A stretch of DNA of 56,388 nt, filler included, from Circinaria calcarea (taxonomy: Eukaryota), in NCBI GenBank assembly GCA_051942165.1. It is 4 parts of 4 records of this genome, joined end to end, with 100 filler letters (N's around TTAATTAATTAA, not from the genome) between each part and the next. Parts side by side here need not be neighbours in the genome. Positions count along the whole stretch, not along the records: positions 28,294 to 42,299 come from JAVECS010000462.1; 3 more parts are not named here. One strand, given 5' to 3'. Below, one piece after another: positions 1 to 56,388 of this stretch. The notes under the pieces were generated by a model. It made no database searches. It was not told where the DNA came from and saw nothing but the letters and a program-made list of their open reading frames with translations. The translations under genes were made by a program, and so were the position numbers. Numbering within the stretch: the first letter of the stretch is position 1; each line of letters opens with the position of its first letter.

Positions 1-99
1 CTTCTTCCTCTGTAATGATTAGTTCTCGCATACACTGCGTATAGCCATCGTATTGCTCGTGCCTCACATTACCACATACCTTAGCTTTAGATACTTTAC

Positions 100-390
100 A
101 AGTAAAGTATTCTACGGCCTTACAAATAACAAAAAAAACTACTTTTTTTATAAAATTTCAAAATCCATAATTATTACAGATATAAAATTCTGAGATTTGA
201 TATAAAAAAACTATATATATTTATCTAAAATCTGAAGGGATTTAAATAAATTTATATATAGAAACGAAGTAGTAATTTATAATATAAAAATAAATCTATT
301 ATGCGACTGACTTCTATTAAGCGACTGACGAGCACTAACTTGTTAGTGCTTTTGAAAAAATTATTTCGCGAAATAATTTTTTCAAAATTT
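100..390. repeat. AT-rich, TpA-rich low-complexity segment at the contig end, possibly a RIP-degraded repeat remnant
   Basis: Abrupt AT enrichment with many TA dinucleotides (e.g. ctatatatatttatctaaaa, tttaaataaatttatatatag) compared with the flanking DNA. No recognisable coding remnant. Confidence 0.4.
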
Positions 391-545
391 ACCCTTGGGC
401 ACGATTATGGGAATGGGCCTTTATCATACGGGTTATTCAGTATCACTACTTCAGCTGAACCGCATAAGCTCCCATCATTGCTTCATTGGGTCAATTCATC
501 ATTGCGCAGAAGAATTCCCATTTAGCTAGCTACGCTACCCTACTT

Positions 546-2002
546 CTACACGTGCACCGCTTGCGATAAAACCGCCGTCCGGAATGTGATTCCCTTGGTC
601 CGCTCGATGACCTGCTGATAGACGGACTGGGGAGGATGGTTCATCACGACCGTACCGTCCCGGTAGTCGATTTTGGCGTCGACGCGGGTGTCGCGGATGA
701 GATTGACGATCCATTTCTCGCCTTCGTCTTGGTTGAGGCCGAGGCGGGTGGAGAGGTCTCTGGGAAGGCTGGGTTAGCTACTTTGCTTGGAGAGTTCAAG
801 GTCGGGGGAAAGATGGGGATGGCAATGAGAGAGAGTGAGGGAGAGAAATGGGCTTACTTGATGTCAATGCGTTGGTGAATCTTGCAATAGCTTTCCGAAA
901 TCAAATGTCTTGCAGCCTCTACGAATGCCTCTGCTGCTGCCACTAGGAAGAAATCCCCTCTTAGCACCTCCTCCGCCTCGCTCAGCTTCTTCTGAGCCTC
1001 TTCGAAGTCGAAATCAATATATAATGCCTTGATGAAATCTGTAATTGGATCATTGTACTCGTAGCCCTCTTGCCTTACTATCCGGACCAGATCCTTCAAC
1101 TGTTTTTGATATTGACCTGTATTCCGGCTGCGGCTGCGGTTCGTGATGACTGCGGCGGCAAGGTAGCGTAAGATCCAGGGGCAGGCGGTTTGAATGGTAT
1201 TGATGAAGGCGGGGGAGAAGAACAGTTCGCAGATGGTATCACGGGCTGGTTCGTAGTTGAAAAAGGGAAAGAGTGTCCAGTGGATGAGCCAGGTTCGATG
1301 TTGGAGTTGCGCGAGCGGGTTATTGAAGAGCTTTGTATCTATTGATTCCTTCACCTTGTTGATTTCGTCCATGACCACCTCCCAGTTTGTGGTTAGGATG
1401 TCCGAGGCCAACTTGCCCCATGACGCGGAGGTAGCTTTGTCGTTGTCGGTGGAGAGGATTCGGAATTGGTCGAGCAGGTGAGCGGCATCAGCGTATTTAC
1501 CGCATTGGTACTGGAAACGGCCGTAATCGTAGAGCATGTCCACCATTTCAATCGTGACGCCGTGTGACTGTTCGAGGAACTTCAGGTTGGCAACTTTGTC
1601 GCTGCGCAGGTTCGTGACCACGCTTTCGTCGTTCAGGAGCTCGTCTATCTGGCTCGTCTCTTCCGAGAAGAGTTGTAACCTCTGCAGGACCTCCTCTCGC
1701 TTCTTGACGAATTCCTCGGGTATCTCGTCGCTATCGTTGATCTCTTGCCAGAGGTTTGCGACATAGTCGGTCATGTTGGTCTGCTTGAGAAGCTCATATT
1801 TCATCTTGGTAATATTGGTGGCATCGTCGCCTTCCTGGCCGGAGAGAAATTCGAGTAGAGGGTAGATCAGGTGTCGATCGAGGTTGGGGATAAGTTTGGG
1901 TAGGAGATCATATTGCTCTGTGATATCTGTAGGGGTTTGCTGTGCTTGTGCCATGTTGCCGTTCAGCATCGCCCCAGCTGAGGTGGGTGTATTGTCCGCC
2001 AT
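546..2002 (-). CDS. INT6: Eukaryotic translation initiation factor 3 subunit E
   Basis: Exons 2002-858 and 759-546 with a GT..AG intron. Motifs [62 protein letters not shown] (PCI domain). Confidence 0.96.
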
Positions 2003-2826
2003 GGTTGCAGGGTGAGTTAATAAAGGTAGAGGTTGTTGAAGTCTGAACGGGCTCAGATATTGGAGTTCGCGAAATGTGTGCCAAGAAGATTGAAATGTTG
2101 AAACGGCTTACGAGCTAACAGTAATACGGAATATATCAACACCCTATCTATTCTACTGCTCTGTACTTGAATGCCTCAATTTACTATTGACACACCTCTA
2201 CCGTACTCTAAATAGTTCCTCCGCTTATTCCAACTTCTCATCCTACCGACTATACGAAATCTGTAACCCTCTGAACTGTCGTGCTAGCATCCCGAACAGT
2301 GCATTCCTTAACTACAACATTCGAGATCTCAAGAAGGACCGGTACTTTGCAGGAGGCGGAAGCAGGGAGAGATAGGGACGTAGCCCAGTGAATCACCGTT
2401 CAAGAAAATCTGGGTCTCGGATGTTTGACTAGGAGATTACGTTGGATGAGACGGGAAGAGTTCAATGGGGCTACTTACGAAACGGGATGCGGGCTGAAAT
2501 GTTGAGTGGAATTGCAGCGCTGGAAATGTCTGACGGAGAGATACTATTCCCTTGGAATAGAATGTGTTAAACCAGTACTATTCGAGAGCAAAGGGGTATC
2601 TCGGATGTCTTGTGTGCTTGCAAAGCTACAAGTAACTACCTTGGTCATAAAATGAGTGTATAAGAGACGATTTCGTCTCGGCGAAAAGCAACCATTCAAT
2701 CCTTGCTGATCGTTCAATCATCGTCCCCCAAACTCAGTTCAAGTAGTAGCCTCGTCCATCCCAACTAAATACCCTCAAGCTAACAATTCTGGCCAAGTCC
2801 CAGCCACTTTAGAGGCCAGCGTGCTG

Positions 2827-3862
2827 CTAATCTTTCAGAAAAGCCTGCTTGAAGTCGTTCGAAGGCCAGCTACTGGGGACCTCCAAAATATTCTTGTCCT
2901 GGGCTCTGCAGCAGGTCCAGCATTCCTGAACAAATATATCAGTCTTTCGTCATATGAACAATAACGCCATATTGCTATTTAACTTACACCAAACTGCCTC
3001 GGGTACTATGGAGTCTGCATTAGTAAAGAATCTCGATTTGAGAGTTACAGTCTTACCCAGGGCTTCTTGCATGTCGGCTTGTCTTCATAGCATATCAACA
3101 GGCAAACTTCACCATCGTCATCTTCCAATTTATGTGCGAGGTTTTTCTTCTCTTCGATGATATTGATTGCATGGGTTGGGCCACTTGACACAAAAAGCAC
3201 TGAAGAAGAATCCCGATGTGTACAGCAGGTCCAGCATTCCTGAATAGATATATTAGCTTTTTCTCATACGAGCAGTTACGAAGTACTAGCATCAACTTAC
3301 ACCGAATTTCTTTGGGTACTATAGAGTCTTCGTTAGTAAAATTTCCAACTTGAGAGATATATTCTTACCGATGGACTCATGCAATCCGGCTCTTCATCCA
3401 TGCATATCCTTAGGCAAGCTTCGCCATCATCCGCTTTATGCACGAGGCTTTTGTTCTCCTCAGGAACACTGACTGCGTGGCTTGGGCTATTTGGTCCAGA
3501 AAGCGTCGGGACGGTAGTACGTTGTCTCGTGCAGCAGGTCCAACATTCCTAAATGGATGTGTTAGCTTTTTTTAGTATACGAACGGTCACACGATATTAG
3601 TGTTGACATACACCGAACTTCTTTGCATACTAGGAAGTTCATATTAGTAAGATCCTCGACTGGAAGAACATATCCTGACCGAGGGTCTCATGCATGCCGG
3701 CTTCTCTAGATAGCATATTGCTAGGCAGATTTCACGATTACCATCTATTTTGTGTGCGAGATCACCTTTCCCTTCGCTTGGTCTCACTGAAACTGTATAC
3801 GAAAGGGGAGAAGCCGTGGCCAAGGTGGCAAGGGTGGCCGCTCCGATCATTGTAAGCTTCAT
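2827..3862 (-). CDS. Secreted cysteine-rich protein (232 aa) with three tandem C-x3-C-x6-C-x11-C-x2-CC modules
   Basis: Exons 3862-3680, 3629-3612, 3548-3369, 3318-3301, 3239-3057, 3005-2988, 2925-2827. All introns are GT..AG and phase 0, with CTAAY/CTGAT branch sites. Signal peptide MKLTMIGAATLATLATA. The spliced frame is open to TAG at 2829-2827. Confidence 0.88.
2905..3760. repeat. Three diverged tandem copies (~310 bp period) of an exon-intron-microexon-intron unit
   Basis: cagcaggtcca(g/a)cattcct recurs at ~2909, ~3223 and ~3532. Intron sequences are also visibly homologous between copies. Confidence 0.9.
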
Positions 3863-6402
3863 CTTGCACTTCGGATATAGTGGCACAGGCCTGTGCTGGG
3901 AAATATTATTTTTGCTATGGGTGTAAGTCGAAACGTCCGAACGGTCGAGCCAGGTTTGGACAGACAGGATGGATTTGATTTATACATCTAGACTCGAGGG
4001 AGCAACTTAGATTCGGAGTGAACCAAATCGATCGGGACACTGCATGTGTGCAAACTATTGGTGTGCAGAAAATTCTCCGCTCCATGCACCTTGTACGTAA
4101 ACTGCCGCCCCTTTGTATCCAGTCAGAGCCTTGAAGCAATCATTGCAGATCATTCATAGGCTACAAGACCTCCGTATTCATGCAGACGGTGCGGGCACGC
4201 GGTTCATCTGCATCTGGAAAATAAGACACGACATGGTACCGAGAGGTAAACCTGGCTGATCGCAGATGATTGGGGCTTTATAACAGTAGGAAATCATTTC
4301 GGAAATGAGTGCCATGTAGAGCTACTGCAACGGAAGTAACTAACTACTAAAGGTGGAAATAGCATGGAAAGATTAATACACAAAAGGTAAGAAATGAAAC
4401 CGGTCTGCAGGATGTAAGCCTAAAGGCAAAAGGACATGCCAATAAATACGGATCGAGATTGACCGAGTTTAGTCATTCGTAATTGCCATTGAGGCGCTGA
4501 CGAAATGTGGTCTCGACCCAGCTACCTAAGCCAAACATGGCGGCCCGTTTTGCAGATTGGATGGCATTACCTTACCTTAGTCCAGCTTGAAGCTTACGCC
4601 CAGCCGTCATTTTTCTCACGAGGTATACGGGTTAAGATTTCATGTCTGGGTCGGGGGAGATCCTGTGATGGAACTGCAAACACTCCCTCGTGCAATTGGC
4701 TTTTCGTGAAGGAGACGAAAAATGGTGAAAAGGTGAAACGTTGGCTCTACTCCATTGGAGCTCTATGGATGCCAATGAATAGTCGGCGTTCCATGGCACC
4801 AGCAGTTCTGAGAGCGTCCTCTCTGTTGACTTGGAGTGCGCGTACGGAGTAGGTACGAAGTACATGTGAATCTTTCGCCTTGATGCGGTAACTCGGAAGC
4901 ACGACCAGTTCGCCAATCTCGATCAGCCGAAGCCCCCCCAACGGGTAGCGCGGAATTAGAATTACTACCGTACGGCTTACATGCACCTTTACCTTTGTAG
5001 GAGGCACTTCAGCAACGAGTCGATTTGGTACCTATACTCCGTACGGCCCAGCCAAGCCATTGCAGGAGTTTCCCATGCATCTCCACACGAGCCTGCAATG
5101 GAGCTTATGCCGGGTCTCGAGGGGGCATAGCTTAACCGTTGCTATCTTAGCTGGCTTGGGGTCTTGGAGCCCTGTATGTGACCATATACACGACTTGTCA
5201 TCATCCCTCTTCAAGGTGCTAAGGGGACGGGGTTTGCGCAGTCTCGAACTAATGATCCAGGCCACGGATGTGAATTGAAACGCCGCCTCGAGTATTAGGC
5301 AGTCGCTCTTCGAAAACATCTCTATAGACGCCAAGTTGGTCCTTCTAATCGTAGTCTTCGGATTGGTCCCCATAGAGATGATCGAAATACTTCCCAGCGA
5401 ATACCTCCTAATATACTACTCAATAATTGACACGGAGTGTCCGTTTTTATTGATTGACGATCGGTCGATCGCGTCAGTCTGACTGAGTCGGTTGCAGCTC
5501 AATGATGCTCAGATGGTAAGCGGACGATGGTTCAAAACTGCCCCGATCTGTTGGGAAGTGCCAATTCAAGTCACCCATGCCAATTCCCTCGCCATATCTC
5601 CCCTACTAGCCGTTATTCGTTCTTTTGTTTCCCTTTTAAGGTCTTAGTCTAATATGTTCTCAAGGAGGAATACTCGCATAGCCATTATATTCTTTTCCAC
5701 TGTAGATCTCGATCTATCTCTTCTCGTGTACGCTTTCATCTGCATATAGGTGGGCTAAGAAAGAGTTCCGATGTAAGGGTGGCTAGGGCGTCCATTGGAA
5801 CCCGTTCTATGATAGGGTAGAAATACAACAAAAAGGCAAGATGCTGTACATACTTTCTGGCACTCCGGCATGCGAGGCCGTGCGGGGAGACTTGGCATCC
5901 CAGACTGACCCTCGTATTTATGCACACCCAAGGGATTTAATATAATCTGAATAGGTAACACTTGGTAGAAGCACCAGCTGGAGGGGTAATATAGAGATAT
6001 TGTCTGTTCCCAGGCTTGATCCTCACTAATCACGCTGGGCATCACATCTTTGTCGACCAGGGTCGTCGAGAGGGTGTAACAATCTTTGGCCGAGAGGAGC
6101 CCAGACATGGCGGGCGTATTACTTATGCACTCACTTTGAAGCTGGACATGGGCGGCGGTGCGTTGAGGAGTCGATGATTGATCTTACTCCGCAACACCGG
6201 TGACCAGATGAGATGCATCACCGATGTGGATTTCCTGCTTATGGGAGGGCTTGCGAGTGAGCTCGGGCCACACTTTTTTCCTTGCCGAGATTTCGCGGCT
6301 AGCGGAATGGCGCTAAGGATAATAGCCGGTGGAAGAAACATCGATACGAACTTATAGCTAGTCGGTACAGAAATCGCAAAATTCTTCAATTCTCAGTAGA
6401 CA

Positions 6403-6965
6403 ATGGCACCCCCATTTCTACTATCTTTCCTGTACCCTCGTCATCCTCCGCGACTGTCTTTGATCCGAAGCTGTCTCCGTACCATATCCACCACTCGCCC
6501 TTTACGGCAAGAAGGTATAGATAGCTAGCTGCCCCCATTCAGCGGACCTTACCTCGTAAAAAAAGAAATAGCAAATCCTGACATCGTATTTTCAGCGTCA
6601 GCCATCACCGCGCCTCCCCAACCCCAAGGCCCCTCACAGGTAACCTCCTCCGTCCTCCCCACCTACCACGTCAACCGTACACCCTCCCAGCAACTCCCCG
6701 TCTACCACCTCGCCAAGCGCGGCGGGAACCTCAAGCAAACGCGGATCCGGAAGATCAGCGGGGATGTCGCGAGTCTGCGGCAAGATCTCCAGCAGGCGCT
6801 GGGCTTGAGGGAAGAGCATATCGTGATTAACCAGTTGACCAAACATATCATTATCAAGGTAAGAAGTAATGGAGCGGAGCTTTCCTTCCTTGGCTTATGA
6901 TTGGGATGATCTAGGGTTGGAAGAAAACGGAGGTAGCCAAGTTTTTGCAGGAGAAACGGTTCTAG
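6403..6965 (+). CDS. IMG2: Mitochondrial large ribosomal subunit protein mL49 (Img2)
   Basis: Three exons. Arg-rich presequence MAPPFLLSFLYPRHPPRLSLIRSCLRTISTTRPLR, then YHVNRTPSQQLPVYHLAKRGGNLKQTRIRKISGD...HIIIK/GWKKTEVAKFLQEKRF*. Not in the ORF track. Confidence 0.9.
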
Positions 6966-7522
6966 AGGGGCCACATAGGATCCACGAATTGTTGCGGGAA
7001 TACCCCCAGGAGGTTGAGATGGTACGGGGCTATCTACAATCGACACCAAGAGGGCCGTCATACGGGGGTGCCGCTTAGCCTCGATTTCCTGGACCGCTTG
7101 GCGCAAATCTAAAGGATGGCCAAAGCTGACATTTGAGTATCGCGGGAAGCCGATATACCAAGATACAAACTTACTGGCCTTTATAAGTGAGCTTGTCGGC
7201 GCCGAATACTTGGCTTCCGTTATCAGAGGGGGTTGCCTCCTAGCATGATATCGGGAAAGCACGGATGGTTGGGTGGAACCGCTTTGGTACTATATTGAGG
7301 CTTCGTCTCTAAAAGAAAATTTGGACAGAAGCCATTGGAATGGGTGAAGGCTTGATCAGTCCGGCTCTTATTCTGTGTAAAAAAATCTAGGTAGCGTCCC
7401 CGAAAGGCTAACATGGTTACCGCTGTTGCTTCATAAACAGGCCGTACTTTGCTATACTCACATCCAAAACGCGCCTCGCTATGCCATGCGGATTTAAAAG
7501 TCACTCATTTGCAGCTGTTTGT

Positions 7523-9860
7523 TCAAGTCTCGAGGACAACTCCTCCTAGTCCCATCCGCATGTTTTCCACCGTCTTGGCCCCTACTCCCTTCAGCCGTCC
7601 CAGCTGTCCAAGGCTGCCAATCACTCTCTCTCCCTTCTCCTCCTCCTCATCATTCTCACCTGTACACAATGCCTCTATGATGACTTCTGCCTTCTTCGCT
7701 CCGACGCCTTTGAGTAATCGGATCTGCTTGATGTCCCTCGTATTAATGATGCCTAGGAGGTGCTTCGTCCGAGGCGTATGGACGATATCTGGTTCCGAAT
7801 GGGATCGTGCGATGGTTAACCTCGTCCTCGAACGTGGTCGATGGATTTCTTGGGCTTTTGGCCGATAGCGGAAGCCATCATGAGAACCGTCTTCCAATTC
7901 ATCTGATGAGATCCTAGAGTCCTTAAACTCAGCCTCGGCTTCGGGGTCGTCACAGACTTTTACTTCCAACCCTCGTCTGAGGACTTCGCTGGGTAGCCTC
8001 GTCAAAGATGGTGGCTGTATATCTGGACTTTCTTGCTTCTGTCGTGTCGATTCCTTCTTCTGCCTGAGCTGCTGTCGTAGCTTCAGAATCTTATTTTCAA
8101 GCTTTGCATTGTCTGGGAAATGCTCCTTGGCAAGTTCATACATCTTCAAGGCACTCGTTGCCTCTCCTCTTACATAATGTTGCTTGGCCATCAAGAGGAA
8201 GGTTAATCCTTCGGCTCTGCTGTCACCATTACCTTCGATCTTCTGCTCCAGCGATTCTAGTCTCTGCTGTACTTCTTCGCTGAGAACAGAGACGGCTGCT
8301 TCCGATGGTTGGTCTAAGGCACGAGACGCAAGGATCTCGCTGACTTTCCTCTCAATGATTTCTTCGATGGTGGCTTTGGACATGGTAGGTTGTGCTCTCC
8401 GTATCGGAGAAGGGCTTGGACGAGCAATCTTAGAGGGCCGTGATGCTGCGGATGTGAAAGTTTCAGAAGGCCGCTTTAACGGCGAGGAGCGGAGATGAGT
8501 CTCAAGTTTGCGTGTTTGGTAGGATGTGTTGGAATGTCGAGGTTTTGACATATCAGAATAGACCGAGAAAGCTTTCAAAGGCTTATCGCCCGTCTTCGAC
8601 TGGTGAGTGGTGGTATTGATAGCGGCATTATGTACGGCGCTTGCCAGTGGTCTCAATGGCTGGCGCTGCATCGAGCACACATTGGAAGATGGCAGTGTTT
8701 TGGAGTAGGTGTCGAGGTTTGGCTCATTTTCGAAGACTTTAATTTCAATCTTTTTGGTTCTATTTGCGAAGTTCAAGGAACTGAGGGTGTCAAGATGGTA
8801 AGATCTAACTGGTGCAAGATTCAGAATCATGATTGTAAGTCCGTTATTCTGACCAAGGGATAGGATTCTCGTCATCTTTGACTCGCGGTAAGGAATCCGG
8901 CTCTGCTTCTTACTGATGGCTTCGACACACTGAGCAAGTACGAACAAACTTTTGTTGATACTGGCGGACTCCACCAGTCTTTCCTTGCCATTACCAGCCC
9001 TCCGGTTATCTTCGGAACCGGCAAGATCAATTGCAGATGCCATACTGACCCTTGTTTCTTCTGCTGTAGAGACGGCAACCTTGACACATAAGATTGCATG
9101 CGATCTAGACGAGTGTGCATTAAGCTACAGTATTTGGTTAGTGTGCGCCTGGACTGACTCCGAGGTATGTCATACCTTCGTCGCACTGGTTGAGCGATTG
9201 ACGTTCGCCTCACTGTATAGCTTCTCGAACTCTTTCAGGCTCTCACATGGCCTCTCGGTCAATCCAACTACCACGGTCTTTCCGCCATTGTCACGCAACT
9301 GCAATCCCGTCATTGTCCTCTTATCCGGAGCCTCAAACAAATCAAAGACCTTGTCATTATATATCTCGTAGTAACTCATAGTAACGTTCACGGTAGTCTC
9401 GTTCTTGGCGTCCTTCTCTATCTTCCTGCTTCTCCTGTAGATGCCGCTGAGTAACCGAGGAATAACACCACGTTCTGCCAACGTCTTACCGCCTCGCATT
9501 GTGTGAGTCTTGCCGGTACCAGTGACCCCGTAAGCGAACAGCGTAATATCGAAGCCATTGAAGAGGTGTTTAACGGTAGGTGACACTGTAGCCGTGATCA
9601 ATCCTACCAATCAACATGTCTCCCAAGCGCAATAACTACCTACCTTCGTTGTCAAAAATATCCTGCTGCGTCGCCTCGGGCCCATAAACACTGTTGAATT
9701 GGAAGTTGAAGTTCTCGTTATCGTTCTTTGGATTGGGAACGCGCACAACAGTCGGTTGACTCGACGGTTCACTCCCTGCACTGACTGCGGTGACTATAAC
9801 ATCCTTATTGAGCTCCGATTGCAAGAGTGGCCGCACGCGCGCCACAACACGTACAGACAT
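7523..9860 (-). CDS. Kinesin motor protein with C-terminal helix-hairpin-helix motifs (kinesin-10/KIF22-like)
   Basis: Exons 9860-9644, 9585-9176, 9124-7523. MSVRVVARVRP, P-loop AYGVTGTGKTHTM, switch motifs NAHSSRSH and DLAGSE, RIPYRESKMTRIL. C-terminal LKGVGAKKA / LKGVGAKTV HhH repeats. Confidence 0.92.
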
Positions 9861-10371
9861 GGTGTCTTTAGCAGTATTCTACAAAACTCAGGTCTCCGCA
9901 AAAAGTAGTTCAGCACATCATGAATTGACGGCGAACATGGGTCGTGAGCTTGGCACTCTCTGGGGAGGAGGTCGGCTCGTTTGTTGTCTCGGTGCAACTT
10001 CGGCTGTTGTCGGGAGAACAGCTGGGATTTTAACCGTCGAGTGCTGCCCTACTCCAAATAACACACCTATATCTTTGTATTAAGTCGCAACTATTTAAGG
10101 AGAGCAGTTGTACTTGGTATAGGCCGAATTGGAGTTGATGTAATAGGTCATAAACAGATACTGCCGCCAAAGCTGTGCATGAGTAGGTTGCTATACTACT
10201 CTGTAGTCACCGATATCACGTCATCCTCTTGGTAATTCAAGCCAGCGTCAGGAGCTCTTTAATACCTTGAAAATGGTAGTTTGAATGCGTTGAGAAATAA
10301 GAAAGATCTTAATCTAAGGATGCATATGTAGGATTGGCAGTTTTGCACCTCGCCGACCAACGTTATCCCAC

Positions 10372-11463
10372 TCATTCATCCGCCATCGGATCAGCTGGCG
10401 GCTCATCAAATTCCACTACCGGCCTGTCCGTAGGCCTTGGGAAATATCCTTTCGAAAAGGAAGGAGCAACGATTCTATGATCCGAGGCGTATTGAAGTAC
10501 GGCGTCAAAATCCCTGCACTGGTGTTGCACGTTGAAATTTGGGTGAGGAGCAAAATGACCTTTGATCCAGTTATAGGTGATGATGTTCGTATCGGCATCA
10601 CATATTAGCTTCTGGCGGAGGATATCTGTGCAGTGGTCTGTAGGATTCGTCAGTGAGCTTGAACCCCAGATAGCCAGTACTTTTGGTCGGAATTTACCAA
10701 TGTGTTTATGCCATGCTTCAGGATGCTCCCTAGAGTAGCTAGATGATGCGGTATAGTAATCTGGATAAGTTACCTCCCAGAGACTTTGCTACAATCTAAC
10801 TGTTAGCTAGGTTGAAACTTTCCGGGATTCTGTGTGAAGTTACCCACCAGGCAATGGATCTGGTGAATGGTTTCGAATAAAGCCAAACGACCGCCACCCA
10901 ATTCAAGGGGCACCTTCACCGCATGCTTCGACGTATTCAGTTGCTGGAGAACCTCTTCTGTGATGCTCATAGCACCGACTATTAAATCCATGTTAGCACT
11001 GTTTAAACTCCAAAAGCAGATCTCCATACGATGTGTTAAGCTATTCCAAGCCTTATCAACTGTAGGTGAAGGCGGCCCCTTAAAATTTGAGGACTGATCA
11101 AAAGTCCCGTTGAACCTCACGTTTCTGTAGGTATCGGGAACTGAGCCCATAATCAGGGCTAGACATGGCAAGTAGTTAGCGTGCTTAGCAGTACCTACGA
11201 TCTTATATATAACTTTACTCACACCATTTTGTATGCTGTGTTAAGCAGTCTTGCGGGATCGATTTCTTGAGAATAAAGGTAGATATCAGCATTGCCCCAG
11301 AGATCGAGAATAATACAACGTGTATTATCCAGGGTATTGCTTTTCTGAACAAGTTCGATGCCACTTGATGCTGATTTTGTAGGTCCCCCGTATGTCCTAG
11401 TAGAGATTCTTCTCCATCTTCTGTGTTCTTCAAACATGCCGTCGAGAACGCTTCATATTCCAT
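10372..11463 (-). CDS. DUF3328 / UstYa-family oxidase (285 aa), single N-terminal TM helix
   Basis: Exons 11463-11223, 11158-11030, 10978-10848, 10788-10698, 10637-10372. TM segment WIIHVVLFSISGAMLI, F-x-GPPSPTVDKAW, two HxxHC motifs (HQIHC, HIDHC), then ILRQKLMCDADT and PNFNVQHQCRDFD. Confidence 0.92.
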
Positions 11464-12372
11464 AATGCAGAACTTATCTATACAGTCAGATCTTAAACAC
11501 GGTTCGGGCCGGGTATGGTCAATAAATGAACTTCTATGCCGGGCGCATCAAGCTGGGAAAGCGGTCGGATAGGCGACGGCCGTATCTTCCTGTTCCTATC
11601 ATGCAACGAAGAAAGATATTCTGACGCCAACTCTTTCATGTCTGATAGGAATCTAAAACCCACCCATGCCACACTGACCATCCTAAATGGATGGAATATC
11701 TTGGCTAGAACGGTGAGCAAGCTGAGTGGGGTGGAAGATCTGGAATCATTTCCGATGCCTGGTCCATGGTGGTTGCATATAGACTTTGGTATCCATGATA
11801 GACGGTCTAACAATCCCTGCTACATCCTTTTCTGTTGATCTTTCCCGGAAACAGAGGCTCTGCATGACGCGCAACACTGTATTTGGGTAAGGCAAGAGGG
11901 ACGAAGAAGGCAAGATGGGCATCAAACGGTCTCGGTGCAAAGGATTTGCATTCTTTCATGTAAGAGTATGTGAGAGGGAGGCACAGAATCATGGAGTACC
12001 AGTCAGAATAGAATCAAAGAACCGGACGAGGCCTTGAAAAGGGAGTCAAAAGCGAGACATGACAAGACACAGGCATTAAGATGCAAAAACCACAAGCTAT
12101 CTCGACAGAATGGGAACAGCAGCCTAACGGGACTAGCAGGCCCTTAAGCTGTTATTGTGGGCACGGCTACGCTAATGCAGGCAACCCATTGTTAGTCCTA
12201 TCTCTCTTGCATTGCCAAGTGGCTTTGACGAGTGATTCTCCTGTTACCGATTTTACTTGAAAAGCAAACGGAACCTGCTTGTTTTCAACTCTTTCATTGA
12301 CCGTGATCCTTCTCTGCAAAGACATACCTTTTCCAATCCCAGTACTCGATTTCTAGTCCGCGAGCCACTAAG

Positions 12373-12647
12373 ATGCGGCTCGCCATCCTCTTCCTCGAGC
12401 TTGTCGCGGTACTGCCCCTTGTCTTGGGAGCTCCGATAGCACCTAAAAGTACCGGCTTATTGCTTGCAGCACGAATGAAGCTTATATTTGTATAGGTTCG
12501 GACTCTATCAACAGCATGATCTTTTACTACAATCAGGATCTAATCGAGCGTGGCAAGGAGGCATCGGAGGGACTCGCTAAACGTGTGGATATCGACAGCA
12601 TGGTCCTCCGCTACGACGAAGAGGTGATTGAACCAGGCAAGGAGTAG
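12373..12647 (+). CDS. Putative RiPP precursor / Kex2-processed repeat peptide (75 aa)
   Basis: Exons 12373-12448 and 12496-12647 with a 47-nt GT..AG intron. MRLAILFLELVAVLPLVLG-APIAPKSSD-SINSMIFYYNQDLIERGKE-ASEGLAKR-V-DIDSMVLRYDEEVIEPGKE*. Signal peptide, KR site and 84-nt internal repeat. Divergent from the DUF3328 gene. Confidence 0.75.
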
Positions 12648-13551
12648 TTGGAGGGACTCAGTACACGCGTGGAGACCGAAAGCATCATCTCCATTTGATG
12701 TGCTAGAAGGGCTCAAAGATGGTAGACAGAGCACAATCTGGAGCGGTATCAAGTCATGATGTTTTTCCCGAGTTTCAACGGAACGTAACGAACTAACGTG
12801 GGGCAAGAAGTCGACGGGGTTCTGTTAGATGGCTTTGGTCCGTTAGTTCAGAATAAACCAAAAAAAGATGCGTTAGGATGCCTTCAACTGCGCTGTGCCT
12901 CCTCTATGCATGTAGTTGACTATTGAATGGAAATCGATTGTGATGGTCTGCGAATGCGGGAAGTAAGCACTCTGTAGCGTTGTGGCTCTCCTAATTGGCT
13001 TTAGCCTGGGAGTGAACGGCGCATCCCCGCATATGACTTGCATTAGATCAAGGCACATTTTGGCCTCGCAATGGCAACGGGGAAGATCACGAACTCGAAT
13101 GTGGCAGGTGTCACCACGCGGATACTACGTTACGCGGGAATGGTTCTGATTGTGGTTACCGATGATGCGGATACACCAGACTTTTTGCCAGATCCGAGTT
13201 TCATCCACACGATTTCGGGTGGGCCTGGGCGACCCATAACAAAATGTCTCCTTATTTGTGGGGAAGGGGGGAAAAATCGACCACGGTTGACATCATCGAT
13301 AAAGCAAAGTTGCTCGCGATCAGATATCTCTGTGCCTAGGCTTACTTACGATACTGTACCGAGTGCCAGCATCAGATATCTCTGCCTCGGGTGTCAATCC
13401 CAGCTTTCTTTCCAAATGTAATCGGCTACGTTTGAAAGTAAAAATCCGAGCTAGATATATTCCACTTTCTCCGAAAAGCTCTCAAGCAGTTTGGTAGAGA
13501 AGACTAGAGTCTTGCTGTTTGAAGATATACCAAGAGTTTGAGATTTTGATA

Positions 13552-14051
13552 ATGGATCCAGAAGGCGAGAAAACCTCACGACTTTCTCAGGTCAACAATT
13601 CTCACGATGCAGCAACGATCGAGAAGGGTGTAACAGCTGAAGCGTGCAGTACGGCAGAAAACGAGGTTACCACGCCAGCTGTATTCGACTCAGTACCCGT
13701 CAGGAAACTCCCCTTAATATCAAACAGTCCTCAACGCGTGAAAGTTATCCAACTGCTTGGAGCTCTAGCTGCTATCGGGGCCGGAACAGCGAGGCCGCTG
13801 ATGACTCTTGTTTTTGGAGGATTAGTCAACAAATTCAACAGCTCTGGTGATCCTGTTGCGCTGAAAAACCTTATCGATCACGAAGTCCTGTTCCTTGTAT
13901 ATCTCTTTGTCGGTCAATGGGTTCTCGTTTGCAGCTATGGCATTTTCTTCTCCATCTCCGCCATGCGCTTTTCAACCAAACTTAGAGCCGCCTATCTACG
14001 TGCTGCAATATCACAGGACTTCAGGGACATAAGCCAAGGCGAAGTGGCCAA
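13552..14051 (+). CDS. ABC transporter, ABCB/MDR type (5' part only, cut by contig end)
   Basis: First TM-domain pattern GALAAIGAGTARPLMTLVFGGLVNKF...LFLVYLFVGQWVL...KLRAAYLRAAISQD. Confidence 0.85.
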
Positions 14052-14151
14052 NNNNNNNNNNNNNNNNNNNNNNNNNNNNNNNNNNNNNNNNNNNNTTAAT
14101 TAATTAANNNNNNNNNNNNNNNNNNNNNNNNNNNNNNNNNNNNNNNNNNNN
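14052..14151. other. Artificial contig-joining linker (N44-TTAATTAATTAA-N44)
   Basis: Palindromic six-frame stop spacer inside Ns. Genes on both sides are truncated. Confidence 0.97.
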
Positions 14152-15965
14152 CAGCCCAGCCGCTACGAGACAACTCCCCGCCCAAGCCCACGCACTCGCC
14201 TCGTAGCAGGCCCTCCCGTAACACAGGCCCCCTTCCCCCGTACCGCGCATATACACGGCCGAATAAACCGCGCTCCAGACCGCTGCACCGCCTGCGGGGG
14301 CAACGGCCACAATACCCCAATTGGTGCCAAAATTCTGCACGCCCCAGACGACGCTGATGACGATGGGGGTAAGGGAAAAGACGGCGCCGTAGGCGGTGCC
14401 GGCGAGGACGGAGATGAGCTGAAAAAGGGCTGGGTAGGTTGGGAGGAGCGGGGAGGCGAGGAGGAAGAAGGCGACAGCAAAAATGAGGGTGGCGAAGAGG
14501 AGGAAGGTGAGGCGGGAGATGACAAAGGGGTTTTTGCCTGCTGTGGAGGAGAAGGAGGAATCCGTGGATGAAGAGGAGTGAGTCGGAGGTCGACAGTGGG
14601 TTGGCGAGGAAGGGGAGGGAGCGAGCAGATCAGAGAGGGCGCCGGCCAATAAGCGAGCAAAGGTGGACGAGAATGCGAAAATGGAGACATGGGTAGCGGC
14701 TGAGTTGAACGGTGGGGCCGAAGAGGGAGGAGGGTACAAGCTGCCAATCATGGTGCCGAAATTGTTGAGAAAGGCCTCGCCGGGACCGGTGACGAGGAAG
14801 AACCCGGCGGCGAGGAACCACATGGTGTGATCGGCGAGGAATCGATGAGTTTCACCGTTCAAAAGCCACGTCTTTTTGCGCTCTTCTTCTTCTTCATGAG
14901 CTTTGCTTGTGGCTGCTTCGCGGCGGGGGTTCTCCTCCCCCTCAGTGGACAGGCGGCGTTCACTGGTAATGGTGCCGTAATTGTTGGCATCATGGAGGAC
15001 GGAGCGTTGGAAGAATGCGCTCTCTTCCAAAAGTCCACTTTGCTCCAGTTCCTCCACGGCTTCATCAATTAGCTCTTCCTCGTCTACGACTCTCAAACCC
15101 ACCGCCCCTATCAGACCCGCGCCAAACAACGTGCCAGCGAGGAACAAAAAGTACCGGAACACATCAACATCCCCCCTCCCTCCATCAGGTTGTGGCTCAT
15201 ATAGTAGTCGACTACCAACTTGACTCTGCCACAGCCCGCTCAGTCCAAGCGCCGCAATAGGTATCGCAAGCGTTATGCCCCGATGATTCCCTCTCGCAAA
15301 ACTCTTTGCGCATGTCGTAACAGAGGCTAGGTACATGCCGCTAGTACCTATTCCCACCATGATAAACGCCAGGACCATGACTTCAAAGGGCCATCCTTCA
15401 CCCCCTTTTTCAACCGGAGGCCCCCGATGATATGTAGACGCTGCGAGCAAGTATCCAGGGCCGAGTAGTAAAGCCGATGCGAGTGCGATGAGTCCTGGCG
15501 AATGACGATCGCAGAGATATCCAATGATTGGGACAAAAAGATATAATGCCAGCTCCGCCGCAACGGAGACGATGTTGACCTGAGACTGGGTGTAATGGAG
15601 TCGCGAGAGGAAGAGATGACCGTAAACGGAGAAGGCGGTGATTGAACCTGCACAGAGACTACGAATTCGTATGCCACGTCAGCTCCGTTCGTGCAATGAT
15701 CCCACGAAGAGGGGATGAATACTTACCAGTTCAGTATGGCGACTGCAAAGCTCAGATATCTTGTCACCTCCCTGCGCATTTTCCGCCGGTCGCGCTCTAT
15801 CACTCCGTCAACGATATCTTCGAAGAAGCTCTCATCGTCCCTCAGCAGCCCGTTCGGACTAGATGCCCCAGAGTTGTGGTGGGAAGAAGAGGGCCTTCGA
15901 TGGCTATCGAAATCTAGTTTATCAATACCGCCGTTTCGATTGTGGCTAGAAGAGCGAGAATGCAT
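14152..15965 (-). CDS. MCH1: MFS transporter, MCH1-like (last few codons cut by contig end)
   Basis: Exons 15965-15727 and 15658-14152. LCAGSITAFSVYGHLF, IPIAALGLSGLWQSQVGS, FFLVTGPGEAFLNN, VWGVQNFGTNWGIVA. Confidence 0.85.
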
Positions 15966-16432
15966 TCTGTCTTGTCATGCTAAATAAAAAAAAATCTAAA
16001 ATCTTGTGTACATGGCTTTATGGCACATCTCTATACTCCCCATCAGTCGCAGCTGACAGGTGAGAGGATAATGGTCGCGATGCTCCGGTGGACGTTCTTC
16101 ACTCGTGATGACGACAATCTCCCGTTAACAGTAAATACGACTTAGTAAGCAGGTTCTCTATCAAGTCGAGAGATTCACTCGAAGGAGGGTCTCGACGATT
16201 CATGAGATTTACAGATAAAGGTCAATCATAGAGTTGGACGGGTGACATATGGTATATGTACAGTAATCAATAATGCAAAGAGTCTTCACTATTGACCGCT
16301 GAAGACTGAGCCTTTAGTGACTGCCTCGGGGTATAACCGTCAAAACTTATGCAAGCTTAGAGAAATAAGTCGTCCCCTGTCACCTTCTCCTCATCCGATC
16401 TTCGTACCAAGCAAGGTCTCTGAAACCCAGCG

Positions 16433-19400
16433 TCAAAGGCTGACATTTCCCGCATCCTCGTCCTGGCCATCCCCGTTTCCATCCCAGTTATTCGGCTCAA
16501 GATCCTTCCCGGCTCCTTTCTGTGTCAATCCCATGCCCTCTCCCTCTCCCCTCTCCACATAGTAATCTTCATTGTTAATCTCCTTCCATATCCGCAGAAG
16601 ATACATCTTCAATGATCGTAGGCCTCTCAGATAACCCCGATCCACGCCGTTTGGATCCTTCGGCGGACACTGCACATGATCCGGCAACTCATCCTCCCCA
16701 GTAACGCAGTTTGCAAAGTCGACCAGTTTGATATCAATGTTTGATTTGGGTAGCTTTTGGTGCTTGGAACTCTCATCTCTCGGATCAGCCGGACCTTTAC
16801 CTTCGACCTGCGGTTCCTGCTTTTCGGTATCAATGCCAGAGTCGTAGAGGAAAAGAAGACTGCTCGCGTAGAATCGATATCCAGGGAGATTGCGGATCAT
16901 CTTTTCCAACTTATCAATCTTCCCTAGGACAACGGGAATGTGCCGTAAGACGCTGGCGTAAGTTACACCGTCGTATAAGAACCTTTTGAGAGCGTCTTGA
17001 AACTCCCGACCAGCTTTGAGATCCCGTCCGGCGTATTTATCTTCAAAGATGTACTCCTCTTTCTTGGCATTCCAGACTTGCATCCCACACAGGCGGACAC
17101 CAAGTTGTCGGGAGGTGGTTACTTTACATTTCTGTCGCTGGGACTTCCGCTTCTTCTCATTCGCCTCGATCCCGTACTGGCGTGTCCCCATTTTCAAGTC
17201 CAACACACAGGGTCTAAGCATACCAGAGGTCAAATCTTCCAGTAGCAAAAACTGTCGAACGCGCTCATCCGGGTGCAACTGAGCTTGGAGTGGGTTGACA
17301 GGTTTGTCAGTGGCATGGGTTGGCATTTCGACTTTTCTCCTTGTATCCGGTATAGGCATATTGTCAAGCTGTTGATTTCCATGCCCGTTAGATCTGGTAT
17401 CGGTTGTGTGGCGGGCCTCTGCGGATCTTACAATCCCTTCGACGGATGCTGGCTTCAGGGCTGGCGACTGCTCTTCAAGGTCCATTGAAAACAGCTCCTC
17501 TTCACCGTCCCCGCCATAACCCTCATCTTCGAAGTATTCAAGATTGCTTCGTTTGTTACTGTTCACGTTACACTGTCTCCTGCGTAGCCCGCTGCCCGAG
17601 TGACGTCTTCGGATACGCTTACCATTTGCAATCGGTAATTCATCTACTTCGAATCCTGTAATATGGGTCCTTTCAAGTGACTCTATGTCTGGTGTAACTA
17701 GTGAATCGATTGGCATCGACCCTCCTTGCATTTTCTGCCGACTTGGTAGACTGATAATGTGACTCGGTTCACCATTCATTAATGGCGATGCATGACCTAT
17801 GCCCCCATTTGTTTCGCCCTCGGTCACGCCATTGCCATGAAGATCGGGATCCGAGTTGCGACTTTGGAGTTGTTTTTCTTTAGTATCGGGCCATCTTGGC
17901 GGTTTACTGCGATTCCGCTTATGACGATGTTGATGGTGATGGATTGGCGGTGGTGCAAAGACTTCGCGTAGGACTTGCTCTTTCAGCTTAGTATTGACAG
18001 TCGTTGCGCCCCAGCTAGGATGCTGCTTATGAAGAGGTGGTCTGGTCAATGATGCTACACGTCCCTTAGCTGGCTCACAACCCCGAGGACTTGAATCCAA
18101 GGAAATTTTCGAAGATACACGAGTCTCTTGTTGGTTGGTCCCAGCCAAGCCATTGGACGGCTGTGAGCCATTATGACGGGGTGGTGAACGAAACCAATTC
18201 TCGGGGATGATGTGGCGATTGTTCGCGAAGATAACCTGGGGTACAGGCTCGTTCTGTTGGGAATGACTGACAACCCGGGCTGATGAGATGCTAGCCTCTT
18301 TGGGTGTAGATATTGCATTGTCAGAAGGAAGGGCTGTAACGCTGCTGGGTTCGTCCAGAGCAGGTTTTGAAGATTGGCCACCTTGCAAAGAATTGTCTTC
18401 TTTCACTATTCTCTTGCGCTTCGGTGCCTTTCGATAGGTGACATTTAGCACACCGATATATCTAGATCATACAGAAACTTTCCGTTAGCCTATAGTAATC
18501 TATATTCAAGGCCTAATTCAACTATGTTTAGTACTTTAAACAAGATTCAGTTGGGCAACTCGAGCACATCAATGAAATCTAATTGCGTACCTCGGTAGAA
18601 ATCTGAGCAACTCTGGGTGTCTACGCTCCACAACTTCATAGAACTCATTTTCTCTATTACTCAGTTGTTTGCAAACAGCACGTTTGGAAAACCGGAAAAC
18701 AGTACTATGTCCGCCGACCTGGTGCTTATAGGGCTTCAATTCAACGGCATTTAGCGGTACGGCACCCCGCTTCTTGCGGCGAGTTACGTGTTCTGGAACA
18801 TTTGAAGTAGCTGTCGGGGTTGCATCACCATCGTCGGTAACGCCTGATTCTTCACCTCGTACAGAGTGCGTAGTATCATCCCAAGACTCGTATTCAGTAT
18901 CAGAAGCCGAAGAAACGGTAGTCTCAAAGAGTTTACCTGCATCCTCAGACACAAGGGGCGTATGCAATAGTGGTAAGTCGCCATGGAAGCACTGACTTTC
19001 ATCTTGAGATTGTAGAGCTATAGTGACTTCCTCGGCCGACTCTTGAGCCTCCTCCTCTGTGACCGTATCCAAGTACTTTGCGCTAGACTGAGGTTGATCA
19101 GCATTGACTGTTTCAAAGTTGTCGTCCTGATTGACGCAAATATCCGGGGACTCCGGAGATGGTGCCTGATGGGGATAGTACATCGCCGACGAGATCTGTT
19201 CCTTTTCTGAATCATCATCGTCTCCCGCAGTATCAGCTGCCCTTGTTTCTTCGTCATAGGGTATTTTACTACTACTGATGGGTTCGCCATTACCATTTCC
19301 TGGAAGAAAGTCTGTCTGTAGTTCCTCGACAAGTTGTGTTGGCCGTGCAGGGCCAGAAAACTCCGTAGGAAAAGTTGATTTACGCCTGTGGGGGTTGCGA

Positions 19401-20716
19401 ATCTCTTCAAGGAGACTTAGGGGTAAGGCAACCTTAGGTGGTTTGACTGATCGCCATTCAATACCTCCGCCCTCGACCACAAGATCTTCTGACAGATCTC
19501 GAGCAGCATACCGTAGACCCGTCGACGCATCAAACGTATTCTTTGGCGACTTCTTGCTAACGGGAGGGGCTCGTATGGGTAAGCGTCGCAATGGCTGCCG
19601 GTATTCGATAAGCTGTTTAGTTGCATTATCTCTGTCTAAGCCCGTACCGTTATGCTGGGTACTATCTTGCGCTGGCGGATGCTCTTTGCCAGCTATAGCC
19701 CTGGGCTTCTCATTGTCTCCTTTGCCAGTTAATTTCTCAGCAGAATTGTCCGTTTCATGCTTCTTGCTCGCAGTCTCCCGCGACCTGTCTTTAGTCTTTT
19801 TCTGCTCTTGCGAGCTTGTATTTTCTTTGAAGAGTCTCAAGTAGTGGCTAGCCTTCCGGCTCCGGGCGTTTGAAGCCGGTTCCTCGTTGGCCAACGTCGC
19901 CTCGATGTTTTTGTCGACATTGTCTCTACTAGTGCTCCGCTTCCTTTTTTCGCTGGGCATATGATCTCGCCGCAGATCAGAACTTCCATCGGCCACTCCT
20001 GAGCTATGGATAGTCCCTGCCCACTGGTTTGATGCTTCAGACATCCGCTTGCAGCCCAATGCGGCTTGTGGTCTTATTCGTGGACTTATTCGTGGATATG
20101 GAGATGAAAATGCTGCTGGTTGGGATGGTGAAACTAAACGCGCAGGCCCCGCGACCGGTTTCTCTAGCTGTCGCCGTGAAGTACCGTGACTGTTCCCTAG
20201 GGCTTTGTAGGATTCATTCGGCGATGCCGGTAAGGATACCACCCTACAGTCTGCCTGCAAATCCGATGGTGTCATGCAAGAAGCTAGAGATGTTATCGAG
20301 GTAGCGGAGCGTGCCTTGTGTGGCAGCAGCGAAGGTTGGCTTGCTTGCGGAGAAAACGGCAGTGGGAGCTCGAGATTGGCCAAGACATCTTGTTGAGGGT
20401 CGTTCTTGCTTCTTTGAGTCGGATGCTGGCGGGGGGTAGTTGCAGCACTGTCGGCATGTAAGTAGTGCGTTGCGAAGATACTCTCGCGTTCAGAGAGCTG
20501 GGGCAGCTGCTCATCAAATGCTTTGGCGGCAAAGGTGGAGGTCGATGCAGGTGGAGATGGCAGAGAGGATTTTACCCGGGACGCGGTTGGCGTTATCGCC
20601 TCGGGCAGCGTTTCGGGTGTCGTCGATACATGGCTTTTAACTGGGACTTCCGCCGACAGAGCCCTCACCAATGGAAGCGGTGAGGTATTTTGTGCAGTGG
20701 AAAAAGGGGTTGACAT
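16433..20716 (-). CDS. KCS1: Inositol hexakisphosphate kinase (IPK family)
   Basis: Exons 20716-18591 and 18461-16433. VELKPYKHQVGGHS, FLLLEDLT..RPCVLDLKMGTRQYG, YASSLL, KLVDFAN. Confidence 0.93.
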
Positions 20717-20905
20717 GAGTCGGACATTGGATCACTGCTATCGCGGGCTGGAGCAGCGTGGGCAGATAATTCGCTGAGCGGTGAGGGATTTGGATTGGGG
20801 ATGCATGAAAAGAGGGCTACTCCAAACTTTGAGGGGAGGTTTGATAAGCGCAGATATCAGCGCCCCTTCTTCTCCACTGTGGTTTCCCTGGCTCTAATCA
20901 CGCAC

Positions 20906-20926
20906 GACGACGACGACGACGACGAC
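20906..20926. repeat. (GAC)7 microsatellite upstream of KCS1
   Basis: Read directly from the sequence. Confidence 0.9.
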
Positions 20927-22508
20927 TGCTTGGACCGTTTCCCGTCCAGGGCTCTCTCGAGGCATAGGATCCCAACGGCCGTGGTTCCTGGCGTTGGCAC
21001 GGATGAATGTGAATGCCGGCATGTGGGATTCCTCTTCCCCGGTGCGGGCACCGCTCTGGTTACAATTCGCCTAGAGCCATCTTCGAGCCATGACGTCGGT
21101 CTTGGCATCCTGCCGAATCCTCCAGGCACGAAACGGACAGTAGTCCGTATCACAGTTGAACCATTCGGAGAGAAACGCCTACTGGATTCCTCCCCGATCA
21201 AAGCACGCACCATGCAGAGAGACAACGGATTCATGCATCCCTCAATTGTTCAGCGAGTGATAGGTCCGCCAATTGGGTTTATCCTAGAAGAAGCGGAAGA
21301 TAAGAAAGTCTGCAAGCCAATCGATGGAGAACGTGCCCATCCTGCATGCCATACCCCCCCATATTGGCGCCATGGGTAGGAGACGAGGACATATCAGTAT
21401 TTCTCGATAGATTACTTCTAATTTCTGGTTGACATGTGGCCTAGGGTGAAGCTGAGGAACCTTAAAGGCCTGATTACGGTTGATGATGATATCCTGAGAT
21501 CATCTGGAACTTCCAACGGCTATTCAAGAGTTGAATACTACCGCGATTCCGTCTGCCAGATACAAAGTGGCCCGATATTGCAGGCAGAGATACTAATGGA
21601 CCCTTGCGAAGAGTGGATAGAGCAGCCCCTCACATCTCCTTCCGGTAGAACTGCAATCGTCCAATCCTCATTTGAGTACGCGGCACACCTGAGGAGCATG
21701 ACCTTCTGGCTCAATCTTTCAACGAGGAGACAAGTAAACAGTGGGACTCGCACCAAACAGGAGCGCCGTTCAAGCCCAAGCTTGGGTCAAATTTACTGCG
21801 TATACGATCCCTCTTGCCGTGTAGCACAGACCTCTCCTACTATTGGTGCGATGCCCGTTTCTACTCATCCTGCGCAGTTCTTCTTTGATGTAACCTATGT
21901 GTGTTGTTCCACATCTTTTCTCACAACCCCGCTTTGGGGTTAGAACCTGCTCGTCTGTATGTTTGAGAATGAGCAATTGAGGCCTTGTAATACAAGGGAA
22001 AGTCAGTAGATGACGGTAACTACCAGATGGAGGTTGCCAAAGTCTAGAGTGGTTTGCTCGGGTTTGTAGTGAGTCGCCAGCACGCGATATATTGCACTGT
22101 GTGCTGGCGGTAGCCCTGAGCGTTCTTATGTATCGATGTGATACTTTCCGAAACCTGGACCACGCAATCTCACTGTTGGATGCAATTTCACTGTCAGTTG
22201 GACTGTGTCACTAGCTCTTTGGAATACTCTTCTTCTCATAAGCTCAGCGGTCTGATCAAGATATTCAAACCCATGCGCCGCTGTTCAACGAGCATAAGAC
22301 TCGAGACGGTTCGGCATACTCGGTAGGGCTGGTGTTAGGCGGCCGTCGCGCTACGTCACGCTAAACCCCGCATTCAACGCCATCAATATGAGCTTAGCTT
22401 ACGAAGTACCGCATTGGAGCTCTCCAGACACAGGAGTTGACGTCCATCTTCTCATCAATCGCATACAGTTCCGTCTAGCATCATCTTCTACCCTCTACTT
22501 TGCTCACG

Positions 22509-23760
22509 ATGTCGGTCAACATGGGTAACCCACTGAGCTCGCTGTCTCTTTCATCGTATATGGCATCAAGCCTGCCCAAAACAGCTGATCCTCAGTTACG
22601 AAACCCGTATGATGCTGTGGCTTTACTTATGCACGCCTGCATGATAGCTGTAGGGTTCAGACTGGTCGGTCTAGGAGAGGATCACAAGATAGGTGAGACT
22701 GGTAATCTTCCTCTGTGAGACTCAACTGCTGACGTTCTCCTCCAGAAGCCAGATCGGAAGCGGAAGACGTACAGCCACTACCGGAAGAATGGAATGCAAC
22801 AAAAACCTCGGACTATGCCTTCCGTTACGCACATATTCAGTCTTCGTTACAATACCTTGTGAAGGTCAGCCGTCTGGGCACCAAAGCTGTGGTTAACGGT
22901 ATGGGTCTCGGTGACGACAAAGTTCACAGTTTCGATGTCAAAATCAGAGACTTTCTCTCCGAATCTTCCTTTCCATTTACCCTCTCGCCCGATACATCTA
23001 CCGAGAACTCATCTAGCCCTCTAACAAACCTCTTCATCTCCGAAGGAAGAATCACAGATCTCGCTTCCTTGCTCAAACTGCAAATCATTCAAAAATTAGC
23101 CCCTAGCCTACGCAAAGAGGGCTATGAGGATTCTCCTCATACACCAACTCAAGAAACGCGTCAACCGGCTCCCGGTCGTGAGCGTGAGGAACCTACTCAT
23201 AATAACCTGCCTGACGAACGACTGGCGCCCTATGCTCAACCCCGCCCCTTTGATGATCCTCTTGCGGCGCAGCCTCGCCGACCGTATCCGGCCGGTGATT
23301 TCCCGCCCCCAGGCTTCGAAGACGAGTACGAGATCAACAGACCTCCCGGACAAGGCAACATAGGCAACGGACGAAGACCCTTAAACATTGGAGAGCGAGA
23401 CCTTTACCCACCTGGTCTGGGCCCTCATGATCCTTTACGAGGTGGTGGCTACGGACCTCGAGGGGAAATAGGTGGAGGCGGAATGCACCCAACGTTTGAT
23501 GATCCGCTGTTTGGAGGAGACAGGGGCCTGGGGGGCTACGATGGGAGGTCTGTTATAGCGACACCTCACACATGATAACCGCTGTTTGTTGAAGATACTG
23601 ATTCCAGGACAGGGCTCCACCAGGTGCTCGTTATGATCCCATTGGTCCTGGAGACGGCCCACCAAATCTCCGTGGTGGACCACGTTTCCCTGGAGGTCCA
23701 ACCGGGGGGTTTGGCGGCACTAATCCATTTGGCAGGTTTGGAGGAAATGATTTCATCTAG
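22509..23760 (+). CDS. FUB1: Proteasome inhibitor PI31-like protein
   Basis: Exons 22509-22692, 22746-23547, 23613-23760. FP domain DAVALLMHACMIAVGFRLVGLGED, Pro-rich C-terminus with IGERDLYPPG, GGMHPTFDDPLF and APPGARYDP, ending GGNDFI*. Confidence 0.9.
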
Positions 23761-24339
23761 AGGACGGCACGGTGAAAAGATACGACACCTGCATCTTCGC
23801 ATAGCGACCGGAAGAGTTTACAAACTCACTGGCATCAAAGGACAAGGGGCTTCAATATGCATTAAGATAACTGGGACTGGCTTGGTGTGCATGGCTAAGA
23901 CTAACAGGACTCACGACAAATTGAAATTATGAAATACGCCCGTTGATATGAGAAACTTCATGTGGCAGTAAAGGTCTCCTAGGGTCTAGACAGGTCTAGG
24001 ATACCATCAACACTATAGTGATAACCTCATAGGAACCCTTTTGTTCCTTTATCGGCCTACTATTATGTACATTGATTCGGACGTTTGCGATTCGAGAAAA
24101 CCTCGAGAGAGCTCGTAGATCCTCCGACATGACCAAAGTATCCGGGACTCCAACTGTAGCTTGCCTATGGCACATCCCAAGTGCACGAAGAACAGTAGAT
24201 TAGATGCGTGCGGAGAATAGTCGAATGACGCGCACTAGCCGTGGGACCCTGTGGAGATCCTGTTTCACTAATTTTTCATCGTCCGTATCTGTAAAGGAGG
24301 TAGGTGAACCTTCAGCAAAGACAAACAGGTGGGAATCGG

Positions 24340-27300
24340 ATGTCGACCCTCTACCATTGGAGTATTAGGACAGCAGATATGGCCACCATCTTCTCACTAC
24401 CTCCAACTCCTTCCGAAGGCCCCCGCACCGGACAGTCGGCATGGGCACCAAGCCTGCCAGCCATTGAGGATGATCAATCTATTGGTGATGTTCTGAGTTT
24501 GTTAAGAGGGTAATAGAAAATGGAGCAGTAGTGTTTCTTAGTCTCTGATGGTTTTCAGATACCTGGATGAAATCATCGATGTGCCTCATACGTTTGAGCA
24601 ACTCAAAACAACGTCTGCCGGGCAAGTGCTGAAGCCTCTGATATCATCTTTGTCTGACAGATGTCACCGTCCTATTATCGTTGCAGCTTTACTGTATGTC
24701 CCGGTTTACTTGATTCGGTCGGAATGGCCGTGCTTATAAGTTTCTGTAGCGTATTGAAATGGCATTATGGGGCGCTGGATCCCGATGAGCGCGGTCTCAA
24801 CGAGACTCGTGGATACGCATGCGAGATAGTTGCCTGGAGATTCTTGACAAGTCTATCTCAGTCCGAGCTTATTGATTACCTGCTCTACGAGCTACCTTCA
24901 ACCACAGCTAAGTCAAGCCGCAAAAGCCATGACCCGTTGCATAGAGTCCATTTTGACCACGACGACGCGGATGAGTCGCAAGATAATGGAACTGCCGAGT
25001 CCAGCCTCCTCTCTGATCAGGAAGATCTAGGCCATGATAGTACATCCCATGGCAATCAGGATCCATTGAGACGTGATATGGCGAAGAGGCCGCAAGATGA
25101 TCCAACGTCACCATTTATTGGCCTTAATGCCTTGGAGATTGCCGCTGTGGCAGATGCCAAAGGATTCCTTAGTCAGAGGGTGGTGCAGAAAATTGTCACG
25201 GGCATCTGGCGTGGCGATATCATGTTTTGGGATTCGCTGAATGTTCGTACCAAAAAAAAGGCACAACTGTATAATCAAAGGTGGGAAACAAAGATACCTG
25301 ATATGCCTCGTTCCGGGGCCCATTTCTCATCAGCTTCCTTCCATTCTTCATTTCTGGCAGTAACTTACAAATCAGCTTATCGATCACTGACTTCATCTAG
25401 CAAGGCGGACCCGTACGCTAGAATCCGCGTTCCTCGTTACCAAAAGGTGTTTGAAGCCTTGTTCTTTGGCACCTTTCTCGCTCTGTATTATGCGGTATTG
25501 GTGGAGCGGAATCCTCGACACATAACTTTTATTGAAGTCTTGCTTTACATATGGATTGCCGCTTTCAGTTATGAGGAACTTGGTGAATTCACCGACGCGG
25601 GGACTTTGTTCTACGCGGCCGACTTCTGGAGCCTTTGGGATTTAGGTATCATTGGTGTGGGGGTTGCATTCCTCATTTCTAGTAAGTACCTACCTACAAC
25701 AGGCGAAACCAGTGCGCTCTGTCATAATACTGTATACCACCTTCCTTATCAACACGAAACGGCTCACAGCTTACGACTCTTCCTGGCCAACACGAAACAT
25801 CTCACAACTTGCAACGCTTCCGGCTAATTTGATGCTAATGCGGCATGCATGCTTGCAGGAGTCATCGGTCTTGCAAAGGATAGTGATCGAATCATTGACA
25901 TCTCCTTTGACATCTTATCTCTGGAAGCGCTGTTCCTAGTGCCCAGGTAAGTCAAACGTTCTAGCAATAGGTACTCCGGCGATGTGACGGCGTGAGTAGG
26001 GTTTGCGCCCTCCTAAGTCTGCATCCTTACTTTGGAACTCTGGTAAGTGTCGGAGACGTTTGCTATAGCCAGTAGACCGCTGATTGTATAGATCCCATGT
26101 CTCAAAGAAATGGTATTGTCCCGGCAGACGGCCACCCTCGAGTGCAAAAGGTCTAATGTTATTGATTTGGTAGACCAAGGACTTCGTCAAGTTCCTGGGC
26201 GTGGTTATCATTCTCTACATGGGTGTGCATCCGGCCCAAATAGGCCATCTGCCGAGGACTTCCTTTCACTGCTAACCCTAGGTGATGAGGCTTCCTAACG
26301 ACGTTTACGCTGCTAGCAAGAGATCGATACAGCCTGCGACAGATTTCATGGATCTTGATTAATGTCTTCTTCGGGTGAGCTGCTACCCACGCAGAGCTCT
26401 GCTAAAGCCCTGTGACTAATGTGCAGGGTATAGGTCGAGTTATCTGGGGTTTGTGAGCATTCCGTGAATCCACGCGGTGCAGTGTTGATCGCGAGAGGGC
26501 TGACGACTTTCCAAGGAGGTTGCTTCCGAGGTAGGTCTAGTCGCATGCAATCAACAGACGAGTGCGCATCGTGCTTCGCTGACTGGACTGGTCCACCCTC
26601 AGATCTCACCTGCGCTAGGGCCAACGGTGGGTTAGCTCCAGCTCGAAACGCATTGGGCACTGGCGATGTTGAAGCAAGGCTGACCGATTGTCGCTTGCAG
26701 TTAATGCTGATATTCGTCTGCATGACGAACATCCTACTGATCACCTCTCTCATCAGTCTGCTTAGCAACAGCCTGACCAAGGTGAGTTTCAGCCTTCCGT
26801 CCTTGCATCGTGCGTCCTGTTTCCTCCACATACTTCCTGCAGGCCATCTCCGTTCGTGCATTATGAAGTTACAAAGGCTTTGCGATTGTCTGGGCTGCAC
26901 GGGTGTTCGCCGGGATCGAAACTCGGTAGCTGATTTGGGATAGGTTATGGCTAATGCTAGGGAGGAGTACCTGTTCCAGTAAGTTTAAGGTTCCGGGCGG
27001 AATCCGCTCAGCCCCAGATGCGCTGACAAAGTATTGTTTCAGGTACTCTGTATTCGTGCTTGAGGTTTGTTGTATCCAGCTATTCTACTTCGTCTTTGAC
27101 AGATGATAGGCTTCTGCCAGCCGGCGCTTGACCTATTACCTGCCACCACTGGTAAGTAGGCGTTAACTCCAACCTGTTGGCTCCCCCCATATGAACATGT
27201 GACCAACATTACGTGCACTTCCCCCGGGACGTATTGTACCCTCCATGCAGGTCATGGAAATGGATCTACATGGACTTTGTAGCAGTGTCGGCATGGCCTT

Positions 27301-27862
27301 CTGGCACGCACGCAAGCATGCCTGTAGATGTCCTTGACAACTGGACAGATTCTCTGTGAGCCGAGGCCGCAGGGGAACTTCTTGGCAACAGTCGAGCACA
27401 GATGCTAAAGCACGTGGAAGACAAACAAGCTAATGTTAGTCTTTGCAGAACCTGATACCGCTCATCCTGTTCCGGCCACTACGACTCTGTATACCAGCCG
27501 AGCAGTTGCGAGGCGCACGTATCATGCTCTTGAAGATTACGCATCTTCCCTATGTAGCGGCAATCCTGGCTTACGAGAGTGCTAGTCGATATATGAGTCA
27601 AGACGGAGATAGCTGGCGATCAGAATCCCCGAAGCCTTCGCAGAGAAAGTCGCTCCTGGCTAGTCGACTCAGCTCGTCACGTAAGCCTTTACTGCCAGCG
27701 CTTAGAAGCCGGTCGGAGGCATCATTGATCAAGACTCCGACCGCTGCCGACGTACGCCCCAGCCCTGCGGGGTCCAATGACCTCTATGATTTGAAACAGA
27801 TGATCTTGAAGCTGAATGCGCAAGTCGAGGAGCTAACATTACGACTTGATCGGCAGCAGTAG
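24340..27862 (+). CDS. YVC1: TRP-like vacuolar cation channel (YVC1/TRPY1 family), multi-exon
   Basis: PHTFEQL, RGYACEIVAWRFL, GLNALEIAAVADAKGFLSQRVVQKIV, RIRVPRYQKVFE, PYFGTL, NILLITSLISLLSNSL. Internal exon boundaries and the start (24340 vs 24379) are not fully resolved. Confidence 0.85.
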
Positions 27863-27922
27863 ACAAGTGCACGCATCGACCTGGTACCACTGCAGGTGTC
27901 GGTAGCTTCGAGCCCGAGCCGA

Positions 27923-27940
27923 AGCAGCAGCAGCAGCAGC
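27923..27940. repeat. (AGC)6 microsatellite in the 3' flank of the channel gene
   Basis: Read directly from the sequence. Confidence 0.85.
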
Positions 27941-28193
27941 ATCATGATAATGGTGTGTGTTACAGCGTGCCCGCCTACCAGCACTCTAGCTAGTTTGATT
28001 ATGTGCGATCGAAGGATGTAACCGGATGAAATTGGTTTCAGATGCTGCACATCCCACGAGGCCGATCATCGCCCTGTTACTCGAAGGAGGTTAGGGATTC
28101 TGCAGTTTTGACTAGCCCTCACCCTGCCCGTCCACGTTGTTTCTGATCATCCGGAGTCGCGATCAGCAGGAATAAGGCCGAACGACGACGACT

Positions 28194-28293
28194 NNNNNNN
28201 NNNNNNNNNNNNNNNNNNNNNNNNNNNNNNNNNNNNNTTAATTAATTAANNNNNNNNNNNNNNNNNNNNNNNNNNNNNNNNNNNNNNNNNNNN
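28194..28293. other. Artificial contig-joining linker
   Basis: Identical N44-TTAATTAATTAA-N44. Confidence 0.97.
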
Positions 28294-28586
28294 CTGGCAG
28301 TACCCAAGATAGGGTAGTGCTGGTCTTCTAGTTACAAACATGTCGCTTCTCCACGACTAGCGCCGCCGGAACACCTTTACCTTGCAATTCAGGATGTGGT
28401 GACTGCATTGACCATACCAACCCACTCATTCACATCCTGAATTTCAGGCCGATATGATTGAGAGCTGTACGAATAGTCTGCCTGCATCAGAAGTCGCGGG
28501 GTTTGTGGAGAACCCAGCTCTCTATATAAGATCTTGTATCAGCTTGACTCAAAACCCCTTAGGTAGACAAATTGGCCAATACCTCA

Positions 28587-31500
28587 TCAGGGGCTCTGCT
28601 TCGTAATGCGTGCTCCCCTATCCAACAATGCCGTTAATGCCGGATCCTCTGGGTGTGGAGGCCGATCTTTGGCGACGAACATGGTATTCGTGATCAAAGC
28701 GTTTTGAAAATATCGACTGGCCTTCTTTTCCCGAAGTTGACGTCTCTTCTGGTAGCTTTGGTAAGTATGCTCGTCCAAGGTAGCGTAAAGGTATTTTGGA
28801 TGGACCCCTATCAATTGCGCGCCTTTTTGCCCAAAGCCAAAAGACGTAAGGGAAAAGGCTTTGATGCCGTTTGTCTGGATGCTGGTGCTTGGAAAGACGA
28901 CATGTTCAAACTGGTTAAGAGACACGTCTATGTTATCGGCATTCATATTCCCAGGTACCAGCCCACTACTGAGCATCTGCATGCACCCATTGAGCATCCA
29001 TGCACCGGCAGCACCTTTGGGATGGCCGGTCAGGTATTTCTGAGTAACCCCCAAGATCATGTTTCCTTTTTTTCGGCCAAGGCTCTTCAACTGCTGCTGC
29101 ACTGCTTCCACTTCATTCTTATCCCCTATGATCGTTGAAGTCCCGTGGAAGGAAGTGACGCTGACATCGTCAATAGTGAGGCCCCAGGTTGCTAAGGCCC
29201 CTCGCAAAGGTGAGATTCGATTGTCATTGGCCCAGAAATGGTTCCCGAAGCTGTTCATTGCTTCTTTCTCCTGCCGTTGAGCTTCCTGGTTTATATGGTG
29301 GATGTGTTCCTTCATGTAAGTAGGGACGTCGAACATCACATCTGTTGTTTTCATATTCTCAGCTTCCTCATACATCCACGCCAACTGCAAGGCCCAAATA
29401 TCATTGATCTGCATTCGTCGCAATTCGAATTGCCTTCTGCGGTAATTAATGTCTAGGAGCGGTGACGGAAATGCGGTTGATGTCTCTGCGGCGCATCCTA
29501 CAATTCCTTTCCCAGGAGCAGGTATCGAACGGCCAAGTTTGTCGCTTGCGGTCCCAGTAAATGCAATAATTGCATAAATTGGCAGACCCATCTCTAAAGC
29601 AAGTTCTGCTGTTGTGATGACTTGGAGACCGCATCCATGAGCCTCTACAAAGCCATTCCTTGAAGAGGTCATGGGTCTCGACATCTCCTTTGGAGTCCGG
29701 CCGCGATCGAATTCATCCCTTACGTTAACGGTGGCCTTCATATTTGCAAATTCAGAGGCTACTGCTTCTGACAAATCGTCAACCCCTCCTACCAGACACA
29801 TTTTGGCCTTTCCGCTCATGATCAATTCGCATCCGCTGTCCAGCGATTCGATAGAGGTAGCACAGGCTCCTACGGGTGTCTTGATAGGGCCGCTGGAAGA
29901 AAGAAGTAACATGTTGATCCATGCGCCGACGGTATTGATGAACGTCTCCTGGAGAATATCGTTCTGGACTGGCCTGCCCAAATATCGGCCCTTGAACATC
30001 TCTGCCAAGGAATCCATGCCACCTATACCAGAGCCAATACAGTTGCCAACTTCTGAGGTGTGAATGTATTGGTAAAATTCATAGAAGTCGGTGATGCCTG
30101 CAGAAAGTAGCGCTTCAACAGTACAAACAAGAGTGTAAAGCGTGATCGGGTCTACTTGCGAGACGATATCATCCGAAATCCCATATGTTCGTGCGGTCCA
30201 TCCGGTTGGAATCTGGCCCGCAACCACGTTCCCGTACTGCACAGCTTTAGGAATCATCAGAATAGCCCCTTTCTTGATTCGTACAATCCACTCGCCAGAC
30301 GCCGGGTCCTCGAAGATCTCAGCCAAGTGCCCATGCTTCCTCTGAAACTCTTCAGCTGTTTCCTTCGATGCGCTGAATGGCTCAAGATCCTCTTGAATAG
30401 CAACCTCCTGGAGTATATCTGTTTGGTGAGGGTCATTACCGTCCCAGAATTCAGGTTCGATAATCCGGATACCGGAATGCTCTAAAATGTACTTCTCGTA
30501 CCTTTTCTTAACATCCTTATCATCGACTGTTTCGCCGGTCTTTGTGTCAACCCAGCCAGAATACTGCTTTCCATTGATTGTTCCACTATGGTATTTGATG
30601 AGACCCATGATCCAAGACATTTCCATGCAGCCTTCAATGGAGAATTTGGAATGGGCTTCCATTTCCCATCTCGTGCGGGAATTACCGTATGGTCCTAACT
30701 CCGAGAATCCCGTAATAACAACGACGTGCTCAAGATCGATCATTCCTTTCAGTTGGGAAGCCAGGGGCCCAGCTTCTGCGTTATAGTCTGGTAGGGCCGG
30801 GAAATTTATCAACATATTGGCGCGAGGCTCAAGAACCACTGCTTGTGCTATCGAAGGAGCATGGTCGTTCTTAATATGGCTATTCTCTATGCATGTCTCT
30901 TCCGCAACTACCCTGCGGATGTTGCCAACCTCATTAACATTCCGTCGTATCTCGTCCACTGTGCGGGAGAGATTGGAGATGGAATCGAGTCCACCACTCA
31001 AATCTGCAATCAATGGCTCGTCTTGACAAAGGTTGATCATGGATGGCGTAGCAAGCCCAATGATGTTAAAGGCCATCTCTTTCTGTGAGAATGTTCGGAC
31101 CCCAAGATTTTCAATGCCTTCGGCGACCATGTCGTTGCTAGCCATTAAGCCTGTCCCACGAGTCCACCCAATAGCTGCACCGCAGATGGACAGGTAGTTG
31201 CCCCATTGTTCAGAATGCCATTTGTTGAACAGGCTTTCAAGTCCCATTTTAGACTCGGAATAAAGGCCATCGTTTCCGAAGATACCGTGGTTGGCTGACA
31301 AAGGTAAGATAACCTGAGCTGGACGTGTTTGATACCCGCGTATCTGCTTTTGCTCCTTTATGGCGCCGAGAAGACGTATTGTATTCGTTAACATGATGCG
31401 ATGTGCCAGCTCGCTCTTTGAGTCTATGCGGTCTATAGCACGGTCTGTTTCAGAAACAGCGGCGAATGGGATTACGATGTCGAGATCCCAGCCCAGCCCC

Positions 31501-33714
31501 TTTTTGGAGTCGTAGATATATTCAATCAGTGCTTTGATATCCTGCTGGCTTCCCTGGTTGAAGGGCAACAGTATCATTTGAGAGCCGCGGGCACCGCACT
31601 GAGAGTACAGGTTTTGGAAGTATTGGGTCGTTTCTGCAGAATAGTTACTGGTCGTCACTAGAACCTTGGCTCCTCCACTGATGAGGCACTGAAGAAGTTC
31701 AGATCCGATAGAACCACTTCCCGCTCCGGTTAAAAGAACATTTTTCTCATGGAAAGACACCCCTATGTTCTTTATTCGGTTCAAAGACTCCAGGTATGCG
31801 TCCGACATACGCTCCTCCCGTTCCCATCCAAAGGCTCCCCTTTTCTTCACATGTAGTAACGGAACGCTCCAGGGTTGCTTGTAGTATGGTATTCCGAAAT
31901 CTGCAGCTCCTTCATCAATAAATTGCTCCGGTTTTTTCACGGGCGACCTTGGAACCTCGATTGTTTCTATCTTGCCGTGTGCTCCGACAATGGTCCGAGG
32001 AGCACTGGAATTCCAAGCGCTTTGGAAAACTGGCAGTCTCGCTAAACCATCCTCACATCTGCAGAGGAGGTGCTCGATGGTCTTTTTAGCGGTTGCATAA
32101 CTACTTCCTTGCTCCACCCGACACCGACTTATAAGATATCTCATACAGTCGAGAAGCTTTGGACTCGAAGCGTTGACGATGTGGAGAAATTGTCGTTCGA
32201 AATCCCAATCAGTGCTTTGCAAGGTCCCAAGGAGAATACCATAGAACATTTTGAAAAGATCTTGTAGGGCCCAGTTCCAAAAGGAGTCGTATATGCGAAC
32301 ATTCAAAGGTTTAAGAATCGGTTTAATCCCGGAAGCATAAAACTCTCCGTGTTCGAGGTTCCAAAGATCGAGTTGTACCTGCAAGTTTTCCTGCGTCTTA
32401 CGTGAAGAATTCAGTGCTTTGTCGGCTGCTCTGAGATTGATATTAAGAGACCTAGCATAGAGCTCTAATTTCCTCCGGGAGAGATCTTTCTGATGTTCGC
32501 TCACGCAGTTTAAGGATGCAGAATCCAGCAGGACTTGCCCAGCAAGCTCTACTGCGGGTTGCTCATGGGATATACCTGCACCTGTTAGGTGTTTTTGGGC
32601 AATGCTGTCTAAGAAAGCTCTTGCATCTTTTTCAGTGGCGAGGCGAGTGTTAGGCTGCGCCATGATTGCAGATAAAAGGACTGCGTCCTGTCGGCCCTCC
32701 TTAAGGCCCCAATGGCCTTTCAGATAGCTTCTCGCCGCAGAAACGCCGAAACCTCCTGGCATTTTCGTCGACATCAATCGCGCCACCAGTGTTGAGGTTT
32801 GTTTGCCGAGGCGCCCAGTGAATGATGGTTTAATCCAATCACTAAGCTCATCCAGGCCGCATTCTTCAGGCCTCTCAGGTAAACTCCCGAATTCGTTGAT
32901 TAAATCCCCGGAAAGTTCATTCTCTAAGGTTGACCTGCCTAATGGTATGTCAGTGTCAAGGACGAGACCTTCTGTCTTGCCAAAGATACTGGACGAGCAT
33001 ACATACCTGCGGCAAGTATCTTGATCGTATTACTCAAGGAGAGTTTGTCGGTAGATTTCTTCAGCTTTTCTGCAACTATCGTCCGTACAATATCACTGAC
33101 TTGCGGGTTACTATCAGCTACCAATGCTACTGTTCTATTGCTTGATGATACTGCCTGCCCAATTGCTGCTGCAGAATAACCTGCTGGGCCACTAATCGGC
33201 GAGGGCGGAGTCTCCAATATGGTCCGAGAAGTAGGATCCTGCTCATCTTCCACCTGTTCTGCATGATAATAGAGTTCGTTCTTATGCTTTTGGCAGCAAA
33301 GAAGCTGCCTCTGGATTGATAACGCAGTGTCGCGGGTTTGATGTATATTATTGATGGTATGCTCAGCCATCCGGATCAAAGTATCCGAGGGGCCTATTTC
33401 AACAAGCCGCTCAACTTTCTTGTGTACTAGTAGTACATTCTGCGTTTCGATCCTGAGGACTATGTTAGCCAAGGCCTTGTAATGAATGCACTCAAGAAAC
33501 GCGACAGCCCCTTTCCGAGAACACTCGTCTACACTTCAAAACTAATCACAGCAACCTGAGGGCTCTGGAAACCTACCATTTCACCGGGAAGCAAAACTGA
33601 TGTCTGGTGTTTGCGCATTAGCATTTTGGTCAAGGGAAACCGGTAAAGGTGTGCTCACGATAACAATTCTATAAGAAGCACGTAAGTGAGCTCCTGCTCA
33701 ACCTCCGGAGTCAT
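28587..33714 (-). CDS. Fatty acid synthase alpha subunit (ACP-KR-KS, ~1626 aa), secondary-metabolism type, no C-terminal PPT domain
   Basis: Exons 33714-33659, 33603-33577, 33452-33007, 32938-28587. MTPEVEQEL..HQFCFPVKWIETQ, ACP GRSTLENE, KR LLTGAGSGSIG and YSESKMGL, KS TPVGACATS, FHGTST, GHPKGAAG. Stops right after the KS domain. Confidence 0.93.
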
Positions 33715-34682
33715 CTTGATCTCCTTGTCTTGTCGTAGATCAAGTAGCTTAATTGACGGGGCAGTTTCGACGAAAGGTCAATCAGAGAAAGGTGAGCCAT
33801 GATATGGGAGAGTGACAACGTAGATGGCGGAGCTGAGCCTAACAGGACGAACAGGAGGTGCTCCATGTCGTCTCTAAAGATAGGTACATAGAATTTACTA
33901 AAGCCGGCATCTCGAGTTTGTTGGACTTACGGGAGCAGCATGTCAAGTCGCGCCATAGATGTGTAGCTGTCTCACTGTGCCGCAAGACCAACCGGAGTTC
34001 GAGCGTGTTGGAGAGCTTCGCCTTCCTTCCAACTGTGAAGATAACCCGGCGCTCCTACACGCTGTTCCAGCTCGCATTTCAAGTAATACAATTCGGTTAG
34101 TTTTCCCAAGTGCTGCAGACCATGTATTGGACTGTTCCCCTGGAGTATAACGTCAGACGTCGCGAGGCAGTGAGTCGTCAAAAGACTCGCTACATGAAAC
34201 GAAAAAGTCCTGCAAGCACATTCTCCTTAGGCTTTGGCCACTGCACTTCCACGCTATTAACCAATCCGTGAACAGTTTACTTCGGGATACTGAAAGTTCA
34301 TTGACGCAACTATGCAAACTGTTGTCGATATCTATCGGTTTCTACCGGCCGCTGATGCAATACAATAATCAGAATGTTCTTAACAGCTCCCACCTAGCCA
34401 TGGCTTGTATCCCCTTCTCATCATTCGCTTGTCTACCTCCCCGGCCTCTCTTCTTATCTTCTACCCAGAAATGTCGCCCAATGTCCATCGAGTCCCCCTA
34501 TCCTCCATTACCTTTCCTCGGGCGGCGCCACGCCTGTCCACGACTCCGCTCTCATACTGGACACCGGCACTCTCAATTCCACAAAATGAGTGATGACTCT
34601 TGGCGGTTGCTTACTGCTGCTATCTCCGAGTCCTTCGGGTTTAAACCGATGGGCAAGTTTAGACAAAGTAAGGGATCGTAGT

Positions 34683-36006
34683 TCATGTAGTAAATAGGCA
34701 TTGCTGTGTTGAATAGACCAACTTTGACGATGCCCAGACACAGAAAGCGGCAACCCAGCAGTAGCCTACAATACGCCATTTCAGGCCAATTGAATCTTCA
34801 ACCCTGTTTTGTTCTGCAAGTTCGCGAGATTCCAGGATTTCATCGGTAGACGATGGCTGCGTTCGTTTCGAAGTCCGCAACTTCGCCATAGATCCATTTG
34901 ATCGAAGGGCTGTTGTAGTCTTTGCGGAACTCAACGATTTCACCGTGTCACCCTCGAGAGGTCTTGTGCCATTCGAACCTTCCGACTTTTTGGAAGTTGC
35001 TAACATATACAATCTTATTATTTGATCCTCAGCAAAGATTGCTGTAGCGACGCTGAGGTAGTACCGCATCTGTGGCATGACGGAGCATCGGAGGGGCACG
35101 TCCGGAGCTGCCGCGATATGCAAGAGGGCAGAGATCATGAAGGTAGCAATGATTATCAACGGTCGCGAAAATCTGCTACTACGAGGTAATCCGAGTACAT
35201 TATTGAGGATAACGAAAGCGTGTACGGTGAATGCTTTACGCATGAGCGAATGCCAAAAGTTCCTAAAGTATATTAGATACTAAACTCGAGACTGGTGATG
35301 TTGCGCGTAGTTACCCATAGAACCGGCGCATGGTATACGCTTCTTTGATGCCTCCATACAGAGGACGCCATCCCGCGGGAGAATCTCCACATACAACCGC
35401 TAGAAATCCTGCGGTGTTGTGTGCAGCTCGAAGTGTGAGATAGGGTATTGACATGCTAGCGACTGCTAGATATGTTCGTATCGTTATTTCCCGTAGCGTT
35501 ACCGAGGACAGGCGGTGAAGGTAACCGTTGGATACCTCGGTGAAGTCCTCGATGTAGAGTTCGGGTGTATAAGTCTCGAACAGGTATATCAGAGCCGTTG
35601 TCCAGGCGAGATCCCAGAGTTTGTACATAAGGAATGAGGTTTTGGAGGGGGATCTATCTGGATCTCTTTCGTCAAAGGGAGGCAGGTTACTTGCGCGTAC
35701 ACTCCATCGCGGATTGAAAATCTGATTAAACGCCCACTGAAGCCGAGTGCGCGACTCTCCATCAATCGGGGGGGATAGCTTCGCCAGGCATAGCCAGTAA
35801 TTTGTGTGGAGAATGAAGCCGACGAGATATTCTGCGCCGATATAGCCTGGAATCGTGCTAACCACCGTACTCCGAACAGAAATCAAGCAACATATCGCAA
35901 CAAGAGCGACAGCTGCTGGTCTCTGAATCGACGTTGGACTGGTGTAGGCTAGAGCAAGACAACAGACGATCTTTGAGAAGTAGAAAGGAAGAACGGAATC
36001 AATCAT
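34683..36006 (-). CDS. Membrane-bound O-acyltransferase (MBOAT_2 / wax synthase / TRI7-like)
   Basis: Exons 36006-35315 and 35262-34683. WRPLYGGIKEAYTMRRFYG/NFWHSLMRK, FMISALLH, WRIVGYCWV. Several hydrophobic segments. Confidence 0.85.
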
Positions 36007-37055
36007 GACGCCAGTGGGATCTGGAAAGGAAGTTGGGCAAGAGACACCGAAGAATGACTCGTAGTGACAAGAGAATTCAGCGCCAGTGGGGAGATTGAAG
36101 AGGAAGCATACATCAAAAGGAAGACATGAGTTGATCTCAATCCAGCGAGTCTACGGAGTAATGTACCAAAGAAGCACAATTGGTCTTGCCGGCCCCATTG
36201 CGCCGTCGATGCGCCAACGCAAGACCAACATCATGTAGATGATTACTTCCTCTGTCTATGGTGGTTCATTCAACCCACCATATGCCTGGTAAGCAATAAG
36301 CATTGCGCCCCCAGACGGAGACTTGTTATCGAGGAGGCACGGCGAGGATTCTCATGGGCAGTGCAAAACAGAGTTGGCTTTACTAGTGTGCCAAGCAGCT
36401 AGAACTAGGGAGCCCCCCCCCACAAAGGTTTGTTGAGACACCGCCGACCATTGGGGGCGTCTATTGAAGCCATAGCGGCCGAAGGGTCCCCCTCCCAACT
36501 TTTCCCGCACCGCCCTCTTTACTCTCACTCTCGCACTATCAACCTATCACATCCAAGAAACTGTCCCTTGATTGGCACACTCCCGAGCCGCCACGCACGG
36601 ACAACATAACGCGAATATTCTCGTGTGAGGCTATAACTGATACGGATAAACCGACTGTTGGAACAGAATAGTTGGTCCCCTTGGACCAACATAGAGAGAA
36701 AAGCCTTGCCCCTCTATCGAATTGAGATCTCCGAAATCCAATACACCAACCTACACCACGACTATAGCCTTCTCGAAAACCAACATGAAGCTGCACGACA
36801 GTGTACTGTCCGCCCACGTTTCAGAACTCACACGGCCGTTGTTCAGTCCAGCTAGCCCGGTAAAGTGAGGAGTACGCTTGACCTATGGGTCTACAACGCT
36901 CTCTCACAAGCACGGCTGATGAGCTACTGCTCCTGTCTGAATCCCGCGCATTTGTGTCCAGCCTCAACTACTAACCAACAGTAAGCATGGCGGAGATTGG
37001 GAAGACTGTGCCAACATGGAGGTACTGAACATTGCTCTGGCCGGTAAGGACTTTG

Positions 37056-37065
37056 ATATATATAT
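37056..37065 (+). promoter_or_regulatory. TATA-like element upstream of the secreted precursor gene
   Basis: ATATATATAT about 170 bp upstream of the ATG at 37230, followed by a pyrimidine/CA-rich leader. Confidence 0.4.
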
Positions 37066-37229
37066 GTGTGGGTAGAGTCCTCTCTTTTGCTCCTCCAGAT
37101 CAGAACAATCATCCACTCCTACAATAAAACAGCATACAATTGAAGGCTTCTTTCGATTCAATCCTACATTCTTATTCATCTTACAAGACTTGACATCTAT
37201 TTAATAATCTTCCACACACACTCTACATC

Positions 37230-38037
37230 ATGAAGGTCACCACAGTTCTCATCGCCCTCGTCGGAGCGACTTCCGTAGTACAGGCAGGTGGTGTTGGCAA
37301 GGCCATCAAAGGCATCTTTTCACGTGATCCAGAGTTCGCCAGAGCGGTACTTGGTTAGACCCCCCCTACACCTATAACTAGTGACGACCAGCTAAACCAA
37401 TCTCTCAGAGGCACGAGACAGGACTATTAAAGAATGGCAGCAGGCTGTCGCGAACCCATCAACCATTTCCCCAGAGATGATGAGTGCTCTCAAAGCTCAG
37501 GGATTCAAGCCACCACCCGGAACCAAGACAAAGCGAGGACCTTCCCCTGCTAAGGGAAACTCCATCCCGAAAAAAGAGGCCCTCGCCCATGTTTCAAAAG
37601 GAAATCAGATTCCACAGCCGGTGCTCCAATCGATGGCCTCAAAAGGGTGGAGCGGTCCCAAACTTGGGAGCAAATCGAAGCGCGACGTTGACGAAATCTA
37701 CGCCCGTGAAGCTGAGGCCATCGCTGAGGAGATCAGCAACTTTGCCCGCGACCTTGAATCCGCCATTTTTGCCCGCGACGCTGAGGCCGACTTCGAGGAA
37801 CGTGACTTCGAGGAGCGCGACTTTGAGGAGCGCGACCTGTACGAGCGCGACCTCTTCGAGCGTGACGCCTACCCCGAGGCGTACTTTGAGGAGCGTGATC
37901 TCTTCGAGCGTGACGCTTACCCAGAGGCTTACTTCGAGGAGCGTGACGCCCTTCCCGAGTCTTACTTCTACGAACGTGACGCCATCCCAGAGCCGTACTT
38001 CTTCGAGCGCGACGCAGAGGCTGTGGAGTCTTATTAA
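37230..38037 (+). CDS. Secreted Kex2/Ste13-type polypeptide precursor (250 aa) with basic peptides and acidic ERD repeats
   Basis: Exons 37230-37353 and 37409-38037. Signal peptide MKVTTVLIALVGATSVVQA, two KR sites and many xR-D/E junctions. Strong C/G-ending codon bias. Confidence 0.85.
37790..38020 (+). repeat. Coding tandem repeats DFEER/DLYER/DLFER (15 nt) and DAYPEAYFEER-type (33 nt)
   Basis: The repeated gagcg(c/t)gac core is visible in the DNA and the translation. Confidence 0.9.
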
Positions 38038-39535
38038 ATCAAAGGCGTCGACTCTTTTAATCGGCCAAGACAACGATAAGTCACGTGCACACTCCTCATC
38101 TTGGAGAGCGACTCGGATTCTCTGGATATGGCGGTTGGCTTGGCAGGGTACACGCGGGTCTCTCTTTTGTTACTAGTGATACGGTGAACAGTGATTTCCT
38201 TTGTCAGGGTTCTGGGGATTTGAATCATAGGAAGCGTCTGGGGTTCAAAGCTGGCAGTCTCGATGTAGAATAGCGTTGCATTGTCCAATGAAATGTTATT
38301 TTCCCGCAAAACTCACGTTGCCACTGCAGCCAATTGTCTATCTCACCGGCGTGTTCCACAACGACCATGCAAAGATTGATCGAGACAACAGGACCAGAGC
38401 AGCTGGCTCTTTCCTTTGGATGCTTCTGCCTACACGAGCCTATCATACCGACCAATGGCAAATGTACAGCTCTCAAGGACGTTTTCTTCATCTGTACAGC
38501 TCCACTCCCGTTTCGTAGCCGAGAGAACAAGATGTAAATCAAAAGCTCCTCCCTTTTCAGTCCAATAAACCACGGATTAGATCCGAGTTGGTCTTCATGT
38601 TCATGATGGCGCTGACGATCGCGTTAGTTCTCTCTCGGGGAATATTCGCGTTTAATAAGGTACTGCTGGTCGTATCTACACTAGGGAACGTGGACTACAT
38701 AGCCTAAATGACACCGTGGCTGGAGTATACGTGAGCATACATGTGTAGCGTGTACTCGATATCGGAGACATGCCATGTAGTCTCGAGTTAGTGTTCTTGT
38801 CAAGGAGGGAGTACGCAATCTTCTACGTTTTGAACAAAACCAACCATAACCATAGCACGTTCTGGAAGAGTGTCCTCGATCAAAACCAGCCATGCCATCT
38901 CAACAGTTCATAGTACGGTAGCATTGACCACTTAGGCCATTCGACCAGTCTTGAAAATCTGGCAATCATCCATCTCGTCTGTCTCCATACTTCGCACTGT
39001 CAATAGGTTTGCAATCTGTGAGAACCTCAACCAGTTCTTACCGGTGCAGTAAGATTGGGATCACTTCTCCTCAAGTGTGATTTCTTTCGCTGGGAGTGCA
39101 GAACTTAATCTGCACATCCGTGCTAATAAGGCGGGTGCCATGGGATAGCAGAGACCCTGAAAAAGAGCATTCCATAAGCTTCATGCTCCGCAGTATTGAC
39201 AGGTTCCATCGAGCTAGGGATCAGTTTTATTCATGGTCCTTGTTTGCCACTGGACCGGACGAGTTCCTCTGCCTAAGCTAAAATTCACGTTGTATTGAAT
39301 ATACTTTGGGAGATAGAGTCTGTATACAGGTTGTGGTTCTCGAGATGCTCATAAGAATTAGCTCCTGATGTGAGATTCTTGAATGGAAAGCTTGCAGATG
39401 CGGTTCGCTTGCTGAGAAGACATCTTAGCAGTCGCATACCCTTTGATCTATTCTATGACTGATGCTTGGGCCAGCTCCTTCATCTATTCCTATCAAGTGT
39501 TGATTTAACTCTGAGTCTTGACGTTCGTCGTGATC

Positions 39536-40229
39536 TTACATCAACCATTCTTGGAGGATTGCATCCGGCACGCCCCGCACAAGTACGTGGAAGTGTTCAA
39601 GACCTCTGACGCTTTGCAGACCGGTCCAATTTCGAAACCACATAACGCGAGTGTTGGAATCATTATCGTTTGCTAGTTTGTCAACAAATTCTTTTTGTAC
39701 AAACTCTTGAATCCTCTGCCTTGCATTTTCCGCTAGGTCGCCTTCGGGCCCATTAGTTGGCAATCTATGCTTCAACCATACCACCAAATGTGTAATATCT
39801 GTGGCCAAGCCGTAGGGCCAGTCATTGCGGAGGATCTTATAGTCATCGGGGTTGGATAATGGTGCAGTACTTGCACAACGAAATGTAGGGCCCATTGATT
39901 CAGTTGAAACTGATAAAGGATGCCAGTGCAGACGCTCCTGGCAGATGAAGTTGGTGATTGAGCCATAGGCTGTTTTGATTTCATTGGTCCATCTCATATA
40001 GCGTCGAAGGTCTGAAGGTCTCCGTTTCAGAACCGACAGGTTGTTGTCTTCTAATAGCGCAGTTTGGTCAATTGATCTCAGGACCGACTCAACACGACTA
40101 ACGGATTATCTGCCTCAGCTCCATCCATGTGTGAGCTTGGAATTCTTCGTCTGAAAGCGCCAAGACCTTACGATCGGTAACGGTGAGATCAAAAGGAGGT
40201 TGCCCGGCTGTATCATGATGGTGGTCCAT
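39536..40229 (-). CDS. DUF3605 family protein (GIG1/YPL067C-like)
   Basis: Two exons. DEEFQAHTWMELRQII / NNLSVLKRRPSDLRRY, YKILRNDWPYG, HLVVWLK, WFRNWTGLQSVRGLEHFHVLVR. Confidence 0.85.
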
Positions 40230-40565
40230 GTCGAAAACGGCAGAACGGATAACAGATTACGGGGGCCAAGGACCGCTGAATAATAATATCATTGGTTGCT
40301 TGTTACCTTCGAGGTTTGTACCATCTCAAACTCCTCCGTAAGCCTAGTGTAGCGTCACGCGGAAAGGGTATAGGGCTGAAAGTTAATCCAAAGGTTATCC
40401 ATCGATATCGGCCCCGACCACCTCCGAAATGTTGAGGGTAGCGATAGCTTTTCTTCTTCTATTGGGAGCTTTCCCCTCGATCCTACAAGATCAATACGAC
40501 GAGTACATATCTCGTCCATGACTTGGTAAATCCCTTTCAACAAGCAGAAGTTCAAGCCGACAGCA

Positions 40566-41699
40566 ATGGCTACAGCTCATCAAGTCAAGCCCCGATCCTT
40601 CCTCTCCCCACAATACATCCACGGCGTTTACATTCCCTCGGGACTCCTAATAGTTGGCGTTGCGATATGCAAGTTTGAGTGGCTTCCTTACGCAATAGCT
40701 TTAGCATTGGCTCTCGGTTCCTATAAGATACATCAAAACCGTTTGTCTCCGCCGCCTAATTCTCCACTACAAAATAACTTGGCCATAGCATATCAAAGCT
40801 GACATAATACTCGAACGCAGAAGTGAAAAAGGCCCTCAACCCAAACGTATTCCAAGAGTTCGAGCTGAAAGAAAAAACGGTCCTCTCACATAATGTGGCA
40901 ATGTGGGTGACGATATCCCCGGCAGCATCTTATTTCATTAAACCTTGACCAGCTACCGATTCAACCTACCTTCTGCCAACAGCATCCTAGGCCTACCGAT
41001 TGGGCAGCACATCTCGGTCGCGGCAACAATCAAAGGTCAACCAAAAGAGGTCGTTCGCTCCTATACGCCAATCTCGTCCGACGAAGACCACGGCTTCTTT
41101 GATCTTCTCATCAAGTCTTACCCAACTGGAAATATATCCAAGCATATGGCATCCATGAAGGTCGGCCAGACCCTGAAAGTAAAGGGCCCCAAGGGAGCAA
41201 TGGTATACTCACCTAACTTGGTACGGCATTTTGGCATGATCGCTGGAGGTACGGGCATTACACCAATGCTGCAGATTATCCGAGCAATCATCAGGGGGCG
41301 CCCTAGGAACGGGGGGAAAGACACCACTGAAGTTGACCTGATTTTTGCAAACGTGAGTGAAGAGGATATCCTTTTGAAAGAGGACCTGGATACCTTAGTG
41401 AAGGAGGATGAGGGCTTCCGTGTACACTATGTGCTTAACAATCCTCCGGAAAAGTGGAATGGTGGAGTTGGGTTTGTTACACCAGATATAATTAAGGTGG
41501 ATCGAAATCGAAGTATAAGTGAGGAGGACCTCTACTGACATTCGCATAGGCCAAGCTGCCTGCACCGGCCAAAGATATTAAAATCTTGATTTGCGGTCCT
41601 CCGCCAATGGTGAGTGCAATGAAGAAGGCTACTGAATCACTGGGCTACGAAAAGCCAAGGCCAGTTAGCAAGTTAGATGATCAGGTCTTCTGTTTCTAG
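40566..41699 (+). CDS. CBR1: NADH-cytochrome b5 reductase
   Basis: Four exons. [37 protein letters not shown], ending DQVFCF*. Confidence 0.95.
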
Positions 41700-42107
41700 A
41701 GCTGGTTTGGCAACTATAGTAGTGTCCAAAAGTCATTTACCTATGTAGTCAGGGGAGCTTGGACATACCACATACCTCAACATGTATATGCACATTGTGG
41801 TGCACTCTCTTCTGTAAACCTCCAGGTCCGGGGACGCTATCCCGCTCCAGAAATCTTCGTAGGATTCACAGATCTAAATTCTCGGAGCTTCCCATAATAG
41901 AGATGGGGTAGTACCGTGGCTCATTTACGGTGAACAGCCACGATGAACCGCTGCATTTCTCCCGTTGCATCGTTGTGTGCCGACAGCCGTCTGGTCTGGT
42001 CACGGTCGGCTGTTTAAGTCTTCAACGCATGTCCAAGCGGTAATTCGCTTCTTCGGGCACACCTTTGATGAAGACCTCGGATATCCTATTTACTTGAAAT
42101 CCATGGT

Positions 42108-42299
42108 TCATCGATAATGTACCTTCTGCCCTCCCTTCTTCTCTAATTTCTTCTGCCTGTTGCTCATACTATCGCCGTTGGCGGAATTGCCGGCTTCACT
42201 CTGTCCCGCCAGCCCTGCCATACCTTGCCTCATGCCACTCAAAGTGCTGTAGGCTAACCACGCTGAGTACATTGGGATAGCTATCGACATCCACCAAGC
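42108..42299 (-). CDS. SND2: DUF788 / SND2 / TMEM208 protein, C-terminal part only
   Basis: WWMSIAIPMYSAWLAY..GM..SNRQKKLEKKGGQKVHYR*. The 5' part is lost at the linker. Confidence 0.75.
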   Translation of the reverse strand, partial: AWWMSIAIPMYSAWLAYSTLSGMRQGMAGLAGQSEAGNSANGDSMSNRQKKLEKKGGQKVHYR

Positions 42300-42399
42300 N
42301 NNNNNNNNNNNNNNNNNNNNNNNNNNNNNNNNNNNNNNNNNNNTTAATTAATTAANNNNNNNNNNNNNNNNNNNNNNNNNNNNNNNNNNNNNNNNNNNN
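42300..42399. other. Artificial contig-joining linker
   Basis: Identical N44-TTAATTAATTAA-N44. Confidence 0.97.
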
Positions 42400-42550
42400 T
42401 CATCTAGTTACTCATTCAGCGAGGACAGCCGAGTTGTCTTTAGTAGCCTTGACGACTTAAAATCTGCGATGGTGTGAAATAGGTGGCATGGGGACATTTA
42501 GAAAAGCTCAAGTTGACTTCATTACAAAGTGAAAGCTGAACTAAGGAGTG

Positions 42551-44188
42551 ATGGTCGATATACCACCGTCAAGTGATCATCACGAGCGATTTATTGACTG
42601 GGCCAAAAAGCAAGGTGTCTCAATTGATGGTGTATGGCCTGCTGGAATCGCCGGTCGAGGCATTGGCATCATTGCACAACGGAAAATTAAAGTATTCTGC
42701 CTTCTTCCCTGGTATTACCGACGCCAGCTGATACAACTACTAGGCTGGCGAACTGCTCGTGACAGTTCCCACCAGTGCATTATTTACGATAAAGTCCATA
42801 CCTCCAGACTTTCGAGACAAGCATGCGCCAATCTCTGTTCACGGCATGTTGGCATCCTTTCTCACACTCGGTAAAGCCGAGGACACCGGTAAGTACACAG
42901 AGTGGTGTAACACCTGGCCCTCTCTCGCCGATTTCAAGCAATCAATGCCAATCCTATGGCCAAAAAATCTACCGCCTTTGCAGAAACAACCGAAGTCCTC
43001 GCTCCCCGTATTCCGCAGCTTTATTCCCCTACCACCAGCCGTCAGCGGTGAATGGAAATTCTCGAATTGCGGTCGAAGCAAGAGTCGTTATGGAAACAGC
43101 AAAGGCTTGTTGCAGAAGCAACAGGAGAGGCTGACGAGAGACTGGAATGTTGTATCCAGAGTATATCCTAATGCGAGGTACGAGAAATATACCTACAACT
43201 GGCTCATCGTCAATACGAGGAGTTTCTACTATGATCTACTGGAGTTGAAAAGGGTGGTACCCCGAGAAGATTGCATGGTACTTTGCCCACTTGTGGACTA
43301 CTTCAACCATGCAGATCATGGAGTAGGTACTTCGAAATTGGGCAAAAGCCTGTTTGCTGATTTCTTAGTGCGAGGTCACGTTTAACGAGAACGGGTTTAC
43401 AGTTACCAGTGATAGAGACTATGGTTAGTTGACAGCTAAAACATAACAATGATACTCAATGTGGCCTTGCTCATTACCATTAGCCGTTGGTGAGGAGTTA
43501 TATGTATCGTATGGGAGTCATAACAATGACTTCCTCCTAACCGAATGTAGGGCAAAGGCCGTCGTGGGATATGCAATTGTGCTGACCGGGTCAATTCAGA
43601 TGGATTCATTCTCTCGCAGAACAAATGGGATTCGCTATGCGTGGATGACGTACTGCTTAGCAAGTTGCATCACAGTACGCTCAAACGTCTGGAAAATGCC
43701 GGATATCTGGGGTACGTGGATGAGAAGTCTTGTTTCGTTGGCTTTGGCTAATCTTTGATAGGAACTACACGCTCAGTTGCGAGGGGCTGTGCCACCGTAC
43801 GCAGGTTGCAGTGCGGACAATGACAATTGGGAAGCGAGACTGGCAGTTATTCGTGGAGGGTCGCGAGGAGGAGATGGAAGCAGAGAGGGACGAGTTCAAG
43901 GCGGATTCGTGGGTTTGCTACAAATTATTGGATGAGTGCAAGGTGGAGGCCGAATACAGCTTGGAAATGCTGGAGGATGAGCGAATGAAGGACCCTGATT
44001 TCACAGAGGCAATGCAGGCAACGTTGATCAAGCGATGGACCCAGATCAAACGGCTGATCTTCGAGGCATTCAGAAACGGGATCAACGACGATACTAAGCA
44101 TGCATTCTTCAGCGAAAATATGTGGTTCGATGTCCAGGGATTGAGGCCCCTAGAGCAGTTAATCCATCAACCTTCAAGCTTGGATTGA
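42551..44188 (+). CDS. SET-domain protein lysine methyltransferase (RKM2/Set11-like)
   Basis: Multi-exon. GRGIGIIA, WLIVNTRSFYY, LCPLVDYFNHAD, GEELYVSYGSHNNDFLLTE, CHRTQVAVR. Confidence 0.85.
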
Positions 44189-44340
44189 GCAAGAGCTGAC
44201 GCTAGACCACGCTAGCTCACCAACGCTCCCTGTCAAGGCGCCATATTTGATTATCCCATAGGCTGCCTTTTACAACACAAGACATGTTGCGATAAAATAT
44301 ACAGTGAATTTCCCCTAAGGAATCATCCGTCATGGTGTTT

Positions 44341-45805
44341 TCAACTATGCGATTGCTCCCCTGATAAAGGAAGCAATGCCCCTTCCCTGTGCCATATCAT
44401 TTGTTGCTTTCCCCTGACCATCTTCGCCAGCATGTAATTAAGCACACATCTGATGCCCAACTCTTCACCTCTCCGGACAATATAGCCATTGATATAATCA
44501 ATCTCTGTTTGACGTCCCCGTCGGACATCTTGCAGCATGGAGCTAACGTTCGTCGATGTCTTTTTACATATAGCTGCAACCTGTCCCTCAAGTTTCTCAG
44601 GCGCAAAGCGTATTTGGACATTCGGTACCCTTTGTAGTTCAGGAAGTGATCTGACGACAAGGGATATTTCGGATAGCAAAAGGCGCATCACCCGTGTGAT
44701 GGCGAAATTGCATAAAAGCTCTCCGTTCATGCAGTCAAACATGACAGTCAAAGGATTGATGACAGCATTGACAACAAGTTTTTCTATTTGATACTGCAGG
44801 AGATCAGCAGGCAAAAACCCTACCGCTGCGAGAACGGGTGTCCTAGTAAGAGTCCGAAGAAGGTAACGGGATGATGGCGGAAGAGGCGATGCTGCTTGTT
44901 CTTGACCGGCTCCAGTTTCAAGCAACGGTAATCGAGGAGTCACGCCAATTGCGATCGTGCCGATTCCAGCATGGATTACTCTGAAGCGGCCGTCCGCGTA
45001 CAACCCGTGAGTAACCACACCGAGCATATAATTAGGGCGTGTCTCTTCGTTCGGGAATACCTTAGCATTGACCTCATCCAAGACCCCCATGCCGTTTTGT
45101 AGGAAGAGTACAGTGGAATCTCGATTTAGACGATGAGCAATAGATGAGAGAGCCACTGCCGTGTTAGGGGTCTTGACCGAGACAATGAGGTTTTGGATGA
45201 TACCATTACTTTCTCTTTCTGCGTGATGGGTCTGTTCTGGAGGTAAAGCAAGCTCTACTCCGTATCCAGTGCGTTCCTCGGCCTTCCTATTTGTGATGAG
45301 CACTAGTTTTTGCCCGCTCTTTCTCCACTGAATCAACAAACTTCGGTGGTGTAACAGTAACTTGACAGGCGGCGGATTTGGGATCCCAGCCAGAGCATGA
45401 GCCACAAATTGTCCAACGTTACCTGAGCCTAGAATGTGAACCGTACGGGGATCCGACAATCGACCCAAGGAAGTCAATATAGGCCCTCTATCCTCGTGCT
45501 CAGATGCTCTATCGTCGCCTTTCCAATCCTCCAAATATTCCACCTCATTAGAAGCACTTAATTCTCCAGCTTCCCTGGCTTCCCCGGTTTGTTTGCTCTC
45601 CAGACCTGGTCGGCCTGCGTGAAACCTTCTCAGGCTTAGCTTGTTGACCCCCCGGCCCACCAGATCGTTACCTAGTGACCATGATAGAGGCCGGTGTGGT
45701 ATCCTGGCCAGAACCCGCAATAGCGGAGTTTCGTAGACGGAGAAAGACAGGATGAGGCGCGCAGTCTGATGCCGCCGAAAAGGAGAAGTTCTTCGATCAG
45801 GGCAT
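44341..45805 (-). CDS. Ketopantoate reductase (ApbA/PanE) family protein, probably mitochondrial; start unresolved
   Basis: VHILGSGNVG, LFLQNGMG, EKLVVNAVINPLT, SSMLQDVRRGRQTEIDYINGYIV. No in-frame ATG precedes the Rossmann motif (see findings). Confidence 0.85.
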
Positions 45806-46084
45806 TACGCGAAGAGGGAAAGCCGTGAGTCAGGAATGCGGACGTATGGAATGCCGTTGGAGCTTTGGGTGTGGATGGGTATAGAAAGTCGATGTTGGGC
45901 GTGGTGAAAAGTAGCAGCTCATCAATCCATGACGCTCACCTAAACAAAAAGAAGCGGACCCTAAGCCAAGCTTTCGATTCGCTTGACGTATAGTACGGTA
46001 CTGTGTATTGTAATTTACGATCATTATATGATTTCACTGCTCGATGAACCCAACTACCTTGACTACAGCAAATACAAGTTCATC

Positions 46085-46940
46085 ATGGATGCCGTCGAAT
46101 TAAAAGTATCCATCAATCAACTGGATGATGATATTGACAGCTTGGAAGACGCACTCGGCCTTCTTTTGGGGGGAGCGCTTTCCGATGCCGCTGGAAAACT
46201 TCCACTATTGGACAGGGCAAAGTTATATGTCCTTGTGACGTATGCTATCGAATCTCTACTGTTCTGTTGGTCCCTCGCGTTTCGTTGACTTTGAAGGATG
46301 CTTATGATTACAGCGTACATAAGATTGAATGGAGTCAACGCCAAGGAACATCCGGTGTTTCGTGAGTTGACCCGAGTGAAGCAATACTTCGAAAAGATCA
46401 AAAAGGTAGAATTCGGAGGTCAGAAAAGAGAAAACCTGTCATTGAACAAGCCCACAGCAGCCCGTTTCATCAAACATGCATTGGTAGGCAGCAAAGGCTC
46501 ATTCCACCGAGGACCACGCGCGGATACTATGCTGATATGGCCTTTAGGCCGGAAACGAAAAATACAATGCGGATCGGATCAGACAACAATCTATGGAAAA
46601 GGCCAAATTTCACCTGAAATCTGATCAGACAAACAAAAAACGGAAGGCAAACGAGACAGCAAGCCTTGCATCTAGCCTAGCTGAATCATCGAGCAGTCCG
46701 GATTCAGAATTAGTGAATTCCCTTGGCGAAAACTTCGGATCCGCGTCGAAGCCAGTGCCGGAGCCTCAAAATCTTTTGGTTGAGGGAAAGAACTCTCAGT
46801 TCGGTTCCCGCATGTCAACGGAGTTGTCCGAAGTGTCCCCGGCTGCTCATCAGCCTCTCGATGAAGACCAACGACGGTCTGAGTCAAAAAGAGAAAAAAG
46901 GAGGAGGAAGAGCGGACTTTTTCAAGTAACTCAAGATTAA
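46085..46940 (+). CDS. LRP1: Exosome-associated C1D/Rrp47 protein
   Basis: Three exons. LPLLDRAKLYVLVTYAIESLLF, LNGVNAKEHPVFRELTRVKQYFEKIK, AARFIKHAL, basic C-terminal tail. Confidence 0.9.
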
Positions 46941-48207
46941 ATATAAAAAAGGTTTGTTTCATAACTAGAGCGGCATCTAGATTTCTATTGATATGATCAC
47001 AGAGGAGGTGCTGCCTGCCCAGTTGGCCATACCCTCCGAACCATGTAGTAGTACTTTTACTTCACTTCTCAGTGGTTCGCCAGCAAGGCATAAAGATGAT
47101 TCGAAAGGGCAAGGAGAACAGAGTCCTAGGCTTTATCGTTTCGTTAGGGCTTAGGTATCATATACCTATGCGGCACTCCAGAATCTGGATTTCTGAAAGT
47201 GAATAGCCTACCACCAAGAGTGTGCTTGCCTCAATGGGAGGCATCTTACTATCTATCTAAAATACGATTGGCCGTACCATGCCTACAGCGAATATACTGT
47301 GAGATTCTCTTTGCATCTGACGGATCCTTGCTATAGGGGGCAAGCAAAAGAGCAGAAGACCAACACGCAGCCCATTGAACTTAGATTTTAGGTCTGCTTA
47401 ATGAGTGGTCTACCATGCTAAGGCAGCCAAAAACCAAGTCGGACGGAAAGACCTTGCAACCGCAATGTATGAAAAAATAAGCATATAAACAATATCCACA
47501 AACTAATGTGTGATATCCATTTTATGCTCTATGATCTATAATTGAACTTGGCTACTTTGTTCTAAGTCCTTACTGAATACCTCCCTTTGTTTATCATGAC
47601 CTTGAACTAGCATGCATAACTAGTCAGCCATCGAAGGTTTCCGCAGCAATCCCAGTGCTGTACAGGCTGACTCTTGAGACGTCGTCATCCTTGTTCGGAG
47701 TTCGCTATTTTATACATAAACCGCGCACGCGGCGACCGTGTGTTCTGCTTATACAGGCATGGTCGCTCCATTCTGCACCCAGTATCATTCGACTCCTATC
47801 GTCTGACACACCTTTGCATCGATTGAGCAGAATCTAGATGACCTGTAACACGTAACGCGCTAGTAAAGGAAGTCTTCAGGATAAGAGACCTACACGGTAT
47901 CTTTCTGGTCGAATGAAGACTAAATGTTCCAAGCCGCTTTCAGAAGAACCTCGATTCATCTCAAGTGTTGTACAAAGCAGTTGATAAGGAGTCCGACTTG
48001 GTGTCCATTAACAAAAATTTCTTTGAGCGCAGAGAAGGACGTTGAGATCTCCAATCAGAGCCATTCAGACTAACGCCCTTCGAGTTAGGCCCGGTCGGCC
48101 ACAGTTTAGGGTGAAGAACTGGGAATTTGCTCGATCCCATCTCCATCTCCACTATTCTCTCTCTGCATTTCTTCCTTTCCCTAATAAAACGTCACTGAGT
48201 TCTCGTA

Positions 48208-48820
48208 ATGCCTCGACAACGTGGACGATCAGCTGCCCCAGCTCGAAGTGCCCCAAGCCGGCCGACACCTGCACCCGCTCGACCCAATGTGACGCCACCA
48301 CAGCAAGGTCCATCACGCACTGCGACCACCGCCGCCCATCCTCCGGCAACATCTCAACAACCTCACCCACCTGCTCAAGCCAGCGGTGGATCTGGACTTT
48401 TTGGGCAGATGGCTTCGACTGCGGCGTGAGTCCCAAATCCAATATCCGACGGATGCTCATACTAACTCAGAAACCAAGGGGTGTGGCAGTCGGCTCCTCC
48501 ATCGGACATGCCCTTGGTGGCTTCTTTGGCGGAGGATCTAGTTCGGCCGCGGCTGATGGCCAGCAATCCGACACTACTCTAGCCTCCCAGGCCGCCGAGG
48601 GAAACTATCAAACCAACGGCCTCAGCAGAAGCTGTGAGCCGGACGCCAAAGCTTTCACACGCTGCTTGGACGAGAACAAAGGCGAATATCAGATGAGCGT
48701 CTGCGGATGGTATCTGGAGCAACTGGTAAGTCTCCACGTGCTTCCCTATTCGGGACACTCTGGACCGGAGTCTCATAGATCCAATAGAAAGCGTGCCAAT
48801 CGGCTGCCAGCCAATACTAG
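48208..48820 (+). CDS. MIX17: Mitochondrial intermembrane-space CHCH protein (CHCHD2/10-like)
   Basis: Three exons. GLFGQMASTAA/GVAVGSSIGHALGGFF and twin-Cys CEPDAKAFTRC..CGWYLEQL/KAC. Confidence 0.92.
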
Positions 48821-49088
48821 TATGCTGTTCACTAGATTACTCCAGGCTCGGAGCAAGCGTATAGACTATCATTTGGTGGGCAGAGCGGGTAGCGTGGAGT
48901 TGTTACCGAATACATAGGAGATTCCTTAGTTCAAACTCGACTCCATACCGCTAATTTCAAGAATGTATTCGTACCACGCCCCTAGTTGACTAAGAACATG
49001 TCCCTACGTTGCTTGCCATTGACCCATTGCGCCTCGCTAATACTCAAACCTGTGTCCAAATATCTCTTGGGCGTACTGTTGTATTGGG

Positions 49089-50720
49089 TCAATCACGTTT
49101 CTCGTCGTCATTGCTCGGCTCGAAGTTAAGCTATGCACGGTCCGGTTGGCGATAATCTAGTGCCACAGAAGGAGGAAGCTTACCTGGTTCCCATTGTAAA
49201 ACTGCTGCTCATCCCGATTTAGAGGCTGATCCCTTAGTGTCCGAACATTGATGCCTGGCCGTGCGCCTCGTGGATTGGCGGGCTCAGTTCCTCCGACACC
49301 TTGTGGTTCAAGCCGGCCTTCTTGTGCTGCAGATCCCCGATCTTGATCTACGCCTAGAAACGTCCGAAGTACGCCACTTACCATGCCAACACCCTGAGAT
49401 ATGACATTGTATCCGGCGGAGAGGCTGCTCGACAGGAGGCCCGCTTCGCCAATATAGGCAGCTGTATAGCTTTGCACGGGGACCATGACCAACGTAGCAC
49501 TCGGGGTCAGTCCCAAAGATTGGAGGGATTCTTCTTCCTCGGATATTGTTATAGGACGATTTGGCATCGGCGCAAGGATCTGCCTGAAGCTGTATGGGCT
49601 GTCTCCGTCAGGCCGTTGCTCATCGATCCACCGCCGGACATGTATCCGTAGAGTCTGATTAGAAGGAAATCTTGACCGGATTGTACTACCGTCAAATAGA
49701 CGTATTTGCACTGCAGTTTCTCGTGATGTGCTTGGTCGTGGGGTATTTGCTTCTTTGGATATTTGCGCATCGACCAGCCCATCTGCTCCATCATTACCCT
49801 CTGTTGCAGCATTAATTTGAGCCTTGCGAAGCTCCTCCCTATATTTACGCTCCATCCTATCATTCTCGATGACTTTAAGAATTCTCTCTCGCTCCTGCCG
49901 TGTCTCTTGCTGTCGCCTCCTTTGTTGCTGAGCATAGGTCACCTGATTTGTTAATCGTGGAGACTCTGGCACCCCGTTTTCAGCTTCAGCCCGGCGAGCC
50001 TCTGCCTTGGCTATGCTCTCTGCCTTTTCCGCAGCATCCCTCTTTTTCTTATCAGCCTCAAGGCGTTTACGACGCTCCTCTAGCATATCGCGTACATCGG
50101 CATTGGCGGGTAAAAGGGTATCTTGGTTTGACCTTGGGGAATCAGGGTGAACTATGGGCGAAGTACTACTTGTATGTGCTTCAGAAGTACTGATTGTAGC
50201 AGGACGGGAGTTTTGTATGGCTTCCAGGAGAGCTTTCCTGAACTGATCCGCCGAGAGACCCGGCCGTAGATGGCCACGGAGCTCGCCATTACTGGAAACG
50301 AAAGGGTCAATTGCGGCTGTTAACGGGTTCCCATACAGTGGCATGGTCAATACATACTTGATCACCACTAGAGTTGGTGAGGTCGAAAGCGGGCAAAAAG
50401 CAGCCAGAAATTCAGCCTCCTGTGATCCTTCCTGGATGCGCAGCACGACCGCCTTCATGCGCAGTTGCTCGACAATCTGCCGAAACGTATAAGTAATGTA
50501 AGGTAATGCTCGAGATGGTATAGATGCCTCATCGTTCCGAAGGTACTCGTTCTCCCATATAGCGCTCTGTGGCCCAGTATCTAGACTCAGTATGTTGTCA
50601 GCTTGATTTCGCCAGAATTAATATGGTACGCGGAGGCAGACCTCTTACAAAACACACAATGCATTTCGACTCCTGAAGGGCGAGAGCTATGCCTCCTTGT
50701 AAATCACCGTCGAAAAACAT
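49089..50720 (-). CDS. UBX domain protein (UBXN4/Ubx7-like)
   Basis: MFFDGDLQGGIALALQE start, thioredoxin-like N-terminus, coiled coil, UBX domain QIRLFDGSTIRSRF..SLQSLGLTPSATLV, ending FYNGNQ/LNFEP. Confidence 0.9.
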
Positions 50721-50954
50721 GTCGCGCGTGTGAAGTAACAGAGCTACTGGCTCATGGAGTGGAACTGAGGTATTTTATCGAATTACCTTGGGGGTCCATA
50801 TCGAAAAGACCCGCAGGTGGACCGCGGCCGACCGGCGGTCGCTGTTTGTCATGTTTGCATCAAGGACCTTTTGCCCTACTTCGATTTTATCAGGAAACCC
50901 CCACAGGTTCGCTCCCACAGTATAAGCTACTGGGAGTAACTTGGTGAAGCTACT

Positions 50955-52098
50955 ATGAGTCTGAAGTGTATTCATGCTTGGTATTCAAGGGCCTATAGAA
51001 CCAGGAGACCATTGTCAGGAGCTCTCCATTCACCAGCAAAATGGAGATCGCGAAACCATCCATTCAGCGTTCCACTACGATATGCGCATACACCAGCAGA
51101 TGATCCCAATTTCTTGTCTATAGTGGACAACCCGCCTAATCTAGTGAAAGGTGGGAGAAGACATGGTCCGGGCCTTATCGTACTAGGTACTTTTGTGCTG
51201 CGTCTACGTGGTTTCGGCGACGACTGACAAGAGTTCGAAGCCCTGATTCCGATCACCGCATTCGCACTCGGCAGCTGGCAAGTCCTACGCCTAGGGTGGA
51301 AGACCGAACTGATAGCCAAATTCGAAGATAGACTCGTCCGTAGTCCGTTGCCTTTACCGCTCCAGATCGACCCAACAGCGATCAAGGACTTTGATTATCG
51401 GCGGGTATTTACAACCGGTCGGCTACGACATGACCAAGAAATGTTAATTGGGCCGCGAATGCGTGAGGGCAACAATGGGTATTTGGTGGTTACGCCCTTA
51501 GAGCGTGAAGGCGAAGGTACAACTGTGCTGGTAAACCGAGGCTGGATATCAAAGAAGCTTAGAAGACAAGCGGACAGGAGAGAGAGCCTACCGCTGGGTG
51601 AGGTAACGGTGCAAGGCCTTCTTAGGGAGCCATGGAAGAAAAACCTCTTCACTCCAGACAACAAGCCAGAACTGGGCGAATTTTATTTTCCAGACGTTGA
51701 ACAGATGGCTAAGGCAACAGGGAGTCAGCCAGTATGGATTGAAGAGACGATGGGTATTAAAGAGCACCTCAAGGAATCCTACCTCGCTGACGAATGACTT
51801 AGAGCCCGATCTCCTGAAGGCCTACGATCGGGAGGCAAAGGGCGTTCCCATTGGTCGACCAGCTGAGGTCAATCTAAGAAACAATCACACACAATATATC
51901 TTTACATGGTGAGCGATTCTGGCCATTTGAAGTCTACCAAACACTTCATTCCAGCACTCACGGTGGAGCATTTCAAACCACTAATAGTATGCGAATAGGT
52001 ATGCCTTGTCCTTCGCAACAACAATCATGCTGTGGATGGTCGTCCGAAAGTCGCCTTCAGAGATCGCCAGAAGAGTACGACAGAGCAAAGAATGGTAG
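50955..52098 (+). CDS. SHY1: SURF1 family cytochrome c oxidase assembly factor
   Basis: Four exons. IPITAFALGSWQV, VLVNRGWI, LRNNHTQYIFTW/YALS. Confidence 0.94.
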
Positions 52099-52117
52099 AT
52101 TGGTCATGTAGCACCAA

Positions 52118-53943
52118 TCAACCTAGGTCACTCCCTTGGTCTGGTTCAGATACCGCCTCTGTGCCCTGTTTATTTCGCTGTTGAGACTGCACAGGCGGTG
52201 CCTCTACCATACGTATGCCTTGAATTAACTCTCTAGGGAGATGTTTTTGGGCCAGGGAGAATGGAGTTGTGTTATCAGTCAGCTGCCGTTGCCTTATTTC
52301 TGGGTCAGTATTTTCCAGTGCAAGTTTTAGAGCATAGCGTGGGGGTGCACCTTTTCATTAGGGTGACAGCATCTGTTTCATCAATGGTTTTCCTACTCCC
52401 GTGTTCCGCATAGACACTCAAGTCATCTCCGATCTGTTCAAAAAACCAATCACTTGCTTGGATGACTGCAGCAATTGTATCGTTGCTGAGCTTAACTTTA
52501 CTGTTTGCAGAAGACCGGGTTAAAGGGTCTACGATCTTCTTGAGAAACCCGGAAGAAAGCGAGGGGTATTGTATTCCGTGCCTTGAGACCTTGTGCATTT
52601 TGGGTGGCTGAGTGCGTACCCCTTTCGTCCTGTTTAGGGCATGCGCCTTTAACGGTTGATCTTTTTGGACACGAGGTGATTTACTGGCGTTGGTAGTAGG
52701 ATCTGGATCGTTGCCGATGCTAGCCTGTTGATCTATTGGTACCTCGAATGCAAATGTTGTATCATCCTGGTTCTGCAAAGCCCCTAGAGCTCGTACATCA
52801 CTTGGACGGTTTAACAAGCGATCATGGCCTCGAGGTAGCAATTGCCGTAGATCTTCCGTATTGCCTCTACAGAATCGCAATGACTTAGCACAGTTTATCT
52901 ATCCCCAAAAATTTTACTTACGCAAAGTCCATCCCGTCACGGTGTTCTGGCTCGAATTCTCCTTCTTGGCCTTGTACATGCATATCATTATGTGAATTGT
53001 ATGATAAATCCTCCAAACCGGTCCCATACAAATCGGCAAAGCGATCGCTGATGCGAACGCTTCCGAAACTCCCTCTCGAGAGTCTACCAAAAGGTTGCTC
53101 GCTATAGGCCCTTCTTGGAATCTCTACCGAGCGTTGTGTCTGCAATCCTTCATCCAAAGGGACGGAGAGTCGAGGTGGTGGAGATAGCAACGAATCCTCA
53201 TCATCGTCAATTGCGATTGACATTTTTGGCATAGGCAATTCAGGCTGGTGTTCAAGTTCATCATGGCCGAGGGCTCCAAGGGCACTGCTTGGGCCGTGCA
53301 AAGTTTGTGAGGTAACGTCAACTCTTCGACTGTCACCCGCCAAGACTATATATCATCAGACCTCCGGGGTTTAGTTTTTAGGGAAAACCTCGTAAGGGAG
53401 GGTTTCTCACTTCTACTAAGGTTCCTCAATGCATTCCTAGGCGTTTCGCGCTGTAGACGCCCACTCCGCCGTCTGTCGCGACCAGGCGTGATAGCAGCCG
53501 TGCGCCGCTGTTGTAATGCTCGGATCGCATGTGGGGTCGTTGGCGGGCCTTCCTTGTTGGGAACCACGCGGAAAGCTCGTCGCAAAGCCGGGTTTCGTGA
53601 CTGGCCAACCGATGACTTATCTGCATCTTCGCGCGTCGATGTAGCTTCGACGCCTGAAGCATGTCCAAGAGCAGTCAAAGGCCTCTGAATCGAGCCCGCA
53701 AGCTGCTTCAGCTACAGCTAGATCTGATCAGAAAATAGATAGCCCATATCAAACCTGAGGAAAGGCACAGACCTTGGTATATGGTGGTTCCTGGTTATTT
53801 GTCGCAAGAGTTGCCGGATAAACTGAAGGTTCAGGTCTATCCTGCCATCGTCCTGTCGAAGCTACCAGCTCGTCTTCTGTGTCTTTAGTATGGACAGTAG
53901 CCTTGCGGGGTAACCTCGACGCTGTATGTGTAGCAGTGGACAT
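52118..53943 (-). CDS. CENP-T family inner kinetochore protein
   Basis: PTTPHAIRALQQRR..RRRSG..RETPRNALRNLSR and a C-terminal histone fold QASDWFFEQIGDDLSVYAEHGSRKTIDETDAVTLMKR/QRQL..FSLAQKHLPREL. The start exon is less certain. Confidence 0.85.
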
Positions 53944-54221
53944 TATCCCTTGGGAGGGGTTGCCTTTAGAAACAGGATAGTGGGTGAGCGGCTGTTACGT
54001 CGGCGCCTTGGTACGCTAACGACGGATAGCTTAGCCTCTAGCCACGGAATGTAAACACGCCCTAACACTATTATACTACTTATTTAATCTATCAACTCAG
54101 CCGATCTTGAATCTCTCTAGTTGTGGGTTTAGGGGTGACAAAAACCTGCTGATACGGATCTCAACAAGCCCGCTTCTTGGCACTGAAGACACTCAAGCCC
54201 CAAACTACCAGGAGTACACCA

Positions 54222-55330
54222 ATGTATGCCACAAGATCTTCTGATGAGCCCGATAGAGAGGCTCGCCATGTATCCAAGACGTTTCCGCCATCCTCACAGC
54301 GAGCAAAACGTAAAAGGACTGCAGACGATTCCACAGCAATTATCAGGACCCCAAAGACAAAGAAAACTAGAAATCTAGGGCCGATATTTGACCAAGGTCT
54401 TGATTTAGAGAACGGTGTAAATACGGCCATTGGAACCCTAGATAGTCATCTGCTTGCAGATTATGTCGCGCAAAAGACCAAAAGGTTTGATGATAATTTG
54501 ACTATGGTTGAATTGGAAGAAAGACGTATTCCAGGTACTGCATTCGAAACCTTACGGATCTTACGAGGTTTGGACTTACATCGATCGTCTATTGACTTGG
54601 GTTCAGGCAAAGCATTTCGAAATACGATTGAATGGGCGGGGGAGAGGACTCTTCAAAGCCTACCGGCCTTTATCGAGCATTTCAGCTCTAAGGGGTTCCA
54701 GACAAAAGATCTGTCCGTAGCCTCTGAAAAGAAAGGAGCTCCGCACACCATTGTCGTAACTTCGGCTGGTCTACGAGCTGCAGATATAACTCGGTAGGTC
54801 TCCCATGATTCTAGCAACGAAAGATTGCATCCTCACTTGATGCCTGCAGAGCCCTACGCACATTTCAGACCAGTGAATCCGTAGTAGCAAAGCTTTTTGC
54901 CAAGCACATCAAACTAAGAGATGCTGTCAAGCACGTGACGAGCACTAGGTAGGCTGATTCTATATAGACTCGAGGAATGATACCTTTGGAGTCATGACTA
55001 TGGTACGAGGAGAAAACTGATGGCTGTGTGCAGAATAGGCATAGGCGTAGGAACACCTTCGAGGCTCATGGATCTCATGGAAGCGGGTACGTAGCAGCCT
55101 TCTCTTCTTTGTTCCCGGCAATATTGAGATCACCCTAACCGCGTGTAGGGGCCTTATCGTCTGAGAAGCTGGAACGGATCGTCGTGGATTGCTCACATGT
55201 CGATCAGAAAAAGAGAGGTATCCTTGACATGAAAGAGACTCACCAGCCACTAGTTCAGCTCCTCAATCGTCCCGAACTCAAGCATCGATATGGAAGCGAC
55301 GATGCCGGCCTGGATCTGCTCTTTTTCTAA
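54222..55330 (+). CDS. CMS1: CMS1-like 90S pre-ribosome protein
   Basis: GAPHTIVVTSAGLRAADITR, VAKLFAKHIKL, IGVGTPSRL, IVVDCSHVDQKKRGILDMKE. Confidence 0.9.
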
Positions 55331-55884
55331 TTTGATCTGCGCGGCGACTCTTTGTAAAGTTATGCGATGCAATCCCATCATCTCAACTTTACCCAAAAAA
55401 GTGATGATTATGGAAGCTGTGCAGGAAGGCGTCTTAGGTTCTTGTGCTGCAGAAAAAGTGTATGCTGCAAGGTATGACATAGAGACTGGGAATGGCCGAT
55501 TTCAAGTTTAGGGCATAACCCGCTTCCGGCAATTCACCGGCGAAATCTCGTCTGCCTACCTTAATCACGATAGGTGCTATGCACCTGCTTGATTCGATGG
55601 TGGTCATAGCAGAAGACCGTAAGTCGCGTTCCAAAATCTCAATCCCACTCCCGTCCAACAAGACTTTTGCTGCACAAATTCATGTTAAAAGTATCACGTA
55701 TAAGATCCTCTTTTGCTACATGCCATTGTCCTGAACGCCCAGATTCTGTTCACTGAACAGTCCTTGAGTTCCACGAGGCCCACAGTCTTTACAGATCCCC
55801 CGCAATCGACGTAGTTTGGGCCAAATGCCGTCAAAGGCTCCTCCTTCATTCTTCAAAGTACAAACGGCAACATTACTTCACAAA

Positions 55885-56388
55885 ATGAGGATTGCGGTAC
55901 TGTTCATATTCGCCTACTTCGCTATCTCCTCCCAAGGGAATCCCTCCGATGAGGGTGTCCAATCTCCAGGTGTGTTGCCTTTCCAGAACACAGCGGAGCT
56001 TCACACTAAGGCTTTCAGATTGTTTTCCTAAGTGCTGGAAGAATTCCAAGATCGTCACCGTCTGTACTGATGCGAAGGAGTGCTTATGCACGGATGACGG
56101 ATTCCAGAATGTACTCACGCTCTGATGTCGTTCTAACTGACACGCCACTGACTCGACCAAGGCCATCTTCCAGTGCCTTTACTCCCAATGCCAAACTGCT
56201 CAATTTGGTTCGGCGCTCCACTTTGCCCTAAATGAGTGCTCCGACTTCAGAGCCGAGAACTGGGTAACATTGCCCAGGTTGATTGGTCAACATGGTCTAC
56301 GGAAGCGCACTGGGTACCGCTCCGGCTACGCGTCTGTGTCAGCTACTGCTTTAGCGCCACAAACCAGCCAACGTCGCTACGCCAGCAT
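55885..56388 (+). CDS. Secreted CFEM-domain protein (3' end outside the window)
   Basis: Signal peptide MRIAVLFIFAYFAISSQG and two introns. Spliced 8-Cys pattern PDCFPKCW..VCTDAKECLCTDDGFQNAIFQCLYSQC..ALNECS. Confidence 0.8.

Follow-up and report, generated by a model that had tools for sequence, protein, structure and literature searches.

Tandem six-cysteine modules encoded across micro-exons in a lichen fungus: an unnamed fungal family of putative serine-protease inhibitors

The lichen fungus Circinaria calcarea carries, at 3862-2827 on the minus strand of the 56,388-nucleotide stretch of DNA analysed here (the window), a seven-exon gene that sequence analysis confirms as real and that encodes what is probably a secreted chain of three six-cysteine (six-Cys) modules. 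The same module, by database searches, defines an unnamed and widespread fungal family that spans three phyla and belongs to an already known broad sort of protein, the disulfide-rich secreted mini-proteins. The most informative feature of the modules is a residue in their first C-x3-C loop that resembles the P1 residue of a protease inhibitor. Each module may be a canonical, standard-mechanism serine-protease inhibitor, and the whole a putative three-headed chain, a reading to which we give an even chance. The original prediction, made from the DNA alone, described the gene correctly but overlooked the P1-like residue and the wide fungal family, in which the module occurs in one to seven or more copies.

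Gene structure

The gene lies on contig C459 and, as read from its spliced translation, is made up of seven exons and six introns, with three micro-exons of exactly 18 nt each. The exons measure 183, 18, 180, 18, 183, 18 and 99 nt, every one divisible by three, and their 699 nt give a frame of 232 aa that is free of internal stops, bearing out the prediction of three tandem 6-Cys modules that each contain an 18-nt micro-exon. The six introns are 50-63 nt long, of phase 0 and bounded by GT...AG; each has a CTRAY branch site 17-18 nt from its acceptor, and their GC content is 30-40%, against about 45% in the surrounding kilobases.

All three modules follow the pattern C-x3-C-x6-C-x11-C-W-T-C-C, with an identical Cys spacing of 3, 6, 11, 2 and 0, which had rightly been called invariant. 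The repeat unit spans intron sequence as well: its copies are spaced 309-314 nt apart and are 60-83% identical with the introns included, in agreement with the claim that the unit was duplicated together with its introns. A basic-hydrophobic N-terminus (crude hydropathy 1.76) makes a signal peptide likely at about codons 1-17; the proposal of a product that would be secreted and rich in disulfides is supported. The exon-1 frame (3644-3979) is the only stop-to-stop ORF of at least 100 aa that overlaps the gene, so that the first exon is indeed the only one to appear in an ORF track. The features of the gene are as follows.

3680..3862, minus strand: exon 1, with the start codon, likely signal peptide, pro-region and first half of module 1 (C1-C3), from the spliced translation
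3630..3679, minus strand: intron 1, 50 nt, phase 0
3612..3629, minus strand: exon 2, 18-nt micro-exon, predicted first strand of the module-1 hairpin; same peptide in the intron-free orthologue P0001, strand from the model
3549..3611, minus strand: intron 2, 63 nt, phase 0, with the sole indel between both genomic copies
3369..3548, minus strand: exon 3, end of module 1 (ECWTCC), 38-aa linker and first half of module 2
3319..3368, minus strand: intron 3, 50 nt, phase 0
3301..3318, minus strand: exon 4, 18-nt micro-exon of module 2
3240..3300, minus strand: intron 4, 61 nt, phase 0
3057..3239, minus strand: exon 5, end of module 2, 39-aa linker and first half of module 3
3006..3056, minus strand: intron 5, 51 nt, phase 0
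2988..3005, minus strand: exon 6, 18-nt micro-exon of module 3
2926..2987, minus strand: intron 6, 62 nt, phase 0
2827..2925, minus strand: exon 7, end of module 3, 26-aa tail and stop codon
3531..3727, minus strand: module 1, codons 46-73, loop CLAIC, putative P1 Ala (3719-3721), from the Cys positions
3222..3416, minus strand: module 2, codons 112-139, loop CLRIC, putative P1 Arg (3408-3410), from the Cys positions
2908..3104, minus strand: module 3, codons 179-206, loop CLLIC, putative P1 Leu (3096-3098), from the Cys positions

Evidence for splicing

Three agreeing lines of indirect evidence support splicing as modelled: an orthologue that reads through the junctions, a second genomic copy that keeps the splice sites, and a distant relative with introns at the same positions. 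The orthologue, P0001 from a Logan assembly, has 218 residues, of which 169 are identical, and all 18 Cys are at matching positions. It reads through every junction of the gene, micro-exon peptides included, and has no introns. Since its longest contig, of 975 nt, falls short of the 994 nt required if these introns were still present, P0001 would most simply be an orthologous transcript from which they had been spliced.

The second copy of the gene is found on contig C384, within a 7.2-kb block at 93% identity (window 405-7545 against 1945-9144 of L007); the doubling of this region means that the assembly combines two haplotypes or else two strains. In the C384 copy none of the 12 splice dinucleotides and none of the 18 Cys has been lost, and the exons are without indels. 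With 28 changes in 699 nt of exon and 13 in 336 nt of intron, the exons are no better conserved than the introns, and pN/pS is 0.67, which speaks against strong constraint on the entire protein. Within the modules there are four silent and two replacement changes, and outside them four silent and 18 replacement changes, the lost stop codon among them; by this uneven split, the modules are under constraint and the linkers are not. The C384 copy has lost its stop codon, with a read-through of six additional aa, and the copies differ in a second in-frame Met, which is missing in one of them.

The distant relative is a three-module gene at metagenome locus L016, with 32% identity and on an unrelated contig. 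Its modules 2 and 3 have phase-0 introns at the same two places, flanking micro-exons of 24 and 18 nt. A fifth intron, in module 1, was read by eye and failed the branch-site filter.

Searches of the fungus’s own genome with the 18-nt motif gave six matches and searches at the protein level eight. Every one fell in the gene itself or in its C384 copy, and neither search revealed a further paralogue. A looser 15-nt pattern matched 164 times, against 84 in the control, which is about background level.

The module family in fungi

When 1.84 billion representatives were searched at E<=0.001 with a profile built from P0001 and P0002, 56 were retrieved; four more came from a second search, making 60 proteins. 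By regular expression (regex), 54 of these carry 93 modules. One module is present in 32 proteins, two in 13, three in four, four in four and seven in one, with further degenerate copies. The six regex-negative proteins were excluded from all counts: P0021 and P0046 look like false matches, and P0016, P0030, P0045 and P0055 look like divergent members. The family is spread over Ascomycota, Agaricales and Cunninghamella, with named members in Aspergillus, Fusarium, Pleosporales, Phlyctema, Macrolepiota, Crepidotus and Cunninghamella. Among 20 looked-up proteins and 11 from the second search, all are labelled hypothetical or uncharacterised except P0017, whose automatic UniRef name, “Kazal-like”, is a weak lead.

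A hydrophobic N-terminus was scored, crudely, in 47 of the 54 relatives. In the 68 of the 93 modules that have standard spacing, conservation comprises the six Cys, a Trp after C4 (66/68), a Gly two residues before C4 (55/68) and a Pro two before C3 (49/68). An aromatic residue follows C4 in all 68, and aromatics are also common at positions 6, 16 and 17. The closest repeat lies within the same protein for only eight of 30 repeats, and is often no nearer than the repeats of other proteins. Linkers consist of 60-80% Pro/Ser/Thr in several relatives. The L[AV]HK linker motif that had been reported is present in the window protein, but as a family feature it did not stand: it recurs in just one of the 60 retrieved relatives, the orthologue P0001, and is probably a remnant of local duplication.

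Module net charge is +2, -2 and +1 in the window, with a family median of 0 and at least +4 in nine of 93; the modules are not cationic, and the suggested likeness to toxins and antimicrobial peptides is an analogy only. A separate release of the modules, also suggested at that time, finds little support, since the window linkers are without KR or RR and have one KK, and KR or RR occurs in five of 48 family linkers.

As had been expected, no named family could be assigned. Nothing in Pfam rose above its cut-off for the window protein, P0001, P0002, 24 alignment members or 33 scanned proteins, and PDB sequence searches with the module proteins gave no relevant match. A product of the gene, sought at 108-2000 aa with exact exon words in the query, was not found among 303 candidates in the protein collection, which is consistent with missed or faulty annotation of the gene, as had been foreseen. 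The family extends across three fungal phyla, nameless and under-annotated owing to its 18-nt micro-exons. In addition, within a module of the database entries P0011, P0023 and P0031 the sequence seems to continue into an intron or to omit the micro-exon, faults that fit frequent mis-annotation of the family.

No published description of the family was found in the open-access literature, although supplements of secretome papers may list members unnamed. A Xanthoria lichen preprint mentions putative protease inhibitors (cluster 83) in the part available (10.1101/2024.08.16.608140), and the available part of PMC10282164 has no match to terms for the family.

Some members differ in design. P0003, P0024 and P0054 have a module sub-type that ends E-G-C-W-G/T-C, with Thr commoner at the putative P2; P0003 (694 aa) combines both sub-types in one chain. 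In P0036, a module is followed by short repeats that end in Lys-Arg, a fusion with a Kex2-type repeat precursor.

Predicted structure of the module

Structure prediction by AlphaFold was done on module 1 of the orthologue P0001, which shares 27 of its 28 residues with module 1 of the window. The model is confident (pLDDT 94.8) and consists of a short N-terminal strand and a hairpin of residues 21-26 and 29-35, with no helix. Most of the first hairpin strand comes from the micro-exon, the conserved Gly is located in the hairpin turn, and the first C-x3-C segment lies outside regular secondary structure, between the short strand and a bridge. From the model we infer a disulfide pairing of C1-C6, C2-C4 and C3-C5; its secondary-structure string does not itself show the pairing and is compatible with anchoring of the loop through C1-C6 and C2-C4. 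A model of the full P0001 contains three confident module copies on low-confidence linkers (pTM 0.29), and the protein is thus predicted to resemble beads on a string, with independent beta modules on disordered linkers.

Foldseek searches of the PDB, which the original prediction had recommended for a single module, gave no match at E<=0.001 among 28 for the module and none among 10 for the three-module model, a weak test at 36 residues. The best VIA-align wide match (Z 2.8, rmsd 2.4, 36 residues aligned) is to an unrelated domain at noise level, and is likewise a weak test with a 36-residue model. Further fold searches reached best Z scores of 2.6 and 2.7, which is noise level for so small a model, and in a viral structure library none of 51 matches counted, again a weak test. 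No Pin-II, Kazal, pacifastin or AFP chain is among the fold-search matches listed, a weak blank for a 36-residue query. The best ESM Atlas scores, 0.79 and 0.82, are leads only.

A putative protease inhibitor

As a protease inhibitor, the secreted chain would carry three independent modules of about 28-36 residues on disordered linkers of about 38 aa, each module most likely locked by three disulfides. The first C-x3-C would form an exposed loop with both ends pinned to the beta-hairpin, in a geometry that could let it bind the active site of a protease in a substrate-like manner, with its middle residue as P1. P1 Arg or Lys, Leu and Ala select trypsin-, chymotrypsin- and elastase-type enzymes, respectively, as is also stated for Arg and Leu in an excerpt of PMC8188708. 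Module 1, with Ala, would be directed at elastase- or subtilisin-type targets, module 2, with Arg, at trypsin-type targets, and module 3, with Leu, at chymotrypsin-type targets, so that one chain might block several protease classes, be they those of grazers, of competing microbes or of the fungus itself. Grazing may act as a selective pressure, and an anti-grazer role is conceivable; no report of snails grazing on this lichen was found in the literature.

The middle residue of C-x3-C in the 93 modules is Arg in 34, Ala in 15, Leu in 15, Lys in 12, Pro in four, Glu in four, Met, Gln and Gly in two each, and Asp, His and Thr in one each, so that 76 of 93 have Arg, Lys, Leu or Ala at the putative P1. 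In the 68 standard modules, this position alternates between basic and aliphatic residues, is acidic in 4%, and is the only one with a large basic share at which Arg outnumbers Lys. The Arg:Lys ratio there is 34:12, against 60:165 elsewhere in the modules, counts that are not independent because the sequences are related. More than one P1 class is present in 15 of the 22 multi-module proteins. The order Ala, Arg, Leu is kept in P0001, although its module 2 differs at seven of 28 residues, and the same set is kept in the second genomic copy.

The pattern recalls the Pin-II inhibitors of plants, whose reactive centres are five-residue C-x3-C arrays with the two Cys paired with C6 and C4 (excerpt of PMC3073943). 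The loop of P0024, CTKEC, is that of a tomato Pin-II reactive centre (same excerpt). In Pin-II, P1 is hypervariable on a conserved Cys scaffold (excerpt of PMC2259423), with Arg dominant, followed by Leu, and P2 is preferably Pro or Thr (excerpt of PMC8188708). Other features count against a Pin-II-like loop: the putative P2 in the 93 modules is Leu in 44, Trp in 20, Thr in seven and Pro in none, and the putative P1' is Ile, Val or Ala rather than Asn. The entropy of the P1 column, 2.71 bits, also speaks against the reading, since it is no more variable than many other columns, and P1 was singled out after the sequence had been seen.

A more specific proposal, which we hold tentatively and think somewhat likelier to fail than to stand, is that the modules form an undescribed, fungal-native family of canonical serine-protease inhibitors with a minimal 28-residue, three-disulfide scaffold that has no relative of solved structure, in which a loop of the Pin-II style (C-x-P1-x-C) is mounted on a different beta framework. 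The likeness to Pin-II might then be due to convergence, or the module might be a reduced relative of the Pin-II ancestor. Lichen fungi, moulds and mushrooms alike would build it into multi-headed arrays through duplication of a unit bounded by introns, and the micro-exons would cause gene callers to miss it.

If the modules do inhibit proteases, fungi would gain a very small canonical inhibitor family, and it could be tested directly whether lichens and other fungi use proteins to defend themselves against grazers or the proteases of microbes. Inhibition would be simple to test, since one gene provides three natural variants, with Ala, Arg and Leu. The module could be made by chemical synthesis because of its small size, and so could also serve as a scaffold for inhibitor design. 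If the modules are not inhibitors, they would still form a new fold family, small and rich in disulfides, in need of a function.

Relation to known families

No inhibitor family matched significantly in Pfam or in PDB sequences. Pin-II (PF02428), which is MEROPS I20, shares several features with the fungal modules: a secreted precursor with tandem Cys-rich repeats; a C-x3-C array, in all modules by definition, whose middle residue varies but is mostly Arg or Leu, a likeness of sequence pattern only; and a C-x2-C-C motif later in the repeat, a spacing that is also found in the Pin-II repeat. However, Pin-II is a plant family with eight Cys and four disulfides in a repeat of 50 residues, joined by linkers of 5-6 aa and with Pro or Thr at P2, whereas the fungal module has six Cys in about 28 residues (an extra Cys within eight residues after the CC occurs in two of 93), linkers of 38-39 aa in the window protein, and Leu or Trp at P2. 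The window gene has six phase-0 introns, all inside modules and none in the signal region, in contrast to the two-exon Pin-II gene, in which a single phase-1 intron interrupts the signal peptide and the repeats are intron-free (excerpt of PMC2259423). In Pin-II, the H-fragment supplies most of the sheet (same excerpt); since the last two Cys of that fragment are missing from the fungal module, the folds are probably not the same. PF02428 gave no match in the 24 alignment members or in P0001 and P0002; its best score in register, in one of 33 proteins, was 7.3 bits (E 8.5), a weak lead against a cut-off of 22.3 bits. The genome of the lichen fungus itself had no PF02428 match, the controls being unmatched as well. 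With six Cys instead of eight, another intron pattern and no HMM match near the cut-off, membership in Pin-II was rejected.

Kazal inhibitors, which contain an alpha-helix, have a Cys three residues before the scissile bond and then P-x-C. The fungal modules are similar in having a Cys three residues before the putative scissile bond, P-x-C a few residues later and a multi-headed layout, and differ in their Cys spacing and vicinal CC. With no Kazal HMM match in any scanned member and no helix in the model, membership was rejected here too. Pacifastins resemble the family in their six-Cys beta modules of about 35 residues, multi-domain precursors and presence in fungi. They have an invariant C-N-C core and a reactive site between C5 and C6, with a fungal branch (excerpt of PMC13388995); this core is present in none of the 93 modules, in which C5 and C6 are adjacent, and pacifastin membership was rejected as well. 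The failure of these tests lowers the case that the module is a Pin-II, Kazal or pacifastin inhibitor, not that it works like one.

The AFP/BP/NFAP2 proteins and gamma-core defensins are likewise fungal, secreted, small, Cys-stabilised and all-beta, with a formal gamma-core, and AFP/BP/NFAP2 are patchily distributed across Ascomycota and Basidiomycota (excerpt of PMC13525654). The six-Cys module differs from AFP/BP/NFAP2 in being smaller, not basic, and arranged in tandem arrays, and no Pfam match to these families or to defensins was found among the scanned members.

Alternative explanations

The relation to the antimicrobial families raises a different function, that of a defensin-like antimicrobial or antifungal mini-protein whose gamma-core hairpin would act on the membranes or walls of competing microbes, which we regard as unlikely. 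A levomeric-2 gamma-core, defined as C-x3-9-GxC, is formally present in 64 of the 93 modules and in all three of the window, and fungal antifungal proteins are basic (excerpt of PMC13525654), whereas only nine of the 93 modules reach a charge of +4. Plant defensins are weak fold neighbours (1bk8, Z 2.5, rmsd 2.5, 34 aligned; 7jnn, Z 2.4, rmsd 2.5, 35 aligned), as are alpha-defensins at Foldseek E values of 4.5-9.9, but all of these scores are at noise level, and a model without helix, with its conserved Gly in the hairpin turn, argues against a CS-alpha-beta defensin. It is also rather improbable that the module binds a glycan, cell surface or partner protein non-enzymatically, with tandem copies raising avidity, perhaps like multivalent effectors or wall-binding proteins at an algal or substrate interface. 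Copy numbers of one to seven or more, linkers rich in Pro/Ser/Thr, modules predicted to be independent, and the aromatics after C4 and at positions 6, 16 and 17 would suit such a role. However, 32 of the 54 relatives have a single regex module, the scanned proteins contain no carbohydrate-binding Pfam family, none of the 56 profile matches read is fused to a glycan enzyme, and the near-invariant Trp may merely pack on the conserved Pro; the switch between Arg, Leu and Ala is left unexplained.

The remaining readings are far less probable. Binding of Zn, Cu or Cd by C-x3-C and C-x2-C-C as thiolate ligands would make use of the six invariant Cys, and faint matches to the BTK zinc motif (E 0.0002-0.07) occur in three proteins, all below the curated cut-off; it is very unlikely in view of the hydrophobic N-termini of 47 of the 54 relatives, which point to an oxidising secretory route, and of the even number of Cys in a beta module, as would be expected from disulfides. 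Still more doubtful is a RiPP precursor of the dikaritin or KEP class, in whose processing the UstYa oxidase encoded about 6.5 kb away would take part: the precursor would be secreted and has repeated cores, but dikaritin and KEP cores are flanked by KR or RR sites, whereas the repeats in the window have only KK pairs, three of four inside modules; two genes lie between, and the module is predicted to fold alone. Least probable of all is a gene that is decaying or is spliced otherwise than modelled. The equal divergence of exons and introns, the pN/pS ratio and the loss of a stop codon and of an in-frame Met in one copy would fit decay, but the splice dinucleotides and Cys are all kept, the exons have no indel, the silent changes outnumber replacements in the modules, the read-through is short, and an intron-free orthologue exists.

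Genomic surroundings

The neighbours of the gene on its contig, eIF3e, Img2 and kinesin, are housekeeping genes. The eIF3e product is identical to a Circinaria calcarea protein, and its next-best named matches come from lichen-forming and related fungi, which marks the host as a lichen fungus. A UstYa gene (PF11807) is situated on the same contig at 10372-11463 (minus strand), with Img2 and kinesin intervening, and the start of an ABC transporter gene at 13498-14050 (plus strand), at the contig end. Together they may mark the border of a fungal RiPP cluster. Runs of N at 14052-14151, 28194-28293 and 42300-42399 divide the window into parts of four contigs, and only 1-14051 belongs to the contig of the six-Cys gene.

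On a different contig, the alpha subunit of a fatty-acid synthase and, next to it, an MBOAT_2 O-acyltransferase are encoded at 28587-36150 (minus strand), in what looks like a secondary-metabolite FAS cluster. An ORF at 37396-38037 (plus strand), with no Pfam match, contains many short repeats that end in Glu-Arg-Asp and looks like a Kex2-processed repeat protein.

What the first reader, a model, noticed from the sequence alone, without database searches (positions are those of the whole stretch)
10372..14051. Candidate new fungal RiPP (dikaritin-type) cluster: UstYa oxidase + hidden Tyr-repeat precursor + ABC exporter
Seen: a DUF3328 gene with both HxxHC motifs lies head-to-head, ~910 bp apart, with a tiny two-exon gene that has a signal peptide, a KR site and two Tyr-containing repeats. 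An ABCB transporter starts ~900 bp further on. Established: ustiloxin, phomopsin, asperipin-2a and epichloecyclin clusters pair Kex2-processed repeat precursors with DUF3328 oxidases that cross-link Tyr, usually with a transporter. Inference: this is a compact cyclic-peptide pathway whose cores I do not recognise from the known compounds. The rest of the cluster may lie past the contig end.
Basis: partly seen in the sequence, partly recalled or inferred. Interest (0 to 1): 0.9.

Follow-up and report, generated by a model that had tools for sequence, protein, structure and literature searches.

The report
Compact fungal modified-peptide gene cluster
A fungal oxidase gene of the ustiloxin (UstYa) type sits back-to-back with a tiny secreted-peptide gene, and the same pairing recurs in nine other fungal lineages, so this is very probably a real but uncharacterised pathway for a modified peptide.

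Summary
The minus strand carries a 5-exon, 285-aa UstYa/DUF3328 gene (10372-11463) with both HxxHC motifs. Its start lies 909 bp from the start of a 2-exon, 75-aa gene (12373-12647). That gene has a hydrophobic N-terminus, one KR and two Tyr-bearing 28-codon tandem units. An ABC-transporter gene starts 905 bp further on and is cut by the contig end.

A scan for UstYa relatives returned 21 metagenome loci. Twelve of them (9 distinct lineages) carry a divergently transcribed small gene of the same build: a signal-peptide exon, a 41-59 nt intron, then 1-4 cores. The cores fit roughly hydrophobic-hydrophobic-[K/R/H/Y/A]-Tyr-x-x-Asp. Core type changes along with the UstYa clade.

The locus therefore belongs to a conserved UstYa-plus-precursor family of the dikaritin kind. 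Its core motif turned up in none of my literature searches. Its precursors have too few repeats and dibasic sites for the published repeat-based mining criteria.

Still open: expression and splicing (the window's intron signals are weak), the chemistry of the product, and whether the ABC gene belongs (present in 3-4 of 13 related lineages). The most constant third gene in relatives, a PF20684 membrane protein, is absent from this contig.

The parts
10372..11463 (-). UstYa/DUF3328 oxidase gene. Five exons: 11463-11223, 11158-11030, 10978-10848, 10788-10698, 10637-10372. Product 285 aa with an N-terminal hydrophobic anchor (about residues 41-64) and the motifs HQIHC and HIDHC.
   Evidence: Pfam PF11807 at 73.2 and 36.9 bits. 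Splice model and alignment to P0001-P0003. Closest named protein is Zopfia rhizophila KAF2182968.1, 51% identity.
11464..12372 (.). 909-bp divergent intergenic region between the two start codons; presumed shared promoter region.
   Evidence: Coordinates. The promoter function is inferred and was not tested. Relatives have the same head-to-head layout.
12373..12647 (+). Precursor-peptide gene. Exon 1 is 12373-12448 (hydrophobic signal-peptide-like N-terminus), the intron is 12449-12495 (47 nt, donor GTACCG), and exon 2 is 12496-12647 (two core-bearing units, one KR, stop TAG 12645-12647). Product 75 aa.
   Evidence: This was the only splice in the range scanned that keeps both cores. Relatives P0004 and P0005 at E about 8e-9. 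The same two-exon build occurs in 9 other lineages.
12506..12673 (+). Two 84-nt (28-codon) tandem repeat units, 12506-12589 and 12590-12673, each encoding one Tyr core. The second unit runs through the stop codon. A decayed third unit follows to about 12700.
   Evidence: the repeat finder gives 70% identity at 84-nt spacing. Translation. Core 2 (12597-12643) is the only part of the region outside UstYa that aligns to L002 at DNA level (79% over 47 nt, E 1e-5).
13552..14051 (+). 5' part (166 codons) of an ABC transporter gene of the TMD-first (ABCB-like) type, cut off by the contig end.
   Evidence: PF00664 ABC_membrane at 33.1 bits. Full-length (TMD-NBD)x2 ABC genes lie within 4 kb of the UstYa gene in L003, L004 and L020. 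The window piece is 41% identical to the L020 ABC over 44 aa.

Best explanation
This is a compact ribosomal-peptide (RiPP) locus of the UstYa-dependent, dikaritin-like kind, and it belongs to a conserved gene-pair family that I did not find described.

Proposed mechanism:
1. The 75-aa precursor enters the ER through its signal peptide (inferred).
2. The membrane-anchored UstYa oxidase, with its two HxxHC motifs facing the lumen, oxidatively modifies the invariant Tyr of each core. By analogy with ustiloxin, phomopsin and asperipin-2a, the most likely reaction is a cross-link to a neighbouring side chain (inferred).
3. Kex2 cuts after the single KR between the two units, and other peptidases trim the ends (inferred).
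4. The neighbouring ABC transporter may export the product. This is the weakest link.

Shown here: the gene structures, the Pfam memberships, the tandem repeat, and the recurrence of the precursor-UstYa pair with matching core types in 9 other lineages.

Not shown: expression, splicing, any modification, the product.
For: 1. UstYa identity and intact motifs.

2. The precursor is a member of a real family. An exhaustive phmmer search of 1.84 billion representatives found 2 relatives, P0004 and P0005, at E about 8e-9, each with 2-3 similar units.

3. Conserved synteny.
- An HMM built only from the window, P0004 and P0005 hit small opposite-strand ORFs just upstream of UstYa in L020, L012/13/14 and L001/2 at E 2e-6 to 4e-4. 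It hit L009, L003 and L004 more weakly.
- A motif regex found 27 on-target hits and 6 off-target hits in 290,993 bases.
- L007 was added.
- Total: 12 of 21 loci. Of the 9 without, 6 have no usable upstream DNA. The other 3 (L017-19) belong to a separate long-branch clade (branch length 1.29, support 100/100).

4. Conserved gene build. In all 9 lineages plus the window there is a signal-peptide exon ending in a small/Pro-rich stretch, a 41-59 nt intron, then a core exon ending a few residues after the last core. The window's stop inside unit 2 therefore matches the family's normal C-terminus.

5. Core type tracks the UstYa clades.

6. DNA conservation islands fall on precursor exons in window-L002 and in 4 of 8 other locus pairs.

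7. Y-containing repeats are enriched beside DUF3328 genes, and Y is needed for cyclisation in the three characterised pathways (passages of PMC7329392).
Against: - The window's intron has a weak donor (GTACCG) and no CTRAY branch site (read). Unspliced, the ORF is 40 aa with no core.
- There is only one dibasic site. KR is absent from the L001/2, L006, L007, L009, L012-14 and L020 precursors and from P0004 and P0005, so Kex2 processing is not a family feature.
- The two window units share only 12 of 27 residues.
- The PF20684 gene that accompanies the pair in 10 of 13 related lineages is absent from all 56 kb of the window.
- An ABC gene is present in only 3 related lineages, plus a fragment in L005.
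- No tyrosinase or methyltransferase lies on the contig.
- The invariance of Tyr and of the acidic +3 position is partly built into my regex.
- UstYa homologues also act outside RiPP pathways, for example hydroxylation, chlorination and transacylation in cyclochlorotine biosynthesis (passage of PMC12048977).
Confidence: 0.72

Rival explanations
1. The family is real, but the window's copy is a decaying or silent locus. The precursor is poorly spliced or truncated, the usual PF20684 partner has been lost, and the UstYa gene is retained for another role or is on its way out.
For: Weak donor and no canonical branch site in intron 12449-12495. The tandem repeat continues past the stop, followed by a decayed third unit. 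There is no PF20684 or FMO-like gene anywhere in the window. The UstYa 3' neighbour is a kinesin gene.
Against: The UstYa reading frame and all four of its introns are intact. The stop right after the last core is the family norm, and L003 also has a decayed unit after its stop. Core 2 is conserved against L002 at DNA level while the surrounding DNA does not align. L020 also lacks PF20684 and has an ABC gene instead. The contig ends 1.4 kb after the precursor, so the missing partners may simply lie off the contig.
Confidence: 0.17
2. The small gene encodes a secreted peptide or protein that is not a substrate of the UstYa enzyme, for example an unmodified signal peptide, an effector or a partner protein. 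The oxidase acts on something else.
For: No modification has been shown. UstYa homologues also act on non-ribosomal products (PMC12048977 passage). Dibasic processing sites are not conserved.
Against: No NRPS or PKS lies on contig 1, and none appeared among the Pfam hits of the ORFs of 95 aa or more in the seven 20-kb loci scanned: L002, L003, L005, L007, L012, L019 and L020. The pair is divergently transcribed 0.7-0.9 kb apart in 10 lineages, and core type co-varies with the UstYa clade. An invariant Tyr fits the known Tyr dependence of DUF3328 cyclisation (PMC7329392 passage).
Confidence: 0.08
3. The small ORF is a chance open frame in a promoter region, and its resemblance to a precursor is coincidental.
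For: The ORF is short, has no Pfam family and has no usable look-alike in the ESM Atlas.
Against: Database relatives at E about 8e-9. Recurrence beside UstYa in 12 of 21 loci against 6 off-target motif hits in 291 kb. Conserved exon-intron build.
Confidence: 0.03

Closest known systems
Asperipin-2a pathway of Aspergillus flavus (ust-RiPS/dikaritin class)
   Same: [quoted passage not shown] The cluster is compact. That it also contains a transporter is my recollection and comes from no call.
   Different: Its precursor has many short repeats (typically 8 aa) between Kex2 sites. Here there are two 28-aa units and one KR. The product here is unknown.
Ustiloxin and phomopsin pathways (dikaritins in the strict sense)
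   Same: UstYa-family oxidase with HxxHC motifs, an ER-targeted precursor and a Tyr-centred core. FMO-like genes, which occur in the ustiloxin cluster (recalled), lie near the pair in relatives L001/2, L007 and L012-14.
   Different: Those cores are YAIG/YVIG/YVIP, with a Tyr-Ile ether link that also needs a tyrosinase, and the clusters hold 2-5 DUF3328 genes (PMC7329392). Here there is one UstYa gene, no tyrosinase or methyltransferase on the contig, and a different core pattern with residues conserved on both sides of the Tyr.
Kex2-processed repeat proteins (KEPs) beside DUF3328 genes (Umemura 2020, PMC7329392)
   Same: A secreted repeat-bearing small protein lies next to a DUF3328 gene. That survey counted 1758 such KEPs, at a mean distance of 3.09 genes.
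   Different: The survey's criterion is at least 3 tandem repeats of at least 8 aa between KR/KK/RK/RR sites in annotated proteins. The window's precursor has 2 units and 1 KR, and several relatives have a single core and no dibasic site. Six core strings were absent from the 3 supplementary files held.
UstY-type clusters of Lecanoromycetes without a recognisable repeated precursor (PMC12048977)
   Same: UstY homologues with two HxxHC motifs where no repeated core could be found. The authors suggest a precursor located elsewhere or 'a single core peptide'.
   Different: Here the precursor is identified, and its family includes single-core members (L001/2, L006, L007, L009). Whether the lichen clans are the same UstYa clade was not tested.
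Zopfia rhizophila CBS 207.26 hypothetical protein KAF2182968.1 (P0001)
   Same: It is the closest named protein to the window's UstYa: 51% identity to the last two exons, and it aligns end to end, including the C-terminal acidic/Pro motif.
   Different: It is uncharacterised, and its genomic neighbours could not be inspected with the collections available.

Membership tests
Dikaritin / ust-RiPS (UstYa-dependent fungal RiPP) | A DUF3328/UstYa protein (PF11807) is encoded in the locus | tested here: met
   73.2 and 36.9 bits on exon translations, cut-off 25.
Dikaritin / ust-RiPS (UstYa-dependent fungal RiPP) | Two HxxHC motifs in that protein (the criterion quoted in PMC12048977) | tested here: met
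   HQIHC and HIDHC are present in the spliced 285-aa model and aligned with three homologues.
Dikaritin / ust-RiPS (UstYa-dependent fungal RiPP) | A precursor gene lies close to the UstYa gene | tested here: met
   909 bp apart, head to head. The same pairing occurs in 12 of 21 related loci.
Dikaritin / ust-RiPS (UstYa-dependent fungal RiPP) | An N-terminal ER signal peptide on the precursor | tested here: inconclusive
   Read directly from the sequence: Met-Arg, then about 16 mostly hydrophobic residues, then a small-residue/Pro stretch. The same kind of exon 1 occurs in 9 relatives.
Dikaritin / ust-RiPS (UstYa-dependent fungal RiPP) | Repeated core peptides containing Tyr | tested here: met
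   Two 84-nt tandem units, each with a Tyr core. Relatives carry 1-4 cores.
Dikaritin / ust-RiPS (UstYa-dependent fungal RiPP) | Tyrosinase and methyltransferase genes (the original Ding et al. definition, as summarised in PMC12048977) | tested here: not met
   None on contig 1. The contig ends inside the ABC gene, so absence from the full cluster is not established. Later definitions drop this requirement.
Dikaritin / ust-RiPS (UstYa-dependent fungal RiPP) | An oxidatively cross-linked peptide product | not testable with these tools
   This needs expression and LC-MS/MS.
Kex2-processed repeat protein (KEP; Umemura 2020) | At least 3 tandem repeats of at least 8 aa between KR/KK/RK/RR sites, after a signal peptide | tested here: not met
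   Two units and a single KR. The precursor works like a KEP but fails the published criterion.
ABCB-type full-length ABC transporter | A transmembrane domain followed by a nucleotide-binding domain, twice | tested here: inconclusive
   Only the first 166 codons are on the contig. PF00664 scores 33.1 bits. The NBDs cannot be seen. The ABC genes of L003 and L020 show the full TMD-NBD-TMD-NBD order.

The most novel reading that the evidence does not exclude
The window belongs to an unrecognised, widely spread three-gene module: a short precursor with 1-4 cores, a dedicated UstYa oxidase, and in most lineages a PF20684 seven-helix 'fungal rhodopsin domain' membrane protein.

Its product would be a Tyr-centred modified peptide with chemistry different from the Tyr-Ile ether of the dikaritins. 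The conserved acidic residue three positions after the Tyr, and the hydrophobic pairs on both sides, suggest a different cross-link or recognition logic.

Because PF20684 proteins resemble PTH11-type receptors (recalled, not tested), the module could be a secreted-peptide signal encoded beside its own receptor or immunity protein, rather than a toxin pathway.

Single-core, non-dibasic precursors of this kind would explain why repeat-based mining finds no precursor beside many UstY genes.
Probability: 0.2. Interest if true: 0.75.

Novelty: new variant of a known kind. Interest (0 to 1): 0.55.

Why it matters
UstYa-type oxidases are common in fungal genomes, but the peptide they act on is often unknown. 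Published mining looks for annotated proteins with at least three repeats between dibasic sites (PMC7329392). A 2025 survey of lichen fungi found UstY clusters with no recognisable precursor (PMC12048977).

Here an unannotated precursor is identified by sequence and by conserved position. It has two exons, encodes 50-136 aa and carries one to four cores. That gives three things:
- a concrete core motif and gene model to search for beside other UstYa genes;
- a small two-gene set that can be expressed directly to learn what this UstYa clade does to a Tyr-containing peptide;
- a candidate third partner (PF20684) whose role in peptide pathways is unknown.

For the window itself the gain is modest. 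It is one more candidate RiPP locus, truncated by the assembly.

Tried and rejected
- **Whole genome:** none is held for this window.
- **Sequencing runs:** none was listed for 10300-14051, and no RNA holder was listed. Splicing and co-expression therefore could not be examined, and read laying was not used.
- **The search for homologous proteins, alignment A1, 'longer':** only proteins of 449-2000 aa were searched, because the alignment length was set by the 256-aa P0004. None of 2599 candidates scored. This was a mis-set search and says nothing.
- **The search for homologous proteins, trimmed alignment A2, 'near' (26-154 aa):** only P0005 among 8 candidates.
- **Metagenome scan with the precursor alignment:** 319 pattern matches, none confirmed. 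The UstYa alignment then gave the 21 loci.
- **ESM Atlas:** no usable hit for the precursor. For eIF3e it gave only 'Eukaryota, Ascomycota/Basidiomycota' clusters, so the source fungus is not placed more finely.
- **Literature:** DUF3328/dikaritin/UstYa searches and core-string searches gave no match to this core. The hits were unrelated words. A bare 'UstYa' search mostly matched surnames. 'DUF3328' plus 'PTH11' gave one unrelated paper. Subscription-journal papers are not in the library, so 'not found' is limited to these searches.
- **Decay reading of the stop in unit 2:** considered and set aside as the main reading, because relatives end at the same place.
- **Other window contigs:** no ABC, UstYa, PF20684 or FMO hit beyond contig 1. 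The contigs are ordered by length, not by adjacency.
- **Per-position residue table and hydropathy calculation:** I did not rerun it. The motif description is read by eye.
- **Complex prediction and structure prediction:** not used. The window's UstYa can only be given as separate exons, and an enzyme-substrate pair from different organisms would not have been informative.
Full report
**Setting.** The 56,388-base window is four contigs of about 14 kb joined by N/TTAATTAATTAA spacers at 14052-14151, 28194-28293 and 42300-42399. The contigs decrease in length, so they are not neighbours in the genome. The finding occupies the right end of contig 1. To its left lie ordinary housekeeping genes: eIF3 subunit e (854-2107, minus), mitochondrial ribosomal protein Img2 (6529-6900, plus) and a kinesin (7523-9878, minus). 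The candidate cluster is therefore bounded on the left and cut by the assembly on the right.

**The oxidase gene.** Stop-to-stop frames on the minus strand hit Pfam PF11807 UstYa at 73.2 bits (10372-10788) and 36.9 bits (10803-11240), against a cut-off of 25. I built a five-exon model with four introns of 51-64 nt. All four have GT-AG ends and a CTAAC or CTGAC branch site. The second HxxHC motif (HIDHC) appears only when the 60-nt in-frame intron 10697-10638 is removed, and three database homologues have the same sequence across that junction. The protein has one long hydrophobic stretch near residues 41-64, read directly. That fits a membrane-anchored enzyme, although no topology predictor was run. 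The closest named protein is a hypothetical protein of Zopfia rhizophila at 51% identity.

**The small gene.**
- The ATG lies at 12373, 909 bp from the UstYa ATG, on the opposite strand.
- Exon 1 encodes 25 residues: Met-Arg, a hydrophobic run, then a small/Pro-rich stretch.
- Removing 12449-12495 (47 nt) joins exon 1 in phase to a frame with two similar units. Each unit has a hydrophobic pair, a basic or aromatic residue, Tyr, two variable residues and an acidic residue. One KR separates the units.
- Among the splices scanned, this was the only one that keeps both cores.
- At DNA level the units are an 84-nt tandem repeat, 70% identical, which continues through the TAG stop at 12645-12647. 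A third, decayed unit follows.
- The intron signals are weak: the donor is GTACCG and there is no CTRAY branch site (read).

**Is the small gene real?** An exhaustive phmmer search of 1.84 billion representatives with exon 2 gave exactly 2 hits at E of 0.001 or better, both near 8e-9. Both come from short unnamed assemblies, and each contains two or three units of the same type. So the family exists but is almost absent from predicted proteomes, as expected for tiny unannotated genes.

**The synteny test.**
- A metagenome scan with the precursor alignment confirmed nothing.
- A scan with an alignment of the UstYa C-terminal exon and three homologues returned 21 loci, at 43-77% identity to the window.
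- An HMM built only from the window, P0004 and P0005 was run over 9,938 six-frame pieces of those loci and contig 1. Besides the window itself it hit L020 (E 2e-6), L012/13/14 (2e-4) and L001/2 (4e-4). It hit L009, L003 and L004 more weakly. All hits are on the strand opposite to UstYa and just upstream of it. One further weak hit, in L005, was off-target.
- A residue-class regex then gave 33 hits in 290,993 bases. Twenty-seven were at such sites, two of them the window's own, and 6 were elsewhere. It added L005 and L006.
- A second HMM added L007, which ORF listing confirmed.
- In total 12 of 21 loci carry the small gene. L001 equals L002, and L012, L013 and L014 are identical, leaving 9 distinct lineages.
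- Of the other nine loci, six (L008, L010, L011, L015, L016, L021) have the UstYa match too close to a contig end to show upstream DNA. Three (L017-L019) have upstream DNA but no hit, and they sit with L016 on a separate long branch (length 1.29, support 100/100) of the UstYa tree.
- Caveat: the regex, and the second HMM built from its hits, fix Tyr and the acidic position by construction. The independent evidence is the first HMM.

**Conserved architecture.** In all nine lineages, exon 1 encodes only a signal-peptide-like segment. A 41-59 nt intron follows at the same place. Exon 2 carries the cores and ends a few residues after the last one.
- Core number is 1 in L001/2, L006, L007 and L009; 2 in L003, L020 and the window; 3 in L004 and L005; and 4 in L012-14.
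- L004 shows a frame change between its first and second unit.
- The window's stop inside unit 2 matches the family's normal end. L003 also has a decayed unit after its stop. I therefore do not read the stop as decay.
- Core type follows the UstYa tree. L003-5 share one type with KR directly after the core. L006, L007 and L009 share a Cys-flanked single core. L012-14 carry four Cys-flanked cores. The window and L001/2 share a Ser-Met-led type. The backbone of that tree is weakly supported (47/85).
- Dibasic sites occur only in the window and in L003-5.

**Constraint at DNA level.** Between the window (9900-14051) and L002, only the 3' half of UstYa and core 2 (12597-12643; 79% over 47 nt) align. 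Among eight further locus pairs, four show islands on the precursor gene, one shows an island elsewhere only, and three do not align at all.

**Other neighbours.** These come from Pfam scans of ORFs of 95 aa or more in seven 20-kb loci and from tblastn across all 21 loci. The counts are over the 13 lineages outside the L016-19 clade and L021.
- A PF20684 'fungal rhodopsin domain' membrane-protein gene lies next to UstYa in 10 of the 13 lineages. It is convergent in all but L011. It is absent from L020 and cannot be assessed in L004 and L006.
- A large FMO-like gene follows in L001/2, L007 and L012-14.
- A full (TMD-NBD)x2 ABC gene lies within 4 kb in L003, L004 and L020, and L005 has a fragment.
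- The window has the ABC gene but no PF20684 or FMO hit anywhere in it.
- The ABC link is therefore recurrent but not general, and the constant core of the family is the precursor-UstYa pair.

**Mechanism.** Passages of PMC7329392 and PMC12048977 state that DUF3328 proteins are indispensable for cyclising Tyr-containing cores in ustiloxin, phomopsin and asperipin-2a. They also state that the HxxHC pair is taken as the signature of RiPP-related members. By analogy, I propose ER entry of the precursor, UstYa-dependent oxidation or cross-linking at the invariant Tyr, proteolytic release (Kex2 at the one KR, other peptidases elsewhere), and export. Each of these steps is inferred.

**Comparison with what is known.** The locus meets the current class definition of dikaritins: a UstYa protein with two HxxHC motifs beside a precursor. 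It fails the published KEP mining criterion of at least three repeats between dibasic sites. It has no tyrosinase or methyltransferase on the contig. The core strings matched nothing in the supplements of PMC7329392 that are held, nothing relevant in full-text searches, and no described class. Those searches do not cover subscription journals.

**Verdict.** The locus is a new variant within a well-populated known kind. Its main value is the family-level result: short precursors, sometimes with a single core, paired with a dedicated UstYa clade. Confidence that this is a genuine precursor-oxidase pair is about 0.72. The functionality of this particular copy is less certain, because no RNA data were available and its intron signals are weak.

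Noticed in passing
window 14052-14151, 28194-28293, 42300-42399: The window is a concatenation of four contigs of decreasing length (14051, 14042, 14006 and 13989 bases), joined by 44 N + TTAATTAATTAA + 44 N spacers. Genes on different contigs are not neighbours.
   Followed up: yes
L002:10612-11752 (-), L003:15739-16808 (-), L005:11812-12871 (-), L007:10493-11618 (-), L012:10523-11830 (-); also L008-L011, L015: A PF20684 'fungal rhodopsin domain' membrane-protein gene lies beside the UstYa gene in 10 of 13 related lineages. This makes it the most constant third gene of the family. It is absent from the whole window. Its role is unknown.
   Followed up: partly
L002:12382-14717 (+), L007:12447-14891 (+), L012:12535-14751 (+): A large FMO-like / pyridine-nucleotide oxidoreductase gene (about 740-815 codons) follows the PF20684 gene in three lineages. 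It may be a tailoring enzyme.
   Followed up: no
L002:2591-4156 (-) and L002:5474-7142 (+): A serine carboxypeptidase S10 gene and a sedolisin-type gene (Pro-kumamolisin activation domain) lie 1-6 kb from the single-core precursor of the window's closest relative. They could be processing peptidases or chance neighbours.
   Followed up: no
window 12674-12700; L003:8036-7986 (-): Decayed extra repeat units lie just after the precursor stop codon in the window and in L003. This suggests that repeat number changes by tandem duplication and by loss at the 3' end.
   Followed up: partly
L004:203-447 (-): The three-core precursor of L004 changes reading frame between its first and second unit. The cause could be a sequencing error, a second intron or a real frameshift.
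   Followed up: no
P0002 (294 aa, on a 995-base contig): A full-length UstYa homologue, sister to that of L020 (support 100/98), is encoded without interruption on a 995-base assembly contig. The L020 gene, by contrast, is split into several tblastn segments. The contig is probably a spliced transcript, which would show that this clade is expressed somewhere. I could not inspect the contig.
   Followed up: no
window 3644-3979 (-): A 111-codon stop-to-stop frame contains an internal Met followed by a hydrophobic, Ala/Thr/Leu-rich stretch and several Cys. It has no Pfam hit. It may encode a small secreted protein.
   Followed up: no

What the first reader, a model, noticed from the sequence alone, without database searches (positions are those of the whole stretch)
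12373..12647. 75-aa precursor with two non-identical cores, invisible to the ORF track
The repeats align without gaps: SINSMIFYYNQDLIERGKE and DIDSMVLRYDEEVIEPGKE (consensus I[ND]SM[IV]xxY[ND]x[DE][LV]IExGKE), separated by ASEGLAKR, with an 84-nt period. The Tyr and acidic flanks are kept while the two residues before Tyr vary, which fits a conserved recognition sequence around a variable core. FYY in repeat 1 recalls the asperipin-2a core FYYTGY, but the rest differs. The model depends on a 47-nt intron with a weak donor (GTACCG) and branch site (GCTTAT).
Basis: partly seen in the sequence, partly recalled or inferred. Interest (0 to 1): 0.8.

Follow-up and report, generated by a model that had tools for sequence, protein, structure and literature searches.

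The report
Fungal cyclic-peptide precursor near orphan receptor
A tiny two-exon fungal gene encodes the precursor of a probably ring-closed peptide; in related fungi its family sits beside a copper ring-forming enzyme and one particular kind of membrane receptor-like gene, which hints at a peptide signal and its sensor inherited together.

Summary
The 75-aa two-exon gene model is real in the sequence, and the repeat is conserved in relatives. It lies head-to-head with an intact DUF3328/UstYa gene (both HxxHC motifs) and upstream of a full ABCB exporter. A metagenome scan gave 32 loci of this UstYa subfamily. In 21 of the 23 with enough upstream DNA, a precursor lies head-to-head: signal-peptide exon, phase-1 intron, then 1-4 units of aliphatic-aliphatic-[KRH]-Tyr-x-x-Asp-aliphatic. 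The closest relative shares the intron position and a weak donor. So this is a dikaritin-type RiPP precursor of a short, often KR-less family that three-repeat surveys miss. FYY is a one-off variant, not an asperipin core. A decayed third unit follows the stop, so the copy may be eroding. New: one distinct group of Pth11-like 7TM genes flanks the pair in 21 of 32 loci, and in this genome it lies about 14.5 kb away on the overlapping contig. A peptide-receptor module is possible (about 35%) but untested. Splicing and product are not shown. The scan's earlier notes held no look-alike.

The parts
12373..12448 (+). Precursor exon 1: signal peptide (about 19 aa, likely cleavage before Ala-Pro, with an unusual Glu at residue 9 of the hydrophobic stretch) plus 6 residues
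   Evidence: Sequence and hydropathy; tblastn match to the signal exon of L069/L070, 13 of 23 residues. SignalP could not be run.
12449..12495 (+). 47-nt phase-1 intron, weak donor and non-canonical branch site
   Evidence: L069/L070 have a phase-1 intron after the same codon 25 with donor GTACTA. 10 of 16 detector models in relatives also lack CTRAY (two of these, L075/L076, probably have the intron misplaced by the detector). Splicing inferred, not observed.
12504..12560 (+). Unit 1 (anchor Tyr at 12528-12530; Tyr instead of the family's basic residue at -1)
12561..12584 (+). Spacer ending in LxKR, predicted Kex2 site
   Evidence: Sequence; cleavage inferred from known kexin specificity
12588..12644 (+). 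Unit 2 (anchor Tyr at 12612-12614; Glu instead of the family's Asp at +3)
12645..12730 (+). Stop codon followed by a decayed third unit (spacer and start of core recognisable, then out of frame)
   Evidence: 33 of 48 nt identical to unit 2; alignment A1. P0001/P0002 continue with a further unit at this place. L069/L070 also have a decayed unit after their stop.
10372..11463 (-). DUF3328/UstYa oxidase gene: 5 exons, 4 canonical introns, 285 aa, N-terminal membrane helix, HQIHC and HIDHC motifs, no internal stop; head-to-head with the precursor
   Evidence: Pfam PF11807; gene model; relatives in Dothideomycetes and lichen fungi
11464..12372 (.). 909-bp intergenic region between the divergent UstYa and precursor starts; likely shared promoter
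   Evidence: Coordinates; regulation inferred
13552..14051 (+). Start of a full-length ABCB-type exporter (2 membrane + 2 ATPase domains) that continues on G000:C2387
   Evidence: Pfam; exact 141-nt contig overlap
1..141 (.). Exact 141-nt overlap with the end of G000:C125, which carries the Pth11-like 7TM gene (about C125:17630-18770, minus, 4 exons, no break seen) and an FMO-like gene, about 14.5 kb from the UstYa stop

Best explanation
A dikaritin-type fungal RiPP precursor of a short-precursor family tied to one DUF3328 subfamily. Likely pathway: (1) the intron is spliced and the signal peptide takes the 75-aa chain into the ER (inferred); (2) the neighbouring membrane-anchored dicopper DUF3328 binds the acidic follower (Tyr-x-x-Asp-aliphatic-aliphatic-Glu) and cross-links the Tyr side chain to an upstream residue, most likely the aliphatic/aromatic residue at -2 or -3, less likely the conserved Val/Ile at -7 (inferred by analogy to AprY and GigB); (3) kexin cuts at LxKR and unlinked peptidases trim the flanks, giving two different small cyclic peptides (inferred); (4) the ABCB transporter aids export or self-protection (inferred). 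Shown: gene anatomy, intact enzyme, conserved head-to-head pairing, conserved intron and motif, and linkage to one group of 7TM genes. The product's role is open: I favour a local signal or regulator sensed or handled by the linked 7TM protein somewhat over a pure toxin, but that step is only about 35% likely.
For: Intact UstYa 909 bp away with both HxxHC motifs. Same head-to-head precursor in 21 of 23 related loci with at least 1.8 kb upstream: 16 by a scripted detector, 5 more by reading. The detector gave 0 hits on the opposite strand or downstream in all 32 loci and 0 in 222,477 nt around other UstYa genes of this genome; in the window its only hit is this exact model. Closest relative L069/L070 (77% UstYa exon identity) has the same intron position and a similar core. 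phmmer over 1.84 billion proteins found 2 relatives, E about 8e-9, with the same roughly 28-aa unit. Flanking genes differ between loci while precursor, UstYa and 7TM stay together. Literature passages: DUF3328 enzymes are dicopper oxidases and AprY is a cyclase (PMC12435403; PMC12186524).
Against: No transcript, peptide or enzyme data. The detector motif was written after seeing these loci, so its hit rate is partly circular. L099 has long flanks and no precursor upstream, and L074 shows none in 1.9 kb. DUF3328 proteins also act on non-ribosomal peptides and polyketides (PMC12048977). The window copy has erosion signs: third unit lost, Glu in the signal core, no CTRAY where all 4 UstYa introns have one, each unit off consensus at one conserved site, and 11 of 20 codons differ non-synonymously between units against 2 synonymously.
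Confidence: 0.72

Rival explanations
1. Same family, but this copy is decaying: a former multi-unit precursor now truncated, poorly spliced or poorly secreted, with little or no product.
For: Decayed unit after the stop; weak donor and branch site; Glu in the signal core; off-consensus residues in both units; the 7TM gene is no longer adjacent (14.5 kb); the second, 93% identical copy of the region (C384) ends at window 7545 and no second cassette copy was found.
Against: Start, frame, both splice dinucleotides, KR site and both anchor Tyr are intact, as are UstYa and the ABCB frames. L069/L070 show the same pattern of a stop followed by a decayed unit, and 5 of 14 related types are single-core, so shortening is normal in the family.
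Confidence: 0.2
2. The peptide is released as an unmodified linear pheromone-like peptide and the DUF3328 acts on something else.
For: Signal peptide plus KR-separated repeats is also the alpha-pheromone layout, and a receptor-like gene is linked.
Against: A Tyr-anchored unit occurs in every precursor type and the head-to-head pairing with UstYa is kept in 21 of 23 loci. Pheromone KEPs are almost never beside DUF3328 genes (PMC7329392 abstract). No PKS or NRPS domain among the C459, C2387 and C47 ORFs scanned.
Confidence: 0.06
3. The cluster makes an asperipin-2a-like bicyclic peptide from FYY.
For: FYY in unit 1; minimal cluster of precursor, one DUF3328 and a transporter, as for asperipin (PMC6514808).
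Against: No second Tyr three residues on; FYY is in 1 of the 21 distinct family units; no isoflavone-reductase gene among nearby ORFs.
Confidence: 0.02

Closest known systems
Asperipin-2a cluster (aprA, aprY, aprT, aprR) of Aspergillus flavus
   Same: Minimal set of precursor, one DUF3328 oxidase and a transporter; no tyrosinase or methyltransferase nearby; Phe-x-Tyr spacing in unit 1 (PMC6514808 passages; which Tyr links to Phe is recalled).
   Different: Core is not FYYTGY; one anchor Tyr per unit; ABC-type transporter and no reductase; only two units.
Epichloecyclin cluster (gigA, gigB, gigC, kexB) of Epichloe
   Same: About 27-28-aa units, LxKR sites, one conserved Tyr near the end of the core, conserved follower, single DUF3328; single-repeat gigA-like genes are known (PMC10540207 section 3.1 and passages).
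   Different: No N-F-K-x-P-Y core, no SET methyltransferase or kexin gene in the cluster; GigB homology could not be tested.
KEPs / ust-RiPS of Umemura 2020 and Le Marquer 2019
   Same: Signal peptide, Tyr-containing repeats, DUF3328 as next gene (PMC7329392 sections read).
   Different: That survey needs at least 3 repeats between dibasic sites; this gene has 2 units and one KR, 5 of 14 related types have one core, and 8 of 15 have no KR/RR in exon 2.
Pth11-like (class 14) fungal GPCRs inside biosynthetic clusters
   Same: PF20684 7TM gene linked to biosynthetic genes; 4.2% of Pth11-like genes lie in clusters and their metabolites were suggested as ligands (PMC12842992 passages).
   Different: Reported mostly near PKS and NRPS-like genes; here one sequence group tracks one DUF3328 subfamily and one peptide family.

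Membership tests
Dikaritin-type fungal RiPP precursor | Clustered DUF3328 protein with two HxxHC motifs | tested here: met
   PF11807 hits, HQIHC and HIDHC, intact 285-aa model 909 bp away
Dikaritin-type fungal RiPP precursor | N-terminal ER signal peptide | tested here: inconclusive
   Hydrophobic stretch, small-residue cleavage site and homology to relatives' signal exons, but Glu at residue 9; SignalP not available
Dikaritin-type fungal RiPP precursor | Repeated cores with a conserved Tyr, separated by a Kex2 site | tested here: met
   Two units at 84-nt period with one LxKR; Tyr anchor conserved across relatives
Dikaritin-type fungal RiPP precursor | DUF3328-dependent side-chain cross-link in the product | not testable with these tools
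   Needs heterologous expression and MS/NMR
KEP as defined by Umemura 2020 | At least 3 tandem repeats of 8 aa or more between KR/KK/RK/RR sites | tested here: not met
   Two units, one KR (definition read)
Asperipin-2a (AprA) family | FYYTGY core with two cross-linking Tyr | tested here: not met
   FYY is followed by NQD; unit 2 has LRY
Asperipin-2a (AprA) family | Isoflavone reductase aprR in the cluster | tested here: not met
   None among ORFs of 120 aa or more scanned in the window, C2387 and the C47 end; short exons could be missed
Epichloecyclin (GigA) family | 9-mer core with conserved Lys and Pro-Tyr; kexin gene in the cluster | tested here: not met
   Neither motif nor an S8 peptidase found nearby (paper)
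Epichloecyclin (GigA) family | DUF3328 orthologous to GigB | not testable with these tools
   No GigB, AprY or UstYa reference sequence was delivered by any tool; PDB sequence search gave 0 hits
Ustiloxin/phomopsin clusters | YxIx core after ED, tyrosinase, methyltransferase, several DUF3328 | tested here: not met
   Different core; one DUF3328; no tyrosinase or methyltransferase hit nearby
Peptide ligand plus cognate receptor module | Conserved linkage of one receptor-like lineage to the precursor | tested here: met
   21 of 32 loci; members score 184-256 bits against 66 for the next paralog fetched
Peptide ligand plus cognate receptor module | Binding and G-protein signalling | not testable with these tools
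   No binding or signalling data

The most novel reading that the evidence does not exclude
Filamentous ascomycetes carry a compact signalling cassette made of a short precursor, a dedicated copper cyclase and a cognate Pth11-like receptor: a self-made cyclic peptide signal with sequence-diverse specificity groups, comparable to bacterial peptide quorum sensing. It would give an orphan Pth11-like lineage its ligand and recast some dikaritins as hormones rather than toxins. The window holds a rearranged copy with two variant cores and the receptor gene 14.5 kb away.
Probability: 0.35. Interest if true: 0.88.

Novelty: new variant of a known kind. Interest (0 to 1): 0.66.

Why it matters
Two open questions become testable. 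[quoted passage not shown] Here a simple rule (signal exon, phase-1 intron, Tyr-x-x-Asp unit, head-to-head with this UstYa subfamily) recovers 49-60-aa single-core precursors that repeat-based searches cannot see, and the subfamily includes lichen-fungus proteins. Second, Pth11-like proteins are the largest fungal receptor-like family, and the passages I read name no peptide ligand for them; the cassette offers about a dozen natural peptide-7TM pairs for a cross-activation test. Some cores carry a Cys pair ahead of the Tyr, which suggests a disulfide plus a Tyr link. On its own, the window gene is one of at least seven DUF3328-linked precursor candidates in this genome and is not surprising.

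Tried and rejected
Word-index searches with exon 2 found nothing and with the 3-sequence profile only P0001 again; both looked only at longer proteins. The metagenome scan with the precursor profile found 319 pattern matches and 0 confirmed. ESM Atlas gave no usable hit. PDB sequence search with the UstYa profile gave 0 hits. No second precursor copy in G000. Other splice options: of the GT/GC-AG introns of 40-129 nt giving 55 aa or more, only 12449-12495 keeps the full signal peptide and both units with a GT donor. A general link between DUF3328 genes and PF20684 genes in G000 is not supported: within 7 kb 11 of 36 UstYa contigs against 4 of 35 ketosynthase (p 0.045) and 16 of 84 P450 contigs (p 0.13); within 4 kb 6 of 36, 2 of 35 and 10 of 84 (p 0.14, 0.33). 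These lists are lower bounds, and extra exon rows on contigs already counted were left out. A single inversion would explain the separated 7TM gene, but window 1-10400 and the C125/C47 flanks matched no related locus apart from ABC domains, so it is unconfirmed. The 7TM tree was rooted on a long-branch row that fell inside the group; monophyly was not formally tested. Acalitide (PMC10840396) was checked for the Cys-pair cores and rejected. No structure or complex prediction was run, because neither the enzyme nor the 7TM protein exists as one unspliced frame. Earlier-finding look-ups by place, sequence and words found no look-alike.

Full report
Observation. The model is in the sequence as described: ATG 12373, a 47-nt phase-1 intron at 12449-12495 and a stop at 12645-12647 give 75 aa; the unspliced frame ends at 12495. 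The two units repeat at 84 nt with 44 of 66 identical bases. Across the whole window and lags 30-150 only one other site, an unrelated repeat gene near 37.8 kb, reaches this level. After the stop a third unit is still recognisable (33 of 48 nt identical to unit 2) and then goes out of frame. The window is a join of contigs; the finding lies on G000:C459.

Neighbourhood. A DUF3328/UstYa gene starts 909 bp away on the opposite strand. It has five exons, four introns with canonical donors and CTRAY branch sites, 285 aa, a membrane helix and both HxxHC motifs. Downstream an ABC transporter starts at 13552 and continues as a full two-by-two-domain ABCB gene on C2387, joined by an exact 141-nt overlap. 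No tyrosinase, methyltransferase, reductase or peptidase was found among the 48 window ORFs scanned. The genome has 71 UstYa exon matches on 36 contigs, and at least six ordinary repeat precursors lie beside others. The finding's precursor is single-copy.

Relatives of the precursor. phmmer with exon 2 against 1.84 billion proteins returned 2 unnamed proteins (E about 8e-9) with two or three units of the same kind, continuing past the place where the window has its stop. The UstYa exon 5 search gave 14 proteins at 48-77% identity, named ones from Lindgomyces, Lojkania, Zopfia, Pleomassaria, Lophiotrema, Alectoria and Thelotrema. Their alignment found 32 metagenome loci. Of the 23 with at least 1.8 kb upstream, 21 carry a head-to-head precursor: 16 by a scripted detector and L078, L079, L081, L097, L098 by reading. 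L099 and L074 are misses. The detector's motif was written after seeing these loci, so the hit rate is partly circular; its controls are not: 0 hits on the other strand or downstream in all 32 loci, 0 in 222,477 nt around other G000 UstYa genes, and in the window only this exact model. The 21 collapse to 14 types; five have a single core in 49-60 aa. The closest, L069/L070, has the intron after the same codon, a similarly weak donor (GTACTA), one core and a decayed unit after its stop.

What is conserved. Listing every Tyr in exon 2 of the 15 types without a filter gave 42; 24 fit aliphatic(-3), Asp/Glu(+3), Ile/Val/Met(+5), in 13 of 15 types. In the 21 distinct units among these, -1 is Arg or Lys in 16, -7 is Val or Ile in 15, and -4, -8, -9 vary most. 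So the constant part is the Tyr with its hydrophobic-basic lead-in and acidic follower, and the variable part lies further upstream. Window unit 1 is the only one with Tyr at -1, and unit 2 has Glu where relatives have Asp at +3. Eight of 15 types have no KR/RR in exon 2; some have single-Arg sites. Four types carry a Cys pair ahead of the Tyr (L082, L083, L086, L091).

The linked 7TM gene. Pfam scans of 118 ORFs (114 from 12 related loci, 4 from C2387) showed a fungal rhodopsin-domain (PF20684, Pth11-like) gene beside the pair. tblastn places it in 21 of 32 loci (16 distinct), in both orientations relative to UstYa and sometimes with an ABC gene between. Four loci with 8 kb downstream lack it (L077, L098, L099, L100) and seven are too short to tell. 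Other neighbours differ from locus to locus. A profile built from six members scores the group at 184-256 bits and the next fetched G000 paralog at 66. G000 lists PF20684 matches on 138 contigs, yet only C125 and C384 hold this group, at 69-73% identity to L070's gene. C125 overlaps the window start by exactly 141 nt, which puts the gene about 14.5 kb from the UstYa; C384 is a 93% identical second copy of the region that ends at window 7545. UstYa and 7TM identities correlate over 14 loci (Spearman 0.39; 4 of 5000 permutations; same nearest neighbour in 12 of 14), which shared descent alone could give. Against over-reading: PF20684 genes are common near secondary-metabolism genes, and their general enrichment near G000 UstYa genes is weak; the quick tree was badly rooted; and nothing shows G-protein coupling. 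That PF20684 also covers cluster-resident membrane proteins of unknown role is recalled, not from a call.

Mechanism. Shown: anatomy, intact partners, conserved pairing. From established knowledge: DUF3328 proteins are membrane-anchored dicopper oxidases and AprY forms Tyr-O to C-beta ether links (PMC12435403 and PMC12186524, passages); GigB cyclises through Tyr with a follower of unknown fate (PMC10540207, passages and section 3.1). Inferred: ER entry, follower-guided Tyr cross-linking to -2/-3 (or -7), kexin cut at LxKR, trimming, export. I put a working dikaritin-type gene at 0.72, a decaying copy at 0.20, a linear peptide at 0.06 and an asperipin-like product at 0.02. The receptor reading is a separate 0.35.

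Comparison and novelty. It works like the asperipin and epichloecyclin clusters but fails their core tests, and it fails the three-repeat KEP definition (PMC7329392). Six motif terms from the family had 0 hits in 8.1 million PMC papers and 0.36 million preprints and six related terms had 0 in four supplements of PMC6339444. In three listings, no paper showed both a Pth11 or fungal-rhodopsin term and DUF3328 or UstYa in a RiPP context (listings only; one Colletotrichum signalling paper held each term once and was not read). Limits: sequences in figures are not searchable; Nagano 2016, Kessler and Chooi 2022 and Chiang 2025 (not held) were not seen; the KEP table of PMC7329392 was read only in part 1 of 60 and holds accessions, not sequences; bioRxiv supplements were closed. 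Multi-repeat members may therefore already be catalogued as a KEP type. Papers seen: PMC7329392 (abstract, sections 7 and 13, part 1 of section 6, passages), PMC12048977 (abstract, section 22, passages), PMC10540207 (section 13, passages, supplement search), and passages only for PMC6514808, PMC12435403, PMC10840396, PMC12186524, PMC9233826, PMC6339444, PMC12842992 and bioRxiv 10.64898/2026.06.16.732702.

Verdict. A real precursor gene of a known class, in a short-precursor family with an unreported-looking link to one Pth11-like lineage: new variant of a known kind, interest 0.66.

Noticed in passing
window about 2900-3980, minus strand: Tandem array of 3-4 small secreted Cys-rich genes (signal peptide, C-x3-C-x5-C, CWTCC; about 69% mutual DNA identity) between the 7TM/FMO pair and UstYa; no match in L069-L100.
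   Followed up: partly
window about 37230-38037, plus strand (another contig): Secreted protein with many Glu-Arg-Asp-bounded repeats, periods 15, 33 and 48 nt; looks like a kexin-processed repeat protein with no DUF3328 hit nearby.
   Followed up: no
L034, L037, L041, L043, L049/L055, L056 (G000 C1070, C320, C883, C1349, C1887/C3542, C1815): Six further repeat precursor candidates with Tyr- or Trp-containing units beside other UstYa genes.
   Followed up: no
G000:C384 against C125 and window 405-7545: Second copy of the region at about 93% identity, suggesting two haplotypes, strains or a duplication; no second copy of window 7546-13910 was found.
   Followed up: partly
L082, L083, L086, L091-L093: Cores with a Cys pair just ahead of the anchor Tyr, suggesting a disulfide ring plus a Tyr link.
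   Followed up: partly
L069/L070, L083, L091-L093, G000:C125 and C384: An FMO-like flavoprotein gene is divergent from the 7TM gene in these loci; S53 peptidase genes flank the precursor in L069/L070 and L076, and an S10 carboxypeptidase in L069/L070.
   Followed up: partly
L073, about 300-560 minus strand: Near-identical copy of the L077 precursor with a frameshift in its second unit.
   Followed up: no
L097/L098 upstream of UstYa: Divergent precursor type with two Tyr per unit (Y-x-G-V-F-L-N-R-Y) and no linked 7TM gene in 8 kb.
   Followed up: partly

Follow-up and report, generated by a model that had tools for sequence, protein, structure and literature searches.

The window, by which we mean the whole 56,388-nucleotide stretch of DNA that was analysed, contains at 37230–38037 (+) a two-exon gene of a lichen-forming fungus. 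Its 250-residue product belongs to a family that is undescribed and unannotated; full-text searches found no paper on it, and the family carries a very clear sequence grammar centered on Arg-Asp junctions. We consider it quite possible, though short of probable, that the product is a secreted pre-pro-protein that is processed at many sites, similar in its action to Kex2-processed repeat proteins (KEPs) but outside their formal dibasic definition. This preferred reading is based on sequence patterns.

The exons at 37230–37353 and 37409–38037, when joined, give a translation identical to that of P0003, a 250-residue hypothetical protein from a Circinaria calcarea MAG. The gene is real and spliced, as is seen in the metatranscriptome contig of a relative (approximately 88% identity), which joins 37353 to 37409 (junction read with cut +1). 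This contig suggests that the family is expressed in a natural biocrust community. Only two sequencing runs shared words with the gene, and the share was small in each (0.07 in one, 0.06 in the other); both carry the label biocrust metagenome, and they were used for the splice junction and for sequence differences only, and not for habitat or expression level. The span of the original prediction is retained, with the addition of the 55-nt intron and of residues 33–46 (DPEFARAVLEARDR), which it had omitted.

The window consists of four contigs separated by spacers of the form N44-TTAATTAATTAA-N44. The contig that carries the gene occupies 28294–42299 (14,006 nt), and the neighbors of the gene on it are FAS alpha, MBOAT_2, DUF3605, and a cytochrome-b5-reductase-like gene. 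No second copy of the family was found in the window by tblastn using nine family proteins as queries. Tandem Repeats Finder (TRF) identified 15-, 30-, 33-, and 48-nt arrays at 37788–38015; these are the only arrays in the window that lie inside a recognised gene, and there is a single other array, at 295–329 (1.9 copies, 18 nt).

The order of elements in the protein is a signal peptide, GGVGKAIKGIFSR, two homologous KR-ended basic modules (A1 and A2), and an acidic repeat tail, as detailed in Table 1. The open reading frame and all of these elements are present as originally quoted. Residues 1–19 were judged by inspection to have a basic n-region, a hydrophobic core, and small residues at −3/−1, and the full-length homologs begin in much the same way. 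Each of the three short pieces that follow the 13-mer is terminated by Arg, and their counterpart in the alignment of a Xylographa paralog is ..LFQRDPDFEFAMGILAR.. The linker of A2 opens with GP-SP, which represents X-Pro dipeptides. The predicted homology of A1 and A2 is confirmed by profile–profile comparison (hhalign probability 97.1%, E 5.9e-11, 33 columns); as a single pair of sequences the match is weak (BLASTP E 0.035, 27% identity, 37 residues). The tail is strongly acidic, as predicted, with a net charge of −30, although its length is corrected from approximately 118 to 117 residues, while residues 20–133 have a net charge of +14. After removal of the signal peptide the chain lacks Cys, a hydrophobic C-terminus, a GPI-type end, and any Ser/Thr-rich block, and so does not resemble a typical wall protein.

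Table 1. Features of the gene and its product, in window coordinates (an arrow marks a proposed cut).
Feature	Residues	Position	Strand	Description
Signal-peptide-like start, MKVTTVLIALVGATSVVQA	1–19	37230..37286	+	Putative cut after VQA
N-terminal 13-mer, GGVGKAIKGIFSR	20–32	37287..37325	+	IFSR↓D site at its end
Short pieces DPEFAR / AVLEAR / DR, DPEFARAVLEARDR	33–46	37326..37422	+	Interrupted by the intron
Intron		37354..37408	+	55 nt, GTTAGA...TCTCAG (GT..AG); absent from the RNA contig of run X1
Basic module A1	47–84	37423..37536	+	Helix-loop-helix, KTKR end, net charge +4
Basic module A2 with linker	85–133	37537..37683	+	KSKR end, net charge +8
Acidic part 1	134–194	37684..37866	+	One long helix (predicted)
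Acidic part 2	195–250	37867..38034	+	Pro-containing units; predicted disordered; 48-/33-nt TRF arrays
Stop codon TAA		38035..38037	+	Read from sequence

The sites of acidic part 1, within which the 15/30-nt arrays begin at 37788, run IYAR↓EAEA, NFAR↓D, and IFAR↓DAEA, followed by FEER↓D three times and then by LYER↓D and LFER↓D. Acidic part 2 is made up of the units DAYPEAYFEER, DLFER, DAYPEAYFEER, DALPESYFYER, DAIPEPYFFER, and DAEAVESY.

The strongest signal in the protein is provided by its Arg-Asp sites, which were overlooked in the original prediction. Asp follows 15 of the 19 Arg residues and Arg precedes 15 of the 17 Asp residues, giving 15 RD dipeptides where 1.29 are expected, a number reached in none of 20,000 shuffles. 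P4 is I, L or F at 14 of the 19 Arg, and according to the site list nine of the 19 are followed by X-Ala or X-Pro, with at most three such dipeptides in succession. Canonical KR sites occur only at R84 and R133, both of which border non-repeat modules. Within the tail, R141 is AR↓E and all 12 junctions from R155 onwards are ER↓D or AR↓D; the stretches between tail sites contain 3–7 acidic residues.

This LxxR/Ste13-like grammar recurs in approximately 67 relatives. A logo of 501 R[D/E] sites from 67 proteins, which is partly circular because the motif was already part of the profiles used for finding the relatives, has L (49%), F (16%), and I (10%) at P4; E (42%), A (25%), and K (12%) at P2; A (49%) at P2′; P (28%) and A (25%) at P4′; and A (29%) at P6′, with Ala being nearly absent at odd positions. 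The RD count exceeds that of all 500 shuffles in 42 of the 67 proteins, and in the repeat proteins P0058 and P0059 the same RDA.PE string follows canonical KR/RR sites. Taken as sequence motifs, the R↓D sites combine two features, the LxxR pattern of kexin sites and the dipeptide signature of Ste13-type trimming. LxxR (Leu at P4, Arg at P1) has been proposed as a Kex2 motif on the basis of effector sites cut in vitro, in the sections of that study used here (bioRxiv 10.1101/2020.05.27.120113); the precursor has the same P4/P1 pattern, although its Phe at P4 differs from the published Leu. The Ste13 signature, as outlined in excerpts of PMC6339444 and PMC9769878, consists of XA/XP dipeptides past the cut; among KEPs it is an optional feature, of an alpha-pheromone-like subgroup.

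In the preferred reading, the signal peptide would be removed and the chain would then be cut after Arg in the secretory pathway. The cuts would fall at both KR sites and wherever the motif [L/I/F]-x-[E/A]-Arg recurs with Asp or Glu as the next residue. New N-termini reading X-Ala or X-Pro would be trimmed by a Ste13-type dipeptidyl aminopeptidase, and the terminal Arg may be taken off by a Kex1-type carboxypeptidase. The products would comprise a Gly/Lys peptide of 12–13 residues, two basic helix-loop-helix peptides of approximately 35–45 residues from the A modules, and, from the tail, a large number of tiny acidic peptides with Tyr/Phe. Given the proposed cut and trim motif, the acidic array would consist almost wholly of cutting and trimming signals, and the best candidates for bioactive products are the basic modules, which evolve fast. 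The dipeptide runs are similar to those of promelittin, from which X-Pro and X-Ala are removed stepwise. Sites with Glu or Ala at P2 are poor substrates for yeast Kex2, and since these two residues predominate at P2 here, cutting may require another protease or a specialised one.

The predicted Kex2-style layout is partly supported, by the two KR sites and by the 15 Arg-Asp junctions with hydrophobic P4, many of which lead into X-Ala/X-Pro dipeptides, but the repeats are not separated by dibasic sites. KEPs, including the yeast alpha-factor precursor, share with our protein a signal peptide, Arg-ended tandem short units, X-Ala/X-Pro after the presumed cut, a lack of Cys, and a variable repeat number, going by the portions consulted of PMC6339444, PMC7329392, and PMC9769878. 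They differ in that the units of our precursor end in Glu-Arg or Ala-Arg rather than KR, RR or KK, so that it would be missed by the pipelines published in those portions. The precursor also differs in having almost nothing between its cut and trim signals and in carrying two non-repeat helical modules, and its processing is something that we infer. Kex2-processed pro-domain (K2PP) effectors (SnTox3, ToxA, SIX1/4/6), in the account given in part of bioRxiv 10.1101/2020.05.27.120113, likewise have a hydrophobic P4 and Arg at P1, with P2/P3 free to vary and acidic, disordered sequence adjoining the site; they possess one N-terminal disordered pro-domain, followed by a folded Cys-rich C-terminal domain that makes up over half of the protein. 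In contrast, the precursor has approximately 15 sites and its disordered acidic part is C-terminal, the K2PP order being found only in P0007-type relatives. The earlier comparison with Ece1 is a fair one as an analogy of layout. The peptides of Ece1 are bounded by KR, are not tandem repeats, and are accompanied by no acidic array. What Candida albicans Ece1/candidalysin and Ustilago Rep1, both mentioned in PMC9769878, have in common with the precursor is the layout of a secreted polyprotein cut after Arg into several peptides, and the searches made with the precursor found no sequence similarity to either.

Structures were predicted using AlphaFold2. A model based on 13 sequences was poor (pLDDT 54.2), and a model based on 41 sequences (pLDDT 70.7) was used. 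It has helices at 34–56 and 63–71 in the A1 region (block pLDDT 79–88) and at 96–104 and 111–119 in A2, a 60-residue helix at 135–194 (block pLDDT 86–97 across 141–190), and a disordered acidic part 2 (pLDDT about 48–54). Further observations count against processing. In the tail, R141–R193, which are the first ten R↓D/E junctions, lie within the long and confidently predicted helix, where they could equally indicate a structural role, as Arg-Asp/Glu salt bridges. In addition, a cut and trimmed tail would yield tetra- to hexapeptides only, yet its last 41 residues (210–250) are the most conserved part of the protein, with 37/38, 40/41, and 41/41 identical to three relatives. This near invariance suggests a sequence-specific role for the tail beyond the processing model.

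It is somewhat unlikely, though far from implausible, that the protein stays intact as a secreted block polyampholyte with a structural role in the extracellular matrix or on the hyphal surface. The chain, about 24 kDa for residues 20–250, would then be basic and helical at its front, continue as a long acidic helix, and end in a disordered tail of aromatic-acidic character. Its Arg-Asp pairs would act as salt bridges or stickers instead of being cut, and it could function for example in adhesion, in self-association, or in binding water or cations. The predicted helix with its disordered tail and the near-invariant tail end are consistent with this, as are the basic-front/acidic-back arrangement in 14 of the 14 members tested, the final Tyr or Phe in 37 of the 67 family proteins, and the fact that repeat number differs among relatives, as it does in many structural repeat proteins; acidic part 1, for example, has length differences of 30 nt and 45 nt. 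Long charged helices are, however, frequently over-predicted. By our reasoning the 5-residue period of FEERD yields no amphipathic helix face, and the strict two-residue Ala/Pro periodicity at P2′, P4′, and P6′ has no obvious structural reason but suits a dipeptidyl aminopeptidase. The absence of Cys, of a GPI-type end, and of a Ser/Thr-rich region also argues against an intact structural protein, as does the fold search: VIA-align (wide) returned only generic long helices, covering residues ~129–198 with Z of 6.6 or less, and barely covered the A modules.

Other searches gave little. In Pfam the precursor has no family match with E of 1 or less, and 41 family members gave chance-level matches only, to Cut8 (3), PqqD (1), and DUF6612 (1), in four of 40 aligned relatives. 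There was no PDB match by sequence under E 0.46 and no Foldseek match against the PDB at E up to 0.001. A predicted complex between residues 31–133 and 134–200 scored 0.02, in a run without controls, and is given no weight.

The homolog alignment shows that the 13-mer and the basic modules evolve fast and that no part is better conserved than the end of the tail. In comparison with the RNA contig of the relative, made by hand, the 13-mer has amino-acid changes in 6 of 13 codons, with 10 of the 12 listed base differences at first or second codon positions; A2 has only 21–22 of 41 residues (51–54%) identical to three close relatives, against 97–100% for the acidic end. A search with residues 40–135 alone found only the protein itself and three close relatives (4 matches, 17 candidates). 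The differing rates count in favor of the specific version of the original prediction, in which the 12/13-mer and both basic modules would be released as antimicrobial peptides and the acidic tail would be a propiece that renders them harmless while they are secreted. Frog and insect AMP precursors work in this way. The 13-mer moreover has a charge of +2/+3 and a moderate helical moment of 0.49, reached by 2.7% of shuffles (15.9% including Arg), and a conserved signal peptide and acidic propiece next to a hypervariable peptide is the pattern seen in frog skin AMP precursors, to the extent that they are covered in the text drawn on from PMC7106915. Nevertheless, we regard the antimicrobial explanation as decidedly unlikely. 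The AMP-likeness of the 13-mer is weak. The aligned elements in other members (SIMDLF.., SLKSLFQR, SIASLFAR) are not cationic; nor, judged by eye from the sequences, is A1 in the Xylographa and Lambiella members. The A modules have Pro/Gly-rich loops and a low overall helical moment (0.22–0.23).

The charges also fail to bear out the proposal that the tail neutralises the cationic peptides. They are unbalanced in the precursor (+15 vs. −30), and in 14 related sequences, some of them N-terminally truncated, the basic half ranges from +10 to +21 and the acidic half from −18 to −31, with sums that are always negative (−5 to −21) and no co-variation (r = −0.08). For frog AMP precursors, by contrast, coordinated charges are reported in the cited part of PMC7106915. 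The acidic part is N-terminal in the cited precursors and C-terminal here, where it far exceeds the basic charge, and the two systems belong to different kingdoms and have no homology. Finally, the conservation of the last 41 residues is unlike what is expected of a mere counter-ion.

The near-invariant last units, and the presence of Tyr/Phe in each long unit, also recall the tandem short Tyr-containing acidic units of the secreted dikaritin RiPP precursors UstA, AprA, and PhomA, as presented in part of PMC7329392. On this explanation (ustiloxin/asperipin/phomopsin type), which we consider very improbable, YFEE, YFYE, and YFFE in the tail would be cores cross-linked by UstYa-family enzymes. 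Tyr-containing repeats are enriched in KEPs adjoining DUF3328/UstYa genes (65.6% vs. 38.2%), and known cluster partners lie on average 3.09 genes away, according to the same part of PMC7329392. The window does contain a UstYa gene, at 10372–11240, but the N spacers place it and the precursor on separate contigs, and this linkage was dropped. The 14-kb contig of the precursor, which spans only approximately 2–3 genes on each side, has no UstYa gene, and no UstYa, tyrosinase or methyltransferase was found among 17 long ORFs (of 54 ORFs of at least 90 residues in 24000–50000). Furthermore, the tail units lack KR/RR/KK borders, and have ER/AR instead.

An alpha-type mating pheromone precursor is scarcely credible. 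Ascomycete alpha-pheromone precursors typically carry the Ste13 signature after Arg, at least in the extract used from PMC6339444, and a feature search of the protein atlas, whose best scores of 0.77–0.78 are leads only, placed an MF_alpha cluster at rank 3 (0.78, below the level for more than a lead). However, there is no match to Pfam MF_alpha or MF_alpha_N; there is no repeated peptide of 9–14 residues of the Trp/Cys/Gly-Gln type, only 3–7 acidic residues between sites; and the genomes of Lambiella and Xylographa each encode more than a few paralogs.

The named relatives of the precursor are all Ostropomycetidae lichen fungi. In the Lambiella insularis and Xylographa assemblies, family members lie on contigs of 90–790 kb. 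In some of them the acidic array lies beside unrelated cargo: a C-terminal basic 2-Cys peptide in P0007, P0010, and P0051, a similar C-terminal basic peptide with 3 Cys in P0045, and G/N-rich blocks in P0021. P0012 has one A module flanked by FEERD arrays. Because it is attached to other cargo in this way, the acidic array may behave as a portable processing cassette. A broader idea, speculative and on balance improbable, is that Ostropomycetidae lichen fungi own a processing grammar of monobasic, Asp-primed [L/I/F]-x-[E/A]-Arg↓Asp sites with X-Ala/X-Pro trimming, housed in portable acidic cassettes and perhaps read by a protease other than classical Kex2. It would release families of small helical mini-proteins of the A- and M-module kinds, together with tiny peptides that are both acidic and aromatic. 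Outside the cell, these would evolve fast and serve as signals or weapons directed at the photobiont or the thallus microbiome. If true, this would be a class invisible to present KEP/effector pipelines.

To our knowledge, the peptides that lichen fungi secrete have hardly been explored, and they may be relevant to communication between fungus and alga and to the control of thallus microbes. If the Arg-Asp junctions are cut, the KEP concept would need to be widened past dibasic sites, and the family would offer a lineage-specific set of peptides to be assayed in symbiosis and for antimicrobial action. If the junctions stay uncut, the protein would be an unusual extracellular block polyampholyte, of lesser interest but with a bearing on lichen matrix and desiccation biology. 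We note that A1, used as a query against JGI metagenomes, retrieved two short contigs (1.5–1.7 kb) with a tail-like ORF.

The DNA of the window is fungal, and Circinaria calcarea is a lichen-forming fungus (Lecanoromycetes, Ostropomycetidae, Pertusariales). The hypothetical protein Q9187_003027 (250 aa, C. calcarea MAG) matches exon 2 alone at 100%, and joining the two exons listed in the table reproduces its sequence (P0003) exactly. A metatranscriptome run contains an RNA contig that lacks the intron; the join in it was read with the cut +1 offered by the tool. This contig comes from a relative, with differing letters at 17 of 138 bases in exon 1 and 12 of 83 in exon 2; its skipping of the intron indicates that the relative's copy is transcribed and spliced as annotated. 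The unspliced locus is present on a DNA contig from a second run. The start codon is preceded, at a distance of about 170 nt, by a TATA-like run (gatatatatatgtgtg, window 37040–37070), possibly a core promoter element.

Features of the gene, its product P0003 and the surrounding window (nucleotide positions unless given as residues)
Feature	Position	Strand	Remarks
Two-exon gene	37230–38037	+	exons 37230–37353, 37409–38037
Intron	37354–37408	+	55 nt, GTTAGA..TCTCAG
Signal-peptide-like start	residues 1–19		judged by inspection only
N-terminal 13-mer	residues 20–32		GGVGKAIKGIFSR
Three short pieces	residues 33–46		each Arg-ended
Basic module A1	residues 47–84		KTKR end
Basic module A2 and linker	residues 85–133		KSKR end
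Acidic tail	residues 134–250		net charge −30
UstYa/DUF3328 gene	10372–11240	−	two ORFs, Pfam E 3.5e-20 and 4.5e-09; different contig from gene
Fatty-acid synthase alpha	28587–33535	−	gene's contig; ACP, KR and KS domains
MBOAT_2 acyltransferase	34683–36150	−	gene's contig
DUF3605	39536–40105	−	gene's contig
Cytochrome-b5-reductase-like gene	40942–41538	+	gene's contig
Spacers N44-TTAATTAATTAA-N44	14052–14151, 28194–28293, 42300–42399		stops in all six frames

The layout in the original prediction (a signal-peptide-like start, a 13-mer, two KR-ended basic stretches and an acidic tail) is confirmed as to its features, although the intron was missed and residues 33–46 were skipped. Compared as a single pair, A1 and A2 gave only E 0.035; their profiles, taken from family alignment A1 (distinct from the module of that name), matched with a probability of 97.1% and E 5.9e-11 over 33 columns, and the two modules appear to be truly homologous. 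Residues 20–133 carry a net charge of +14. The proposal that the acidic tail simply neutralises the basic peptides is not supported: in each of 14 members the basic half (+10 to +21) is outweighed by the acidic half (−18 to −31), and the two charges do not co-vary (r = −0.08).

The strong signal, which the original prediction overlooked, is the arrangement of Arg and Asp. Of the 19 Arg, 15 have Asp as the next residue; conversely, Arg stands immediately before 15 of the 17 Asp. This count of 15 Arg-Asp (RD) pairs compares with 1.29 expected; the maximum among shuffles was 7, and none of 20,000 reached 15. I, L or F stands four residues ahead of the junction for 14 of the 19 Arg, and the resulting [I/L/F]-x-x-Arg-Asp punctuation spans the entire chain, the tail and beyond. 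At 9 of the 19 sites the junction is followed by X-Ala or X-Pro dipeptides, in runs of up to three (DA-YP-EA, EA-EA-IA, GP-SP). The resulting sequence grammar is clear, unusual and open to testing, and it occurs in a symbiotic lineage that has received little study.

A word-indexed search found 20 proteins at E ≤ 0.001 among 1,418 candidates. Among 1.84 billion representatives searched exhaustively with a profile, 48 scored E ≤ 0.001, 18 of them ≤ 1e-10 and 8 ≤ 1e-30; a second profile gave 22 matches. The minority of matches that name an organism are all Circinaria, Lambiella or Xylographa, that is, Ostropomycetidae. Family alignments A1 and A2 share a modular layout: first a signal peptide, then an N-terminal piece that varies but includes [K/R]-S/A-[I/L]-x-x-[L/I]-F-x-R; A modules with the pattern A-x-H-V-x-x-G-x-x-I-P-x-x-I...A-G-W-x-x-P; a basic linker rich in Gly and Lys with a KR-D end, followed by I-Y-A-R-E; a helical M module some 45 residues long, in one or two copies in many members; and acidic repeats of E-R-D-A-x-P-E-x-Y-F-E-E-R-D. 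The M module has the conserved pattern ..L..ME..P.A...V..A.N.DP.VE.FTE.L...W (P0018, P0022, P0041 and others), has no Pfam match and is absent from the Circinaria protein. The C-terminal residue is Tyr or Phe in 37 of 67 family proteins.

A site logo was built on 67 of the 74 proteins collected, with 501 R[D/E] sites in all, leaving out two query fragments, the unrelated 705-aa repeat protein P0044, the canonical KR/RR repeat proteins P0058 and P0059, and P0024 and P0026, which appear to have frameshifted tails. Before the presumed cut it shows L 49%, F 16% and I 10% at P4, Y 30%, E 21% and F 12% at P3, and E 42%, A 25% and K 12% at P2; after it, D 79% and E 20% at P1′ (D or E being imposed by the site definition), A 49% and L 22% at P2′, P 28% and A 25% at P4′, and A 29% at P6′. 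Asp follows 404 of 879 Arg, and the RD count exceeds all 500 shuffles in 42 of 67 proteins, statistics that are partly circular because the motif helped to retrieve the proteins. For many members the A and M modules are independent evidence of kinship.

The acidic array accompanies quite different cargo. It precedes a basic C-terminal peptide with two Cys in P0007, P0010 and P0051 (three in the similar P0045), surrounds Gly/Asn-rich blocks in P0021, and flanks a single A module on either side in P0012. Together with the combined motif, this suggests that the array is a portable processing cassette and that P0003 is a multi-site pre-pro-protein, a tentative reading to which we give slightly less than even weight and whose cleavage steps we infer throughout. 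A Kex2-type protease would cut after Arg at the [I/L/F]-x-x-Arg-Asp sites, and a Ste13-type activity would trim the X-Ala/X-Pro dipeptides past the cut. Glu or Ala at P2 should suit classical Kex2 poorly, so another monobasic protease may act. In the AlphaFold2 model (41-sequence alignment, mean pLDDT 70.7), residues 135–194 form one long helix (block pLDDT 86–97) and only residues 195–250 are disordered; this predicted helix is a weak point of the processing reading, as is the fact that a processed tail would leave tetra- to hexapeptides only.

One proposed Kex2 motif is LxxR (Leu at P4, Arg at P1), put forward on the basis of pro-domain junctions of SnTox3, ToxA and SIX effectors cut by Kex2 in vitro (bioRxiv 10.1101/2020.05.27.120113), and X-Ala/X-Pro runs past the cut are the accepted Ste13 trimming signature in alpha-pheromone precursors and some other Kex2-processed repeat proteins (KEPs) (PMC6339444, PMC9769878). 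The P0003 motif unites the two. Its site is like that of the Kex2-processed pro-domain effectors (K2PPs) and other LxxR substrates, but the architecture is different. The likeness to Ece1 or alpha-factor in the original prediction stands in part: P0003 would work in the manner of KEPs and alpha-factor-type precursors, yet it departs from the defining dibasic criterion. None of the tests run showed kinship with MF_alpha, dikaritins or Ece1. The string R-D-A-x-P-E also occurs after canonical KR or RR in P0059 and P0058.

In P0007, P0010, P0045 and P0051 a signal peptide is followed by FERDAYPEAYYEE-type acidic repeats and then by the C-terminal basic peptide, which has a conserved KDTLKC...C.G motif; in this sister architecture the pro-domain comes first and the cargo last. 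Two short JGI metagenome contigs (L001 844–1065, L002 776–997) carry an identical ORF end, in which a Pro/Lys-rich stretch leads to KRD, three ERDAEPE/ERDAYPE units and ..YYYDDEL; this ORF adds a further small protein to the acidic-cassette group. Full-text literature searches on lichen secretomes, Circinaria calcarea, effectors and monobasic Kex2 found no paper on the family. Lecanoromycetes go unmentioned in the main texts of PMC6339444 and PMC7329392, as do lichens in that of PMC7329392.

Residues 210–250 of P0003 are identical to three close relatives (P0004, P0005, P0006) at 37/38, 40/41 and 41/41 positions, and the A2 region (85–125) at 22/41, 21/41 and 21/41. In the relative's contigs, counting by hand and partially (40 of 113 differences are listed), 13 of 16 listed differences in the tail fall at third codon positions, and the tail differences change three amino acids and delete 30 nt; in the 13-mer 10 of 12 fall at first or second positions and 6 of 13 residues are changed. 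These identities and counts suggest that the basic parts evolve fast and that the tail end is strongly constrained, and thus more than filler. Frog AMP precursors likewise combine a hypervariable mature peptide with a signal peptide and an acidic propiece that are both conserved (PMC7106915), and to that extent the idea in the original prediction that the basic parts are the active products is favoured by analogy. The AMP-likeness of the 13-mer is modest: its moment of 0.49 is reached by 2.7% of shuffles (15.9% with the Arg included). In other members the aligned element is non-cationic.

The tail is encoded by tandem arrays of 15, 30, 33 and 48 nt. No other recognised gene of the window contains a tandem array, and the single further array lies at 295–329 (18 nt, 1.9 copies). 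Repeat number in the acidic array varies among relatives (window 37818–37864 and about 37834), with in-frame losses of 30 nt in the RNA contig and 45 nt in the DNA contig.

The window consists of four contigs (14,051, 14,042, 14,006 and 13,989 nt) joined by the three spacers in the table. The gene is on 28294–42299, which is exactly as long as the contig recorded for P0003, and sharing the window does not imply linkage between genes on different contigs. The genes beside it on its contig include no protease, UstYa, tyrosinase or transporter. A RiPP reading via the UstYa gene was ruled unsupported, since that gene is on another contig; such UstYa partners lie a mean of 3.09 genes away (Umemura, PMC7329392). 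Within 9600–13600 there is no repeat-type precursor ORF, and no tandem repeat is nearby. The first spacer truncates an ABC-transporter ORF (13498–14103, +). On the gene's own contig the fatty-acid synthase alpha subunit directly adjoins the MBOAT_2 acyltransferase, possibly as a lipid or wax-ester gene pair.
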